From assembly GCF_046119375.1 (NCBI RefSeq), contig NW_027362769.1, forward strand, positions 414,718,001 through 414,782,000: a stretch of DNA of 64,000 nt, read 5' to 3'. Made by a program: the position numbers and the translations under genes. Source of the DNA: Phyllobates terribilis (taxonomy: Eukaryota). Positions 1 to 64,000 of the stretch are shown here, one piece after another. The notes under the pieces are model-generated. The model saw nothing but the letters and a program-made list of their open reading frames with translations. It searched no databases and was not told the origin of the DNA. The stretch's first letter is position 1. Each line of letters starts with the position of its first letter.

Positions 1-1074
1 GCTCACGTACGAGACACAAGCCTGGGTGTGCCGTCACCTCATGTGCGAGACACGAGACCGGCCACAGCGTCAGCTCACGTACGAGACACAAGCCTGGGTG
101 TGCCGTCACCTCATGCGCCAGACGGGAGACCGGCCACAGCGTCAGCTCACGTACGAGACACAAGCCTGGGTGTGCCGTCACCTCATGCGCCAGACACGAG
201 ACCGGCCACAGCGTCAGCTCACGTACGAGACACAAGCCTGGGTGTGCCGTCACCTCATGCGCCAGACACGAGACCGGCCACAGCGTCAGCTCACGTACGA
301 GACACAAGCCTGGGTGTGCCGTCACCTCATGTGCGAGACACGAGACCGGCCACAGCGTCAGCTCACGTACGAGACACAAGCCTGGGTGTGCCGTCGCCTC
401 ATGTGCGAGACAAGAGACCGGCCACAGCGTCAGCTCACGTACGAGACACAAGCCTGGGTGTGCCGTCGCCTCATGTCCAAGACACGAGACGGGCCACAGC
501 ATCAGCTCACGTACGAGACACAAGCCTGGGTGTGCCGTCACCTCATGTGCGAGACACGAGACCGGCCACAGCGTCAGCTCACGTACGAGACACAAGCCTG
601 GGTGTGCCGTCGCCTCATGCGCCAGACGGGAGACCGGCCACAGCGTCAGCTCACGTACGAGACACAAGCCTGGGTGTGCCGTCACCTCATGCGCCAGACA
701 CGAGACCGGCCACAACGTCAGCTCACGTACGAGACACAAGCCTGGGTGTGCCGTCACCTCATGCGCCAGACACGAGACCGGCCACAGCATCAGCTCACGT
801 ACGAGACACAAGCCTGGGTGTGCCGTCGCCTCATGCGCCAGACGCGAGACCGGCCACAGCATCAGCTCACGTACGAGACACAAGCCTGGGTGTGCCGTCG
901 CCTCATGCGCCAGACACGAGACCGGCCACAACGTCAGCTCACGTACGAGACACAAGCCTGGGTGTGCCGTCACCTCATGCGCCAGACGGGAGACCGGCCA
1001 CAGCGTCAGCTCACGTACGAGACACAAGCCTGGGTGTGCCGTCACCTCATGCGCCAGACACGAGACCGGCCACA
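1..1074. repeat. 72-bp tandem repeat (~15 copies, runs off window start)
   Basis: Unit GCTCACGTACGAGACACAAGCCTGGGTGTGCCGTCACCTCATGYGCSAGACACGAGACCGGCCACAGCGTCA; gives a 24-aa periodicity in the ORF track. Confidence 0.97.
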
Positions 1075-1110
1075 CCATCGTACAAGATATGTGGTGGTTC
1101 GGCCGGCCCC

Positions 1111-2889
1111 TATAGGACACCGGCCGGCCCGCAGAGTCTCCTCACGAACAAGACAGGGGCCGGCCGCACCACCACATACAGGACACCGGCCCGCAGCGTC
1201 TCCTCACGAACAAGACAGGGGCCGGCCGCACCACCACATACAGGACACCGGCCGGCCCGCAGCGTCTCCTCACGAACAAGACAGGGGCCGGCCGCACCAC
1301 CACATACAGGACACCAGCCGGCCCGCAGCGTCTCCTGACGAACAAGACAAGGGCCGGCCGCACCACCACATACAGGACACCGGCAGCCCCGCAGCATCTC
1401 CTCACGAACAAGACAGGGGCCGGCCGCACCACCACATACAGGACACCGGCCGGCCCGCAGTGTCTCCTCACGAACAAGACAGGAGCGGCCGCACCACCAC
1501 ATACAGGACACCGGCCGGCCTGCAGCGTCTCCTCACACACAAGACAGGAGCGGCCGCACCACCACATACAGGACACCGGCCGGCCCGCAGCGCCTCCTCA
1601 CGAACAAGACAGGGGCCGGCCGCACCACCACATACAGCACACCGGCCGGCCCGCAGCGTCTCCTCACGAACAAGACAGGAGCGGCCGCACCACCACATAC
1701 AGCACACCGGCCGGCCTGCAGCGTCTCCTCACGAACAAGACAGGAGCGGCCGCACCACCACATACAGCACACCGGCCGGCCTGCAGCGTCTCCTCACGAA
1801 CAAGACAGGAGCGGCCGCACCACCACATACAGCACACCGGCCGGCCTGCAGCGCCTCCTCACGAACAAGACAGGAGCGGCCGCACCACCACATACAGGAC
1901 ACCGGCCGGCCCGCAGCGTCTCCTCACGAACAAGACAGGAGCGGCCGCACCACCACATACAGGACACCGGCCGGCCCGCAGTGTCTCCTCACGAACAAGA
2001 CAGGGGCCGGCCGCACCACCACATACAGGACACCGGCCGGCCTGCAGCGTCTCCTCACGAACAAGACAGAGGCCGGCCGCACCACCACATACAGGACACC
2101 GGCCGGCCCGCAGTGTCTCCTCACGAACAAGACAGGGGCCGGCCGCACCACCACATACAGGACACCGGCCGGCCCGCAGCGTCTCCTCACGAACAAGACA
2201 GGGGCCGGCCGCACCACCACATACAGGACACCAGCCGGCCCGCAGCGTCTCCTCACGAACAAGACAGGGGCCGGCCGCACCACCACATACAGGACACCAG
2301 CCGGCCCGCAGCATCTCCTGACGAACAAGACAAGGGCCGGCCGCACCACCACATACAGGACACCGGCAGCCCCGCAGCATCTCCTCACGAACAAGACAGG
2401 GGCCGGCCGCACCACCACATACAGGACACCGGCCGGCCCGCAGCGTCTCCTCACGAACAAGACAGGAGCGGCCGCACCACCACATACAGGACACCGGCCG
2501 GCCCGCAGCGTCTCCTCACGAACAAGACAGGAGCGGCCGCACCACCACATACAGGACACCGGCCGGCCTGCAGTGTCTCCTCACGAACAAGACAGGGGCC
2601 GGCCGCACCACCACATACAGCACACCGGCCGGCCTGCAGCGTCTCCTCACACACAAGACAGGAGCGGCCGCACCACCACATACAGCACACCGGCCGGCCT
2701 GCAGCGTCTCCTCACGAACAAGACAGGAGCGGCCGCACCACCACATACAGCACACCGGCCGGCCTGCAGCGTCTCCTCACGAACAAGACAGGAGCGGCCG
2801 CACCACCACATACAGCACACCGGCTGGCCTGCAGCGTCTCCTCACGAACAAGACAGGAGCGGCCGCACCACCACATACAGGACACCGGC
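1111..2889. repeat. 65/66-bp GC-rich tandem repeat (~27 copies)
   Basis: Unit CACCACCACATACAGGACACCGGCCGGCCCGCAGCGTCTCCTCACGAACAAGACAGGGGCCGGCCG; a 65-bp variant ends GGAGCGGCCG. Confidence 0.96.
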
Positions 2890-3172
2890 ACAGCTGCTTG
2901 AATCTATCATGTCTTCTCAAATGATAGAGTTGCCTGGACACAAACACTTCAGACATGACGCACCACAGAAGAGACCCGGCGACATGTTGGGTCATAAAAG
3001 CAGGACTCCCAGCCGACTGCTGGAGAATAGCACATGGCACCTGCCACATGGAGGGCACACGGCCGGGTACAGACGCACTCTCATCATCAGGTGTGTACCG
3101 CCATCTAGTACACATACGTAACACAGCCCTGAGGTCACAGGTCGCGCGGATAAATCACGGATCCAATTCATC

Positions 3173-3178
3173 TTTATT
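3173..3178 (-). promoter_or_regulatory. Probable polyadenylation signal (AATAAA) of rnf40
   Basis: TTTATT on + strand, about 70 nt downstream of the rnf40 TGA; implies a short 3' UTR. Not confirmed by transcript data. Confidence 0.6.
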
Positions 3179-3246
3179 GCCTCCATCACCACATCCAGGT
3201 TCCCACCACGAGTTCCTCATTTACGAGTCCAGTCACCTTCTCTCCA

Positions 3247-6200
3247 TCAGTTTATATAAATTCGGTGGAAATCGTGCGCCCCGAAGGCGGCGTTACACTT
3301 GGGGCACTTCCTCTGTCTGGAGTCGTATCGGGTCTTTACACACTCAAAGCAGAAGACGTGGAAACACTTGGTGAGGACGGCATCCTTCTTACGGGTGTTA
3401 CAGCAGGGGCAGGTGAGACGGGCCTAGGGGGAAGCATGGACATAGTCACCACCAGGTTCTGTGCCCGCATGCAGCCTCAGGCCCTGCGCCTGACCCCTGC
3501 ACCCCGCCCCAGGTGCCAACCCTGCATGAAACCTCGGGCCCTGCACCTGACCCCTGCCCGGGTGCCACCCCTGCATGAAGCCTCTGGCCCTGCGCCTGAC
3601 CCCCGCACCCCGCCCCAGGTGCCAACCCTGCATGAAACCTCGGGCCCTGCACCTGACCCCTGCACCCCGGCCCGGGTGCCACCCCTGCATGAACCCTCGG
3701 GCCCAACGCCTGACCCCACATGAAACCTCGAGCCCTGCGCCTGACCCTAGCCCGGGTGCCACCCCTGCATGAAGCCTCTGGCCCTGTGCCTGACCCCTGC
3801 CCCCCACATGCAGCCTCAGGCCCTGCACCTGACCCTACAAGCATCCAAAGGGCATAACCCCTACAACGCCAGGCGTCACTCACCCGTTCCCCAGAAGCAG
3901 CCAAAGGACCCACACATAACACCTACCCTGGCAAGCACCCTCCTGCCCCACCCCATCACCCATACCCCCATATTTCCAGGGGCAGTTTAGGTGCGGCCTG
4001 TTCGCCCTTACTCTGTACTCTTTGATCTCCTCCTGCAGGATCTGATCAGCGTCCGCATAAACCTCCATCTTCTTTTGTTTCTCCAGTTTTCTACGCAGAC
4101 GTGAGACGTCCTCCTGCAGAAGACGGAGGGTTAATAGGGGGAAGATCGGCGAGAGGGGGACTATGGAAAGGACATACATAGTAACATAGTCTTCCTTCAA
4201 TCTTAAAAACTAAGTCCATCTAGTTCACCCCATAGCCGAACATGTTGATCCAGAGGAAGGCAAAAAAAAGCCATGTGGCAAACACTAAGCTCCACATTGG
4301 GGAAAAAATTCCTTCCCGACTCCATACGACAATCAGACTAGTTCCGTGGATCAACGCCCTATTGAGGAATCTAGTATATATAACCTGTAATATTATACTT
4401 TTCAGGAAAGGCGTCCAGGCCCTTCTTACATGTTAGTAGTGAATCCCTCATTACACCATCATGCGGTAGAGAGCTCCATAGTCTCACTGCTCTTACAGTA
4501 AAGAATCCGCGTCTGTGATTATGATTAAACCTTCTTTCCTCCAGACGTAGAAGATGCCCCCTTGTCCCCGTCTCAGGCCTCAGAGTAAAAAGATCAGTAG
4601 AAAGGTCTTTGTACTGTCCCCTCATATACTTGTACATAGTAATAAGATCCCCCCTAAACTAAATAACCCCAAGTGTAATAACCTGTCTTGGTATTGCAGA
4701 CCCCCCAGTCCTCTAATAACCTGTCTTGGTATTGCAGACCCCCCAGTCCTCTAATAACCTGTCTTGGTATTGCAGACCCCCCAGTCCTCTAATAACCTGT
4801 CTTGGTATTGCAGACCCCCCAGTCCTCTAATAACCTGTCTTGGTATTGCAGACCCCCCCCCGTCCTCTAATAACCTGTCTTGGTATTGCAGACCCCCCCC
4901 CGTCCTCTAATAACCTGTCTTGGTATTGCAGACCCCCCCCCGTCCTCTAATAACCTGTCTTGGTATTGCAGACCCCCCCGTCCTCTAATAACCTGTCTTG
5001 GTATTGCAGACCCCCCCCGTCCTCTAATAACCTGTCTTGGTATTGCAGACCCCCCCCGTCCTCTAATAACCTGTCTTGGTATTGCAGACCCCCCAGTCCT
5101 CTAATAACCTGTCTTGGTATTGCAGACCCCCCAGTCCTCTAATAACCTGTCTTGGTATTGCAGACCCCCCAGTCCTCTAATAACCTGTCTTGGTATTGCA
5201 GACCCCCCAGTCCTCTAATAACCTGTCTTGGTATTGCAGACCCCCCAGTCCTCTAATAACCTGTCTTGGTATTGCAGACCCCCCAGTCCTCTAATAACCT
5301 GTCTTGGTATTGCAGACCCCCCCAGTCCTCTAATAACCTGTCTTGGTATTGCAGACCCCCCCAGTCCTCTAATAACCTGTCTTGGTATTGCAGACCCCCC
5401 CAGTCCTCTAATAACCTGTCTTGGTATTGCAGACCCCCCAGTCCTCTAATAACCTTGGTCGCTCTTCTCTGCACCCGCTCTAGTTCAGCTATGTCTTTCT
5501 TATACACCGGAGACCAGAACTGTACACAGTATTCTAAGTGTGGTCGCACTAGTGACTTGTATAGAGGTAAAATTATCTTCTCCTCATCAGCATCTATGCC
5601 TCTTTTAATGCATCCCATTATTTTATTTGCCTTTGCAGCAGCCGCCTGACACTGGCCACTAAACATGAGCTTGTCGTCCACCAATACACCCAGGTCTTTT
5701 TCAGTTACAGTTTTGCCCAGTGTTTTACAATTAAGCATATAATTATACATTTTATTTCCTCAGCCCAAGTGCATTACCTTACATGTATCCCCATTAAAGC
5801 TCATTTGCCATTTATCAGCCCAAGCTTCTAGTTTACATAGATCCTCCTGTAATATAAAATTGTCCTCCTCTGTATTGATTACCCTACAGAGTTTAGTGTC
5901 ATCTGCAAATACTGAAATATTACTCTGTATGCCCCCTACAAGGTCATTAATAAATATGTTAAAAAGAAGGGGGCCCAATACTGACCCCTGTGGTACCCCA
6001 ATACTGACCCCTGTGGTACCCCACTGTTAACTGAGACCCAGTCTGAGTCTTTTCCATTAATAACCACCCTTTGTTTCCTATCACTGAGCCAATTCTTAAC
6101 CCACATACATATATTTTCCCCTCTCCCCATTGTTCTCATTTTATGCATCAACCTTTTGTGTGGAACCGGATCAAAAGCTTTTGAAAAGTCCATATACACA

Positions 6201-9200
6201 ACATCCACTGCATTTCGTTGGTCCAGTCCAGAACTTGCCTCCTCATAAAAACTGATTAGTTTGACAGGAACGGTCCCTCGTAAACCCATGTTGATATTGG
6301 GTCATGAGGTTCTTCTTCGACACGAGGGTTGCCTGCGCTCTCTAGTGGCGGCTGCGGGGCATCGCCTGCGCTCTCTAGTGGCGGCTGCGGGGCATCGCCT
6401 GCGCTCTCTAGTGGCGGCTGCGGGGCATCGCCTGCGCTCTCTAGTGGCGGCTGCGGGGCATCGCCTGCGCTCTCTAGTGGCGGCTGCGGGGCATCGCCTG
6501 CGCTCTCTAGTGGCGGCTGCGGGGCATCGCCTGCGCTCTCTAGTGGCGGCTGCGGGGCATCGCCTGCGCTCTCTAGTGGCGGCTGCGGGGCATCGCCTGC
6601 GCTCTCTAGTGGCGGCTGCGGGGCATCGCCTGCGCTCTCTAGTGGCGGCTGCGGGGCATCGCCTGCGCTCTCTAGTGGCGGCTGCGGGGCATCGCCTGCG
6701 CTCTCTAGTGGCGGCTGCGGGGCATCGCCTGCGCTCTCTAGTGGCGGCTGCGGGGCATCGCCTGCGCTCTCTAGTGGCGGCTGCGGGGCATCGCCTGCGC
6801 TCTCTAGTGGCGGCTGCGGGGCATCGCCTGCGCTCTCTAGTGGCGGCTGCGGGGCATCGCCTGCGCTCTCTAGTGGCGGCTGCGGGGCATCGCCTGCGCT
6901 CTCTAGTGGCGGCTGCGGGGCATCGCCTGCGCTCTCTAGTGGCGGCTGCGGGGCATCGCCTGCGCTCTCTAGTGGCGGCTGCGGGGCATCGCCTGCGCTC
7001 TCTAGTGGCGGCTGCGGGGCATCGCCTGCGCTCTCTAGTGGCGGCTGCGGGGCATCGCCTGCGCTCTCTAGTGGCGGCTGCGGGGCATTACCTGCGCTCT
7101 CTTCAGGCTGAATGATTCCTTCTCCTTGGCGGAGCGGTTGTCACACACCAGGCTCTGCGTGTCGCGCAGCGTGCTGACTATATGTTCCAGCTGAACCTTC
7201 AGGTCCTCGGCGAGCTGAGCCGCTTCCACTGCCTGGGGTAAGTGTAGGGTGAGTAACAGGCGCGGGCGGAGCCACCACACATCCCAGAGCCACCACACAT
7301 CCCAGAGCCGCCACACATCCCAGAGCCGCCCCACGTCCCAGAACAGTCACACGTCCCAGAGCCGCCCCACGTCCCAGAGCCGCCCCACGTCCCAGAACAG
7401 TCACACGTCCCAGAACAGTCACACGTCCCAGAACAGTCACACGTCCCAGAGCCGCCCCACGTCCCAGAACAGTCACACGTCCCAGAGCCGCCCCGGAGCC
7501 ACCACACATCCCAGAACAGTCACACGTCCCAGAGCCGCCACACGTCCCAGAGCCGCCACACGTCCCAGAGCCGCCCCACGTCCCGGAGCCGCCCCGGAGC
7601 CACCACACATCCCAGAGCCGCCACACGTCCCAGAACAGTCACACGTCCCAGAACCGTCACACGTCCCAGAGCCGTCACACGTCCCAGAGCCGCCCCACGT
7701 CCCGGAGCCGCCCCACGTCCCGGAGCCGTCACACGTCCCAGAGCCGCCCCACGTCCCGGAGCCGCCCCACGTCCCGGAGCCGTCACACGTCCCGGAACCG
7801 TCACACGTCCCAGAACCGTCACACGTCCCAGAACCGTCACACGTCCCAGAGCCGTCACACGTCCCAGAGCCGCCCCACGTCCCAGAGCCGCCCCACGTCC
7901 CAGAGCCGCCCCACGTCCCAGAGCCGCCCCACGTCCCAGAGCCGCCCCACGTCCCAGAGCCGCCCCACGTCCCAGAGCCGCCCCACGTCCCAGAGCCGCC
8001 CCACGTCCCAGAGCCGCCCCACGTCCCAGAGCCGCCACACGTCCCAGAGCCGCCACACGTCCCAGAGCCGCCACACGTCCCAGAACAGTCACACGTCCCA
8101 GAACAGTCACACGTCCCAGAACAGTCACACGTCCCAGAACAGTCACACGTCCCAGAACAGTCACACGTCCCAGAACAGTCACACGTCCCAGAGCCGCCAC
8201 ACGTCCCAGAACAGTCACACGTCCCAGAACAGTCACACGTCCCAGAACAGTCACACGTCCCAGAACAGTCACACGTCCCAGAGCCGCCACACGTCCCAGA
8301 GCCGCCACACGTCCCAGAGCCGCCACACGTCCCAGAGCCGCCACACGTCCCAGAGCCGCCACACGTCCCAGAGCCGCCACACGTCCCAGAGCCGCCACAC
8401 GTCCCAGAGCCGCCACACGTCCCAGAGCCGCCCCACGTCCCAGAGCCGCCCCAAGTCCCAGAGCCGCCACACGTCCCAGAACAGTCACACGTCCCAGAGC
8501 CGCCCCAAGTCCCCGAGCCGCCACACGTCCCAGAGCCGCCCCGGAGCCACCACACATCCCAGAGCCGCCCCACGTCCCAGAGCCGCCCCACGTCCCAGAG
8601 CCGCCCCACGCCCCAGAGCCATCACACATCCCAGAGCCGCCCCGGAGCCATCACACATCCCAGAGCCGCCACACATCCCAGAGCCGCCCCGGAGCCACCA
8701 CACGTCCCAGAGCCGCCCCACGTCCCAGAGCCGCCCCACGTCCCAGAGCCGCCCCACGTCCCAGAGCCGCCCCACGTCCCAGAGCCGCCACACGTCCCAG
8801 AGCCGCCACACGTCCCAGAGCCGCCACACGTCCCAGAGCCGCCACACGTCCCAGAGCCGCCACACGTCCCACGTCCCAGAGCCGCCCCGGAGCCACCACA
8901 CATCCCAGAGCCGCCACACGTCCCAGAACAGTCACACGTCCCAGAGACGCCCCACGTCCCAGAGCCGCCCCGGAGCCACCACACATCCCAGAGCCGCCCC
9001 ACGTCCCAGAGCCGCCACACATCCCAGAACAGTCACACGTCCCAGAGCCGCCACACATCCCAGAACAGTCACACGTCCCACGTCCCAGAGCCGCCCCGGA
9101 GCCACCACACATCCCAGAGCCGCCCCACGTCCCAGAACAGTCACACGTCCCAGAGCCGCCCCGGAGCCACCACACATCCCAGAGCCGCCACACGTCCCAG

Positions 9201-12200
9201 AACAGTCACACGTCCCACGTCCCAGAGCCGCCCCGGAGCCAACACACATCCCAGAGCCGCCCCACGTCCCAGAGCCGCCCCACGTCCCAGAGCCGCCCCA
9301 CGTCCCAGAACAGTCACACGTCCCAGAACAGTCACACGTCCCAGAGCCGCCACACGTCCCAGAACAGTCACACGTCCCAGAACAGTCACACGTCCCAGAA
9401 CAGTCACACGTCCAAGAGCCGCCCCACGTCCAAGAGCCGCCCCGGAGCCACCACACATCCCAGAGCCGCCCCACGTCCCAGAGCCGCCCCACGTCCCAGA
9501 GCCGCCCCACGTCCCAGAGCCGCCCCACGTCCCAGAGCCGCCCCACGTCCCAGAGCCGCCCCACGTCCCAGAACCGCCCCACGTCCCAGAGCCGCCCCAC
9601 GTCCCAGAGCCGCCCCGGAGCCACCACACATCCCAGAGCCGCCCCACGTCCCAGAGCCGCCCCGGAGCCACCACACGTCCCAGAGCCGCCCCGGAGCCAT
9701 CACACGTCCCAGAGCCGCCACACGTCCCAGAGCCGCCACACGTCCCAGAGCCGCCCCACGTCCCAGAGCCGCCACACGTCCCAGAGCCGCCACACGTCCC
9801 AGAGCCGCCACACGTCCCAGAGCCGCCCCACGTCCCAGAGCCGCCCCGGAGCCATCACACATCCCAGAGCCGCCCCGGAGCCACCACACGCCCCGGAGCC
9901 GCCACACGTCCCAGAGCCGCCACACGTCCCAGAGCCGCCACACGTCCCAGAGCCGCCACACGTCCCAGAGCCGCCACACGTCCCAGAGCCGCCACACGTC
10001 CCAGAGCCGCCACACGTCCCAGAGCCGCCACACGTCCCAGAGCCGCCACACGTCCCAGAGCCGCCACACGTCCCAGAGCCGCCACACGTCCCAGAGCCGC
10101 CACACGTCCCAGAGCCGCCACACGTCCCAGAGCCGCCACACGTCCCAGAGCCGCCACACGTCCCAGAGCCGCCACACGTCCCAGAGCCGCCACACGTCCC
10201 AGAGCCGCCACACGTCCCAGAGCCGCCACACGTCCCAGAGCCGCCACACGTCCCAGAGCCGCCACACGTCCCAGAGCCGCCACACGTCCCAGAGCCGCCA
10301 CACGTCCCAGAGCCGCCACACGTCCCAGAGCCGCCACACGTCCCAGAGCCGCCACACGTCCCAGAGCCGCCACACGTCCCAGAGCCGCCACACGTCCCAG
10401 AGCCGCCACACGTCCCAGAGCCATCACACATCCCAGAGCCATCACACATCCCAGAGCCGCCCCACATCCCAGAGCCGCCCCGGAGCCACCACACATCCCA
10501 AAGCCGCCCCGGAGCCACCACACGTCCCAGAGCCGCCACACGTCCCAGAGCCGCCACACGTCCCAGAGCCGCCACACGTCCCAGAGCCGCCACACGTCCC
10601 AGAGCCGCCACACGTCCCAGAGCCGCCCCACGTCCCAGAGCCGCCCCAGAGACATCACACATCCCAGAGCCGCCCCGGAGCCACCACACGCCCCGGAGCC
10701 ATCACACATCCCAGAGCCGCCCCGGAGCCGTCACACATCCCAGAGCCGCCACACGTCCCAGAGCCGCCCCACGTCCCAGAGCCGTCACACGTCCCGGAGC
10801 CGCCCCGGAGCCACCACACATCCCAGAACAGTCACACGTCCCAGAACCGTCACACGTCCCAGAGCCGCCCCACGTCCCAGAGCCGCCCCACGTCCCAGAG
10901 CCGCCCCACGTCCCAGAGCCGCCCCACGTCCCAGAGCCGCCCCACGTCTAGGAGCCGTCACACGTCCCAGAGCCGCCCCACGTCCCGGAGCCGTCACACG
11001 TCCCAGAACAGTCACACGTCCCAGAGCCGCCACACGTCCCAGAGCCGCCCCACGTCCCAGAGCCGCCACACGTCCCAGAGCCGCCACACGTCCCAGAGCC
11101 GCCCCACGTCCCAGAGCCGCCCCAGAGCCACCACACATCCCAGAGCCGCCACACGTCCCAGAGACGCCCCACGTCCCAGAGCCGCCCCGGAGCCACCACA
11201 CATCCCAGAGCCGCCCCACGTCCCAGAGCCGCCACACATCCCAGAACAGTCACACGTCCCACGTCCCAGAGCCGCCACACATCCCAGAACAGTCACACGT
11301 CCCACGTCCCAGAGCCGCCCCGGAGCCACCACACATCCCAGAGCCGCCACACGTCCCAGAACAGTCACACGTCCCACAGCCGCCCCGGAGCCACCACACA
11401 TCCCAGAGCCGCCCCACGTCCCAGAACAGTCACACGTCCCACGTCCCAGAGCCGCCCCGGAGCCACCACACATCCCAGAGCCGCCCCACGTCCCAGAACA
11501 GTCACACGTCCCACGTCCCAGAGCCGCCCCGGAGCCACCACACATCCCAGAGCCGCCCCACGTCCCAGAACAGTCACACGTCCCACGTCCCAGAGCCGCC
11601 CCGGAGCCACCACACATCCCAGAGCCGCCCCACGTCCCAGAGCCGCCCCACGTCCCAGAGCCGCCACACGTCCCAGAACAGTCACACGTCCCAGAGCCGC
11701 CACACGTCCCAGAGCCGCCACACGTCCCAGAACAGTCACACGTCCCAGAACAGTCACACGTCCCAGAGCCGCCACACGTCCCAGAACAGTCACACGTCCC
11801 AGAACAGTCACACGTCCAAGAGTCGCCCCACGTCCAAGAGCCGCCCCGGAGCCACCACACATCCCAGAGCCGCCCCACGTCCCAGAGCCGCCCCACGTCC
11901 CAGAGCCGCCCCACGTCCCAGAGCCGCCCCACGTCCCAGAGCCGCCCCACGTCCCAGAGCCGCCCCACGTCCCAGAGCCGCCCCACGTCCCAGAGCCGCC
12001 CCGGAGCCACCACACATCCCAGAGCCGCCCCACGTCCCAGAGCCGCCCCGGAGCCACCACACGTCCCAGAGCCGCCCCGGAGCCGCCACACGTCCCAGAG
12101 CCGCCACACGTCCCAGAGCCGCCACACGTCCCAGAGCCGCCACACGTCCCAGAGCCGCCACACGTCCCAGAGCCGCCACACGTCCCAGAGCCGCCACACG

Positions 12201-15200
12201 TCCCAGAGCCGCCCCGGAGCCATCACACATCCCAGAGCCGCCCCGGAGCCACCACACGCCCCGGAGCCGCCACACGTCCCAGAGCCGCCACACGTCCCAG
12301 AGCCGCCACACGTCCCAGAGCCGCCCCACGTCCCAGAGCCGCCCCACGTCCCAGAGCCGCCCCACGTCCCAGAGCCGCCCCACGTCCCAGAGCCGCCCCA
12401 CGTCCCAGAGCCGCCCCACGTCCCAGAGCCGCCCCACGTCCCAGAGCCGCCCCGGAGCCACCACACATCCCAGAGCCGCCCCACGTCCCAGAGCCGCCCC
12501 GGAGCCACCACACGTCCCAGAGCCGCCCCGGAGCCGCCACACGTCCCAGAGCCGCCACACGTCCCAGAGCCGCCACACGTCCCAGAGCCGCCACACGTCC
12601 CAGAGCCGCCACACGTCCCAGAGCCGCCCCGGAGCCATCACACATCCCAGAGCCGCCCCGGAGCCACCACACGCCCCGGAGCCGCCACACGTCCCAGAGC
12701 CGCCACACGCCCCGGAGCCGCCACACGTCCCAGAGCCGCCACACGTCCCAGAGCCGCCACACGTCCCAGAGCCGCCACACGTCCCAGAGCCGCCACACGT
12801 CCCAGAGCCGCCACACGTCCCAGAGCCGCCACACGTCCCAGAGCCGCCACACGTCCCAGAGCCGCCACACGTCCCAGAGCCGCCACACGTCCCAGAGCCG
12901 CCACACGTCCCAGAGCCATCACACGTCCCAGAGCCATCACACGTCCCAGAGCCATCACACATCCCAGAGCCGCCCCACATCCCAGAGCCGCCCCGGAGCC
13001 ACCACACATCCCAAAGCCGCCCCGGAGCCACCACACGCCCCAGAGCCGCCACACGTCCCAGAGCCGCCACACGTCCCAGAGCCGCCACACGTCCCAGAGC
13101 CGCCACACGTCCCAGAGCCGCCACACGTCCCAGAGCCGCCACACGTCCCAGAGCCGCCCCAGAGACATCACACATCCCAGAGCCGCCCCGGAGCCACCAC
13201 ACGCCCCGGAGCCATCACACATCCCAGAGCCGCCCCGGAGCCGTCACACGTCCCAGAGCCGCCACACGTCCCAGAGCCGCCCCACGTCCCAGAGCCGCCC
13301 CACGTCCCAGAGCCGCCACACATCCCAGAACCGTCACACGTCCCAGAGCCGCCCCACGTCCCAGAGCCGCCCCACGTCCCAGAGCCGCCCCACGTCCCAG
13401 AGCCGTCACACGTCCCAGAACAGTCACACGTCCCAGAACAGTCACACGTCCCAGAACAGTCACACGTCCCAGAACAGTCACACGTCCCAGAGCCGCCACA
13501 CGTCCCAGAGCCGCCACACGTCCCAGAGCCGCCCCACGTCCCAGAGCCGCCCCACGTCCCAGAGCCGCCCCACGTCCCAGAGCCGCCCCACGTCCCAGAG
13601 CCGCCCCACGTCCCAGAGCCGCCCCACGTCCCAGAGCCGCCCCACGTCCCCGAGCCGCCACACGTCCCAGAGCCGCCACACGTCCCAGAGCCGCCCCGGA
13701 GCCACCACACATCCCAGAGCCGCCCCACGTCCCAGAGCCATCACACATCCCAGAGCCGCCCCGGAGCCATCACACATCCCAGAGCCGCCACACGTCCCAG
13801 AGCCGCCCCACGTCCCAGAGCCGCCCCACGTCCCAGAGCCGCCCCACGTCCCAGAGCCGCCCCACGTCCCAGAGCCGCCACACGTCCCAGAGCCGCCACA
13901 CGTCCCAGAGCCGCCACACGTCCCAGAGCCGCCACACGTCCCAGAGCCGCCCCGGAGCCACCACACATCCCAGAGCCGCCCCACGTCCCAGAGCCGCCAC
14001 ACATCCCAGAACAGTCACACGTCCCAGAGCCGCCACACGTCCCAGAGCCGCCCCAGAGACATCACACATCCCAGAGCCGCCCCGGAGCCACCACACGCCC
14101 CGGAGCCATCACACATCCCAGAGCCGCCCCGGAGCCGTCACACATCCCAGAGCCGCCACACGTCCCAGAGCCGCCACACGTCCCAGAGCCGCCACACGTC
14201 CCAGAGCCGCCACACGTCCCAGAGCCGCCCCGGAGCCACCACACATCCCAGAGCCGTCACACCTCCCAGAGCCTCCCCGGAGCCACCACACGTCCCAGAG
14301 CCACCCTGGAGCTGTCCCGCGCCCCTCCCCGCACCTTCCTCTTCTGGATCTCCAGGGCCTGGGTCCTGAGCGTCAGCTCCTTCTCTATGGCAGCCAGGGA
14401 GGTGTGCAGCACCCGCTCCCGCTCCTCCAGCTTCTGCACCTGTAACAGCTGAGCGTCCACCTGCCGAGGAGAAGCCATCAGACTGGCCCTGCATCCCCCA
14501 GACACCCCAGGAGGTCCCGCCGGGGTACCTGTGTCTTCAGGCCCTGCACCTGCTCCGCCAGCTCCTCCTTCTCCTCCCGCAGCAGCTTGTGGATCTGGTT
14601 GGATTTGATCCGCTCAGACATGAGCTTGAAGTTGGCATCGTCCTTTTCTCGCAGCTGCTGCATCAGGCGGATGTTCTGCTCCTGCATGTCCTCGAAGGCC
14701 TGCCCCGTCACATCCATCTCCGAGAGCAAAGCCTCCTCCTCCTGGATAGCGGAGGGATGTGGTCAGAGCGGCATCCGCCGGCACCCTCACCCCGCCGGCC
14801 GGGCACCACCCTCACCTGCTTGGTTGCGCTGAGTTTCCGCTGCAGATGTTCGATCTGCTCCTCGGCGAGCTTAATCTTGCGCAGCGCTTCCTCGTCCGCC
14901 AGCTTCTTCCGCTCGCGACGATCCTTTTCTTCCAGCACTTGAACCCGTAATCGCAGCTCCTCCATCTGCGAGAAACACAGGGGTGTGATGGCAGGCCGTG
15001 GCCCGCGGCCCCCCGGGAGCAGAGTGCGCACACACCTCAGCTTTGGTCTTCCTCTCGGCTGCCATCAGCTGCACCTTGTCTCTCTGCTCCTTGGGGGCGG
15101 ATTTGTACATATCGAGAAGCAGCTTCATCTCCTTCTGACTCTCCTGGGCTTTTCTACGAGAAGGACAAATAACAGATCAAGAGTCAGCAGCGGACGGAGG

Positions 15201-18200
15201 GGCCGAGGCCGGCGCAGGCGGGGGACGGGCGGCCGAGGGAACGCCTCTTACTTGAGTTCTGTTCGGAGCTGTTTCAGGATGTCCGTGTCCTTTCTCTTGG
15301 GGTCTTCGCCCTTCTGCTTGTCTCGCTCCCGCTCTCTCTCCTTCTCTCGCTCCTTTTCCCGCTCTAGTTCTCGCGTCTTGCTCCTTTCGAGCTCTTTTTT
15401 CTGCTCCTCCTCTTCTTTCTTCACCTCCGGGGTGGTCGGCGTTTCCAGGTCTCGAGGCAGAAGCACAGGAGGCTCCTTCTTCACGTCGGCCGCCGCCACT
15501 TCTTCTTCTTTGATGGTTGGAGCATTGACAACTTCAGCACTGGATAGTCCAGGCGCCGGACCCTGAGGGACCTGTAGTCGCATCTGGGGAGAGAGCAGGC
15601 GTCACACCGAATCGGGGGCGCCGCACCACACACACACACCGGGTGCCGCACACCCTCCGCCCCCTCACCTTGCTCACCTCTCCTTGGGCATCTCGCACCT
15701 TGCGCTTGTACCGCTGCACGTCGCCCTTCAGCTGGTGGTTGTGGTTCTGGAGACTTCCGATCAGATGACGCATTTCACGATTAATGGGGCCTAAAAGAGG
15801 AACGGTCTCATCCTCCAGCAACAGCAGTGCAGCACAGGGTTGGGGGCACAGTGATAGGGGGGATGGGGGAAGGGGTGGGCGCAGAGTAGGGGCACAGGCA
15901 TGGCCTCAGGGCGCAGTGTTGGGGAGCGCAGGCAGTGTCGGGGGGTGGGCGCAGCGTTGGTGAGCACAGTGTCGGGGGGGGGGGGGGGGTTGGTGCAGCG
16001 TTGGGGAGCACAGTGTCGGGAGGGGGGTTGGTGCAGCGTTGGGGCACAGGCACGGCCTCAGGGCGCAGTGTTGGGGAGCGCAGGCAGTGTCGGGGGGTGG
16101 GCGCAGCGTTGGTGAGCACAGTGTCGGGGGTTGGTGCAGCGTTGGGGCACAGGCACGGCCTCAGGGCGCAGTGTTGGGGAGCGCAGGCAGTGTCGGGGGG
16201 TGGGCGCAGCGTTGGTGAGCACAGGCAGTGTCGGGGGGTGGGCGCAGCGTTGGTGAGCACAGTGTCGGGGGGGGGGGGGTTGGTGCAGCGTTGGGGCACA
16301 GGCACGGCCTCAGGGCGCAGTGTTGGGGAGCGCAGGCAGTGTCGGGGGGTGGGCGCAGCGTTGGTGAGCACAGTGTCGGGGGTTGGTGCAGCGTTGGGGC
16401 ACAGGCACGGCCTCAGGGCGCAGTGTTGGGGAGCGCAGGCAGTGTCGGGGGGTGGGCGCAGCGTTGGTGAGCACAGGCAGTGTCGGGGGGTGGGCGCAGC
16501 GTTGGTGAGCACAGGCAGTGTAGGGGGGTGGGCGCAGCATTGGTGAGCACAGTGTCGGGGGGGGGGGGTTGGTGCAGCGTTGGGGCACAGGCACGGCCTC
16601 AGGGCGCAGTGTTGGGGAGCGCAGGCAGTGTCGGGGGGTGGGCGCAGCGTTGGGGAGCGCAGGCAGTGTCGGGGGGTGGGCGCAGCGTTGGTGAGCACAG
16701 GCAGTGTAGGGGGGTGGGCGCAGCATTGGTGAGCACAGTGTCGGGGGGGGGGGGTTGGTGCAGCGTTGGGGCACAGGCACGGCCTCAGGGCGCAGTGTTG
16801 GGGAGCGCAGGCAGTGTCGGGGGGTGGGCGCAGCGTTGGTGAGCACAGGCAGTGTAGGGGGGTGGGCGCAGCATTGGTGAGCACAGTGTCGGGGGGGGGG
16901 GGTTGGTGCAGCGTTGGGGCACAGGCACGGCCTCAGGGCGCAGTGTTGGGGAGCGCAGGCAGTGTCGGGGGGTGGGCGCAGCGTTGGGGAGCGCAGGCAG
17001 TGTCGGGGGGTGGGCGCAGCGTTGGTGAGCACAGGCAGTGTAGGGGGGTGGGCGCAGCATTGGTGAGCACAGTGTCGGGGGGGGGGGGTTGGTGCAGCGT
17101 TGGGGCACAGGCACGGCCTCAGGGCGCAGTGTTGGGGAGCGCAGGCAGTGTCGGGGGGTGGGCGCAGCGTTGGTGAGCACAGGCAGTGTCGGGGGGTGGG
17201 CGCAGTGTTGGGGAGCGCAGGCAGTGTAGGGGGGTGGGCGCAGCATTGGTGAGCACAGTGTCGGGGGGGGGGTTGGTGCAGCGTTGGGGCACAGGCACGG
17301 CCTCAGGGCGCAGTGTTGGGGAGCGCAGGCAGTGTCGGGGGGTGGGCGCAGCGTTGGTGAGCACAGTGTCGGGGGGGGGGTTGGTGCAGCGTTGGGGCAC
17401 AGGCACGGCCTCAGGGCGCAGTGTTGGGGAGCGCAGGCAGTGTCGGGGGTGGGCGCAGCGTTGGGGAGCGCAGGCAGTGTCGGGGGGTGGGCGCAGCGTT
17501 GGTGAGCACAGTGTCGGGGGGGGGGGGGGTTGGTGCAGCGTTGGGGCACAGGCACGGCCTCAGGGCGCAGTGTTGGGGAGCGCAGGCAGTGTCGGGGGTG
17601 GGCGCAGCGTTGGTGAGCACAGTGTCGGGGGGGGGGGGTTGGTGCAGCGTTGGGGCACAGGCACGGCCTCAGGGCGCAGTGTTGGGGAGCGCAGGCAGTG
17701 TCGGGGGGTGGGCGCAGCGTTGGTGAGCACAGTGTCGGGGGGGGGTTGGTGCAGCGTTGGGGCACAGGCACGGCCTCAGGGCGCAGTGTTGGGGAGCGCA
17801 GGCAGTGTCGGGGGGTGGGCGCAGCGTTGGGGAGCGCAGGCAGTGTCGGGGGGTGGGCGCAGCGTTGGTGAGCACAGTGTCGGGGGGGGGGGGTTGGTGC
17901 AGCGTTGGGGCACAGGCACGGCCTCAGGGCGCAGTGTTGGGGAGCGCAGGCAGTGTCGGGGGGTGGGCGCAGCGTTGGGGAGCGCAGTGTCGGGGGGGGG
18001 GTTGGTGCAGCGTTGGGGCACAGGCACGGCCTCAGGGCGCAGTGTTGGGGAGCGCAGGCAGTGTCGGGGGGTGGGCGCAGCGTTGGTGAGCACAGTGTCG
18101 GGGGGGGGGTTAGTGCAGCGTTGGGGCACAGGCACGGCCTCAGGGCGCAGTGTTGGGGAGCGCAGGCAGTGTCGGGGGTGGGCGCAGCGTTGGGGCACAG

Positions 18201-21200
18201 GCACGGCCTCAGGGCGCAGTGTTGGGGAGCGCAGGCAGTGTCGGGGGGTGGGCGCAACGTTGGGGAGCACAGTGTTGGGGGGGTTGGTGCAGCGTTGGGG
18301 CACAGGCACGGCCTTAGGGCGCAGCGTTGGGGAGCGCAGTGTCGGGGGGTGGGCGCAGCGTTGGGGAGCGCAGGCAGTGTCGGGGGTGGGCGCAGCGTTG
18401 GGGCACAGGCACGGCCTCAGGGCGCAGCGTTGGGGAGCGCAGGCAGTGTCGGGGGGGTGGGCGCAGCGTTGGGGAGCGCAGGCAGTGTCGGGGGTGGGCG
18501 CAGCGTTGGGGCACAGGCACGGCCTCAGGGCGCAGCGTTGGGGAGCGCAGGCAGTGTCGGGGGTGGGCGCAGCGTTGGGGCACAGGCACGGCCTCAGGGC
18601 GCAGTGTTGGGGAGCGCAGGCAGTGTCGGGGGGTGGGCGCAGCGTTGGGGAGCACAGTGTTGGGGGGGGTTGGTGCAGCGTTGGGGCACAGGCACGGCCT
18701 TAGGGCGCAGCGTTGGGGAGCGCAGTGTCGGGGGGTGGGCGCAGCGTTGGGGAGCGCAGGCAGTGTCGGGGGGTGGGCGCAGCGTTGGGGCACAGGCACG
18801 GCCTCAGGGCGCAGCGTCTTCTGGTACCTGCTTGTTCATTGGCAGCCAGATTCTGCTCGAACTCGATCCTCAGCATCTCGTACTCCTTGCGCACCTGAGC
18901 GAGCGTGTCCTCCAGCTGGATGACCTCGGTGCGCAGCTTCTTCTGTACAGACAGCTCCTCGCTCTGTGGAAGCAGACACCAGAGTGAGCGGTGGTCTCAC
19001 ACAGGCCGCCACGGTAATAATGATGCCCGGTAGAGCGCTCACCTCCATGCGCTCGATCTGCCGCAGGTGGCTATTCTTGGTGCTCAGGAGCAGCGCTCGC
19101 GCTTCGTCCAGCTGAGTCTTCACCTGCAGGGACTCGTTATACAGAAGTGAGAACTGGGACTGCAGACAGCGGAAGTCCTGCGTCCCCCTGACCGCCTCCT
19201 CCGGGAGGGTCCGCAGATCAAGCTGTAAGAATACAAACTTGGGGAAGACTGCAAGCCCCAAGAGACCCTCTACCCAACGCCCAGAGACCCCCGTTACACT
19301 GGTCACGGACCTTCAGCTTCTCCTTCAGCCGCACGGCCGCTTGCAGCTCGTTCTGCAGCTTCTCCAGCTCACACATGCGGCCGTTCGCCAATTCTTGGTT
19401 TTGTTCCAGCTCAGCATTCAGCATCTCAAACTGAGAAAGGAGACAATGCAAAAGACAGCAGCACAGAGGACTTCAGACATCACCAGACAGGACCCCATTA
19501 CCTTCTGCACCGTCAGCGTCGTCTGTCCTCCCTGGAAACTGCCAGAACTTCCAGAGATGTGGTGTCCAGAAGTCAGCTACGGAAAGACAATGAGGGAATC
19601 TGAGGAGAGCGGGCCGACGGCGGAGAGCGAAGGAGAGCGGGCCGACGGCGGAGAGCGAAGGAGAGCGGGCCGACGGCGGAGAGCGAAGGAGAGCGGGCCG
19701 ACGGCGGAGAGCGAAGGAGAGCGGGCCGACGGCGGAGAGCGAAGGAGAGCGGGCCGACGGCGGAGAGCGAAGGAGAGCGGGCCGACGGCGGAGAGCGAAG
19801 GAGAGCGGGCCGACGGCGGAGAGCGAAGGAGAGCGGGCCGACGGCGGAGAGCGAAGGAGAGCGAGGGCCAGCGGGGGAGAGCGAAGGAGAGCGAGGGCCA
19901 GCGGGGGAGGGAGGAGAGCGAAGGAGAGCGAGGGCCAGCGGCGGAGGGAGGAGAGCGAGGGCCAGCGGGGGACGGAGGAGAGCGAAGGAGAGCGGGCCGA
20001 CGGCGGAGGGAGGAGAGCGAAGGAGAGCGAGGGCCAGCGGGGGAGGGAGGAGAGCGGGCCGACGGCGGAGGGAGGAGAGCGAGGGCCAGCGGGGGACGGA
20101 GGAGAGCGAAGGAGAGCGAGGGCCGACGGCGGAGGGAGGAGAGCGAAGGAGAGCGAGGGCCAGCGGCGGAGGGAGGAGAGCGAGGGCCAGCGGGGGACGG
20201 AGGAGAGCGAAGGAGAGCGGGCCGACGGCGGAGGGAGGAGAGCGGGCCGACGGCGGAGGGAGGAGAGCGAAGGAGAGCGAGGGCCAGCGGGGGACGGAGG
20301 AGAGCGAAGGAGAGCGAGGGCCGACGGCGGAGGGAGGAGAGCGAAGGAGAGCGAGGGCCAGCGGCGGACGGAGGAGAGCGAAGGAGAGCGGGCCGACGGC
20401 GGAGAGCGAGGGCCAGCGGCGGACGGAGGAGAGCGAAGGAGAGCGGGCCGACGGCGGACGGAGGAGAGCGAGGGCCAGCGGCGGACGGAGGAGAGCGAAG
20501 GAGAGCGGGCCGACGGCGGAGGGAGGAGAGCGAAGGCCAGCGGGGGAGGGAGGAGAGCGAAGGCCAGCGGGGGAGGGAGGAGAGCGAAGGCCAGCGGGGG
20601 AGGGAGGAGAGCGAAGGCCAGCGGGGGAGGGAGGAGAGCGAAGGCCAGCGGGGGAGGGAGGAGAGCGAAGGCCAGCGGGGGAGGGAGGAGAGCGAAGGCC
20701 AGCGGGGGAGGGAGGAGAGCGAAGGCCAGCGGGGGAGGGAGGAGAGCGAAGGCCAGCGGGGGAGGGAGGAGAGCGAAGGCCAGCGGGGGAGGGAGGAGAG
20801 CGAAGGCCAGCGGGGGAGGGAGGAGAGCGAAGGCCAGCGGGGGAGGGAGGAGAGCGGGACGACGGCAGAGGAGCAGAGTGGGGGACGGAGGAGAGCTGGG
20901 TACGGAGGCGGCCCCGGCAGAGGAGCCACATGGTGACCGGCGGGTACGCACCTGATCCAGGGCCTCCGCCAGGTGGCGGTTCAGCTTCTGCTCGTGTTTG
21001 CGCAGTTTCTCGATGTCCCACTGCAGATCCTCGATGCTTCGCTCCATTTCTGACACTTTGGTTTCAGATGAAGTGACGCGGTCCTGGAGCTCATGGTGCT
21101 GGAGGGTGAGAACAGAGGGCGGGTCAGGAGGGACAACAGGATGGGTCAGAGAGGGGGATAAGACCCCGCCATGTCATGTACCGGGATCCTCCAACACTAT

Positions 21201-24200
21201 ATATAGAGGGGGATAAGACCCCGCCATGTCATGTACCGGGGTCCCCAAGTACTATATATAGAGGGGGATAAGACCCCGCCATGTCATGTACCGGGGTCCC
21301 CAAGTACTATATATAGAGGGGGATAAGACCCCGCCATGTCATGTACCGGGATCCTCCAACACTATATATAGAGGGGGATAAGACCCCGCCGTGTCATGTA
21401 CCGGGATCCTCCAACACTATATATAGAGGGAGATAAGACCCCGCCATGTCATGTACCGGGATCCTCCAACACTATATATAGAGGGGGATAAGACCCCGCC
21501 ATGTCATGTACCGGGATCCTCCAACACTATATATAGAGGGGGATAAGACCCCGCCATGTCATGTACCGGGGTCCCCAAGTACTATATATAGAGGGGGATA
21601 AGACCCCGCCATGTCATGTACCGGGGTCCCCAAGTACTATATATAGAGGGGGATAAGACCCCGCCATGTCATGTACCGGGATCCTCCAACACTATATATA
21701 GAGGGGGATAAGACCCCGCCATGTCATGTACCGGGATCCTCCAACACTATATATAGAGGGAGATAAGACCCCGCCATGTCATGTACCGGGATCCTCCAAC
21801 ACTATATATAGAGGGGGATAAGACCCCGCCATGTCATGTACCGGGATCCTCCAACACTATATATAGAGGGGGATAAGACCCCGCCGTGTCATGTACCGGG
21901 ATCCTCCAACACTATATATAGAGGGGGATAAGACCCCGCCATGTCATGTACCGGGATCCTCCAACACTATATATAGAGGGAGATAAGACCCCGCCGTGTC
22001 ATGTATCGGGATCCTCCAACACTATATATAGAGGGGGATAAGACCCCGCCGTGTCATGTACCGGGATCCTCCAACACTATATATAGAGGGGGATAAGACC
22101 CCGCCGTGTCATGTACCGGGGTCCCCAAGAACTATATATAGAGGGAGATAAGACCCCGCCGTGTCATGTACCGGGATCCTCCAACACTATATATAGAGGG
22201 AGATAAGACCCCGCCGTGTCATGTACCGGGGTCCCCAAGAACTATATATAGAGGGGGATAAGACCCCGCAGTGTCATGTATCGGGGTCCCCAAGAACTAT
22301 ATATAGAGGGGGATAAGACCCCGCAGTGTCATGTATCGGGGTCCCCAAGAACTATATATAGAGGGGGATAAGACCCCGCCGTGTCATGTACCGGGATCCT
22401 CCAACACTATATATAGAGGGAGATAAGACCCCGCCGTGTCATGTACTGGGATCCTCCAACACTATATATAGAGGGGGATAAGACCCCGCCGTGTCATGTA
22501 TCGGGGTCCCCAAGAACTATATATAGAGGGGGATAAGACCCCGCAGTGTCATGTATCGGGGTCCCCAAGAACTATATATAGAGGGGGATAAGACCCCGCC
22601 GTGTCATGTATCAGGATCCTCCAGTACTATATATAGAGGGGGATAAGACCCCGCCGTGTCATGTACCGGGGTCCCCAAGAACTATATATAGAGGGGGATA
22701 AGACCCCACCGTGTCATGTATCAGGATCCTCCAGTACTATATATAGAGGGGGATAAGACCCCGCCGTGTCATGTATCAGGATCCTCCAGTACTATATATA
22801 GAGGGGGATAAGACCCCGCCGTGTCATGTACCGGGATCCTCCAACACTATATATAGAGGGAGATAAGACCCCGCCGTGTCATGTACTGGGATCCTCCAAC
22901 ACTATATATAGAGGGGGATAAGACCCCGCCGTGTCATGTATCGGGGTCCCCAAGAACTATATATAGAGGGGGATAAGACCCTGCAGTGTCATGTATCGGG
23001 GTCCCCAAGAACTATATATAGAGGGGGATAAGACCCCGCCGTGTCATGTATCAGGATCCTCCAGTACTATATATAGAGGGGGATAAGACCCCGCCGTGTC
23101 ATGTACCGGGGTCCCCAAGAACTATATATAGAGGGGGATAAGACCCCACCGTGTCATGTATCAGGATCCTCCAGTACTATATATAGAGGGGGATAAGACC
23201 CCGCCGTGTCATGTACCGGGATCCTCCAACACTATATATAGAGGGGGATAAGACCCCGCCATGTCATGTAATGGAATCCTCCAACACTATATATAGAGGG
23301 GGATAAGACCCCGCCATGTCATGTAATGGAATCCTCCAACACTATATATAGAGGGAGATAAGACCCCGCCATGTCATGTAATGGAATCCTCCAACACTAT
23401 ATATAGAGGGGGATAAGACCCCGCCATGTCATGTACCAGGATCCTCCAACACTATATATAGAGGGGGATAAGACCCCGCCGTGTCATGTACCGGGATCCT
23501 CCAACACTATATATAGAGGGGGATAAGACCCCGCCGTGTCATGTAACGGAATCCTCCAACACTATATATAGAGGGGGATAAGACCCCGCCATGTCATGTA
23601 CCGGGATCCTCCAACACTATATATAGAGGGGGATAAGACCCCGCCATGTCATGTACCGGGATCCTCCAACACTATATATAGAGGGGGATAAGACCCCGCC
23701 ATGTCATGTACCGGGATCCTCCAACACTATATATAGAGGGGGATAAGACCCCGCCGTGTCATGTATCAGGATCCTCCAACACTATATATAGAGGGAGATA
23801 AGACCCCGCCGTGTCATGTACCGGGATCCTCCAACACTATATATAGAGGGGGATAAGACCCCGCCGTGTCATGTACCGGGATCCTCCAACACTATATATA
23901 GAGGGAGATAAGACCCCGCCGTGTCATGTATCAGGATCCTCCAGTACTATAGAGGGGGATAAGACCCCGCCGTGTCATGTACCGGGATCCTCCAACACTA
24001 TATATAGAGGGAGATAAGACCCCGCCGTGTCATGTACCGGGATCCTCCAACACTATATATAGAGGGGGATAAGACCCCGCCGTGTCATGTACCGGAATCC
24101 TCCAACACTATATATAGAGGGGGATAAGACCCCAGCGTGTCATGTATCGGGGTCCCCAAGAACTATATATAGAGGGGGATAAGACCCCGCAGTGTCATCT

Positions 24201-27075
24201 ACCGGGGTCTTCCAGCACTATATAAAGAGGGGGATAACACCCCGCCATGCCATGTACCGGGGTCCCCAAGTACTATATATAAAGACCCCACTCTGGCGAT
24301 GTCGGGGGTCCGCACCTGTAGTGAGATGCGGTGGTGCTTCTCCTGGAGGACAGTCGCCAGGTCCTGCAGTTTGTGGTCCTCAGTGAAGACCTCCTTGTTC
24401 TGCGATCGATGCGTCTCCTCCACCTGATCAGCGTCTGGGGGGTACAGAATACGGGGTGACATCCCATCATGCTCTCTGCTCTGTGCCAGGGTTAAGCGGG
24501 GTCACTTACCTGCGCCGCGTTCGCACAGCTCCTGCATCCGGCCGTGCAGCTTGCTGGAGGTCTCCAGGACGCAGGACACCGCGCGCTTACTGAACTCCAT
24601 GCGGTCCTGCAGCTGCAGCTCCATCTCCTCTGCGGTGCTGAACGCCAGGGTGGCCAGGAACGTCAGAGAGGATTCTGGGAGAACGCCGGGGGAGGCCTGC
24701 GCTGCAGGGGCCGCTGCGGGGGCCGAGGAGTCTGCAGACACCAGAGAGCAGAGGTGAGAGCCATGGATGCTGTGCCAGGACCTCCGATACAACGCCCAGG
24801 ACAGGACACCCAATGGCCGCCGCCCGGCTGACAGTCCTAAGCATGCAACACCCTCAGAGGGAGGACCACAACCCCCAGCAGAGCCGCATCAAAGACCAAG
24901 ATAAAAAGTCGCCGCCCACAGTGCCCGGGGGGACCGCCTGCCGCCGGAGTCCGGGTGGGGGGGGGGGGGGGGGGTGGGTGACGGCATGACTGGATGCTTC
25001 TGACGCCGCAGCATTTTGTTCTCTGACATGTTTTGCACATCGGCTGTGGGGAGCGGCGAGTTCTGCTCCTGAGGATGTGACCGGAGCAACCAGACATGAG
25101 CAGTCGCATCCCGGTACCTTTGCTATCGGACACCTCGGTGAGCGGCTCCTCTGCAGCCTCCGGCTCTGTGGGATTCTCTGTGTTTTCGGGGGGCGCGTCC
25201 ACAGCAGCGCCGGCATCAGAGTCGTAGCGCTTCAACAGAAGCTGCACATTCTCATCCAGCTGGAAAGAAGGGCGAGAATCAGCAGAGCAAGAACATAGCG
25301 GAGGCCGTCCACACATAGCCTCCAGCAGTCCTGAACCCCTGACTGTCCGCCAGCCCACCGCAGCCCGTTACTGTCCCGCCAAACCCCGCCATGTCCCCCA
25401 ACCCCTCAATGTCCCTCTTCTGACCCACTCACTGTCCGCCAGCCCACCGCAGCCCGTTACTGTCCTGCCAGAGCCCACCATGTCCCCCTCCCCACCGCAG
25501 CCCGTTACTGTCCTGCCAGAGCCCACCATGTCCCCCGACCCCTCACTGTCCCCCTCCCCACCGCAGCCCGTTACTGTCCTGCCAGAGCCCACCATGTCCC
25601 CCGACCCCTCACTGTCCCCCTCCTGACCCACCCACTGTCCCCTGCCCCCCCTCCACTGTACCCCCATGTTCTAGCAGCCCAGCCCCCCTCATTTACATCC
25701 TCTCCCGTGGTCTTCCCTCACCTGGCTCCAGTAGCGGTTGACAATAAGCAGCGTGGCGTCGTCCGTGGCTTGTCGCTTCTCCAGCTTCTCTATCTTCTCG
25801 CGGAGCTCGTCCTCCACTCCCTGACGCTGCTCCAGACGCTCCGCCAGCTTCTTGTTCTTGAACTGTAAGACCTTCATGTCCATCTCCTCCTGAGAACAGG
25901 AGTCAGCAGTGAGGAGGAGAAGAAGAACAAGAAGAAGAACAAGAAGAAGAACAACAANNNNNNNNNNNNNNNNNNNNNNNNNNNNNNNNNNNNNNNNNNN
26001 NNNNNNNNNNNNNNNNNNNNNNNNNNNNNNNNNNNNNNNNNNNNNNNNNNNNNNNNNNNNNNNNNNNNNNNNNNNNNNNNNNNNNNNNNNNNNNNNNNNN
26101 NGAACAACAAGAAGAAGAACAACAAGAAGAAGAACAACAAGAAGAAGAACAACAAGAAGAAGAACAACAAGAAGAAGAACAACAAGAAGAACAACAACAA
26201 GANNNNNNNNNNNNNNNNNNNNNNNNNNNNNNNNNNNNNNNNNNNNNNNNNNNNNNNNNNNNNNNNNNNNNNNNNNNNNNNNNNNNNNNNNNNNNNNNNN
26301 NNNNNNNNNNNNNNNNNNNNNNNNNNNNNNNNNNNNNNNNNNNNNNNNNNNNNNNNNNNNNNNNNNNNNNNNNNNNNNNNNNNNNNNNNNNNNNNNNNNN
26401 NNNNNNNNNNNNNNNNNNNNNNNNNNNNNAGAAGAAGAAGAAGGACGAGGAGAAGAGGGGCCAAAAGGGAGAAAACGAGAAGAAGAAGAAGAAGGACGAG
26501 GACAAGAGGGGCCAAAGGGAGAAAACGAGAAGAAGAAGGACGAGGACGAAGAGGGGCCAAAGAGAGAAAACGAGAAGAAGAAGGACGAGGACGAAGAGGG
26601 GCCAAAGGGAGAAAACGAGAAGAAGAAGGACGAGGACGAAGAGGGGCCAAAGGGAGAAAACGAGAAGAAGAAGGACGAGGACGAAGAGGGGCCAAAGGGA
26701 GAAAACGAGAAGAAGAAGGACGAGGACGAAGAGGGGCCAAAGGGAGAAAACGAGAAGAAGAAGGACGAGGACGAAGAGGGGCCAAAGGGAGAAAACGAGA
26801 AGAAGAAGGACGAGGACGAAGAGGGGCCGAAGGGAGAAAGAAGAAGAAGAGGGGCCGAAGGGAGAAAGAAGAAGAAGAGGGGCCGAAGGGAGAAAGAAGA
26901 AGAAGAGGGGCCGAAGGGGGACAGAGGCGTGGGAGGCACTGACCGTAGAGGAGATGCCGCCCAGGCGGATGGGCTCGATCAGCGTGGTCGGCGTCTTCTC
27001 CTCATGGTTGGGCTTCTTCTCTGGGGGACCTGACACTCCGTCCCCCGACGCTCTCTTGTTACCGGGGGCAGACAT
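3247..27075 (-). CDS. rnf40: E3 ubiquitin-protein ligase BRE1B (RING finger protein 40), 19 coding exons, 973 aa
   Basis: Exons (minus, 5'->3'): 27075-26944, 25889-25722, 25259-25118, 24731-24510, 24434-24316, 21098-20952, 19576-19502, 19430-19311, 19222-19043, 18963-18828, 15790-15669, 15583-15252, 15153-15036, 14965-14816, 14741-14529, 14460-14335, 7232-7092, 4113-4012, 3423-3247. All introns GT-AG, phases consistent, total 2922 nt. N-term [67 protein letters not shown] matches RNF40 rather than RNF20. C-terminal RING: [39 protein letters not shown]. Confidence 0.97.
3471..3835. repeat. ~50-57-bp degenerate minisatellite in the last rnf40 intron
   Basis: Repeated CCTGACCCCTGCACCCCGCCCCAGGTGCCAACCCTGCATGAAACCTCGGGCCCTGCA and shortened variants. 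Confidence 0.85.
4176..6312 (-). mobile_element. 5'-truncated, degenerate CR1-clade LINE (3' part of ORF2 RT, 3' UTR and tail)
   Basis: Minus-strand fragments [69 protein letters not shown]; ORF2 stop near 4371; short-repeat tail ACATAGTAACATAGT (+) at 4176-4190; several frameshifts and stops. Confidence 0.93.
4676..5455. repeat. 38-bp tandem repeat (~20 copies) amplified from inside the CR1 RT
   Basis: Unit ACCTGTCTTGGTATTGCAGACCCCCCAGTCCTCTAATA encodes CR1 [11 protein letters not shown] on the minus strand; CR1 sequence resumes on both sides. Confidence 0.95.
6331..7102. repeat. 33-bp near-perfect tandem repeat (~23 copies) containing a copy of the rnf40 exon/intron junction
   Basis: Unit GCCTGCGCTCTCTAGTGGCGGCTGCGGGGCATC; the terminal unit overlaps the exon end and the GT donor at 7091. 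Confidence 0.97.
7266..14305. repeat. 18-bp minisatellite (~7 kb) filling an rnf40 intron
   Basis: Core CACGTCCCAGAGCCGC(C/A) with variants AACAGTCA and CCCCGGAGCCACCACACAT; 6-aa periodicity (HVPEPP). Confidence 0.97.
15880..18815. repeat. Composite G-rich minisatellite (~35-40-bp modules, ~105-110-bp superunit)
   Basis: Modules GGGGCACAGGCACGGCCTCAGGGCGCAGTGTT, GGGGAGCGCAGGCAGTGTCGGGGGGTGGGCGCAGCGTT and GGTGAGCACAGTGTCG(G)nTTGGTGCAGCGTT in shuffled order. Confidence 0.93.
19606..20860. repeat. 27/28-bp purine-rich minisatellite
   Basis: GGAGAGCGAAGGAGAGCGGGCCGACGGC grading into GGCCAGCGGGGGAGGGAGGAGAGCGAA. Confidence 0.93.
21149..24281. repeat. 55-bp tandem repeat (~57 copies)
   Basis: Unit GAGGGGGATAAGACCCCGCCRTGTCATGTACCGGGATCCTCCAACACTATATATA; the pattern shifts 5 nt per 60-nt line, giving period 55. 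Confidence 0.97.
25340..25625. repeat. Short degenerate tandem repeat in an rnf40 intron
   Basis: Repeated CCACCGCAGCCCGTTACTGTCCTGCCAGAGCCCACCATGTCCCC (4-5 copies). Confidence 0.8.
25912..26915. repeat. GAA/AAC low-complexity tract plus 45-bp repeat, with two N runs (25958-26101, 26203-26429)
   Basis: (AAG/AAC)n then GAAAACGAGAAGAAGAAGGACGAGGACGAAGAGGGGCCAAAGGGA x~8. Confidence 0.9.
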
Positions 27076-27261
27076 GTTGCTCCTGGTTCTGTGCGCGGCC
27101 GATGTGTCACATCTACAACCAAACAGGCGATTAGTGACGTCACCACATCGTATCCACGACAACAAGACACGAGGCCTCAGTCACCCCCTTCCCCGCCCCG
27201 AGGTCACAGCGAGTCACCTGACAACGTACGCCAGAGGCAGCGACAAGGAGAGAGACAGCTG

Positions 27262-27871
27262 GGGGCGGGGTCACACACACACACAGCGCCCCGGGGGCGG
27301 GGTCACACACACACACAGCGCCCCGGGGGGAGCACACACACACACACAGCGCCCCGGGGGGGGGGGTCACACACACACACAGCGCCCCGGGGGGGGGCCA
27401 CACACAGCGCCCCGGGGGGGGGCACACACACAGAGCGCCCCGGGGGGGGGGGCACAAACAGAGCGCCCCGGGGGGGGGGGGGCACACACACACACAGAGC
27501 GCCCCGGGGGGGGGGGCACACACTTACACAGAGCGCCCCGGGGGGGGCCACACACACACACACACACAGAGCGCCCCGGGGGGGGGGGGGGCCACACACA
27601 CACACACACACACACAGAGCGCCCCGGGGGGGGGCGCACACACACACACACAGCGCCCCGGGGGGGGGGGGGGCACACACACACACAGCGCCCCGGGGGG
27701 GGGGGGCACACACACACAGAGCGCCCCGGGGGGGGCACACACACACACACAGCGCCCCCGGGGGGGGGGGCCACACACACACACAGAGCGCCCCGGGGGG
27801 GGGCCCACACACACACAGAGCGCCGGGGGGGGGGGGGGGGGCACACACACAGAGCGCCCCGGGGGGGGGGG

Positions 27872-27923
<52 letters not shown>

Positions 27924-28767
27924 CGCCCCGGGGGGGGGGGGCCACACACACACAGCACCCCAGGGGGGGCGGGGAAACACACACACACACAGCACCCCGG
28001 GGGGGGGCACACACACACACAGCGCCCCGGGGGGGGGGGGGGGGGGCACACACACACACACAGCGCCCCGGGGGGGGGGCCACACACACACACACACACA
28101 CACACACAGCGCCCCGGGGGGGGGGCCACACACACAGCACCCCAGGGGGGGCCACAGACACACACACGCACACACACACACACAGCGTCCTGGGGGGGGC
28201 CACACACACACACACACAGCGTCCCGGGGGGGGGGCCACACACACACACGCAGCGCCCCGGGGGGGGCCACACACACACACACACACACGCACATACACA
28301 CAGCGCCCCGGGGGGGGTGGCACACACACAGCGCCCCGGGGGGGGTGGCACACACACAGCGCCCCGGGGGGGGGGTGGCACACACACAGCGCCCCGGGGG
28401 GGGTGGCACACACACAGCGCCCCGGGGGGGGTGGCACACACACAGCGCCCCGGGGGGGGTGGCACACACACAGCGCCCCGGGGGGGGTGGCACACACACA
28501 GCGCCCTGGGGGGGGGGGTGGCACACACACAGCGCCCTGGGGGGGGGGTGGCACACACACAGCGCCCCGGGGGGGGTGGCACACACACAGCGCCCCGGGG
28601 GGGCGGGGAAACACACACACAGCACCCCGGGGGGGGGGCCACACACACAGCACCCCAGGGGGGGCCACAGACACACACACGCACACAGCGCCCTGGGGGG
28701 GGCCACACACACACAGCGTCCCGGGGGGGGGGGCCACACACACACACGCAGCGCCCCGGGGGGGGGG

Positions 28768-28803
<36 letters not shown>

Positions 28804-30650
28804 CGCCCCGGGGGGGGGGCACACACACAGCGCCCCGGGGGGGGGTGGCACACACACAGCGCCCGGGGGGGGGGGGGGCACACACACAGCGCCCCGGGGG
28901 GGGGGGGGGCACACACACAGCGCCCCGGGGGGGGGGGGGGCACACACACAGCGCCCCGGGGGGGGGGGGGGGCACACACACAGCGCCCCGGGGGGGGGGG
29001 GCACACACACAGCGCCCCGGGGGGGGGGCACACACACACACAGCGCCCGGGGGGGGGGGGGGCACACACACACACAGCGCCCGGGGGGGGGGGGCACACA
29101 CACAGAGCGCCCCGGGGGGGGGGGCACACACACAGCGCCCGGGGGGGGGGGGGCACACACACACACAGCGCCCGGGGGGGGGGGGGCACACACACAGAGC
29201 GCCCCGGGGGGGGGGGCACACACACACACACAGAGCACCCCGGGGGGGGGGCACACACACACACAGAGCGCCCCGTGGGGGGGCACACACACACACACAC
29301 ACACACACAGAGCGCCCCGGGGGGGGCACACACACACAGAGCGCCCCGGGGGGGGGGCACACACACACAGAGCGCCCCGGGGGGGGGGGGGCCACACACA
29401 CACACACAGAGCGCTCCGGGGGGGGGGGGGCCACACACACACACACACACACACAGCACTCCGGGGGGGGGGGGGGGGCCACACACACACACACACACAC
29501 ACAGCGCCCAGGGGGGGGGGGGGGGCCACACACACACACAGCGCCCAGGGGGGGGGGGGGGGCCACACACACACACAGCGCCCCGGGGGGGGGCCACAGA
29601 CACACACACACACACAGCGCCCTGGGCGGGGCCACACACACACACCACACACACAGCGCCCCGGGGGGGGGGGCCCACACACACACACAGCGCCCCGGGT
29701 GGGGGGGGGGGCACACACACACACACAGCGCCCCGGGGGCGGGGGGGCCACACACACACACACAGCGCCCCGGGGGGGGGGGCACACACACACACAGCGC
29801 CCCGGGGGGGGGCCACACACACAGCACCCCGGGGGGGGGCCACACACACAGCACCCCGGGGGGGGGCCACACACACAGCACCCCGGGGGGGGGCCACAGA
29901 CACACACGCACAGCGCCCTGGGGGGGGGCCACACACACACACAGCGTCCCGGGGGGGGGGGGGGCACACACACACACAGCACCCCGGGGGGGGCCACAGA
30001 CACACACACAGCGCCCTGGGGGGGGCCACACACACACAGCGTCCCGGGGGGGGGGGCCAAACACACACACGCAGCGCCCCGGGGGGGGGCCACACACACA
30101 GCGCCCCGGGGGGGGGGGGGGGGGGTCACACACACAGCGCCCCGGGGGGGGGGGGGGTCACACACACAGCGCCCCGGGGGGGGGGGGGGCACACACAAAG
30201 CGCCCCGGGGGGGGGGGGGCACACACAAAGCGCCCGGGGGGGGGGGGGCACACACAAAGCGCCCCGGGGGGGGGGGGGGGGCACACACACACACACAGAG
30301 CGCCCCGGGGGGGGGGCACACACACAGAGCGCCCCGNNNNNNNNNNNNNNNNNNNNNNNNNNNNNNNNNNNNNNNNNNNNNNNNNNNNNNNNNNNNNNNN
30401 NNNNNNNNNNNNNNNNNNNNNNNNNNNNNNNNNNNNNNNNNNNNNNNNNNNNNNNNNNNNNNNNNNNNNNNNNNNNNNNNNNNNNNNNNNNNNNNNNNNN
30501 NNNNNGGGGGGCCCACACACAGAGCGCCCGAGGGGGGGGGGGGGGCCACACACACAGAGCGCCCCGAGGGGGGGGGGGGGGCCCACACACACACACACAG
30601 CGCCCCGGGGGGGGGCACACACACACACAGAGCGCCCCGGGGGGGGGGGG

Positions 30651-30684
<34 letters not shown>

Positions 30685-32629
30685 CGCCCCGGGGGGGGGG
30701 GGGGCACACACACACACACACAGAGCGCCCCGAGGGGGGGGCCACACACACACACACAGAGCGCCCCGGGGGGGGGGGCACACACACACACACAGAGCGC
30801 CCGGGGGGGGGGGGGCACACACACACAGAGCACCCCGGGGGGGGGGGGGGGGGCACACACACAGCGCCCCGGGGGGGGGACACACACACACACACACAGA
30901 GCGCCCCGGGGGGGGGGGGGGGGGGGGCCACACACACACACACACACACAGAGCGCCCCGGGGGGGGGCACACACACAGCGCCCCGGGGGGGGGGCCACA
31001 CACACACACACACACACACACACAGCGCCCCGGGGGGGGGGCCACACACACACACAGCGCCCGGGGGGGGGGGCCACACACACACACACAGCGCCCAGGG
31101 GAGGGGGGGCCACACACACACAACAGCGCCCAGGGGAGGGGGGGGCCACACACACACACAGCGCCCCGGGGGGGGGGGGCCACACACACACACAGCGCCC
31201 CGGGGGGGGGGGGGCCACACACACAGCGCCCCGGGGGGGGGGGCCACACACACACACAGCGCCCCGGGGGGGGGGGCCACACACACACACAGCGCCCCGG
31301 GGGGGGGGGCCACACACACACACAGCGCCCCGGGGGGGGGGGGGAACACACACAGCGCCCCGGGGGGGGGGGGCGGGAAACACACACAGCACCCCGGGGG
31401 GGGGGGGGGGCCACAGACACAGCACCCCGGGGGGGGGGGGGGCCACAGACACACACACACAGCGCCCTGGGGGGGGCCACACACACACACGCAGCGCCCC
31501 GGGGGGGGGCCACACACACACACGCAGCGCCCCGGGGGGGGGGGGGTCACACACACAGCACCCCGGGGGGGGGGCACACACACAGCACCCCGGGGGGGGG
31601 GGCACACACACAGCACCCCGGGGGGGGGGCACACACACAGCACCCCGGGGGGGGGGCACACACACAGCACCCCGGGGGGGGGCACACACACAGCACCCCG
31701 GGGGGGGGGGGGGCACACACACACGCAGTGCCCCGGGGGGGGCACACACACACGCAGTGCCCCGGGGGGGGGGCCACACACACACGCAGTGCCCCGGGGG
31801 GGGGGCCACACACACACGCAGTGCCCCGGGGGGGGGGCCACACACACACGCAGTGCCCCGGGGGGGGGGCCACACACACACGCAGTGCCCCGGGGGGGGG
31901 GCCACACACACACGCAGTGCCCCGGGGGGGGGGCCCACACACACACGCAGTGCCCCGGGGGGGGGGGCCACACACACACGCAGTGCCCCGGGGGGGGGGC
32001 CACACACACACGCAGTGCCCCGGGGGGGGGGCCACACACACACGCAGTGCCCCGGGGGGGGGCCACACACACACACACACACAGCGTCCCGGGGGGGGGG
32101 GGGGGGGGGCCACACACACACACGCAGCGCCCAGGGGGGGGCCACACACACACACGCAGCCCCCCCCAGGGGGCGGGGTCACACACACGCAGCCCCCCAG
32201 GGGGCGGGGTCACACACACGCAGCCCCCCCAGGGGGCGGGGCCACACACACGCAGCCCCCCCAGGGGCGGGGCCACACACACGCAGCCCCCCCAGGGGGC
32301 GGGGCCACACACACACGCTGCCCCCCCCGGGGGGCGGGGCCACACACACACGCAGCGCCCTGGGGGGGCGGGGCCACACACACACGCAGCGCCCTGGGGG
32401 GGGCCACACACACACGCAGCGCCCTGGGGGGGGCCACACACACACACAGCGCCCTGGGGGGGGGGCCACACACACACACAGCGCCCTGGGGGGGGGGCCA
32501 CACACACACACAGCGCCCTGGGGGGGGGGGCCACACACACACACAGCGCCCCGGGGGGGGGGGGGCACACACACACGCAGTGCCCCGGGGGGGGGGGGGC
32601 ACACACACACACAGCGCTCCGGGGGGGGG

Positions 32630-32661
<32 letters not shown>

Positions 32662-35400
32662 CGTCCCGGGGGGGGGCCACACACACACACGCAGCGCCCC
32701 GGGGGGGGGGCCACACACACACACGCAGCCCCCCCCAGGGGGCGGGGTCACACACACGCAGCCCCCCCAGGGGGCGGGTCACACACACGCAGCCCCCCCA
32801 GGGGGCGGGGTCACACACACGCAGCCCCCCCAGGGGGCGGGGCCACACACACACGCAGCCCCCCCCAGGGGGCGGGGCCACACACACGCAGCCCCCCCCA
32901 GGGGGCGGGGTCACACACACACACACAGCGCCCTGGGGGGGGGCCACACACACAGCGCCCCGGGGGGGGGGCCCACACACACAGCGCCCTGGGGGGGGCC
33001 ACACACACACAGCGCCCTGGGGGGGGGCCACACACACACACAGCGCCCTGGGGGGGGGCCACACACACACAGCGCCCTGGGGGGGGCCACACACACACAG
33101 CGCCCTGGGGGGGGGCCACACACACACACACACAGCGCCCCGGGGGGGGGGCCACACACACACAGCGCCCCGGGGGGGGGCACACACACACAGCGCCCCG
33201 GGGGGGGGGGGCACACACACACACACAGCGCCCCGGGGGGTGCCACACACACAGCGCCCCGGGGGGGGGGCCCCACACACACAGCGCCCCGGGGGGGGGG
33301 CCCCACACACACAGCGCCCCGGGGGGGGGGCCCCACACACACAGCGCCCCGGGGGGGGGGCCACACGCCACACACACAGCGCCCCGGGGGGGGGGGGCCA
33401 CACACACAGCGCCCCGGGGGGGGGGGCCACACACACAGCGCCCCGGGGGGGGGGGCCACACACACAGCGACCCGGGGGGGGGGGGGCACACACACAGCGA
33501 CCCGGGGGGGGGGGGGCACACACACAGCGCCCCGGGGGGGGGGGGGGCACACACACAGCGCCCGGGGGGGGGGGGGGGGGGGCACACACACAGCGCCCCG
33601 GGGGGGGGGGGGGGGGGGGCACACACACAGCGCCCCGGGGGGGGGGGGGGGCACACACACAGCGACCCGGGGGGGGGGGGGGGGGGGCACACACACAGCG
33701 ACCCGGGGGCACACACACAGCGACCCGGGGGCACACACACAGCGACCCGGGGGCACACACACAGCGACCCGGGGGCACACACACAGCGACCCGGGGGCAC
33801 ACACACAGCGACCCGGGGGGGGGGGGGCACACACACAGCGACCCGGGGGGGGGGGGGGGGGCACACACACAGCGACCCCGGGGGGGGGGGGGGGCACACA
33901 CAGCGACCCGGGGGGGGGGGGGGGGGCACACACAGCGACCCGGGGGGGGGGGGGCACACACACAGCGACCCGGGGGGGGGGGGGGCACACACACAGCGAC
34001 CCGGGGGGGGGGGGGGGGGGCACACACACAGCGACCCGGGGGGGGGGGGGCACACACACAGCGACCCGGGGGGGGGGGGGCACACACACAGCGACCCGGG
34101 GGGGGGGGGGCACACACACAGCGACCCGGGGGGGGGGGGGGGGGGCACACACACAGCGCCCCGGGGGGGGGGGGGGCACACACACAGCGCCCCGGGGGGG
34201 GGGGGGGGGCACACACACAGCGCCCCGGGGGGGGGGGGGGGCACACACACACACACACACACACACACAGCGCCCCCAGGGGGCGGGGTCACACACACAC
34301 AGCCCCCCCAGGGGGCGGGGTCACACACACACAGCCCCCCCAGGGGGCGGGGTCACACACACACAGCACAGCCCCCCCAGGGGGCGGGGTCACACACACA
34401 CAGCGCAGCCCCCCCAGGGGGCGGGGTCACACACACACAGCGCAGCCCCCCCAGGGGGCGGGGTCACACACACACGCGCAGCCCCCCCAGGGGGCGGGTC
34501 ACACACACACAGCGCAGCCCCCCCAGGGGGCGGGGTCACACACACACAGCGCAGCCCCCCCAGGGGGCGGGGTCACACACACACAGCGCAGCCCCCCAGG
34601 GGCGGGGGTCACACACACACAGCGCAGCCCCCCCAGGGGGCGGGGTCACACACACACAGCGCAGCCCCCCAGGGGGCGGGGTCACACACACACAGCGCAG
34701 CCCCCCCAGGGGGCGGGGTCACACACACACGCAGCCCCCCCAGGGGGCGGGGTCACACACACACACAGCGCCCCCAGGGGGCGGGGTCACACACACACAG
34801 CGCCCCCAGGGGGCGGGGTCACACACACACAGCGCCCCCCAGGGGGCGGGGTCACACACACACAGCCCCCCCCAGGGGCGGGGTCACACACACACAGCCC
34901 CCCCAGGGGGCGGGGTCACAACACACAGCCCCCCGGGCGGGTCACACACACACAGCGCAGCCCCCCCAGGGGGCGGGGTCACACACACACGCAGCCCCCA
35001 GGGGGCGGGATCACACACACACGCAGCCCCCCCAGGGGGCGGGGTCACACACACACACGCAGCCCCCCCAGGGGGCGGGGTCACACACACGCGCAGCCCC
35101 CCCAGGGGGCGGGATCACAAACACACGCAGCCCCCCCAGGGGGCGGGATCACACACACACACGCAGCCCCCCCAGGGGGCGGGATCACACACACACGCAG
35201 CCCCCCCAGGGGGCGGGATCACACACACACACGCAGCCCCCNNNNNNNNNNNNNNNNNNNNNNNNNNNNNNNNNNNNNNNNNNNNNNNNNNNNNNNNNNN
35301 NNNNNNNNNNNNNNNNNNNNNNNNNNNNNNNNNNNNNNNNNNNNNNNNNNNNNNNNNNNNNNNNNNNNNNNNNNNATCACACACACAGCGCCCGGGTGGG
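27262..35400. repeat. ~8-kb compound (CA)n-GCGCCCC-(G)n minisatellite in rnf40 intron 1, with N runs at 30337-30505 and 35242-35375
   Basis: Units such as CACACACAGCGCCCCGGGGGGGGGG with variable CA and G run lengths; later variant GCAGCCCCCCCAGGGGGCGGGGTCACACAC. Confidence 0.95.
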
Positions 35401-35612
35401 CGGGGTTATAGCGGCTCGGCAGTCGGAGCACTGCTCGTCTTGCAGCACACTGCCGGCGGCCGCCCGGAGCAGGGCTCAGTCTCCTTGTGACCGGGGCCGG
35501 TATTCGGTGGGGCCGTCCCCCTTCCGTCCTGACATCATTACTATCATCACGCAGCGGGCGGCAGTTCGGCTCCCGGCTCTCCTCACAGCCGGATACCGTA
35601 TCCGGTGCTCAC

Positions 35613-35660
35613 TCCTACCGTGTCCGCCATCTTCTCTCAGCAGTCGGATCTCTCTTCACC
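35613..35660 (-). other. Putative non-coding first exon of rnf40
   Basis: Inference: candidate donors ACG|GTAGGA (exon end 35619) or GGA|GTGAGC (35613) next to the promoter motifs. The matching acceptor is TTGTAG|ATGTGA at 27112, with a CACTAAT branch-like motif upstream. TSS position not determinable. Confidence 0.45.
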
Positions 35661-35812
35661 TCTCCGCGCATGCGCCTTGACAGCCGCGAGCGCTCCTTTG
35701 CCGTCCACTAGCCTCACTGCTATTGGCCGCCGCGGATGTCATTTATAGGAGGCCGCGTTAGTATTGGCTGGTGGTGTATGAGCCCCGCCCATCCGCCGTT
35801 ACCCATGGTAAC
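35624..35812. promoter_or_regulatory. Bidirectional CpG-rich promoter shared by rnf40 and cfap119
   Basis: YY1 CCGCCATCTT 35624-35633; NRF1 GCGCATGCGC 35666-35675; ATTGG (CCAAT) 35722-35726 and 35763-35767; GC box CCCCGCCC 35783-35790; RFX X-box GTTACC-CAT-GGTAAC 35798-35812. Confidence 0.8.
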
Positions 35813-35863
35813 TGTGTTCCGGGCTCCAGATAAGCTGTTGTCAGGGAGACCAGACGCCGAGAG

Positions 35864-38800
35864 ATGAACATGGAGCGCGGGAGCGACGGTGGAGTGCACC
35901 GGGTGAGAACCGGGAGAGAATGGGCCGGTGCGGGGATAGAAGAACCGGGGGGGACGGGGGCCGGTGCGGGGGGGAGAGAAGAACCGGGAGGGACGGGGGC
36001 CGGAGCGGGGGGAGAGAAGATCCGGGGGGGACGGGGGCCGGTGCGGGGGGAAGAGAAGAACCGGGAGGGACGGGGGCCGGTGCGGGGGGAGAGAAGAACC
36101 GGGAGGGACGGGGGCCGGTGCGGGGAGAGAAGAACTGGGGGGGACGGGGGCCGGTGCGGGGAGAGAAGAACCGGGAGGGACGGGGGCCGGTGCGGGGATA
36201 GAAGAACCGGGAGGGACGGGGGCCGGTGCGGGGATAGAAGAACCGGGGGGGACGGGGGCCGGTGCGGGGAGAGAAGAACGGGGGGGGGGCAGGGGCCGGT
36301 GCGGGGGGAGAGAAGACCCGGGGGGGACGGGGGCCGGTGCAGGGAGAGAGAAGAACCGGGGGGGGGGCGGCGGCCGGTGCGGGGGGAGAGAAGAACTGGG
36401 GGGGACGGGGGCCGTTGCGGGGAGAGAAGAACCGGGAGGGATGGGGGCCGGTGCGGGGGGAGAGAAGAACCGGGAGAGAATGGGCCGGTGCGGGGCTAGA
36501 AGAACCGGGGGGGCAGGGGCCGGTGCGGGAAGAGAAGAACCGGGAGGGATGGGGGCCGGTGCGGGGAGAGAAGAACCGGGAGGGACGGGGGCCGGTGCGG
36601 GGATAGAAGAACCGGGGGGGACGGGGGCCGGTGCGGGGAGAGAAGAACGGGGGGGGGCAGGGGCCGGTGCGGGGGGAGAGAAGACCCGGGGGGGACGGGG
36701 GCCGGTGCAGGGAGAGAACAACCGGGAGGGACGGGGGCCGGTGCGGGGGGAGAGAAGAACCGGGGGGGACGGGGGCCGGTGCGGGGAGAGAGAAGAACCG
36801 GGGGGGGGGCGGCGGCCGGTGCGGGGGGAGAGAAGAACTGGGGGGGACGGGGGCCGGTGCGGGGAGAGAGAAGAACCGGGGGGGGGGGCAGGGGCCGGTG
36901 CGGGGGGGAGAGATAAACCGGGGGGGACGGGGGCCGGTGCGGGGGGGAGAGAAGAACCGGGGGGGACGGGGGCCGGTGCGGGAAGAGAAGAACCGTGAGG
37001 GACGGGGGCCGTTGCGGGGAGAGAAGAACCGGGAGGGATGGGGGCCGGTGCGGGGGGAGAGAAGAACCGGGAGAGAATGGGCCGGTGCGGGGCTAGAAGA
37101 ACCGGGGGGGCAGGGGCCGGTGCGGGAAGAGAAGAACCGGGGGGGGCAGGGGCCGGTGCGGGGAGAGAAGAACCGGGGGGGGGGGGCAGGGGCCGGTGCG
37201 GGGGGAGAGAAAAACCGGGGGGGGCGGGGGCCGGTGCGGGGGGGAGAGAAGAACCGGGGGGGCGGGGGCCGGTGCGGGGGGGAGAGAAGAACCGGGGGGG
37301 ACGGGGGCCGGTGCGGGAAGAGAAGAACCGGGAGGGACGGGGGCCGTTGCGGGGAGAGAAGAACCGGGAGGGATGGGGGCCGGTGCGGGGATAGAAGAAC
37401 CGGGGGGGGCAGGGGCCGGTGCGGGAAGAGAAGGACCGGGGGGGGCAGGGGCCGGTGCGGGAAGAGAAGAACCGGGGGGGACGGGGCCCGGTGCGGGGAG
37501 AGAAGAACCGGGAGGGACGGGGCCCGGTGTGGGAAGAGAAGAACCAGGAGAGAATGGGCCGGTGCGGGGATAGAAGAACCGGTGGGGACGGGGGCCGGTG
37601 CGGGGGGAGAGAAGAACCGGGGGGGGGGCAGGGGCCGGTGCGGGGGGAGAGAAAAACCGGGGGGGACGGGGGCCGGTGCGGGGGGAGAGAAGAACCGGGG
37701 GGGGGGCAGGGGCCGGTGCGGGGGGAGAGAAAAACCGGGGGGGACGGGGGCCGGTGCGGGGGGGAGAGAAGAACCGGGGGGGACGGGGGCCGGTGCGGGG
37801 AGAGAAGAACCGGGGGGGACGGGGGCCGGTGCGGGGAGAGAAGAATCGGGAGGGACGGGGGCCGGTGCGGGGGGAGAGAAGAACCGGGAGAGAATGGGCC
37901 GGTGTGGGGGGAGAGAAGAACCGGGGAGGGGCAGGGGCCGGTGCGGGGGGAGAGAAGAACCGGGGGGGACGGGGGCCGGTGCGGGAAGAGAAGAACCGGG
38001 AGGGACGGGGGCCGGTGTGGGGTGAGAAGAACCGGGAGGGACGGGGGCCGTTGTGGGGAGAGAAGAACCGGGAGGGATGGGGGCCAGTGCGGGGGGAGAG
38101 AAGAACCGGGAGAGAATGGGTCAATGCGGGGATAGAAGAACCGGGGGGGGCGGGGGCCGGTGCGGGGAGAGAAGAACCGGGAGGGACGGGAGCCGGTGCG
38201 GGAAGAGAAGAACCGGGGGGGACGGGGGACGGTGCGGGGAGAGAGAAGAACCGGGAGAGAATGGGCCGGTGCGGGGATAGAAGAACCGGGGGGGACGTGG
38301 CCCGGTGCGGGGAGAGAAGAACCGGGGGGGACGTGGCCCGGTGCGGGGAGAGAAGAACCGGGAGGGACGGGGCCCGGTGCGGGGAGAGAAGAACCGGGAG
38401 GGATGGGGGCCGGTGCGGGGGGATAGAAGAACCGGGGGGGGGCAGGGGCCGGTGCGGGGAGAGAAGAACCGAGAGGGACGGGGGCCGGTGCGGGAAGAGA
38501 AGAACCGGGGGGACGGGGGCCGGTGCGGGGGGAGAGAAGAACCGGGAGAGAATGGGCCGGTGCGGGGATAGAAGAACCGGGGGGGGCAGGGCCCGGTGCG
38601 GGGACAGAAGAACCGGGGGGGGCAGGGCCCGGTGCGGGGAGAGAAGAACCGGGGGGACGGGGCCCGGTGCGGGAAGAGAAGAAACGGGGGGGACGGGGGC
38701 CGGTGCGGGAAGAGAAGAACCGGGGGTGACGGGGGCCGGTGCGGGGGGAGAGAAGAACCGGGAGAGAATGGGCCGGTGCGGGGATAGAAGAAGAACCGGG

Positions 38801-41800
38801 AGGGACGGGGGCTGGTGCGGGGATAGAAGAACCGGGGGGGACGGGGCCCGGTGCGGGGAGAGAAGAACCGGGAGGGACGGGGGCCGGTGCGGGAAGAGAA
38901 GAACCGGGAGGGACGGGGGCCGGTGCGGGGGGAGAGAAGAACCGGGAGAGAATGGGCCGGTGCGGGGATAGAAGAACCGGGGGGGACGGGGCCCGGTGCG
39001 GGGAGAGAAGAACCGGGAGGGACGGGGCCCGGTGTGGGGAGAGAAGAACCAGGAGAGAATGGGCCGGTGCGGGGATAGAAGAACCGGTGGGGACGGGGGC
39101 CGGTGCGGGGAGAGAAGAGGTGGGGGGTGGGCGGTGCGGGAAGAGAAGAACCGGGGGGGACGGGGGACGGTGCGGGGAGAGAGAAGAATCGGGAGAGAAT
39201 GGGCCGGTGCGGGGAGAGAAGAACCGGGAGGGACGAGGGCCGGTGCGGGGAGAGAAGAACCGGGAGGGATGGGGGCCGGTGCGGTGGGAGAGAAGAACCG
39301 GGAGAGAATGGGCCGGTGCGGGGGGAGAGAAGAACCGGGGGGGGGGCAGGGGCCGGTGCGGGGGGAGAGAAGATCCGGGGGGGACGGGGGCCGGTGCGGG
39401 AAGAGAAGAACCGGGAGGGACGGGGGCCGGTGCGGGGTGAGAAGAATCGGGAGGGACGGGGGCCGTTGTGGGGAGAGAAGAACCGGGAGGGATGGGGGCC
39501 GGTGCGGGGGGAGAGAAGAACCGGGAGAGAATGGGTCGGTGCGGGGATAGAAGAACCGGGGGGGGCGGGGGCCGGTGCGGGGAGAGAAGAACCGGGGGGG
39601 GCAGGGGCCGGTGCGGGGAGAGAAGAACCGGGAGGGACGGGAGCCGGTGCGGGAAGAGAAGAACCGGGGGGGACGGGGGACGGTGCGGGGAGAGAGAAGA
39701 ACCGGGAGAGAATGGGCCGGTGCGGGGATAGAAGAACCGGGGGGGACGGGGGCCGGTGCGGGGAGAGAAGAGGTGGGGGGTGGGCGGTGCGGGAAGAGAA
39801 GAACCGGGGGGGACGGGGGACGGTGCGGGGAGAGAGAAGAATCGGGAGAGAATGGGCCGGTGCGGGGAGAGAAGAACCGGGAGGGACGAGGGCCGGTGCG
39901 GGGAGAGAAGAACCGGGAGGGATGGGGGCCGGTGCGGTGGGAGAGAAGAACCGGGAGAGAATGGGCCGGTGCGGGGGGAGAGAAGAACCGGGGGGGGGGC
40001 AGGGGCCGGTGCGGGGGGAGAGAAGATCCGGGGGGGACGGGGGCCGGTGCGGGAAGAGAAGAACCGGGAGGGACGGGGGCCGGTGCGGGGTGAGAAGAAT
40101 CGGGAGGGACGGGGGCCGTTGTGGGGAGAGAAGAACCGGGAGGGATGGGGGCCGGTGCGGGGGGAGAGAAGAACCGGGAGAGAATGGGTCGGTGCGGGGA
40201 TAGAAGAACCGGGGGGGGCGGGGGCCGGTGCGGGGAGAGAAGAACCGGGGGGGGCAGGGGCCGGTGCGGGGAGAGAAGAACCGGGAGGGACGGGAGCCGG
40301 TGCGGGAAGAGAAGAACCGGGGGGGACGGGGGACGGTGCGGGGAGAGAGAAGAACCGGGAGAGAATGGGCCGGTGCGGGGATAGAAGAACCGGGGGGACG
40401 TGGCCCGGTGCGGGGAGAGAAGAACCGGGAGGGACGGGGCCCGGTGCGGGGAGAGAAGAACCGGGAGGGATGGGGGCCGGTGCGGGGGGAGAGAAGAACC
40501 GGTGCGGGGATAGAAGAACCGGGGGGGGCAGGGGCCGGTGCGGGGAGAGAAGAACCGGGAGGGACGGGGGCCGGTGCGGGAAGAAAAGAACCGGGGGGAC
40601 GGGGGCCGGTGCGGGGATAGAAGAATCGGGGGGGGGCGGGGCCCGGTGCGGGGAGAGAAGAACCGGGGGGGACGGGGCCCGGTGCGGGAAGAGAAGAACC
40701 GGGGGGGACGGGGGCCGGTGCGGGGATAGAAGAGCCGGGAGGGACGGGGGCCGGTGCGGGGAGAGAAGAACCGGGAGGGACGGGGGCCGGTGCGGGGAGA
40801 GAAGAACCGGGAGGGACGGGGGCCGGTGCGGGAAGAGAAGAACCGGGGGTGACGGGGGCCGGTGCGGGGGGAGAGAAGAACCGGGTGAGAATGGGCCGGT
40901 GCGGGGATAGAAGAAGAACCGGGAGGGACGGGGGCCGGTGCGGGGATAGAGGAACCGGGGGGGACGGGGCGCGATGCGGGGAGAGAAGAACCGGGAGGGA
41001 CGGGGGCCGGTGCGGGAAGAGAAGAACCGGGAGGGACGGGGGCCGGTGCGGGGGGAGAGAAGAACCGGGGGGGGGCAGGGGCCGGTGCGGGGGGAGAGAA
41101 AAACCGGGGGGGACGGGGGCCGGTGCGGGGGGGAGAGAAGAACCGGGGGGGACGGGGGCCGGTGCGGGAAGAGAAGAACCGGGAGGGACGGGGGCCGGTG
41201 CAGGGGGAGAGAAGAACCGGGAGGGATGGGGGCCGGTGCGGGGGGAGAGAAGAACCGGGAGAGAATGGGTCGGTGCGGGGATAGAAGAACCGGGGGGGGC
41301 GGGGGCCGGTGCGGGGAAAGAAGAACCGGGAGGGACGGGAGCCGGTGCGGGAAGAGAAGAACCGGGGGGAGGGGGGGGGACGGTGCGGGGAGAGAGAAGA
41401 ACCGGGAGAGAATGGGCCGGTGCGGGGATAGAAGAACCGGAGGGGACGTGGCCCGGTGCGGGGAGAGAAGATCCGGGAGGGACGGGGCCCGGTGCGGGGA
41501 GAGAAGAACCGGGAGGGACGGGGGCCGGTGCGGGAAGAGAAGAACCGGGGGGCCGGTGCGGGGGGAGAGAAGAACCGGGAGAGAATGGGCCGGTGCGGGG
41601 ATAGAAGAATCGGGGGGGGGCGGGGCCCGGTGCGGGGAGAGAAGAATCGGGGGGGGCGGGGCCCGGTGCGGGAAGAGAAGAACCGGGAGGGACGGGGGCC
41701 AGTGCGGGGAGAGAAGAACCGGGAGGGACGGGGGCCGGTGCGGGGAGAGAAGAACCGGGAGGGACGGGGGCCGGTGTGGGAAGAGAAGAACCGGGGGTGA

Positions 41801-44800
41801 CGGGGGCCGGTGCGGGGGGAGAGAAGAACCGGGAGAGAATGGGCCGGTGCGGGGATAGAAGAAGAACCGGGAGGGACGGGGGCCGGTGCGGGGATAGAGG
41901 AACCGGGGGGACGGGGCCGGTGCGGGGATAGAAGAACCGGGAGAGAATGGGCCGGTGCGGGGATAGAAGAACTGGGAGGGACGGGGGCCGGTGCGGGGAG
42001 AGAAGAACCGGGGGGGACGGGGGCCGGTGCGGGGAGAGAAGAACCGGGAGAGAATGGGCCGGTGCGGGAATAGAAGAACCGGGGGGGACGGGGGCCGGTG
42101 CGGGGAGAGAAGAACCGGGAGGGACGGGGGCCGGTGCGGGGAGAGAAGAACCGGGAGAGAATGGGCCGGTGCGGTGATAGAAGAACTGGGGGGGACGGGG
42201 CCCGGTGCGGGGTGAGAAGAACCGGGAGGGACGGGGGCCGGTGCGGGGAGAGAAGAACCGGGGGGGGACGGGGGCCCGGTGCGGGGAGAGAAGAACCGGG
42301 AGGGATGGGGGCTGTTGCGGGGAGAGAAGAACCGGGAGAGAATGGGCCGGTGCGGGGATAGAAGAACCGGGGGGGACGGGGCCCGGTGCGGGGAGAGAAG
42401 AGCAGGGGGGGAGGAGAGCCGGTGGGGAGGGGGGGGGCGGAGCGGGGTGAGAAAGAACGGGGGGTGGTGTGTGGACAGAACCTGGAAGGGCAGATTCATG
42501 TATCTGAGAGTTGGGGGCCAGACCCTTCCCCTTTCTGCTGTCTCCGGGGCCCAACATCTGCGGCTCCTATAATCTGTTTCTTCTTTTTCAGGAAAAGATA
42601 AAAACAAAAGTCTACATCTGGTAAATAATGCCCCTCCCCCCGCGCTCTCCCTCCCCCCGCGCTCTCCCTCCCCCCGCGCTCTCCCTCCCCCCGCGCTCTC
42701 CCTCCCCCGCGCTTTCTCTGCCCGTCCTTCCCCCTCGCTCTCTCTGTCTGCCCGTCCTTCCCCCTCGCTCTCTCTGTCTGCCCGTCCCTCCCCCGCGCTC
42801 TCTGTCTGCCCGTCCCTCCCCCGCTCTCTCTGTCTGCCCGTCCCTCCCCCGCGCTCTCTGTCTGCCCGTCCCTCCCCCGCGCTCTCTGTCTGCCCGTCCC
42901 TCCCCCGCGCTCTGTCTGCCCGTCCCTCCCCCGCGCTCTGTCTGCCCGTCCCTCCCCCGCGCTCTCTGTCTGCCCGTCCCTCCCCCGCGCTCTCTGTCTG
43001 CCCGTCCCTCCCCCGCGCTCTCTGTCTGCCCGTCCCTCCCCCGCGCTCTTTCTCTGCCCGTCCCTCCCCCGCGCTCTTTCTCTGCCCGTCCCTCCCCCGC
43101 GCTCTCTCTCTGCCCGTCCCTCCCCCGCGCTCTCTCTCTGCCCGTCCCTCCCCCGCGCTCTCTCTCTGCCCGTCCCTCCCCCGCGCTCTCTCTCTGCCCG
43201 TCCCTCCCCCGCGCTCTCTCTCTGCCCGTCCCTCCCCCGCGCTCTCTCTCTGCCCGTCCCTCCCCCGCGCTCTCTCTCTGCCCGTCCCTCCCCCGCGCTC
43301 TCTCTCTGCCCGTCCCTCCCCCGCGCTCTCTCTCTGCCCGTCCCTCCCCCGCGCTCTCTCTCTGCCCGTCCCTCCCCCGCGCTCTCTCTCTGCCCGTCCC
43401 TCCCCCGCGCTCTCTCTGCCCGTCCCTCCCCCGCGCTCTCTCTGCCCGTCCCTCCCCCGCGCTCTCTCTGCCCGTCCCTCCCCCGCGCTCTCTCTGCCCG
43501 TCCCTCCCCCGCGCTCTCTCTCTGCCCGTCCCTCCCCCGCGCTCTCTCTCTGCCCGTCCCTCCCCCGCGCTTTCTCTCTGCCCGTCCCTCCCCCGCGCTT
43601 TCTCTCTGCCCGTCCCTCCCCCGCGCTCTCTCTCTGCCCGTCCCTCCCCCGCGCTCTCTCTCTGCCCGTCCCTCCCCCTCGCGCTCTCTGCCCGTCCCTC
43701 CCCCTCGCGCTCTCTGCCCGTCCCTCCCCCTCGCGCTCTCTGCCCGTCCCTCCCCCTCGCGCTCTCTGCCCGTCCCTCCCCCTCGCGCTCTCTGCCCGTC
43801 CCTCCCCCTCGCGCTCTCTCTCTGCCCGTCCCTCCCCCTCGCGCTCTCTCTCTGCCCGTCCCTCCCCTCGCGCTCTCTCTCTCTGCCCGTCCCTCCCCCG
43901 CGCTCTCTCTGGCGGTCCCTCCCCCGCGCTCTCTCTCTGGCGGTCCCTCCCCCGCGCTCTCTCTCTGCCCGTCCCTCCCCCGCGCTCTCTCTCTGCCCGT
44001 CCCTCCCCCGCGCTCTCTCTCTGCCCGTCCCTCCCCCGCGCTCTCTCTCTGCCCGTCCCTCCCCCGCGCTCTCTCTCTGCCCGTCCCTCCCCCTCGCGCT
44101 CTCTGCCCGTCCCTCCCCCTCGCGCTCTCTCTCTGCCCGTCCCTCCCCTCGCGCTCTCTCTCTGCCCGTCCCTCCCCTCGCGCTCTCTCTCTGCCCGTCC
44201 CTCCCCTCGCGCTCTCTCTCTGCCCGTCCCTCCCCTCGCGCTCTCTCTCTGCCCTTCCCTCCCCTCGCGCTCTCTCTCTGCCCTTCCCTCCCCTCGCGCT
44301 CTCTCTCTGCCCGTCCCTCCCCCGCTCTCTCTCTCTCTGCCCTTCCCTCCCCCCGCGCTCTCTCTCTGCCCGTCCCTCCCCCGCTCTCTCTCTCTGCCCG
44401 TCCCTCCCCCGCTCTCTCTCTCTCTGCCCTTCCTTCCCCGCTCTCTCTCTCTGCCCGTCCCTCCCCTGCGCTCTCTCTCTCTGCCCGTCCCTCCCCCGCT
44501 CTCTCTCTCTCTGCCCGTCCCTCCCCCGCGCGCTCTCTCTCTGCCCGTTCCTCCCCCGCGCGCTCTCTCTCTGCCCGTCCCTCCCCCGCACTCTCTCTCT
44601 CTGCCCGTCCCTCCCCCGCTCTCTCTCTCTCTGCCCGTCCCTCCCCCGCGCGCTCTCTCTCTGCCCGTCCCTCCCCTGCGCTCTCTCTCTGCCCGTCCCT
44701 CCCCCGCTCTCTCTCTCTCCCCGTCCCTCCCCCGCTCTCTCTCTCTGCCCTTCCTTCCCCGCTCTCTGTCTGCCCGTCCCTCCCCCGCGCGCTCTCTCTC

Positions 44801-45756
44801 TGCCCGTCCCTCCCCCGCGCTCTCTCTCTGCCCGTCCCTCCCCCGCGCTCTCTCTGACCGTCCCTCCCCCGCGCGCTCTCTCTCTGACCGTCCCTCCCCC
44901 GCGCGCTCTCTCTGCCCGTCCCTCCCCCGCGCTCTCTCTCTGCCCGTCCCTCCCCCGCGCGCTCTCTCTCTGCCCGTCCCTCCCCCGCGCGCTCTCTCTC
45001 TGCCCGTCCCTCCCCCGCGCGCTCTCTCTCTGCCCGTCCCTCCCCCGCGCGCTCTCTCTCTGCCCGTCCCTCCCCCGCGCTCTCTCTCTCTGCCCGTCCC
45101 TCCCCCGCGCTCTCTCTCTCTGCCCGTCCCTCCCCCGCGCTCTCTCTCTCTTTGCCCGTCCCTCCCTCGCTCTCTCTGCCCGTCCCTCCCCCGCGCGCTC
45201 TCTCTCTGCCCGTCCCTCCCCCGCGCGCTCTCTCTCTGCCTGTCCCTCCCCCTCGCGCGCTCTCTCTGCCCCTCAGTCCTCACAGATTTTGCTCTCTCAG
45301 GAGTGATGTGACGGCAGGAGACCTGGACATGCTGGAGCGCACGCGGAGCACTGAGGATCTGCGCAGGTAGTGAGCCGCCCTGCTCCCGTATCATGTTAGC
45401 TCCCCCGACCTCCATCATCTGTCTCTCCCCAGAGCTCTAGGTGAATTACTGGATGTGCGGCTCCTCGGTGAGCCCCGCGCCTCCGCCGCGCTGGACCTTT
45501 ACTACCACACGCTGCGCTTCTGCTGGGACTGCGGCTGTAACCGAGAGCAGACGTCCTGCGTCCTGTCTGCGGTGAAGGAGACGCATGCGCTGTGTACAGG
45601 TGAGCCCCCGCCTGCTGCCTGTCGTGCTCTCTGCCCGTCGTGCCCGCCATGTGCGGACCCCCCCTAATGCTGCCTGTCATTGTAGGTTCACCTCTGGGGG
45701 ACGCTGTGGAGTGTCACCATCACCTCCAGGAGCAGCTGCTGCGTCACTCTGTACAT
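35864..45756 (+). CDS. cfap119: Cilia- and flagella-associated protein 119 (CCDC189/C16orf93 orthologue), first five coding exons only
   Basis: Exons 35864-35902, 42592-42620, 45301-45366, 45433-45599, 45686-45756; all GT-AG and in phase (372 nt). Translation MNMERGSDGGVHR-EKIKTKVYIW-SDVTAGDLDMLERTRSTEDLRR-ALGELL...LDLYYHTLRFCWDCGCNREQTSCVLSAVKETHALCTG-SPLGDAVECHHHLQEQLLRHSVH resembles recalled CFAP119 (ICxW, LDLFSHALIFC, EQTS, TPLGNVEEC). Head-to-head with RNF40 as in human. Remaining exons not found in the window; exon 1 is the least certain. Confidence 0.8.
35905..42412. repeat. ~36-bp purine/G-rich minisatellite (6.5 kb) in cfap119 intron 1
   Basis: Unit GAGAAGAACCGGGAGGGACGGGGGCCGGTGCGGGGA with variants; starts immediately after the donor. 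Confidence 0.96.
42632..45272. repeat. ~26-30-bp pyrimidine-rich minisatellite in cfap119 intron 2
   Basis: Unit (TC)nTGCCCGTCCCTCCCCCGCGC. Confidence 0.96.
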
Positions 45757-46019
45757 GTAAGTGGTGGAGCGCGGAGGCTGCAAAGTGGGGATGGCCCCAA
45801 ATGCTAACACACTGCACTGACACACAGAAACGGAGCCGTAGATCCCGGCCTCTCTGCGCGCGGTGTACGACGTGCCCCCCGCGCGCGCGCTGTACGACGC
45901 TGCACCCCCTCATACACGGCTGATGTGTAAGTGATAAATGTACTGCAGCGCAGATTCATCTCAGATAAAAGTCCAGACCCCGAGATCAGGAACAGGACAG
46001 ACATTTATAGGACATTTCA

Positions 46020-46154
46020 TAACTTTCCCCAATTCTAATGAAATAATATTCCCCACAAACTGCATTGAACTACTGCACCCAATTTATTTTAGGAGTCGGT
46101 CCATTTTATACCGACTCCGATTCCACCAAAATGGGCTTCGACTCCACAGCCCTG
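46020..46154. mobile_element. Possible DNA-transposon/MITE end abutting the Tc1 remnant
   Basis: GGAGTCGG...CCGACTCC inverted motifs and terminal GACTCCACAGCCCTG; abrupt junction with Tc1 coding sequence. Family not determinable. Confidence 0.35.
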
Positions 46155-46868
46155 GAAGACAGTGAAGCATGGTGGAAGCATCATGATATGGGCATGTGTC
46201 TCTAACTATGGTGTCAGACCTATTTACCGCATACCAGGGATCATGGACCGGTTTGCAGATATTAAAATACTTGAAGAGGTCATGTTGCCTTACGCTGAAG
46301 AGGAGATGCCCTTGAAATGGGGGTTTACACAAGACAACGACCCTAAACACACCAGTAAACCCGCAAAATCTTGGTTCCAGTCCAACAAAATTGATGTTAT
46401 GGAGCGGCCAGCCCAATCCCCGGACCTTAATCTGATAGGACACTTGTGAGGTGACATCAAAAATGTCATTTCTGAGGCAAAGCAACAAATGGCAAGAAAT
46501 TGTGGGATGTAGTGAAAGCCTCCTGGGCTGAATAACAGTGACAGGGGCCAGAAGATGGTTGACTCTATGCAACATAGATGTGACGCAGCTCTAAAAAACT
46601 GTGGGTAACAACTAAATATTAGGGTAGTGATTCACAGGAATGATAAATCCTCAAAAAGAGACAAATGCCGACACTGCTATATTGTAGAACAGAACAATGG
46701 TAATTTTTTGTTATTTTCTGTAAAGTAGTTAAAATTATCTACATTTCTCTTCATGTTGTGAATTAGAAAACAGCGAGCGATGTCCCCAATGCTGGAAATA
46801 ACAACTAGTGTAAAGATTCTGTGCTTCACTCAGGTTATTGACCACACTGCTATTATTTAACACTACTG
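46155..46868 (+). mobile_element. Tc1/mariner transposon 3' remnant (defective DD34E transposase plus right end)
   Basis: KHGGSIMIWAC...QDNDPKHTSK...PAQSPDLNLIGHL*; the position of the catalytic E reads G and is followed by TGA. Ends ...TTAACACTACTG|TA at 46868, a CAGT..-type TIR with TA target. Confidence 0.88.
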
Positions 46869-47161
46869 TACATATGAATATTGGAAAAAAATGAACTGCA
46901 ATACTGCTATAGAAAAATTACAGTAAAAGAAGGTACTTAGCGCATAAATTAGCCAAGATATGTGTGAGCCCAACAACCATCGTCAAGGCCTACCTCATTG
47001 TTGGGTCCCTATTCTGATAAGTCACCTCTCCTGGACTAAAAAACCTACAATTTATAGGGCAGGAAGGATCCAGCTAATTAAAACCACCTACGGATGATGG
47101 GAGTAGGAGTGCTCTGGTCAGGAGGAGTTTGCTACAAACAGACAAGCTGACCGGCACATCC

Positions 47162-49067
47162 AGACTAGTGTGAGCAGGTGAAAGATGAGACGACGAGTCA
47201 GACTAGTGTGAGCAGGTGAGAGATGAGACGACGAGTCAGACTAGTGTGAGGAGGTGAGAGATGGGACGACGAGTCAGACTAGTGTGAGCAGTGAAAGATG
47301 AGACGACGAGTCAGACTAGTGTGAGGAGGTGAGAGATGGGACGACGAGTCAGACTAGTGTGAGCAGTGAAAGATGAGACGACGAGTCAGACTAGTGTGAG
47401 CAGTGAAAGATAAGACGACGAGTCAGACTAGTGTGAGCAGGTGAAAGATGAGACGACGAGTCAGACTAGTGTGAGGAGGTGAAGGATGGGACGAGTCAGA
47501 CTAGTGTGAGGAGGTGAGAGATGGGACGACGAGTCAGACTAGTGTGAGGAGGTGAGAGATGGGACGACGAGTCAGACTAGTGTGAGCAGTGAAAGATGAG
47601 ACGACGAGTCAGACTAGTGTGAGCAGTGAAAGATGAGACGACGAGTCAGACTAGTGTGAGCAGGTGAGAGATGAGACGACGAGTCAGACTAGTGTGAGCA
47701 GGTGAAAGATGGGATGACGAGTCAGACTAGTGTGAGCAGGTGAAAGATGGGATGACGAGTCAGACTAGTGTGAGCAGGTGAGAGATGAGACGACGAGTCA
47801 GACTAGTGTGAGCAGGTGAGAGATGGGACGACGAGTCAGACTAGTGTGAGCAGGTGAGAGATGGGACGACGAGTCAGACTAGCGTGAGCAGGTGAGAGAT
47901 GGGACGACGAGTCAGACTAGCGTGAGCAGGTGAGAGATGGGACGACGAGTCAGACTAGTGTGAGCAGGTGAGAGATGGGACGACGAGTCAGACTAGCGTG
48001 AGCAGGTGAGAGATGGGACGACGAGTCAGACTAGCGTGAGCAGGTGAGAGATGGGACGACGAGTCAGACTAGCGTGAGCAGGTGAGAGATGGGACGACGA
48101 GTCAGACTAGTGTGAGCAGGTGAAAGATGGGACGACGAGTCAGACTAGTGTGAGCAGGTGAGAGATGGGACGACGAGTCAGACTAGTGTGAGCAGGTGAA
48201 AGATGGGACGACGAGTCAGACTAGTGTGAGCAGGTGAAAGATGGGACGACGAGTCAGACTAGTGTGAGCAGGTGAGAGATGGGACGACGAGTCAGACTAG
48301 TGTGAGCAGGTGAGAGATGAGACGACGAGTCAGACTAGTGTGAGCAGGTGAAAGATGGGACGAGTCAGACTAGTGTGAGCAGGTGAGAGATGGGACGACG
48401 AGTCAGACTAGCGTGAGCAGGTGAGAGATGGGACGACGAGTCAGACTAGTGAGCAGGTGAGAGATGAGACGACGAGTCAGTCTAGTGTGAGCAGGTGAGA
48501 GATGGGACGACGAGTCAGACTAGTGTGAGCAGGTGAAAGATGGGACGACGAGTCAGACTAGTGTGAGCAGGTGAGAGATGGGACGACGAGTCAGAGTAGT
48601 GTGAGCAGGTGAGAGATGGGACGACGAGTCAGACTAGTGTGAGCAGGTGAGAGATGGGACGACGAGTCAGACTAGTGTGAGCAGGTGAAAGATGGGACGA
48701 CGAGTCAGACTAGTGTGAGCAGGTGAAAGATGGGACGACGAGTCAGACTAGTGTGAGCAGGTGAGAGATGGGACGACGAGTCAGACTAGTGTGAGCAGGT
48801 GAAAGATGGGACGACGAGTCAGACTAGTGTGAGCAGGTGAAAGATGGGACGACGAGTCAGACTAGTGTGAGCAGGTGAGAGATGAGACGACGAGTCAGAC
48901 TAGTGTGAGCAGGTGAGAGATGGGACGACGAGTCAGACTAGTGTGAGCAGGTGAGAGATGGGACGACGAGTCAGTCTAGTGTGAGCAGGTGAGAGATGAG
49001 ACGACGAGTCAGTCTAGTGTGAGCAGGTGAGAGATGGGACAACGAGTCAGACTAGTGTGAGCAGGTG
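47162..49067. repeat. 38-bp tandem repeat (~50 copies)
   Basis: Unit AGACTAGTGTGAGCAGGTGARAGATGRGACGACGAGTC. Confidence 0.97.
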
Positions 49068-49269
49068 TGCGAAGTGCCTTCTTTTTACTATAATTTTTCT
49101 ATAGGAATATTACATATTTTATATGGCAGTAAGTAATACCGTTCTAATTTTCTCCATTTATTCTTAGTATTTCAGAGTGCTGCTATATTTTCTCTTCGAC
49201 TTGTTTTCTCTAGCTCCTGTACACTCTGGTTTGGATGTGCTGGTCGGTTTTTCTGTTTGTCCCACACAC

Positions 49270-50505
49270 AGTATGACGGTCCCTCTTCACCGGCACGCAC
49301 AGTGGGACGGTCCCGCTGCAGTTGGATGCGCCCGATGCACTGGCATGCGCAGTGGGACGGTCCCGCCGCACCGGCACGCACAGTGGGCCGCGCCCGCCGC
49401 ATCGGCACGCGCAGTGGGACGGTCCCGCCGCACCGGCACGCACAGTGGGCCGCGCCCGACGCATCGGCACGCGCAGTGAGACGCGCCCGACGCACCGGCA
49501 CGCACAGTGGGCCGCACCCGCCGCATCGGCACGCGCAGTGGGACGGTCCCGCCGCACCGGCACGCACAGTGGGCCACGCCCACCGCATCGGCACGCGCAG
49601 TGGGACGCTCCTGACGCACCGGCACGCGCAGTGGGACGCTCCTGACGCACCGGCACGCGCAGTGGGACGCTCCTGACGCATCGACACGCGCAGTGGGACG
49701 CTCCTGACGCACCGGCACGCGCAGTGGGACGCTCCTGACGCAGTGGGACGCGCCCGCCGCATCGGCACGCACAGTGGGACGGTCCCGCCGCACCGGCACG
49801 CACAGTGGGACGGTCCCGCCGCACCGGCACACACAGTGGGACGGTCCCGCCGCACCGGCACACACAGTGGGACGGTCCCGCCGCACCGGCACACACAGTG
49901 GGACGGTCCCGCCGCACCGGCACACACAGTGGGACGGTCCCGCCGCACTGGCATGCGCAGTGGGACGGTCTCGCCGCACCGGCATGCACAGTGGGCCGCG
50001 CCCGCCGCACCGGCACGCGCAGTGGGACGGTCCCGCCGCACCGGCACGCACAGTGGGCCGCGCCCGCCGCATCGGCACGCGCAGTGGGCCGCGCCCGACG
50101 CACCGGCACGCGCAGTGGGACGCTCCTGACGCACTGGCACGCGCAGTGGGACGCTCCTGACGCATCGACACGCGCAGTGGGACGCTCCTGACGCACCGGC
50201 ACGCGCAGTGGGACGCTCCTGACGCATCGACACGCGCAGTGGGACGCTCCTGACGCATCGACACGCGCAGTGGGACGCTCCTGACGCACCGGCACGCGCA
50301 GTGGGACGCTCCTGACGCAGTGGGACGCGCCCACCGCACCGGCACGCACAGTGGGACGCGCCCGACGCATCGGCACGCGCAGTGGGACGCGCCCGACGCA
50401 TCGGCACGCGCAGTGGGACGCTCCCGACGCACCGGCATGCACAGTGGGACCCGCCTGCTGCAGTTGGATGCGCCCGATGCACCAGCACGCACAGTGGCAG
50501 GCGCC
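49270..50505. repeat. 31-bp CpG-rich tandem repeat (~40 copies)
   Basis: Unit GCAGTGGGACGGTCCCGCCGCACCGGCACGC with an internal GGGAC-G-GTCCC palindrome; variant GGGACGCTCCTGACG. Confidence 0.93.
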
Positions 50506-50596
50506 CGCCGCGTTTTGAAGAAACTATTAATCACCATGTAAGTACTGGATAAGAATACAGTAGTTTCCAAAGGCAGCACGGGTCTGTAACAAGTCA

Positions 50597-52280
50597 TGCC
50601 AGACTAATCTAAACCCCACATACACATATTTGGTATCGCCGCGTTCAGAATCGCCCGATTTATCAATATAGAAAAAGAATTAATCCGATCGGTAAACGAC
50701 GTAACGAGAAAAAAATTCCAAACGCCAGAATTACGTTTTTTGGTCACCACAACATAAACGCAAAAAAATGCAATAACCGGCGATCAAAACATCGGATCTA
50801 CCCCAAAATGGTATCCAGAAAAAAATAAGCCCTCACCCGGCCCCAGATCCTGAAAAATGGAGACGCTACGGGTCTCGGAAAATGCCGCCATTTTTTATTT
50901 ATTTATTTTTAGCAAACTTTGGATTTTTTTTTCACCACTTAAATAAAAAATAACCTGTACATGTTTGGTGTCTACGAACTTGTAATGACCTGGAGAATAA
51001 TAATGGCAGCTCAGTTTTAGCATTCAGAGAATGTGGTAAAAAAAAACAACTGTGGTACTGCACTTTTTTTGCAATTTCACCGCACTTGGAATTTTTTTCC
51101 CGTTTTCCAGCACACGATATGGTAAAACTAGTAATGACGTTCAAAGGTACAACTCGTCCCGCAAAAAATAAGACCTCACACGGTCATATCGACCAAAAAC
51201 TAAAAAAGTTATAGCTCTCGGAAGAAGGCGAGCAAAAAACGAAAATGCAAAAATGGAAAATGCTCCGGTCATGAAGTGGTTAACCCCTTTACCCCCGAGG
51301 GTGGTTTGCACATTAATGACCGGGCCAATTTTTACAATTCTGACCACTGTCACTTTATGAGGTAATTACTCTGGAGCTTCACCGGATCCCCCTGATTCTG
51401 AGACTGTTTTTTGTGACATATTGTACTTCATGATTGTACATTTCTTCGATATCACTTGTGTTTATTTGTGAAAAAAAACGGAAATTTGGCGAAAATTGTG
51501 AAAATTTTGCAATTTTCAAACTTTGAATTTTTAAGCCCTGAAATCAGAGCGATATGTCACACAAAAGAGTTAATAAATATCATTTCCCACATGTCTACTT
51601 TACATCAGCACAATTTTGGAACCAAAATTTTTTTTTGTTAGGGAGCTATAAGGGTTAAAAGTTGACCAGCGATTTCTCATTTTTACAACAACATTTACAA
51701 AACCATTTTTTTAGGGACCAAATCACATTTGAAGTCACTTTGAGGGGTCTTTATGACAGAAAATACCCAAAAGTGACACCATTCTAAAAACTGCACCCCT
51801 CAAGGTGCTCAAAACCACATTCAAGAACTTTATTAACCCTTCAGGTGCTTCACAGGAATTTTTGGAATGTGGAAGAAAAAAAATGAACATTTAATAACTT
51901 TTTCCACAAAAATATTACTTTAGACCCCAATTTTTTTTATTTTCGCAATGCTATTTGGAAAAAATGGACCCCAAAATTTGTTGTGCAATTCCTCCTGAGT
52001 AAACCAATACCCCATATGTGGGGGAAAACCACTGTTTCGGCGCACGGCAGGGCTCGAGAGGGAAGGAGCGCCATTAGACTTTTTGAATGTAAAATTTGCT
52101 TGAATAATTAGCGGACGCCATGTTGCATTTGGAGAGCCCCTGATGCGCCTAAACAGTGGAAACCCCCCACAAGTGACACCATTTTGGAAACTAGACCCCT
52201 CAAGGATTTTATCAAGGGCTATAATGAACATTTTGAACCCAGAGGTACGACAAAGAATTTGATAACATTAGGTCATCATA
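50597..52280. mobile_element. AT-rich non-autonomous DNA-transposon fragments, probably TTAA-target (piggyBac-like); two elements abut at TTAA 51280-51283
   Basis: ...GTCATGAAGTGG|TTAA|CCCCTTTACCCCC: a right-end-like and a left-end-like terminus share one TTAA; no ORF. Family assignment is from recalled resemblance to common frog repeats; outer boundaries approximate. Confidence 0.5.
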
Positions 52281-52304
52281 TTGAATGAGTTGTCATTGAG
52301 CGCA

Positions 52305-52574
52305 AGTGCTCGCTACTTGAGTTTGCATCGGGTACTCAGGTATGGACCATGTATCACGGGTGCTCAAGTGACATGCTCGAGTCCCCTCCCGGATGTTTCA
52401 CTTTTATTAGACACCCAAAAAAACAAGCGAGGGTCGCTCGTGCATGGCAGGCAATCCCCGCCAGTTTTATTTGGCCACGAAGCATATGGGGCAGAGACTC
52501 GAGCATGTCACTCAAAGACCCACGATACTCAATGCATACCCGAGCACCCGATGCAAACTCAAGTAGCGAGCACT
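52305..52574. mobile_element. MITE with long terminal inverted repeats
   Basis: Left AGTGCTCGCTACTTGAGTTTGCATCGGGTACTCAGGTATG is the near reverse complement of right CATACCCGAGCACCCGATGCAAACTCAAGTAGCGAGCACT; inner arms GTGACATGCTCGAGTC / GACTCGAGCATGTCAC also pair. Confidence 0.85.
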
Positions 52575-52646
52575 CAACACTGGTCGCCATATCATCATCA
52601 ATTTATTTTTTCTTTACTTTTGAAAAAAATCCCATCACAACCCCAA

Positions 52647-52713
52647 CCCTAACCCTAACCCTAACCCTAACCCTAACCCTAGCCCTTCCCTAACCCTAGC
52701 ACAACCCTAACCC
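52647..52713. repeat. Short interstitial telomere-like (CCCTAA)n tract
   Basis: Five perfect CCCTAA at 52647-52676 followed by degenerate copies. Confidence 0.8.
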
Positions 52714-53324
52714 GAGAGTTTATTTTTTACGCCGTTCCTCGTGCTGTATAAGTGATTAGACGACCTTATTCTTCGGTTCGGTGCGATTACAGCAATGCCA
52801 GAATCATATGGGGTTTTTATGACTGACAGCTGTCACACACTAAGAGATGCTTTTTTTTTTGATGAGACTAGTTTTTGCATCGCCATATTTTGAGAGCTAT
52901 AATTTTTCCATATTTTGGCCGACAGTCATGTGACGGCTCGTTTTTTGCGGGATGAGTTGACGTTGTTATTGGTGCCATTTTCAGGCACGTGACATTTTTT
53001 GATCGCTTCATATTCCAATTTTTGAGAGGCAGAATAAACAAAAACCAACAATTCAGGAATTCTTTTTTATTCTGTTCCGCGTGTGGTAAAATTGATGAGG
53101 CAGCTTTATTCTTCGGATCAGTACGACTACAGCGGTACTTGATGTGACATCAGCGGATATCAGAGCCGGCTGCAGCCGGGGCCACATGGTGCCCAGTGTT
53201 CGATCAGCGATAGCGCCGCTCACAGCCACAAATGGCAATGGAAGTTATTTACAAAAGCATTTCTTTCCCCTGTTTAAATGAATGGGGACATTATTTATTG
53301 TAGTGGACGACCTCTTTAAAAGGG

Positions 53325-53575
53325 AGAAACGCAAGATTCTACATCTGGGCAAGAAAAACGAAATACAACTAAGCAACAGCACATGTGAAAAAGACTTGTG
53401 TATACTAATAGATCATAGACTGAACAGGAGTCAACAGTGTGATGCAGCAGCAAAAAAGGCAAATACAATTCTGGGATGTAGTAACAGAAGCATACAGTCT
53501 AGATCACGTGAAGTAATTATCCCCTCTACTCCTCCTTGGTCAGACCTCATCTGGATACTGTGTCCAGTTCTGGGA
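53325..53575 (+). mobile_element. CR1 LINE ORF2 fragment that seeds the 99-bp satellite
   Basis: KILHLGKKN...CEKDLCILIDHRLNRSQQCDAAAKKANTILGCSNRSIQSRSREVIIP(LYSSLVRPHL) is typical CR1 RT C-terminal sequence. Confidence 0.88.
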
Positions 53576-56500
53576 GGTATTAGGAGAAGCATAGAGTCTA
53601 GATCACATGAAGTAATTATCCCCTCTACTCCTCCTTGGTCAGATCTCATCTGGATACTGTGTCCAGTTCTGGGAGGTATTAGGAGAAGCATAGACTCTAG
53701 ATCACGTGAAGTCATTATCCCCCTCTACTCCTCCTTGGTCAGACCTCATCTGGATACTGTGTCCAGTTCTGGGAGGTATTAGGAGAAGCATAGAGTCTAG
53801 ATCATGTGAAGTAATTATCCCTCTACTCCTCCTTGGTCAGACCTCATCTGGATACTGTGCCCAGTTCTGGGAGGTATTAGGAGAAGCATAGAGTCTAGAT
53901 CACGTGAAGTAATTATCTCCCTCTACTCCTCCTTGGTCAGACCTCATCTGGATACTGTGTCCAGTTCTAGGAGGTATTAGGAGAAGCATAGAGTCTAGAT
54001 CATGTGAAGTAATTATCCCTCTACTCCTCCTTGGTCAGACCTCATCTGGATACTGTGCCCAGTTCTGGGAGGTATTAGGAGAAGCATAGAGTCTAGATCA
54101 CGTGAAGTAATTATCCCCTCTACTCCTCCTTGGTCAGACCTCATCTGGATACTGTGTCCAGTACTGGGAGGTATTAGGAGAAGCATAGAGTCTAGATCAC
54201 GTGAAGTAATTATCCCCCTCTACTCCTCCTTGGTCAGACCTCATCTGGATACTGTGCCCAGTTCTGGGAGGTATTAGGAGAAGCATAGAGTCTAGATCAC
54301 GTGAAGTAATTATCCCCCTCTACTCCTCCTTGGTCAGACCTCATCTGGATACTGTGTCCAGTTCTGGGAGGTATTAGGAGAAGCACAGAGTCTAGATCAC
54401 GTGAAGTAATTATCCTCCTCTACTCCTCCTTGGTCAGACCTCCTCTGGATACTGTGTCCAGTTCTGGGAGGTATTAGGAGAAGCACAGAGTCTAGATCAC
54501 ATGAAGTAATTATCCCCTCTACTCCGCCTTGGTCAGACCTCATCTGGATACTGTGTCCAGTTCTGGGAGGTATTAGGAGAAGCACAGAGTCTAGATCACG
54601 TGAAGTAATTATCTCCCTCTACTCCTCCTTGGTCAGACCTCATCTGTATACTGTGTCCAGTTCTGGGAGGTATTAGGAGAAGCACAGAGTCTAGATCACA
54701 TGAAGTAATTATCCCCTCTACTCCGCCTTGGTCAGACCTCATCTGGATACTGTGTCCAGTTCTGGGAGGTATTAGGAGAAGCATAGAGTCTAGATCACGT
54801 GAAGTCATTATCCCCCTCTACTCCTCCTTGGTCAGACCTCATCTGGATACTGTGTCCAGTTCTGGGAGGTATTAGGAGAAGCATAGAGTCTAGATCACGT
54901 GAAGTAATTATCCCTTCTACTCCTCCTTGGTCAGACCTCATCTGGATACTGTGTCCAGTTCTGGGAGGTATTAGGAGAAGCATAGAGTCTACATCACGTG
55001 AAGTAATTACCCCCATCTACTCCTCCTTGGTCAGATCTCATCTGGATACTGTGTCCAGTTCTGGGAGGTATTAGGAGAAGCACAGAGTCTAGATCACGTG
55101 AAGTAATTATCCTCCTCTACTCCTCCTTGGTCAGACCTCATCTGGATACTGTGTCCAGTTCTGGGAGGTATCAGGAGAAGCATAGAGTCTAGATCACGTG
55201 AAGTAATTATCCCTCTACTCCTTGGTCAGACCTCATCTGGATACTGTGTCCAGTTCTGGGAGGTATTAGGAGAAGCATAGAGTCTAGATCACGTGAAGTA
55301 ATTATCCCCTCTACTCCTCCTTGGTCAGACCTAATCTGGATACTGTGTCCAGTTCTGGGAGGTATTAGGAGAAGCATAGAGTCTAGATCATGTGAAGTCA
55401 TTATCCCCCTCTACTCCTCCTTGGTCAGACCTCATCTGGATACTGTGTCCAGTTCTGGGAGGTATTAGGAGAAGCATAGAGTCTAGATCACGTGAAGTCA
55501 TTATCCCCTCTACTCCTCCTTGGTCAGACCTCATCTGGATACTGTGTCCAGTTCTGGGAGGTATTAGGAGAAGCACAGAGTCTAGATCACGTGAAGTAAT
55601 TATCCTCCTCTACTCCTCCTTGGTCAGACCTCATCTGGATACTGTGTCCAGTTCTGGGAGGTATCAGGAGAAGCATAGAGTCTAGATCACGTGAAGTAAT
55701 TATCCCCCTCTACTCCTCCTTGGTCAGACCTCATCTGGATACTGTGTCCAGTTCTGGGAGGTATTAGGAGAAGCATAGAGTCTAGATCACTTGAAGTCAT
55801 TATCCCCCTCTACTCCTCTTTGGTCAGACCTCATCTGGATACTGTGTCCAGTTCTGGGAGGTATTAGGAGAAGCATAGAGTCTAGATCACGTGAAGTAAT
55901 TATCTCCCTCTACTCCTCCTTGATCAGACCTCATCTGGATACTGTGTCCAGTTCTGAGAGGTATTAGTAGAAGCATAGAGTCTAGATCACATGAAGTAAT
56001 TATCCCCTCTACTCCTCCTTGGTCAGACCTCATCTGGATACTGTGTCCAGTTCTGGGAGGTATTAGGAGAAGCATAGAGTCTAGATCACGTGAAGTCATT
56101 ATCGCACTTTACTCCTCTTTGGTCAGACCTCATCTGGATACTGTGTCCAGTTCTGGGAGGTATTAGGAGAAGCATAGAGTCTAGATCACGTGAAGTCATT
56201 ATCCCCCTCTACTCCTCCTTGGTCAGACCTCATCTGGATACTGTGTCCAGTTCTGGGAGGTATTAGGAGAAGAACAGAGTCTAGATCACGTGAAGTAATT
56301 ATCCTCCTCTACTCCTCCTTGGTCAGACCTCATCTGGATACTGTGTCCAGTTCTGGGAGGTATCAGGAGAAGCATAGAGTCTAGATCACGTGAAGTAATT
56401 ATCCCCCTCTACTCCTCCTTGGTCAGATCTCATCTGGATACTGTGTCCAGTTCTGGGAGGTATTAGGAGAAGCATAGAGTGTAGATCACGTGAAGTCATT

Positions 56501-56961
56501 ATCCCCTCTACTCCTCCTTGGTCAGGCCTCATCTGGATACTGTGTCCAGTTCTGGGAGGTATTAGGAGAAGCATAGAGTCTAGATCACGTGAAGTAATTA
56601 TCTCCCTCTACTCCTCCTTGGTCAGACCTCATCTGTATACTGTGTCCAGTTCTGGGAGGTATTAGGAGAAGCACAGAGTCTAGATCACATGAAGTAATTA
56701 TCCCCTCTACTCCTCCTTGGTCAGACCTCATCTGGATACTGTGTCCAGTTCTGGGAGGTATTAGGAGAAGCATAGAGTCTAGATCACGTGAAGTAATTAT
56801 CCCCCTCTACTCCTTCTTGGTCGGACCTCATCTGGATACTGTGTCCAGTTCTGGGAGGTATTAGGAGAAGCATAGAGTCTAGATCACGTGAAGTAATTAT
56901 CTCCCTCTACTCCTCCTTGGTCAGACCTCATCTGGATACTGTGTCCAGTTCTGAGAGGTAT
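53469..56961. repeat. 99-bp CR1-derived satellite, left block (~35 copies)
   Basis: Unit AGAGTCTAGATCACGTGAAGTAATTATCCCCTCTACTCCTCCTTGGTCAGACCTCATCTGGATACTGTGTCCAGTTCTGGGAGGTATTAGGAGAAGCAT, with small indel variants. Confidence 0.97.
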
Positions 56962-58033
56962 TGTAACGGGTCTGGGAGGCGGAACCTCTGAGCTACTATA
57001 CAAGGGGGCAGTCCTTGTAAGGGAGCGGGTGGCGACCAGGCAGGCAGTCACAGCAGGTGACCGGGACAGTCTCTGGAAGAACGGGCAGGAGATCACGGCA
57101 AGTGACTGGGGCAGTCTCTGGGTGAACGGGCAGGTGGTCACGGCAAGTGACCGGGGCAGTCTCTAGGTAAAGGGTTGGTACGACCTGTGGCGGCTGATGG
57201 TAGACTTGAGCTCCCAGGTGAGCAGGCGAGAGTCTCTGGATAAACGGGTGGTCACAGCATGTGACGGCGGAGCCTCCAGGAAGACCAACAGACAGGCGGC
57301 AGATGAGCGCTCCCAGGAGAGCGGGCAGAAGTCTCTGGACAGGCGGGTGGTCACAGCACGTGACGGCAGAGCCTCCAGGTAGGCTAGCAGACAGGCAGCA
57401 GATGAGCGCTCCCAGGTGAGCGAGCAGGAGTCACTGGACAGGCAGGTGGTCACAGCATGTGACGGCGGAGCCTCCAGGTAGACTAGCAGGCAGGTAGCAG
57501 GTGAGCGCTCCCAGGTAAGCGGGCAAGCTGGTCCATAGACAGACTGACGGGAGTAGGAAGGCAGACCGTCGGACCTCAGGCAAGCAGGCAGGTGGCTGGT
57601 GTGCGCTCCCAGGTGAGCGGGCAGGCTGGTCCTTAGACAGACTGACAGGAGTAGCAAGGCAGACCGTCGGACCTCAGACTAGCAGGCAGGTAGCAGATAA
57701 TCAGGCAGGAATCTGGCAGGTATCTGGCAGGTAACTGGCAACGGGACCTGAGGGCTAAAGCAGAGTAGTGAACAGTGCAACAACATTGCTCGGGCACCTC
57801 CATTTTGGAGGAGGTGCCTTATATATGGTAAAGTCCTCCGGCCATTGGCCGGGGACTCCTTAGGACGGCGCGCGCGGCCCCTTTAAGAGGGAGGGAGGGC
57901 GCGCGCCCTAAGCACAGTGGCCGGGAAGGAGCGCGCGCTGCCAGCAGAGCGGGAGAGGGACGCCGGGCACGGAGCAGAGCGGTGAGGGGAACAGCGTCCC
58001 TGCCTAGCAGAGGGCAGGGACGCCGGCACTACA
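56962..58033 (-). repeat. 3' LTR (1072 bp)
   Basis: TGTAACGGG...GGCACTACA; matches 62252-63175 apart from three indels and a few substitutions. Confidence 0.95.
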
Positions 58034-58062
58034 GTACCCCCCCCCCCCCTTTAGGCCCCCCC
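58034..58062 (-). other. Polypurine tract
   Basis: Minus strand GGGGGGGGCCTAAGGGGGGGGGGGGGTAC immediately precedes the 3' LTR. Confidence 0.85.
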
Positions 58063-61000
58063 TTTTTTAGGCCAGACAGAAATTTAGCTAGGATGAGAGG
58101 GGCATGGATGTTCTCCCGGGGCTACCACATTCTCTCCTCAGGACCAAACCCCTTCCAATCTACCAGAAAAAAGGTCTTTCCTCTTACCCTTTTGGTGGCA
58201 AGAATGTTCTCTACCTCAAACTCGTCCTCAGCAGAAACCGGAGCAGGAGGCGTACCTGTAGACTTGGAAAAAGAGTTAAGCACCACGGGTTTGAGGAGAG
58301 ATACATGGAAGGAGTTAGGGATCCGTAAGTTGGCCGGGAGTTTCAATTTATAGGCCACCGGGTTGATCTGACTGATGACCTCCAGAGGACCGATGAACCG
58401 AGGCCCTAACTTGTAAGAAGGTATCTTGAGTCGAACATATTTAGATGAGAGCCAGACTTTATCTCCTGGACGAAATTGTGGAGGATCCAGGCGTCTTTTG
58501 TCAGCGTGTCTTTTCATACGCTCGGATGACAGAAGGAGTGCGGACCGGGTACTCTCCCATATGGAGGAAAATTTGCTAACGAGAGATTCCGCAGCCGGGT
58601 TGTCCACAGAGGTGGAGACAGGAAAAGGAATCCGAGGATGCTGACCAAAGACTACAAAAAATGGGGATTTGGAGGAGGATTCGCTCTCGTGATTATTATA
58701 AGAGAACTCGGCCCATGGTAGGAGATCCACCCAGTCAGAATGGTGGGCATTAACGAAGTGCCGGAGGTAACTGGTCAGGTTCTGATTGATCCGCTCCACT
58801 TGACCATTGGACTGTGGGTGGTAAGCGGAAGAGAAGTCCAGGGTGACGTCTAGTAGTTTACAAGTGGCTCTCCAGAAACGTGAGGTAAACTGTACCCCAC
58901 GATCCGACACGATGTGGAGGGGCAGGCCATGAAGACGGAAGATGTGGCGGATAAAGTCTTTAGCCAGCTCGGGTGCAGACGGAAGGCCTGGCAGGGGAAT
59001 AAAGTGAGCCATCTTGGAAAAGCGGTCAGCGACCACCCAAATGACCGTACAACCGGCAGAGACGGGAAGATCTGTTATAAAGTCCATTGCTATATGCTGC
59101 CAGGGGGCAGCAGGTACAGGAAGCGGAAGGAGGCGTCCGGCTGGCAGATGTCTCGGGACTTTGTTGCGGGCGCAGGACACACAGGCGGAAACAAAGTCTA
59201 TTATGTCCTTGTGCAGGGTAGGCCACCAATAGTGCCGGGCAATAAGCTGGAGGGTCTTTTTCTGACCGGCGTGGCCAGCTAGTTTAGACGAATGGCCCCA
59301 GTGTAGGATCTTCTCCCGATCAGGTACTGAAACAAACGTCTTACCGGGAGGGAGACGATTTAGACTCACGGGAGCCACCTGCATTACTCTGGCGGGATCG
59401 ATGATGTGTTTCGGTTCTTCCTCGAGATCGGACACCAGAAAGGATCGGGACAAGGCGTCTGCTTTGACGTTTTTGTCAGCCGGGCGAAAATGAAGAACAA
59501 AATCAAAGCGAGCAAAAAACAAGGACCACCGGGCTTGGCGCGGGTTAAGTCTCTGGGCATGCTGGAGCTAAGCCAAGTTCTTGTGGTCAGTGTAAATTAT
59601 TACCGGATGAAGAGCCCCCTCGAGTAGGTAACGCCACTCCTCCAACGCCAGCTTGATGGCCAATAACTCTGGTCTCCTATGGAATAGTTGCGCTCAGAAG
59701 AGGAGAAGAGTTTGGAGAAGAAGCCACAAGTTACCATTCTCCCGGAAGATGATTTTTGAGTAAGTACCGCTCCGGCTCCAGAGGAGGAGGCGTCAACTTC
59801 CAGGAAGAACTGCTTGTTGCCGTCCGGGCGATGCAGCATCGGGGCGGAAGAGAAGGCCTGTTTTAGGGAAAGAAAGGCCTCCTCTGCTTCGGGCGGCCAC
59901 TCTTTGGGATTAGTACCCTTACGGGTGAGCGCGGAAATTGGGGCAGTCCGGGAAGAGAAGTGCGGGATGAAGAGGCGGTAATAGTTGGCGAAGCCCAGGA
60001 ACCGTTGAATAGCCTTCAACCCCTCTGGTCGGGGCCATTTCTCGATGGCAGACAGTTTCTCAGGATCCATTTGTAGGCCGGTCTGAGAGATAATGTAGCC
60101 CAGAAACGGAAGCGAGGTCTGCTCAAAGAGGCACTTCTCATATTTAGCGTAGAGATGGTTCTGCCTGAGCCTGAGCAGGACCTGACGAACATCCCTCCGG
60201 TGAGTCTGGAGATCCGGAGAGAAGACCAAGATGTCGTCCAGGTACACCACTACGCAGGAGTAGAGAAGGTCCCGGAAGATGTCATTGACCAACTCTTGAA
60301 AGACGGCAGGAGCGTTACAGAGGCCAAAGGGCATTACCAGATATTCATAGTGGCCGTCCCGGGTGTTGAATGCCGTCTTCCATTCATCCCCCTGACGGAT
60401 ACGAACCAGGTTGTAAGCCCCACGGAGGTCCAGTTTGGTGAAGATTCTAGCCCCTCTCAGACGATCAAATAACTCCGGAATGAGCGGAAGGGGGTACTTA
60501 TTTTTCACCGTGATCTGGTTAAGGCCTCTATAGTCTATACAGGGACGGAGAGAGACGTCCTTCTTTTTTACGAAGAAGAAGCCTGCTCCCGCCGGGGAGG
60601 TAGACTTCCGGATGAATCCCCTGGCCAGATTCTCCTCAATATATTCGGACATCGACCGGGTCTCAGCAGCGGATAATGGATAAATACGCCCACGGGGAGG
60701 AGTAGTACCGGGTAACAAGTCGATAGGGCAGTCGTATGGTCTATGAGGGGGTAGTGTCTCTGCTTCCTTTTTATTAAAGACATCAGCATAAGACCAATAA
60801 GGAATCGGAAGTCCAGGTAGATTAGCTGGGGTAGGAGAAGGACGGACGGGATGGACGGGAACCAGACAGGTCTTATGGCAGTCCTGTCCCCAGCGAAGGA
60901 CTTCTCCGGTCTGCCAGTCAAGCACGGGTGCATGTCTCTGGAGCCAAGGTAGACCTAGCAGGAGGGCGTGAGAGAGTCCAGGCAGAACATGAAAGGAGAT

Positions 61001-61306
61001 ACTCTCAGAATGCAGCATTCCCACTTGCAGAGTAATGGATTCGGTGATGAGTTGAATGGGGCGTGGTAAGAGACCCCCATCCACGGCAGCAACAGACAAG
61101 GGTACAGCCAGAGGTTTGGTGGGGATGCGGTACTTCTCTACCAGGGACTGTGAAATAAGATTCCCGGCTGCTCCAGAGTCCAGTTGGGCTAGTTCGAAAT
61201 AACGGTTCTCCCCGCAGACGATTGAAACTGACAGCAGCAGAGATGGAGAGGATTTATTCTTGTCTAGGTCGACCTCTCTGAGCGAACCTAGACACAGGCG
61301 TTTCCC
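58050..61306 (-). pseudogene. pol (protease, RT, RNase H, integrase, chromodomain), disrupted
   Basis: PR LDSGAAGN; RT VVVYLDDILVFS; IN HHCC and DDE (MDFITDLP, SDRGVQF, QVERINQ); GPF-like GPRFIGP; chromodomain EFEVENIL..FLVDWKGFGPEERMW. Lesions: 1-nt deletion near 59670, TAG at 59568-59570, TAG at 58122-58124. Natural TAA at 58050-58052. Confidence 0.93.
61246..61306 (-). promoter_or_regulatory. -1 ribosomal frameshift signal (slippery heptamer plus predicted pseudoknot)
   Basis: G GGA AAC at 61306-61300 in gag frame; stem TGTCTAGGT/ACCTAGACA 5 nt downstream; loop GAGAGG pairs with CCTCTC; the -1 frame is open into the protease. Confidence 0.8.
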
Positions 61307-62238
61307 GACCTCTCTGGGCAGGCACGGATCCGGTGCTCCTTACTGCCACAGTAGAAGCAGCTCCCCTCGGCACGGCGTAAGTCCTGACGGGTTTTGACCA
61401 TCTTGGTCTGGTCGACCTGCATAGGCTCAGGAGAGTGTACCTGGGGAGAGACGGAGGGAGTGACGGGTTTCTGAAAAGTAGGAGCTAGACGTGGAAACCT
61501 CCTCTCACGGGTGACCTCTTTGGCACGCTCCTGGAACCGTAGGTCAATCCGGGTTGCAAGAGTTATTAGGTCGTCGAGAGTGGTAGGAACGTCCCGACCG
61601 GCAAGTTCATCTTTAATACGGCCGGACAGACCCTCCCAGAAGACGGATACCAGAGCGTCGTTATCCCAGGCCAGCTCCGAGGCAAGGGTACGGAACCGTA
61701 TGGCATATTGGCCCACGGTGAGACTTCCCTGACGGAGGCGTAGCAGAGACGATGCGGATGAGGTCTTCCGTCCGGGTTCATCGAAGACTTTCCGGAAAGC
61801 CGTGAGGAAGGCAGGCAGGTCGGACACCAGGGGGTCTCCTCTCTCCCATAGAGGATTTAGCCAGGCCAGGGCCTCCCCGGTGAGATGGAACATGATGAAG
61901 GCAATTTTGGCCCGGTCGGAGTTAAACTGGTGGGACAATAGTTCAAAGTGCAGGGTGCACTGATTAAAGAAGCCCCGAGCCTGGGCGGGGTCGCCTCCGA
62001 AGCAAGGAGGTGCAGAAAGCCGGGGTCCGGGGTAGGATACCATGGTATTGGTGGGCAGCGGAGCTGCCGGGTTGCGAGTCATGGCACTGGCGGTGGTTGC
62101 TGGTGGAGCAGTCAGAGTGTCCAGGCGAGAATTGACATTCCGCAGGTGACCCAGGATGGACTCCTGTTGGGACCTCTGACGGGACAGTTCATGACAGAGG
62201 TCCGAGAGCGAGGGAGCTTGGGTGCCACCGGGTTCCAA
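61288..62238 (-). CDS. gag with CCHC zinc knuckle (316 aa if initiated at TTG)
   Basis: Open frame; PPCFGGDP..GFFNQC capsid-like motif as in sushi/PEG10-type gags; CFYCGSKEHRIRAC. First codon is TTG; first ATG at 62082. Confidence 0.85.
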   Translation of the reverse strand: MEPGGTQAPSLSDLCHELSRQRSQQESILGHLRNVNSRLDTLTAPPATTASAMTRNPAAPLPTNTMVSYPGPRLSAPPCFGGDPAQARGFFNQCTLHFELLSHQFNSDRAKIAFIMFHLTGEALAWLNPLWERGDPLVSDLPAFLTAFRKVFDEPGRKTSSASSLLRLRQGSLTVGQYAIRFRTLASELAWDNDALVSVFWEGLSGRIKDELAGRDVPTTLDDLITLATRIDLRFQERAKEVTRERRFPRLAPTFQKPVTPSVSPQVHSPEPMQVDQTKMVKTRQDLRRAEGSCFYCGSKEHRIRACPERSGNACV

Positions 62239-62239
62239 G

Positions 62240-62249
62240 GCCCGAGCAA
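62240..62249 (-). other. Self-priming primer-binding site (non-tRNA)
   Basis: Minus strand TTGCTCGGGC, 2 nt from the 5' LTR end, is complementary to GCCCGAGCAA at 62987-62978, which begins 31 nt downstream of TATATAAG. Confidence 0.8.
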
Positions 62250-62251
62250 AC

Positions 62252-63175
62252 TGTAACGGGTCTGGGAGGCGGAACCTCTGAGCTACTATACAAGGGGGCA
62301 GTCCTTGTAAGGGAGCGGGTGGCGACCAGGCAGGCAGTCACAGCAGGTGACCGGGACAGTCTCTGGAAGAACGGGCAGGAGATCACGGCAAGTGACTGGG
62401 GCAGTCTCTGGGTGAACGGGCAGGTGGTCACGGCAAGTGACCGGGGCAGTCTCTAGGTAAAGGGTTGGTACGACCTGTGGCGGCTGATGGTAGACTTGAG
62501 CTCCCAGGTGAGCAGGCGAGAGTCTCTGGATAAACGGGTGGTCACAGCATGTGACGGCGGAGCCTCCAGGAAGACCAACAGACAGGCGGCAGATGAGCGC
62601 TCCCAGGAGAGCGGGCAGAAGTCTCTGGACAGGCGGGTGGTCACAGCACGTGACGGCAGAGCCTCCAGCTAGGCTAGCAGACAGGCAGCAGATGAGCGCT
62701 CCCAGGTGAGCGAGCAGGAGTCACTGGACAGGCAGGTGGTCACAGCATGTGACGGCGGAGCCTCCAGGTAGACTAGCAGGCAGGTAGCAGGTGAGCGCTC
62801 CCAGGTAAGCGGGCAAGCTGGTCCATAGACAGACTGACGGGAGTAGGAAGGCAGACCGTCGGACCTCAGGCTAGCAGGCAGGTAGCAGATAATCAGGCAG
62901 GAATCTGGCAGGTATCTGGCAGGTAACTGGCAACGGGACCTGAGGGCTGAAGCAGAGTAGTGAACAGTGCAACAACATTGCTCGGGCACCTCCAATTTTG
63001 GAGGAGGGGCCTTATATATGGTAAAGTCCTCCGGCCATTGGCGCGCGCCCTAAGCACAGTAGCCGGGAAGGAGCGCGCGCTGCCAGCAGAGCGGGAGAGG
63101 GACGCCGGGCACGGAGCAGAGCGGTGAGGGGAACAGCGTCCCTGCCTAGCAGAGGGCAGGGACGCCGGCACTACA
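62252..63175 (-). repeat. 5' LTR (924 bp) with TATA box (63018-63011) and CCAAT
   Basis: Same termini as the 3' LTR; lacks one 98-bp internal repeat and a 51-bp U3 segment. Confidence 0.95.
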
Positions 63176-64000
63176 GGTATTAGTAGAAGCATAGAGTCTA
63201 GATCACGTGAAGTAATTACCCCCTCTACTCCTCCTTAGTCAGACCTCATCTGGATACTGTGTCCAGTTCTGGGAGGTATTAGGAGAAGCATAGAGTCTAG
63301 ATCACATGAAGTAATTATCCCCTCTACTCCTCCTTGGTCAGACCTCATCTGGATACTGTGTCCAGTTCTGGGAGGTATTAGGAGAAGCATAGAGTCTAGA
63401 TCACGTGAAGTCATTATCCCCTCTACTCCTCCTTGGTCAGACCTCATCTGGATACTGTGTCCAGTTCTGGGAGGTATTAGGAGAAGCACAGAGTCTAGAT
63501 CACATGAAGTAATTATCCTCCTCTACTCCTCCTTGGTCAGACCTCATCTGGATACTGTGTCCAGTTCTGGGAGGTATCAGGAGAAGCATAGAGTCTAGAT
63601 CACGTGAAGTAATTATCACTCTACTCCTTGGTCAGACCTCATCTGGATACTGTGTCCAGTTCTGGGAGGTATTAGAAGAAGAATAGAGTCTAGATCACGT
63701 GAAGTAATTATCCCCTCTACTCCTCCTTGGTCAGACCTAATCTGGATACTGTGTCCAGTTCTGGGAGGTATTAGGAGAAGCATAGAGTCTAGATCATGTG
63801 AAGTCATTATCCCCCTCTACTCCTTGGTCAGACCTCATCTGGATACTGTGTCCAGTTCTGGGAGGTATTAGGAGAAGCATAGAGTCTAGATCACGTGAAG
63901 TAATTATCCCCTCTACTCCTCCTTGGTCAGACCTCATCTGGATACTGTGTCCAGTTCTGGGAGGTATTAGGAGAAGCACAGAGTCTAGATCACATGAAGT
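63176..64000. repeat. 99-bp CR1-derived satellite, right block (continues beyond window)
   Basis: Same unit as 53469-56961; resumes in register after the TSD. Confidence 0.97.

What the first reader, a model, noticed from the sequence alone, without database searches (positions are those of the whole stretch)
6331..7102. Tandem array made from an rnf40 splice donor, with GT replaced by GC in every extra copy
On the sense strand the exon ends AAGAGAGCGCAG|GTAATGCCCCGCAGCCGCCACT. It is followed by about 23 apparently identical units AGAGAGCGCAG-GCGATGCCCCGCAGCCGCCACT. The last 12 nt around the junction (AGAGAGCGCAGG) are reiterated, but only the first copy keeps GT; the rest read CAG|GCGATG. 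The 33-nt period is in frame but each unit has an in-frame TAG (CAC TAG), so use of a downstream GC donor would truncate the protein before the RING domain. Inference: either selection kept only donor-dead copies, or the array is a bank of weak GC donors/U1 decoys that could tune rnf40 through NMD.
Basis: partly seen in the sequence, partly recalled or inferred. Interest (0 to 1): 0.7.

Follow-up and report, generated by a model that had tools for sequence, protein, structure and literature searches.

The report
Splice-junction minisatellite in frog rnf40
An intron of a frog's rnf40 gene starts with a 33-base tandem repeat copied from the exon end and its splice signal, with that signal disabled (GT to GC) in every extra copy. 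This kind of repeat is already known from human genes and here looks like a harmless by-product of very repeat-prone DNA.

Summary
On the minus strand, an rnf40/BRE1B exon (window 7232-7092) ends AGAGAGCGCAG|GTAATG. From 7102 there is one GT unit, then 22 identical 33-nt units reading CAG|GCGATG, then a 13-nt partial unit ending at 6331. This abuts a 5'-truncated CR1-type LINE. Reading on from the exon meets TAG at 7070-7068.

The setting is ordinary for this locus. Tandem arrays make up 71% of the window and 82% of rnf40's intron bases. Eight of 18 introns are inflated by local minisatellites that start 10-95 nt after the donor. This array is the extreme case, starting 11 nt inside the exon.

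RNA contigs from this species and a close relative join 7092 to 4113, so the authentic GT donor is used. No contig shows use of a GC copy. The GC copies pair poorly with U1 (-4.5 against -8.1 kcal/mol).

Arrays whose first unit spans an exon-intron boundary are a described class (F7, CBS, IFI6, LMNB2, PDGF; PMC1557585). The scan has noted others of this kind elsewhere in this same genome. The unusual detail is that every extra donor is disabled. Selection is plausible but weakly supported (p 0.03-0.11).

Verdict: new member of a known kind, probably inert. The decoy/NMD idea is unsupported.

The parts
7092..7232 (-). rnf40 (BRE1B) exon, number 17 of 19 coding exons in my reading; encodes [12 protein letters not shown]...SFSLKRAQ
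   Evidence: Translation. Aligns with human BRE1B residues 863-909, E 6e-14. RNA contigs of two species cover 7091-7234 and continue into the neighbouring exons.
7086..7094 (-). Authentic 5' splice site CAG|GTAATG (positions -3 to +6)
   Evidence: RNA contigs X11 and X17 end here and continue with window 4083-4112. Seven contiguous U1 base pairs, duplex -8.1 kcal/mol.
7070..7102 (-). Unit 0 of the array: the last 11 exon bases plus the first 22 intron bases. It is the only unit with GT.
   Evidence: Register table.
6344..7069 (-). 22 identical 33-nt units, AGAGAGCGCAG-GCGATGCCCCGCAGCCGCCACT, each a junction copy with GT>GC and +3 A>G
   Evidence: Collapsed 63-nt cycle contigs appear in runs X3 and X11.
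6331..6343 (-). Partial last unit AGAGAGCGCAGGC, directly abutting the LINE fragment
   Evidence: The same junction appears in an independent DNA run: the X3 loose end equals window 6301-6330.
7068..7070 (-). First in-frame stop (TAG) met when reading on from the exon; it recurs every 33 nt
   Evidence: The read-through ORF ends ...[11 protein letters not shown] at 7071.
4205..6330 (-). 5'-truncated, decayed CR1-type LINE in the sense orientation, filling most of the rest of intron 17. The 3' limit is approximate.
   Evidence: RVT_1 hits at 5939-6301 (E 4e-8) and 5763-6026 (E 1e-12). Frame changes between ORF pieces. No second copy in the window to fix the 3' end.
4676..5455 (-). 38-nt x 20 array that arose inside the CR1 coding region
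   Evidence: its translation repeats ...[15 protein letters not shown]....
4012..4113 (-). Next rnf40 exon ([34 protein letters not shown]), with acceptor cag| at 4114-4116
   Evidence: Sequence. The loose end of the RNA contig matches 4083-4112 exactly.
7269..14302 (-). 18-nt x about 400 minisatellite filling 99% of the upstream intron 16. It leaves 32 nt after that intron's donor and 36 nt before the acceptor of exon 17.

Best explanation
This is a young minisatellite made on the spot. A 33-nt tandem duplication spanned the boundary between exon 17 and intron 17 of rnf40. One of the resulting units was then amplified by replication slippage or unequal exchange, in a chromosome region where almost every longer intron has been inflated in the same way.

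The unit that was amplified carried GC instead of GT (and G instead of A at +3). The 22 extra junction copies are therefore not usable splice donors. The spliceosome uses the authentic, most upstream GT donor at 7091 and removes the whole array, together with the CR1 fragment, as ordinary intron.

Shown here: the anatomy, the use of the canonical junction, and the repeat-saturated setting.

Inferred:
- The way the array expanded.
- That the array has no function.
- That haplotypes with GT-bearing extra copies were either never formed (founder effect, possibly helped by AT>GC-biased conversion) or were removed by selection. I put these two at roughly even odds.
For: (1) Anatomy: one GT unit, 22 identical GC units and a 13-nt partial unit, contiguous with the exon.

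(2) The exon end encodes KRAQ, and every orthologous ORF fragment found reads KRAQ followed by V (GTN) and then diverges. So the exon end and GT are ancestral and the array copies are derived.

(3) Setting: 71% of the window and 82% of rnf40's intron bases are tandem arrays. Ten introns are 68-98 nt with no array. Eight introns hold arrays with different units, and 5 of them are more than 90% array. These arrays start 18, 71, 34, 95, 10, 32, -11 and 294 nt from the donor, so this one is the tail of a continuum. With ancestral introns of about 80 nt, a random 33-nt duplication would span the donor in roughly a quarter of cases (my estimate).

(4) Splicing: a 1038-nt RNA contig of the same species (X11) and a 3092-nt contig of a relative (X17, 3 differences in 144 nt) both join 14335|7232 and 7092|4113. 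No contig links the exon to unit 0 in the RNA run. The collapsed array contig has word depth 11, against 1430 for the exon contig.

(5) The GC copy has 4 contiguous U1 base pairs, at -4.5 kcal/mol. The real site has 7, at -8.1.

(6) No stable RNA structure (z +1.7) and no Rfam family.

Against: - The RNA evidence comes from assembled contigs, which drop rare variants and cannot measure levels. Transcripts spliced from GC copies would also be degraded by NMD, so low-level use is not excluded.
- Both differences between unit 0 and the other units lie in the donor hexamer (p 0.03-0.11). This hints that the GC state was not purely accidental.
- No DNA from a close relative was available, so neither the age of the array nor the order of array and CR1 insertion is known.
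- The 13-nt partial unit next to the CR1 5' end is not explained by a simple duplication.
- The copy number in the assembly was not verified.
Confidence: 0.8

Rival explanations
1. Selection-filtered expansion. Junction duplications arise often here, but copies that keep GT compete with the real donor, bring in the in-frame TAG and lower RNF40 dosage. So only a unit whose donor was already dead could expand. The array itself remains functionless. This is a sub-case of the best explanation and differs only in why the copies read GC.
For: Both differences from unit 0 lie in the donor hexamer, one of them at the essential +2; p=0.028 under uniform placement. Any downstream donor would give a premature stop ahead of the RING exon. 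[quoted passage not shown]
Against: If only AT>GC changes are considered, p rises to 0.11. F7, LMNB2 and PDGF keep identical GT pseudo-sites that stay silent, because the most upstream site wins. Earlier scan notes report arrays in this same genome that keep GT in 15-62 copies (not tested here).
Confidence: 0.4
2. The GC copies are weak alternative donors. Their occasional use sends a share of rnf40 transcripts to nonsense-mediated decay, so array length tunes expression.
For: GC-AG introns exist. Every copy keeps CAG|G and A at +4. The premature TAG lies upstream of two exon junctions, so such transcripts would be NMD targets.
Against: Only the canonical junction is present in RNA contigs of two species. 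No contig contains the exon joined to GTAATG..., which every such isoform must contain. The copies lack +5G and +6T, which functional GC donors normally need (established knowledge of GC-AG introns), and pair with U1 at only -4.5 kcal/mol. The array is young and homogeneous and was not seen in any orthologue fragment.
Confidence: 0.05
3. The array acts as a sink or landing pad for U1 snRNP or for C-rich or purine-rich RNA-binding proteins, and changes the kinetics of exon 17 definition or of intron 17 removal.
For: There are 23 copies of an exon-end motif and of C-rich tracts right after the donor. Intronic VNTRs can affect splicing in ABCA7 (PMC5954066) and TERT (PMC3948165), listed (abstracts only).
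Against: U1 complementarity is poor. There is no RNA structure. No conservation evidence exists. Seven other introns of the same gene carry unrelated arrays, which argues for a neutral regional process.
Confidence: 0.05
4. The copy number, or the perfect identity of the 22 units, is an assembly artefact.
For: All 22 units are identical. In DNA run X3 the collapsed cycle contig has word depth 73, against 23 for the unique exit contig. That is about 3 copy equivalents rather than 22. The window contains N runs.
Against: The entry (X1) and exit (X3) junctions of the array are exact in other runs, and X3 comes from another sample and study. A 772-nt array is short for long-read assembly. The depth ratio fits copy-number polymorphism or GC bias equally well, and the tool warns against reading depth from contigs.
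Confidence: 0.08

Closest known systems
Human F7 intron 7 minisatellite (37-bp VNTR, 5-9 units; Borensztajn et al. 2006, PMC1557585)
   Same: The first unit spans the exon-intron boundary (4 exon + 33 intron bases there, 11 + 22 here), so the junction is reiterated in the intron. Only the most upstream donor is used.
   Different: In F7 the pseudo-sites are identical GT sites that are functional when unmasked. Here all 22 extra copies read GC and differ at +3. F7 is a proven VNTR; polymorphism here is only hinted.
Human CBS intron 13 31-bp VNTR (15-20 monomer repeats) and IFI6 (6-16) intron 2 minisatellite (25 pseudo-sites), as summarised in PMC1557585
   Same: A minisatellite at the exon/intron border that reiterates the donor. 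[quoted passage not shown]
   Different: In both human genes the two nearest pseudo-sites are used alongside the authentic donor. Here no use of extra copies was seen and every copy is disabled. I could not read the primary CBS and IFI6 papers.
Human LMNB2 100-bp and PDGF 81-bp intronic repeats that reiterate the exon/intron junction (cited in PMC1557585)
   Same: [quoted passage not shown] This matches the picture in rnf40, where arrays fill whole introns.
   Different: Longer units. Whether their copies are intact GT sites was not checked here.
Other junction-derived arrays noted by this scan in the same genome (MRPS18C, EMC1, three neighbouring genes; notes s1-225786, s1-224872, s1-224811)
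   Same: Same genome, and the same construction from an exon end plus its donor, in repeat-packed regions with short introns.
   Different: Those notes describe copies that keep the GT donor. The rnf40 array is the one with GT>GC throughout. The notes were not re-tested here.

Membership tests
Exon-intron-boundary minisatellite (F7 IVS7 / CBS IVS13 type) | Head-to-tail array of units of roughly 10-100 nt inside an intron | tested here: met
   33-nt period, 23.4 copies, 99% matches.
Exon-intron-boundary minisatellite (F7 IVS7 / CBS IVS13 type) | The first unit contains the end of the exon and the start of the intron, so the junction sequence is reiterated downstream | tested here: met
   Unit 0 is 11 exon nt plus 22 intron nt. 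The exon identity and boundary are fixed by the BRE1B alignment and by spliced RNA contigs.
Exon-intron-boundary minisatellite (F7 IVS7 / CBS IVS13 type) | The authentic, most upstream donor is the one used in mature mRNA | tested here: met
   RNA contigs X11 and X17 join 7092|4113.
Exon-intron-boundary minisatellite (F7 IVS7 / CBS IVS13 type) | Reiterated donors are intact GT pseudo-sites (true of F7; not required by the broader class) | tested here: not met
   All 22 copies and the partial unit read GC at +1/+2.
Exon-intron-boundary minisatellite (F7 IVS7 / CBS IVS13 type) | Copy number varies among individuals (VNTR) | tested here: inconclusive
   In X3, the word depth of the cycle contig is 73 against 23 for the exit contig, suggesting fewer copies in another individual. 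Contig depth is unreliable.
Alternative 5' splice sites coupled to NMD | Junction reads from the alternative donors to the shared acceptor | tested here: inconclusive
   None in contigs of two RNA runs, but contigs drop rare forms and NMD removes such RNAs.
Alternative 5' splice sites coupled to NMD | Use of the alternative site introduces a premature stop more than about 50 nt upstream of a later exon junction | tested here: met
   TAG at 7070-7068, with two junctions downstream: the array copy to exon 18, and exon 18 to exon 19 after a further 102 nt.
Functional GC-AG donor | Strong match to the consensus outside +2 (notably +5G), compensating for the C (established knowledge of GC-AG introns) | tested here: not met
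   CAG|GCGATG has T at +5 and G at +6. Four contiguous U1 base pairs, -4.5 kcal/mol.
U1 decoy / pseudo-5' splice site silencer | Substantial complementarity to the 5' end of U1 snRNA | tested here: not met
   Duplex -4.5 kcal/mol, against -8.1 for the real site and -14.0 for the consensus.
U1 decoy / pseudo-5' splice site silencer | Measurable effect on the choice or efficiency of the neighbouring real site | not testable with these tools
   Needs minigenes or allele-specific expression.

The most novel reading that the evidence does not exclude
The array is a length-variable regulator of RNF40 dosage. The 22 GC junction copies would be used at a low rate as donors (GC-AG splicing into an in-frame TAG, then NMD), or would slow commitment at the real donor. 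Alleles with more units would then make less of this histone H2B ubiquitin ligase subunit. My data do not exclude this, because they are contigs and not reads.
Probability: 0.05. Interest if true: 0.6.

Novelty: new member of a known kind. Interest (0 to 1): 0.25.

Why it matters
Taken alone, it matters little. It adds a frog example to a small, described class of minisatellites that reiterate a splice junction.

Two things give it modest value:
- It is a natural 'all pseudo-donors dead' counterpart to F7, where all pseudo-donors are intact. Together with GT-keeping arrays reported in the same genome, it could test whether selection filters which junction copies may expand.
- The locus shows how a compact gene with introns of about 80 nt can be inflated about seven-fold by in-situ minisatellites that stop just short of the splice signals. 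That gives a direct read-out of the minimal intron sequence that selection protects.

Tried and rejected
- Read laying on the whole intron was not attempted, because the tool turns away long repeats. I laid only 7004-7268 (exon plus three units). Explicit joints could therefore not be tabulated and were inferred from loose ends, which match 4083-4112 and 14337-14366 exactly.
- All runs offered were contigs, not raw reads, so rare junctions and levels could not be measured.
- The orthologous intron in close relatives could not be reached. The word search with exon plus read-through (54 aa) gave 39 ORF fragments at 57-71% identity, none close. All seven that I read (P0001-P0004, P0007, P0010, P0014) show KRAQ|V and then diverge. 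P0007 equals the human exon translation, so I took it as possibly human and did not fetch, compare or search it further. No contigs were fetched for any hit.
- I did not use the large protein search, because the claim does not rest on absence of relatives.
- RNA structure hiding the copies is rejected (z +1.7).
- A shared recombination 'core' among arrays is rejected. The 33-nt unit and the upstream 18-nt unit share an inverted 9-mer, but several unrelated array pairs also share 9-mers.
- A common origin with the 28-nt array at 42632-45271, which shares (AG)3GCGCRGG, is rejected. The similarity stops after 12 nt of low-complexity sequence.
- The CR1 3' end could not be defined from other copies, as none is in the window.
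- MaxEntScan was not available. I used U1 duplex energy instead.
- The IFI6 primary paper is not held. The P. terribilis genome paper has no hit for tandem repeats, satellites or introns.
Exons were read and counted by reference only. N runs were left untouched.

Full report
**What is there**

On the minus strand, window 7232-7092 is an exon that translates to [47 protein letters not shown]. It aligns over its full length with residues 863-909 of human BRE1B/RNF40 (PDB chain 8gui_L, E 6e-14) and more weakly with BRE1A. The exon ends AAGAGAGCGCAG and is followed by GTAATGCCCCGCAGCCGCCACT.

TRF reports a 33-nt period with 23.4 copies and 99% matches at 6331-7102. Laid out in register:
- Unit 0 (7102-7070) holds the last 11 exon bases and the first 22 intron bases, with GT.
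- Units 1-22 (7069-6344) are identical to one another. They differ from unit 0 at two sites only, intron +2 (T>C) and +3 (A>G), so they read CAG|GCGATG.
- A 13-nt partial unit, AGAGAGCGCAGGC (6343-6331), ends the array.

Otherwise the description is accurate. Reading on from the exon gives VMPRSRH and then TAG at 7070-7068. The next exon begins at 4113 after ...tcttctgcag. The RING finger lies in the last exon, 3423-3253 (Pfam zf-C3HC4).

**What surrounds it**

Directly after the partial unit comes a 5'-truncated, frame-shifted CR1-type LINE in the same orientation. It has RVT_1 hits at 5939-6301 and 5763-6026 and contains a 38-nt x 20 array of its own at 4676-5455. Intron 17 (2978 nt) is therefore the junction array, the CR1 fragment and about 100 nt before the acceptor.

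I read the whole gene by eye from the non-repeat segments. This gave 19 coding exons totalling 2919 nt (972 codons plus stop), with all 18 introns GT-AG.
- Ten introns are 68-98 nt and free of arrays.
- Eight introns contain tandem arrays, each with a different unit.
- Introns 5, 6, 10 and 16 are 91-99% array.
- Arrays start 18, 71, 34, 95, 10, 32, -11 and 294 nt from the donor. Excluding intron 17, they end 26-212 nt before the acceptor.
- Overall, 71% of the 64-kb window and 82% of rnf40's intron bases are arrays with period 10 or more.

The finding is thus the extreme member of a local continuum. It is the one array whose unit happened to include the donor and 11 exon bases. With ancestral introns of about 80 nt, a random 33-nt duplication would span the donor in roughly a quarter of cases (my estimate), so one such case among eight arrays is not surprising.

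**Is the real donor used?**

The look-up of sequencing runs returned only runs kept as contigs. The reads tool turns away long repeats, so I laid only 7004-7268, which is the exon plus three units.
- X11, an RNA run of the same species, has a 1038-nt contig covering 7091-7234. Its loose ends are exactly window 4083-4112 and 14337-14366. These are the canonical junctions 7092|4113 and 14335|7232.
- X17, a run of a close relative (3 differences in 144 nt), has a 3092-nt contig with the same two junctions.
- In X11 no contig joins the exon to GTAATG..., which any transcript spliced from a downstream copy must contain.
- The collapsed 63-nt array contig has word depth 11, against 1430 for the exon contig.

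The tool warns that contig depth is a poor measure and that contigs drop rare variants. This shows that the authentic site dominates, not that the GC copies are never used.

DNA runs confirm the entry (X1: exon through unit 0 to 7059) and the exit (X3, from another sample and study: array to CR1, exact). In X3 the cycle contig has depth 73 against 23 for the exit contig. This hints at about 3 rather than 22 copies in that animal, which could be copy-number polymorphism or GC bias. It is a weak hint only.

**Could the GC copies work as donors or decoys?**

The real site CAG|GTAATG forms 7 contiguous pairs with the U1 5' end (-8.1 kcal/mol), which is mid-range for the 18 donors of this gene. The copy CAG|GCGATG forms 4 (-4.5 kcal/mol) and lacks +5G and +6T. 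From established knowledge of GC-AG introns, functional GC donors need a strong consensus elsewhere, and this one does not have it. The exon end plus the first units fold no better than shuffled sequence (z +1.7), and no Rfam family matches.

**Why are all copies GC?**

The 22 copies are identical, so the amplified founder unit already carried both changes. Both lie in the donor hexamer. This has p=0.028 if any two of the 33 sites could differ. Both changes are AT>GC in a 73% GC unit, as GC-biased conversion would favour. Restricted to the 11 A/T sites, p is 0.11.

The literature shows that intact GT copies can be tolerated. In F7 intron 7, 4-8 identical pseudo-sites stay silent because the most upstream site is chosen. 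LMNB2 and PDGF behave likewise. CBS and IFI6 use the two nearest pseudo-sites (PMC1557585). Earlier notes of this scan describe arrays in this same genome (named there as the golden poison frog) that keep GT in 15-62 copies. I did not re-test them. Selection against GT-bearing copies is therefore plausible, and I give it about 0.4. It is neither necessary nor demonstrated.

**Origin**

Every orthologous ORF fragment that I read shows ...LKRAQ followed by V (GTN) and then diverges. So the exon end and the GT are ancestral, and the array copies are derived from them. None of these fragments is from a close relative, so the age of the array is unknown. One fragment (P0007) equals the human exon translation, and I left it alone.

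The order of CR1 insertion and array growth is unresolved. The 13-nt partial unit against the CR1 5' end would fit insertion into an existing array with loss of the distal part. The homogeneity of the array does not date it.

**Comparison and verdict**

This belongs to a described class: minisatellites whose first monomer spans an exon-intron boundary (PMC1557585). The scan has already met the class elsewhere in this genome. The distinctive detail is that the donor is disabled in every extra copy. [quoted passage not shown]

The most likely mechanism is none. The array is intronic ballast, removed together with the intron after the authentic upstream GT is used (confidence 0.8). The proposed origin is supported, the selection alternative stays open, and the decoy/NMD bank is unsupported. 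Novelty: new member of a known kind. Interest: 0.25.

Noticed in passing
window 3250-27075 (minus strand): rnf40 is a compact gene: 10 of its 18 introns are 68-98 nt. In-situ minisatellites inflate it about seven-fold and fill introns 5, 6, 10 and 16 to 91-99%. They leave only 10-95 nt after the donor and 26-118 nt before the acceptor, which reads out the minimal intron sequence that is protected.
   Followed up: partly
window 7269-14302 and 6331-7102: The arrays on either side of exon 17 carry a complementary 9-mer (GUGGCGGCU upstream, AGCCGCCAC downstream, in the RNA). In principle this could loop out or circularise the 141-nt exon. However, several unrelated array pairs in the window also share 9-mers, so it is near chance level.
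   Followed up: partly
window 42632-45271: A 28-nt x about 90 array upstream of rnf40 carries (AG)nGCGC(A/G)GG on the minus strand, matching the exon-end 12-mer with 0-1 mismatch. The similarity stops there. It is probably a low-complexity coincidence.
   Followed up: partly
window 53469-56962 and 63175-64000; also 21150-24281: A 100-nt satellite is built from the C-terminal coding part of a CR1 LINE (translation ...IIPLYSSLVRPHL...). The 55-nt array filling rnf40 intron 5 shares a 13-mer with it in inverted orientation, so some arrays here may derive from transposable elements.
   Followed up: no
window 47161-49067, 57210-57696, 62500-62815 (plus strand): The units of these arrays contain consensus donor-like motifs (GCAGGTGAG, CCAGGTAAGCG). 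No adjoining exon was seen in the ORF lists, so whether they too derive from a splice junction is open.
   Followed up: no
window 46162-46449 (plus strand): An ORF fragment resembling a Tc1/mariner-type transposase (…DNDPKHTSK…), judged by eye only.
   Followed up: no
window 7024-7088, run X3: In an independent DNA sample, the collapsed array contig has about 3 times the word depth of the unique array-CR1 junction contig. The assembly has 22 copies, so this may mean copy-number polymorphism or GC coverage bias.
   Followed up: no
window 25958-26101 and 26203-26429: Two N runs lie inside rnf40 intron 1, between arrays of AAG-rich units. Two further N runs (30337-30505, 35242-35375) lie upstream of rnf40's start codon, within or at the edge of the large upstream array.
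   Followed up: no

Follow-up and report, generated by a model that had tools for sequence, protein, structure and literature searches.

The minus strand of the window (the whole stretch of 64,000 nt from Phyllobates terribilis analysed here) carries a Ty3/gypsy chromovirus of an abundant vertebrate kind, in a decayed copy, and the lineage to which it belongs likely primes reverse transcription in the manner of Tf1, with the ten bases predicted to come first in its own transcript; we put the probability of this reading at about 0.88. Self-priming of the Tf1/sushi type, rather than from a tRNA, had been proposed in an initial annotation of this DNA, and it is supported by covariation between primer and primer binding site (PBS) and by the anatomy of the Tf1/sushi group, the start site being a predicted one.

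Anatomy of the element and its surroundings

The minus-strand element retains a full layout, with a pair of LTRs and a 5-bp target site duplication (TSD), ATACC, at 63176 to 63180 on the 5' side and 56957 to 56961 on the 3' side. By LTR alignment, the 5' LTR (TG...CA, 924 nt) occupies 62252 to 63175 and the 3' LTR (1072 nt) occupies 56962 to 58033; relative to the latter, the 5' LTR is shorter by 51 nt within U3 and by a single internal repeat unit of 98 nt. Near identity of the two LTRs (4 substitutions in 923 aligned columns, plus three indels) suggests a young insertion. A polypurine tract lies at 58037 to 58052. The gag region (61288 to 62238) matches the Pfam families Retrotrans_gag, Ty3_capsid and DUF4939 and contains a CCHC zinc knuckle of the form C-X2-C-X4-H-X4-C; its sole PDB match is PEG10 (7lga, E 1.2e-8). 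The pol region (58122 to 61339) encodes, by Pfam, protease, reverse transcriptase (RT), RNase H, integrase, an SH3 domain (SH3_Tf2-1) and a chromodomain, and its top PDB match is Ty3 (E 3.5e-71). The chromodomain, at the integrase's C-terminal end, matches PF00385 with an E-value of 3.7e-5 and 24 bits, the cut-off being 25.1, over profile positions 1-33 of 53, where a premature stop ends the match. The TG..CA LTRs, 5-bp TSD, polypurine tract, gene order gag-PR-RT-RH-IN and C-terminal chromodomain are together those of a chromovirus. The copy is damaged: the gag start is not intact, pol has a frame break and a stop near 59570-59600, and the chromodomain stop falls at 58122-58124.

The gag and pol frames overlap at the heptamer GGGAAAC (61300 to 61306), a candidate -1 frameshift site and putative slippery sequence; this overlap and the CCHC-bearing gag are as in the vertebrate V-clade (sushi-like) elements. 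According to the accessible text of bioRxiv 10.1101/2022.12.06.519325, -1 frameshifting is typical of the Tf1/sushi group. The PEG10 match and DUF4939 lend indirect support to a possible V-clade affinity with the Sushi-ichi/Amn elements. Among the window LTRs and loci L046, L049 and L066, neither AATAAA nor ATTAAA occurs in the 3' LTR of the family to which the window LTRs belong (family A) or of a distant clade, and a second family (family B) has one such signal, 30-31 nt ahead of the LTR end.

The element is inserted in a satellite with a 99-100-bp repeat unit, with 35 copies on one side and more than 8 on the other. This satellite spans 53282-56962 and 63175-64000 of the window and continues a reading frame at 53282-53782 that may resemble the C-terminus of ORF2 from a CR1 LINE. 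It looks like a LINE fragment that was amplified in tandem and later hit by the LTR element. A short telomere-like interstitial tract, (AACCCT)n with 12.8 copies, lies at 52639-52713.

The primer binding site and its complement

Past the terminal CA of the 5' LTR (62252) comes a 2-nt spacer, GT (62250 to 62251), which mirrors the 2 nt preceding the 3' LTR, and then a PBS without TGG, TTGCTCGGGC (62240 to 62249). The exact complement of this PBS occurs once in each LTR. The copy at 62987-62978 in the 5' LTR is the predicted self-primer, corresponding to predicted RNA nucleotides 1-10 and beginning with a +1 G after a pyrimidine; the second copy lies at 57795-57786 in the 3' LTR. The initial annotation had described a non-TGG PBS with a perfect 10-nt complement in both LTRs, and we reproduced all of its coordinates on the minus strand. 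It had also placed the primer 31 nt past the TATA box of the 5' LTR (TATATAA, 63012 to 63018). We obtain the same distance, measured from the first T at 63018; for the 3' LTR it is 30 nt.

The match is unlikely to have arisen by chance. When the LTR was resampled 20,000 times under a Markov model, with five 10-mers tested after the LTR end, a 10-nt match appeared anywhere in the LTR with a probability of 0.0032, and within the 30 nt beginning 20 nt past the TATA box with a probability of 0.00005.

Covariation across families

Using SH3, RT-motif and DUF4939 searches of the genome, we fetched 80 stretches of 9-10 kb, and fixed LTR ends by alignment of the LTR pair, independently of any complementarity. 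Fourteen of the 80 loci could be fully delimited, with an LTR pair and a 5-bp TSD; 11 had a pair and no TSD, 12 an unresolved end, 37 no pair and 6 no RT. The top SH3_Tf2-1 scores in these searches all fell on small unplaced contigs (C3181-C7643), above the chromosomal matches, and these contigs may be foreign DNA in the assembly.

Primer and PBS covary strongly. Of the 14 TSD-validated relatives, thirteen match one or both of their own LTRs at 10 of 10 positions (11 when the 5' LTR is taken by itself), and the remaining one matches at 9 of 10 plus a G·U pair. Among the controls, 10 of 10 was reached neither in 156 cross-family pairings in which the PBS was a different one nor in 266 other leader 10-mers. 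The 11 loci with an LTR pair and no TSD gave three matches at 10 of 10, three at 9 of 10 and five at 7 of 10 or below; in this last group the ends are doubtful for four and the PBS is scrambled in the other. A gag-anchored pass, overlapping the no-TSD set, found a candidate PBS in 27 loci, of which 14 matched at 10 of 10, two at 9, eight at 8 and three at 7.

Eight distinct primer/PBS sequences are perfectly matched, in elements whose RT identity to the window copy falls to about 60%. On an RT tree of 18 rows, with three main clades, pair 1 is always G-C and pair 2 is C-G in all but two decayed copies, while each of pairs 3-10 takes two or three Watson-Crick forms. The duplex is 11 bp in two of the 14 relatives and 10 bp otherwise, and the spacer from LTR end to PBS is 2 nt in all 15 TSD-validated elements. 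A distant family includes many copies (C18, C20, C83, C137 and others) with open frames of about 1499 aa; its three sampled copies (L169-L171) have LTRs 99.9-100% identical, suggesting that this family is very young.

Covariation within the window family

A variant of the PBS at pair 9 has 132 matches in the genome, and the matching primer variant has 365. We fetched 24 variant-PBS loci, 22 with A and two with G at this position. The compensating primer base is present in 17 of the 22 A-variant loci and lacking in four, with one unparsed; both G-variant loci retain the common primer. All ten common-PBS loci carry the common primer, and none has the compensating base. Sampled in reverse, from 40 variant-primer LTRs, a PBS was found behind nine, seven of them compensated (four already among the variant-PBS loci), one with a wobble pair and one with a mismatch; 26 of the 40 are solo LTRs or 3' copies. 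Since the 17 compensated loci all carry one TATA variant, the compensation within this family probably reflects a single event, later amplified. In L191/L192 (G000:C1:524913957-524922271), both LTRs have the variant primer and the PBS is of the common type, a pair-9 mismatch apparently present since insertion. Compensatory changes linking primer and PBS, which the initial annotation had proposed to look for, are seen among the relatives both across families and within that of the window copy.

A host primer

A different explanation is that a host tRNA fragment or small RNA primes synthesis and that the match to the LTR is a by-product. Half-tRNA primers are known in some copia lineages (PMC6317226, in its accessible part), and the tRNA set that we screened was incomplete and consisted mainly of tRNA-Lys(TTT): a genome search with RF00005 gave 63 matches out of about 379,000 candidates, and ARAGORN, run on the fetched loci, gave 21 distinct sequences, 19 of them tRNA-Lys(TTT). 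Large tandem arrays of tRNA genes lie at G000:C1:817.2-817.9 Mb, with a spacing of about 1.05 kb, and at C11:574-575.8 Mb, and the members that we fetched from these arrays are tRNA-Lys(TTT). We nevertheless judge a host primer extremely improbable. The PBS is without TGG, and no TGG follows the LTR in any of the 15 TSD-validated elements, as it should in elements primed by a tRNA. Each of the eight PBS types is matched by its own LTR alone, so that eight host primers and eight coincidences would be needed. Against the retrieved tRNAs, mainly tRNA-Lys(TTT), the longest tRNA-Lys match was 5 nt; a genome-wide pattern search for the primer 5-35 nt ahead of a T-loop motif gave 50 matches, mostly LTR-like, with no ARAGORN tRNA among the 30 fetched; and an Rfam scan of the element gave no matches.

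The predicted start of the RNA

For the self-primer to be the end of the transcript, RNA polymerase II would have to start at the G at 62987, about 30 nt past the TATA box. The same sequences might instead prime without being the capped 5' end, either because transcription starts upstream or because the primer acts in trans (from solo LTRs or the 3' copy of R) after a second cut. Tf2 does have alternative start sites, as described in the accessible text of PMC5341516, and many LTRs of this family are solo or 3' copies, as seen above for the variant-primer LTRs (26/40). We consider this arrangement improbable all the same, as an AT-rich box about 30 nt upstream of the primer and a pyrimidine-G at -1/+1 are present in 15 of 15 TSD-validated elements, and Watson-Crick pairing with the PBS region stops at +1, with none upstream of it in any of the 15. 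The depth of read contigs over the LTR, from seven runs of unrecorded type, has no step at the predicted +1, contigs being unable to show a start. The ratio of contig depth in R (57716-57755) to that in U3 (57836-57875) amounts to 4-5 for three runs from a single study, their types unrecorded, and to 0.26 in a single run guessed to be RNA, its type likewise unrecorded; we gave these depths no weight.

Loop, hairpin and leader structure

The arms of the duplex are separated by a loop of 728 nt in the window copy, close to the 735 nt or so given in the initial annotation. Its description as unusually long does not hold, since loops measure 405-769 nt in the 14 relatives and 488-1148 nt in 33 parsed loci of the same family. 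Another remark of the annotation, that a hairpin between TATA box and start is intact only in the 3' LTR, is correct for the window copy: the 9-bp hairpin at the end of U3 is intact at 57818-57793, and its counterpart at 62985 to 63011 is damaged by a substitution at 63008 and an extra T at about 62997. As a feature of the family it fails, since 92 of the 105 LTR contexts examined from this family have a perfect stem (four further contexts were set aside) and the 5' damage is private to this copy; we rejected a 3'-LTR-only hairpin as a design on this count. The U3 regions of both progeny LTRs are copied from one template, and such an asymmetry therefore cannot be inherited.

The stem at the end of U3 is retained in the diverged locus L116 despite full replacement of its loop; family B has a shorter, altered and weaker form (z -1.1 to -1.8), and the distant clade lacks the stem. 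Within the RNA, the hairpin might mask the 3' primer copy; alternatively, promoter motifs might have given rise to it as a by-product. A putative YY1-like motif occupies the same place in families A and B (57804-57797 of the window; L041 and L049), between about -12 and -2 relative to the predicted start. This motif could fix the exact start needed for self-priming, and could also account for the right arm of the hairpin. A version of self-priming peculiar to vertebrate sushi-type elements might be imagined, with a 10-nt primer that always begins with GC, a spacer of 2 nt that integrase trims, and a clade-specific U3-end hairpin, present only at the 3' end of the RNA, that keeps the second primer copy off the PBS; we regard this combination as rather unlikely.

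Further pairing around the PBS is less clear. A possible U5-leader stem joins a U5 arm at 62270 to 62276 with a leader arm at 62231 to 62237, the latter overlapping the position at which gag starts in same-family relatives. This stem is not above shuffled sequences in the window family (p 0.08-0.31) or in family B (p 0.08-0.54); in the distant clade it is above shuffles in five of five loci (p 0.004-0.046), with visible compensatory changes. A duplex between the post-primer region and the U5 end is significant in two of 14 elements. Neither of the two flanking duplexes corresponding to the Tf1 "pretzel" exceeds shuffles in the window family (p 0.08-0.87), and a cross-family energy control gave no specificity for the flanking duplexes. 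When the whole leader is folded, the primer duplex has a predicted probability of about 0.5 in the window copy; over 12 elements the values run from 0.0 to 1.0, with 0.0 in two and 0.1 or less in three. Such modelling leaves the primer duplex neither confirmed nor excluded, and the structural results around it add no support to self-priming. In the same-family loci L052, L059 and L075, gag starts one base past the PBS (window 62238), within the possible U5-leader stem, an arrangement that recalls the retroviral U5-AUG helix.

A model for priming

Given a start at 62987, RNA bases 1-10 would be able to pair with the PBS across a loop of 400-800 nt, as the sequences and their covariation indicate. 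By analogy with Tf1, the RNase H of the element would then cut beside the duplex, most likely after base 10, freeing a 3'-OH, and RT would extend this primer across the spacer of 2 nt and on through U5 and R. A cDNA end of CA-GT, equal to the opposite one, would result, with two bases to be removed by integrase. Members of the window family do have CA-GT at both ends, and the 2-nt spacer is likely the dinucleotide that integrase trims, a role drawn from retroviral integrase biology.

Covariation demonstrates pairing rather than priming, and the pairing could be real and selected for dimerisation, packaging or control of the gag start (which in same-family relatives is one base behind the PBS), with priming accomplished by other means. 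This we find very improbable, in that the 3' arm sits at the site of primer annealing, 2 nt past the CA of the LTR, in 15 of 15 elements, the 5' arm starts at the predicted RNA start, and there is no alternative primer site. An identical layout has been proven to prime in Tf1, according to the accessible portions of PMC4600332 and PMC7175516. Weighing against self-priming itself are the four uncompensated variant-PBS loci, the mismatch in L191/L192, the five of 11 no-TSD loci at 7 of 10 or below, the probable single origin of the compensation within the family, the uneven folding probabilities of the duplex, the flanking duplexes that do not exceed shuffles in this family, and the full delimitation of 14 loci out of 80. 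We still favor self-priming from the predicted 5' end.

Comparison with known systems

Butler et al. are said to have predicted self-priming for vertebrate elements as early as 2001. It is a common feature of the Tf1/sushi group, vertebrate members included, according to the accessible parts of bioRxiv 10.1101/2022.12.06.519325 and PMC6317226. Self-priming would therefore be expected in an element with this anatomy, and the initial annotation overrated its novelty, the feature being known for the group, the loop normal and the hairpin decay private. In the openly searchable literature (subscription papers being outside its scope) we found no experimental test of self-priming in a vertebrate element, and the supplements of 10.1101/2022.12.06.519325 may show vertebrate examples; a literature search likewise found no paper on chromovirus self-priming in Xenopus or amphibian gypsy elements. 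The general picture of how LTR elements are primed is unchanged. What this genome offers is unusually good natural covariation data, in a dense series within one genome. The exact 18-nt junction of LTR end and PBS has 18,451 copies in 10.6 Gb, and with over 18,000 PBS junctions in the family, the prediction could be tested by one 5'-end sequencing experiment on host tissue.

Self-priming has also been predicted, via complementarity between PBS and LTR, for the plant Tcn1 clade and for TAR copia elements (PMC6317226, in its accessible part). Unlike the window element, Tcn1 and TAR belong to other hosts and lineages, TAR being a Ty1/copia element. Closer are Tf1 and Tf2 of Schizosaccharomyces pombe, along with Tj1, Tosmo1-3 and Tcry1, which like the window element are chromoviruses with a PBS that complements the 5' end of their own RNA (in our case the predicted end) and with no tRNA involved. 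The self-primer of Tf1 consists of the initial 11 bases, which anneal to the PBS and are separated from base 12 by an RNase H cut, as set out in the accessible text of PMC7175516; PMC4600332 and PMC5341516, in the parts available, likewise cover the Tf1 self-primer. In contrast to these 11 bp, the duplex here measures 10 bp and lies a constant 2 nt past the LTR, and the predicted loop is 400-800 nt long and filled with repeats. Tf1 requires a "pretzel" of three duplexes around the PBS (bioRxiv 10.1101/2022.12.06.519325, accessible text), whereas the flanking duplexes are not clearly demonstrable in the window family. The gag CCHC knuckle is present here, and the fission-yeast elements are without one, according to the same portion of that preprint. 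The window element resembles the vertebrate sushi-type chromoviruses (V-clade) in its CCHC gag, gag/pol overlap and PEG10-like capsid, and may share a family with Amn-san or another of them. In sushi LTRs an AT-rich box comes early and AATAAA lies close to the 3' end (PMC3601003, in its accessible part), a layout that fits a long R.
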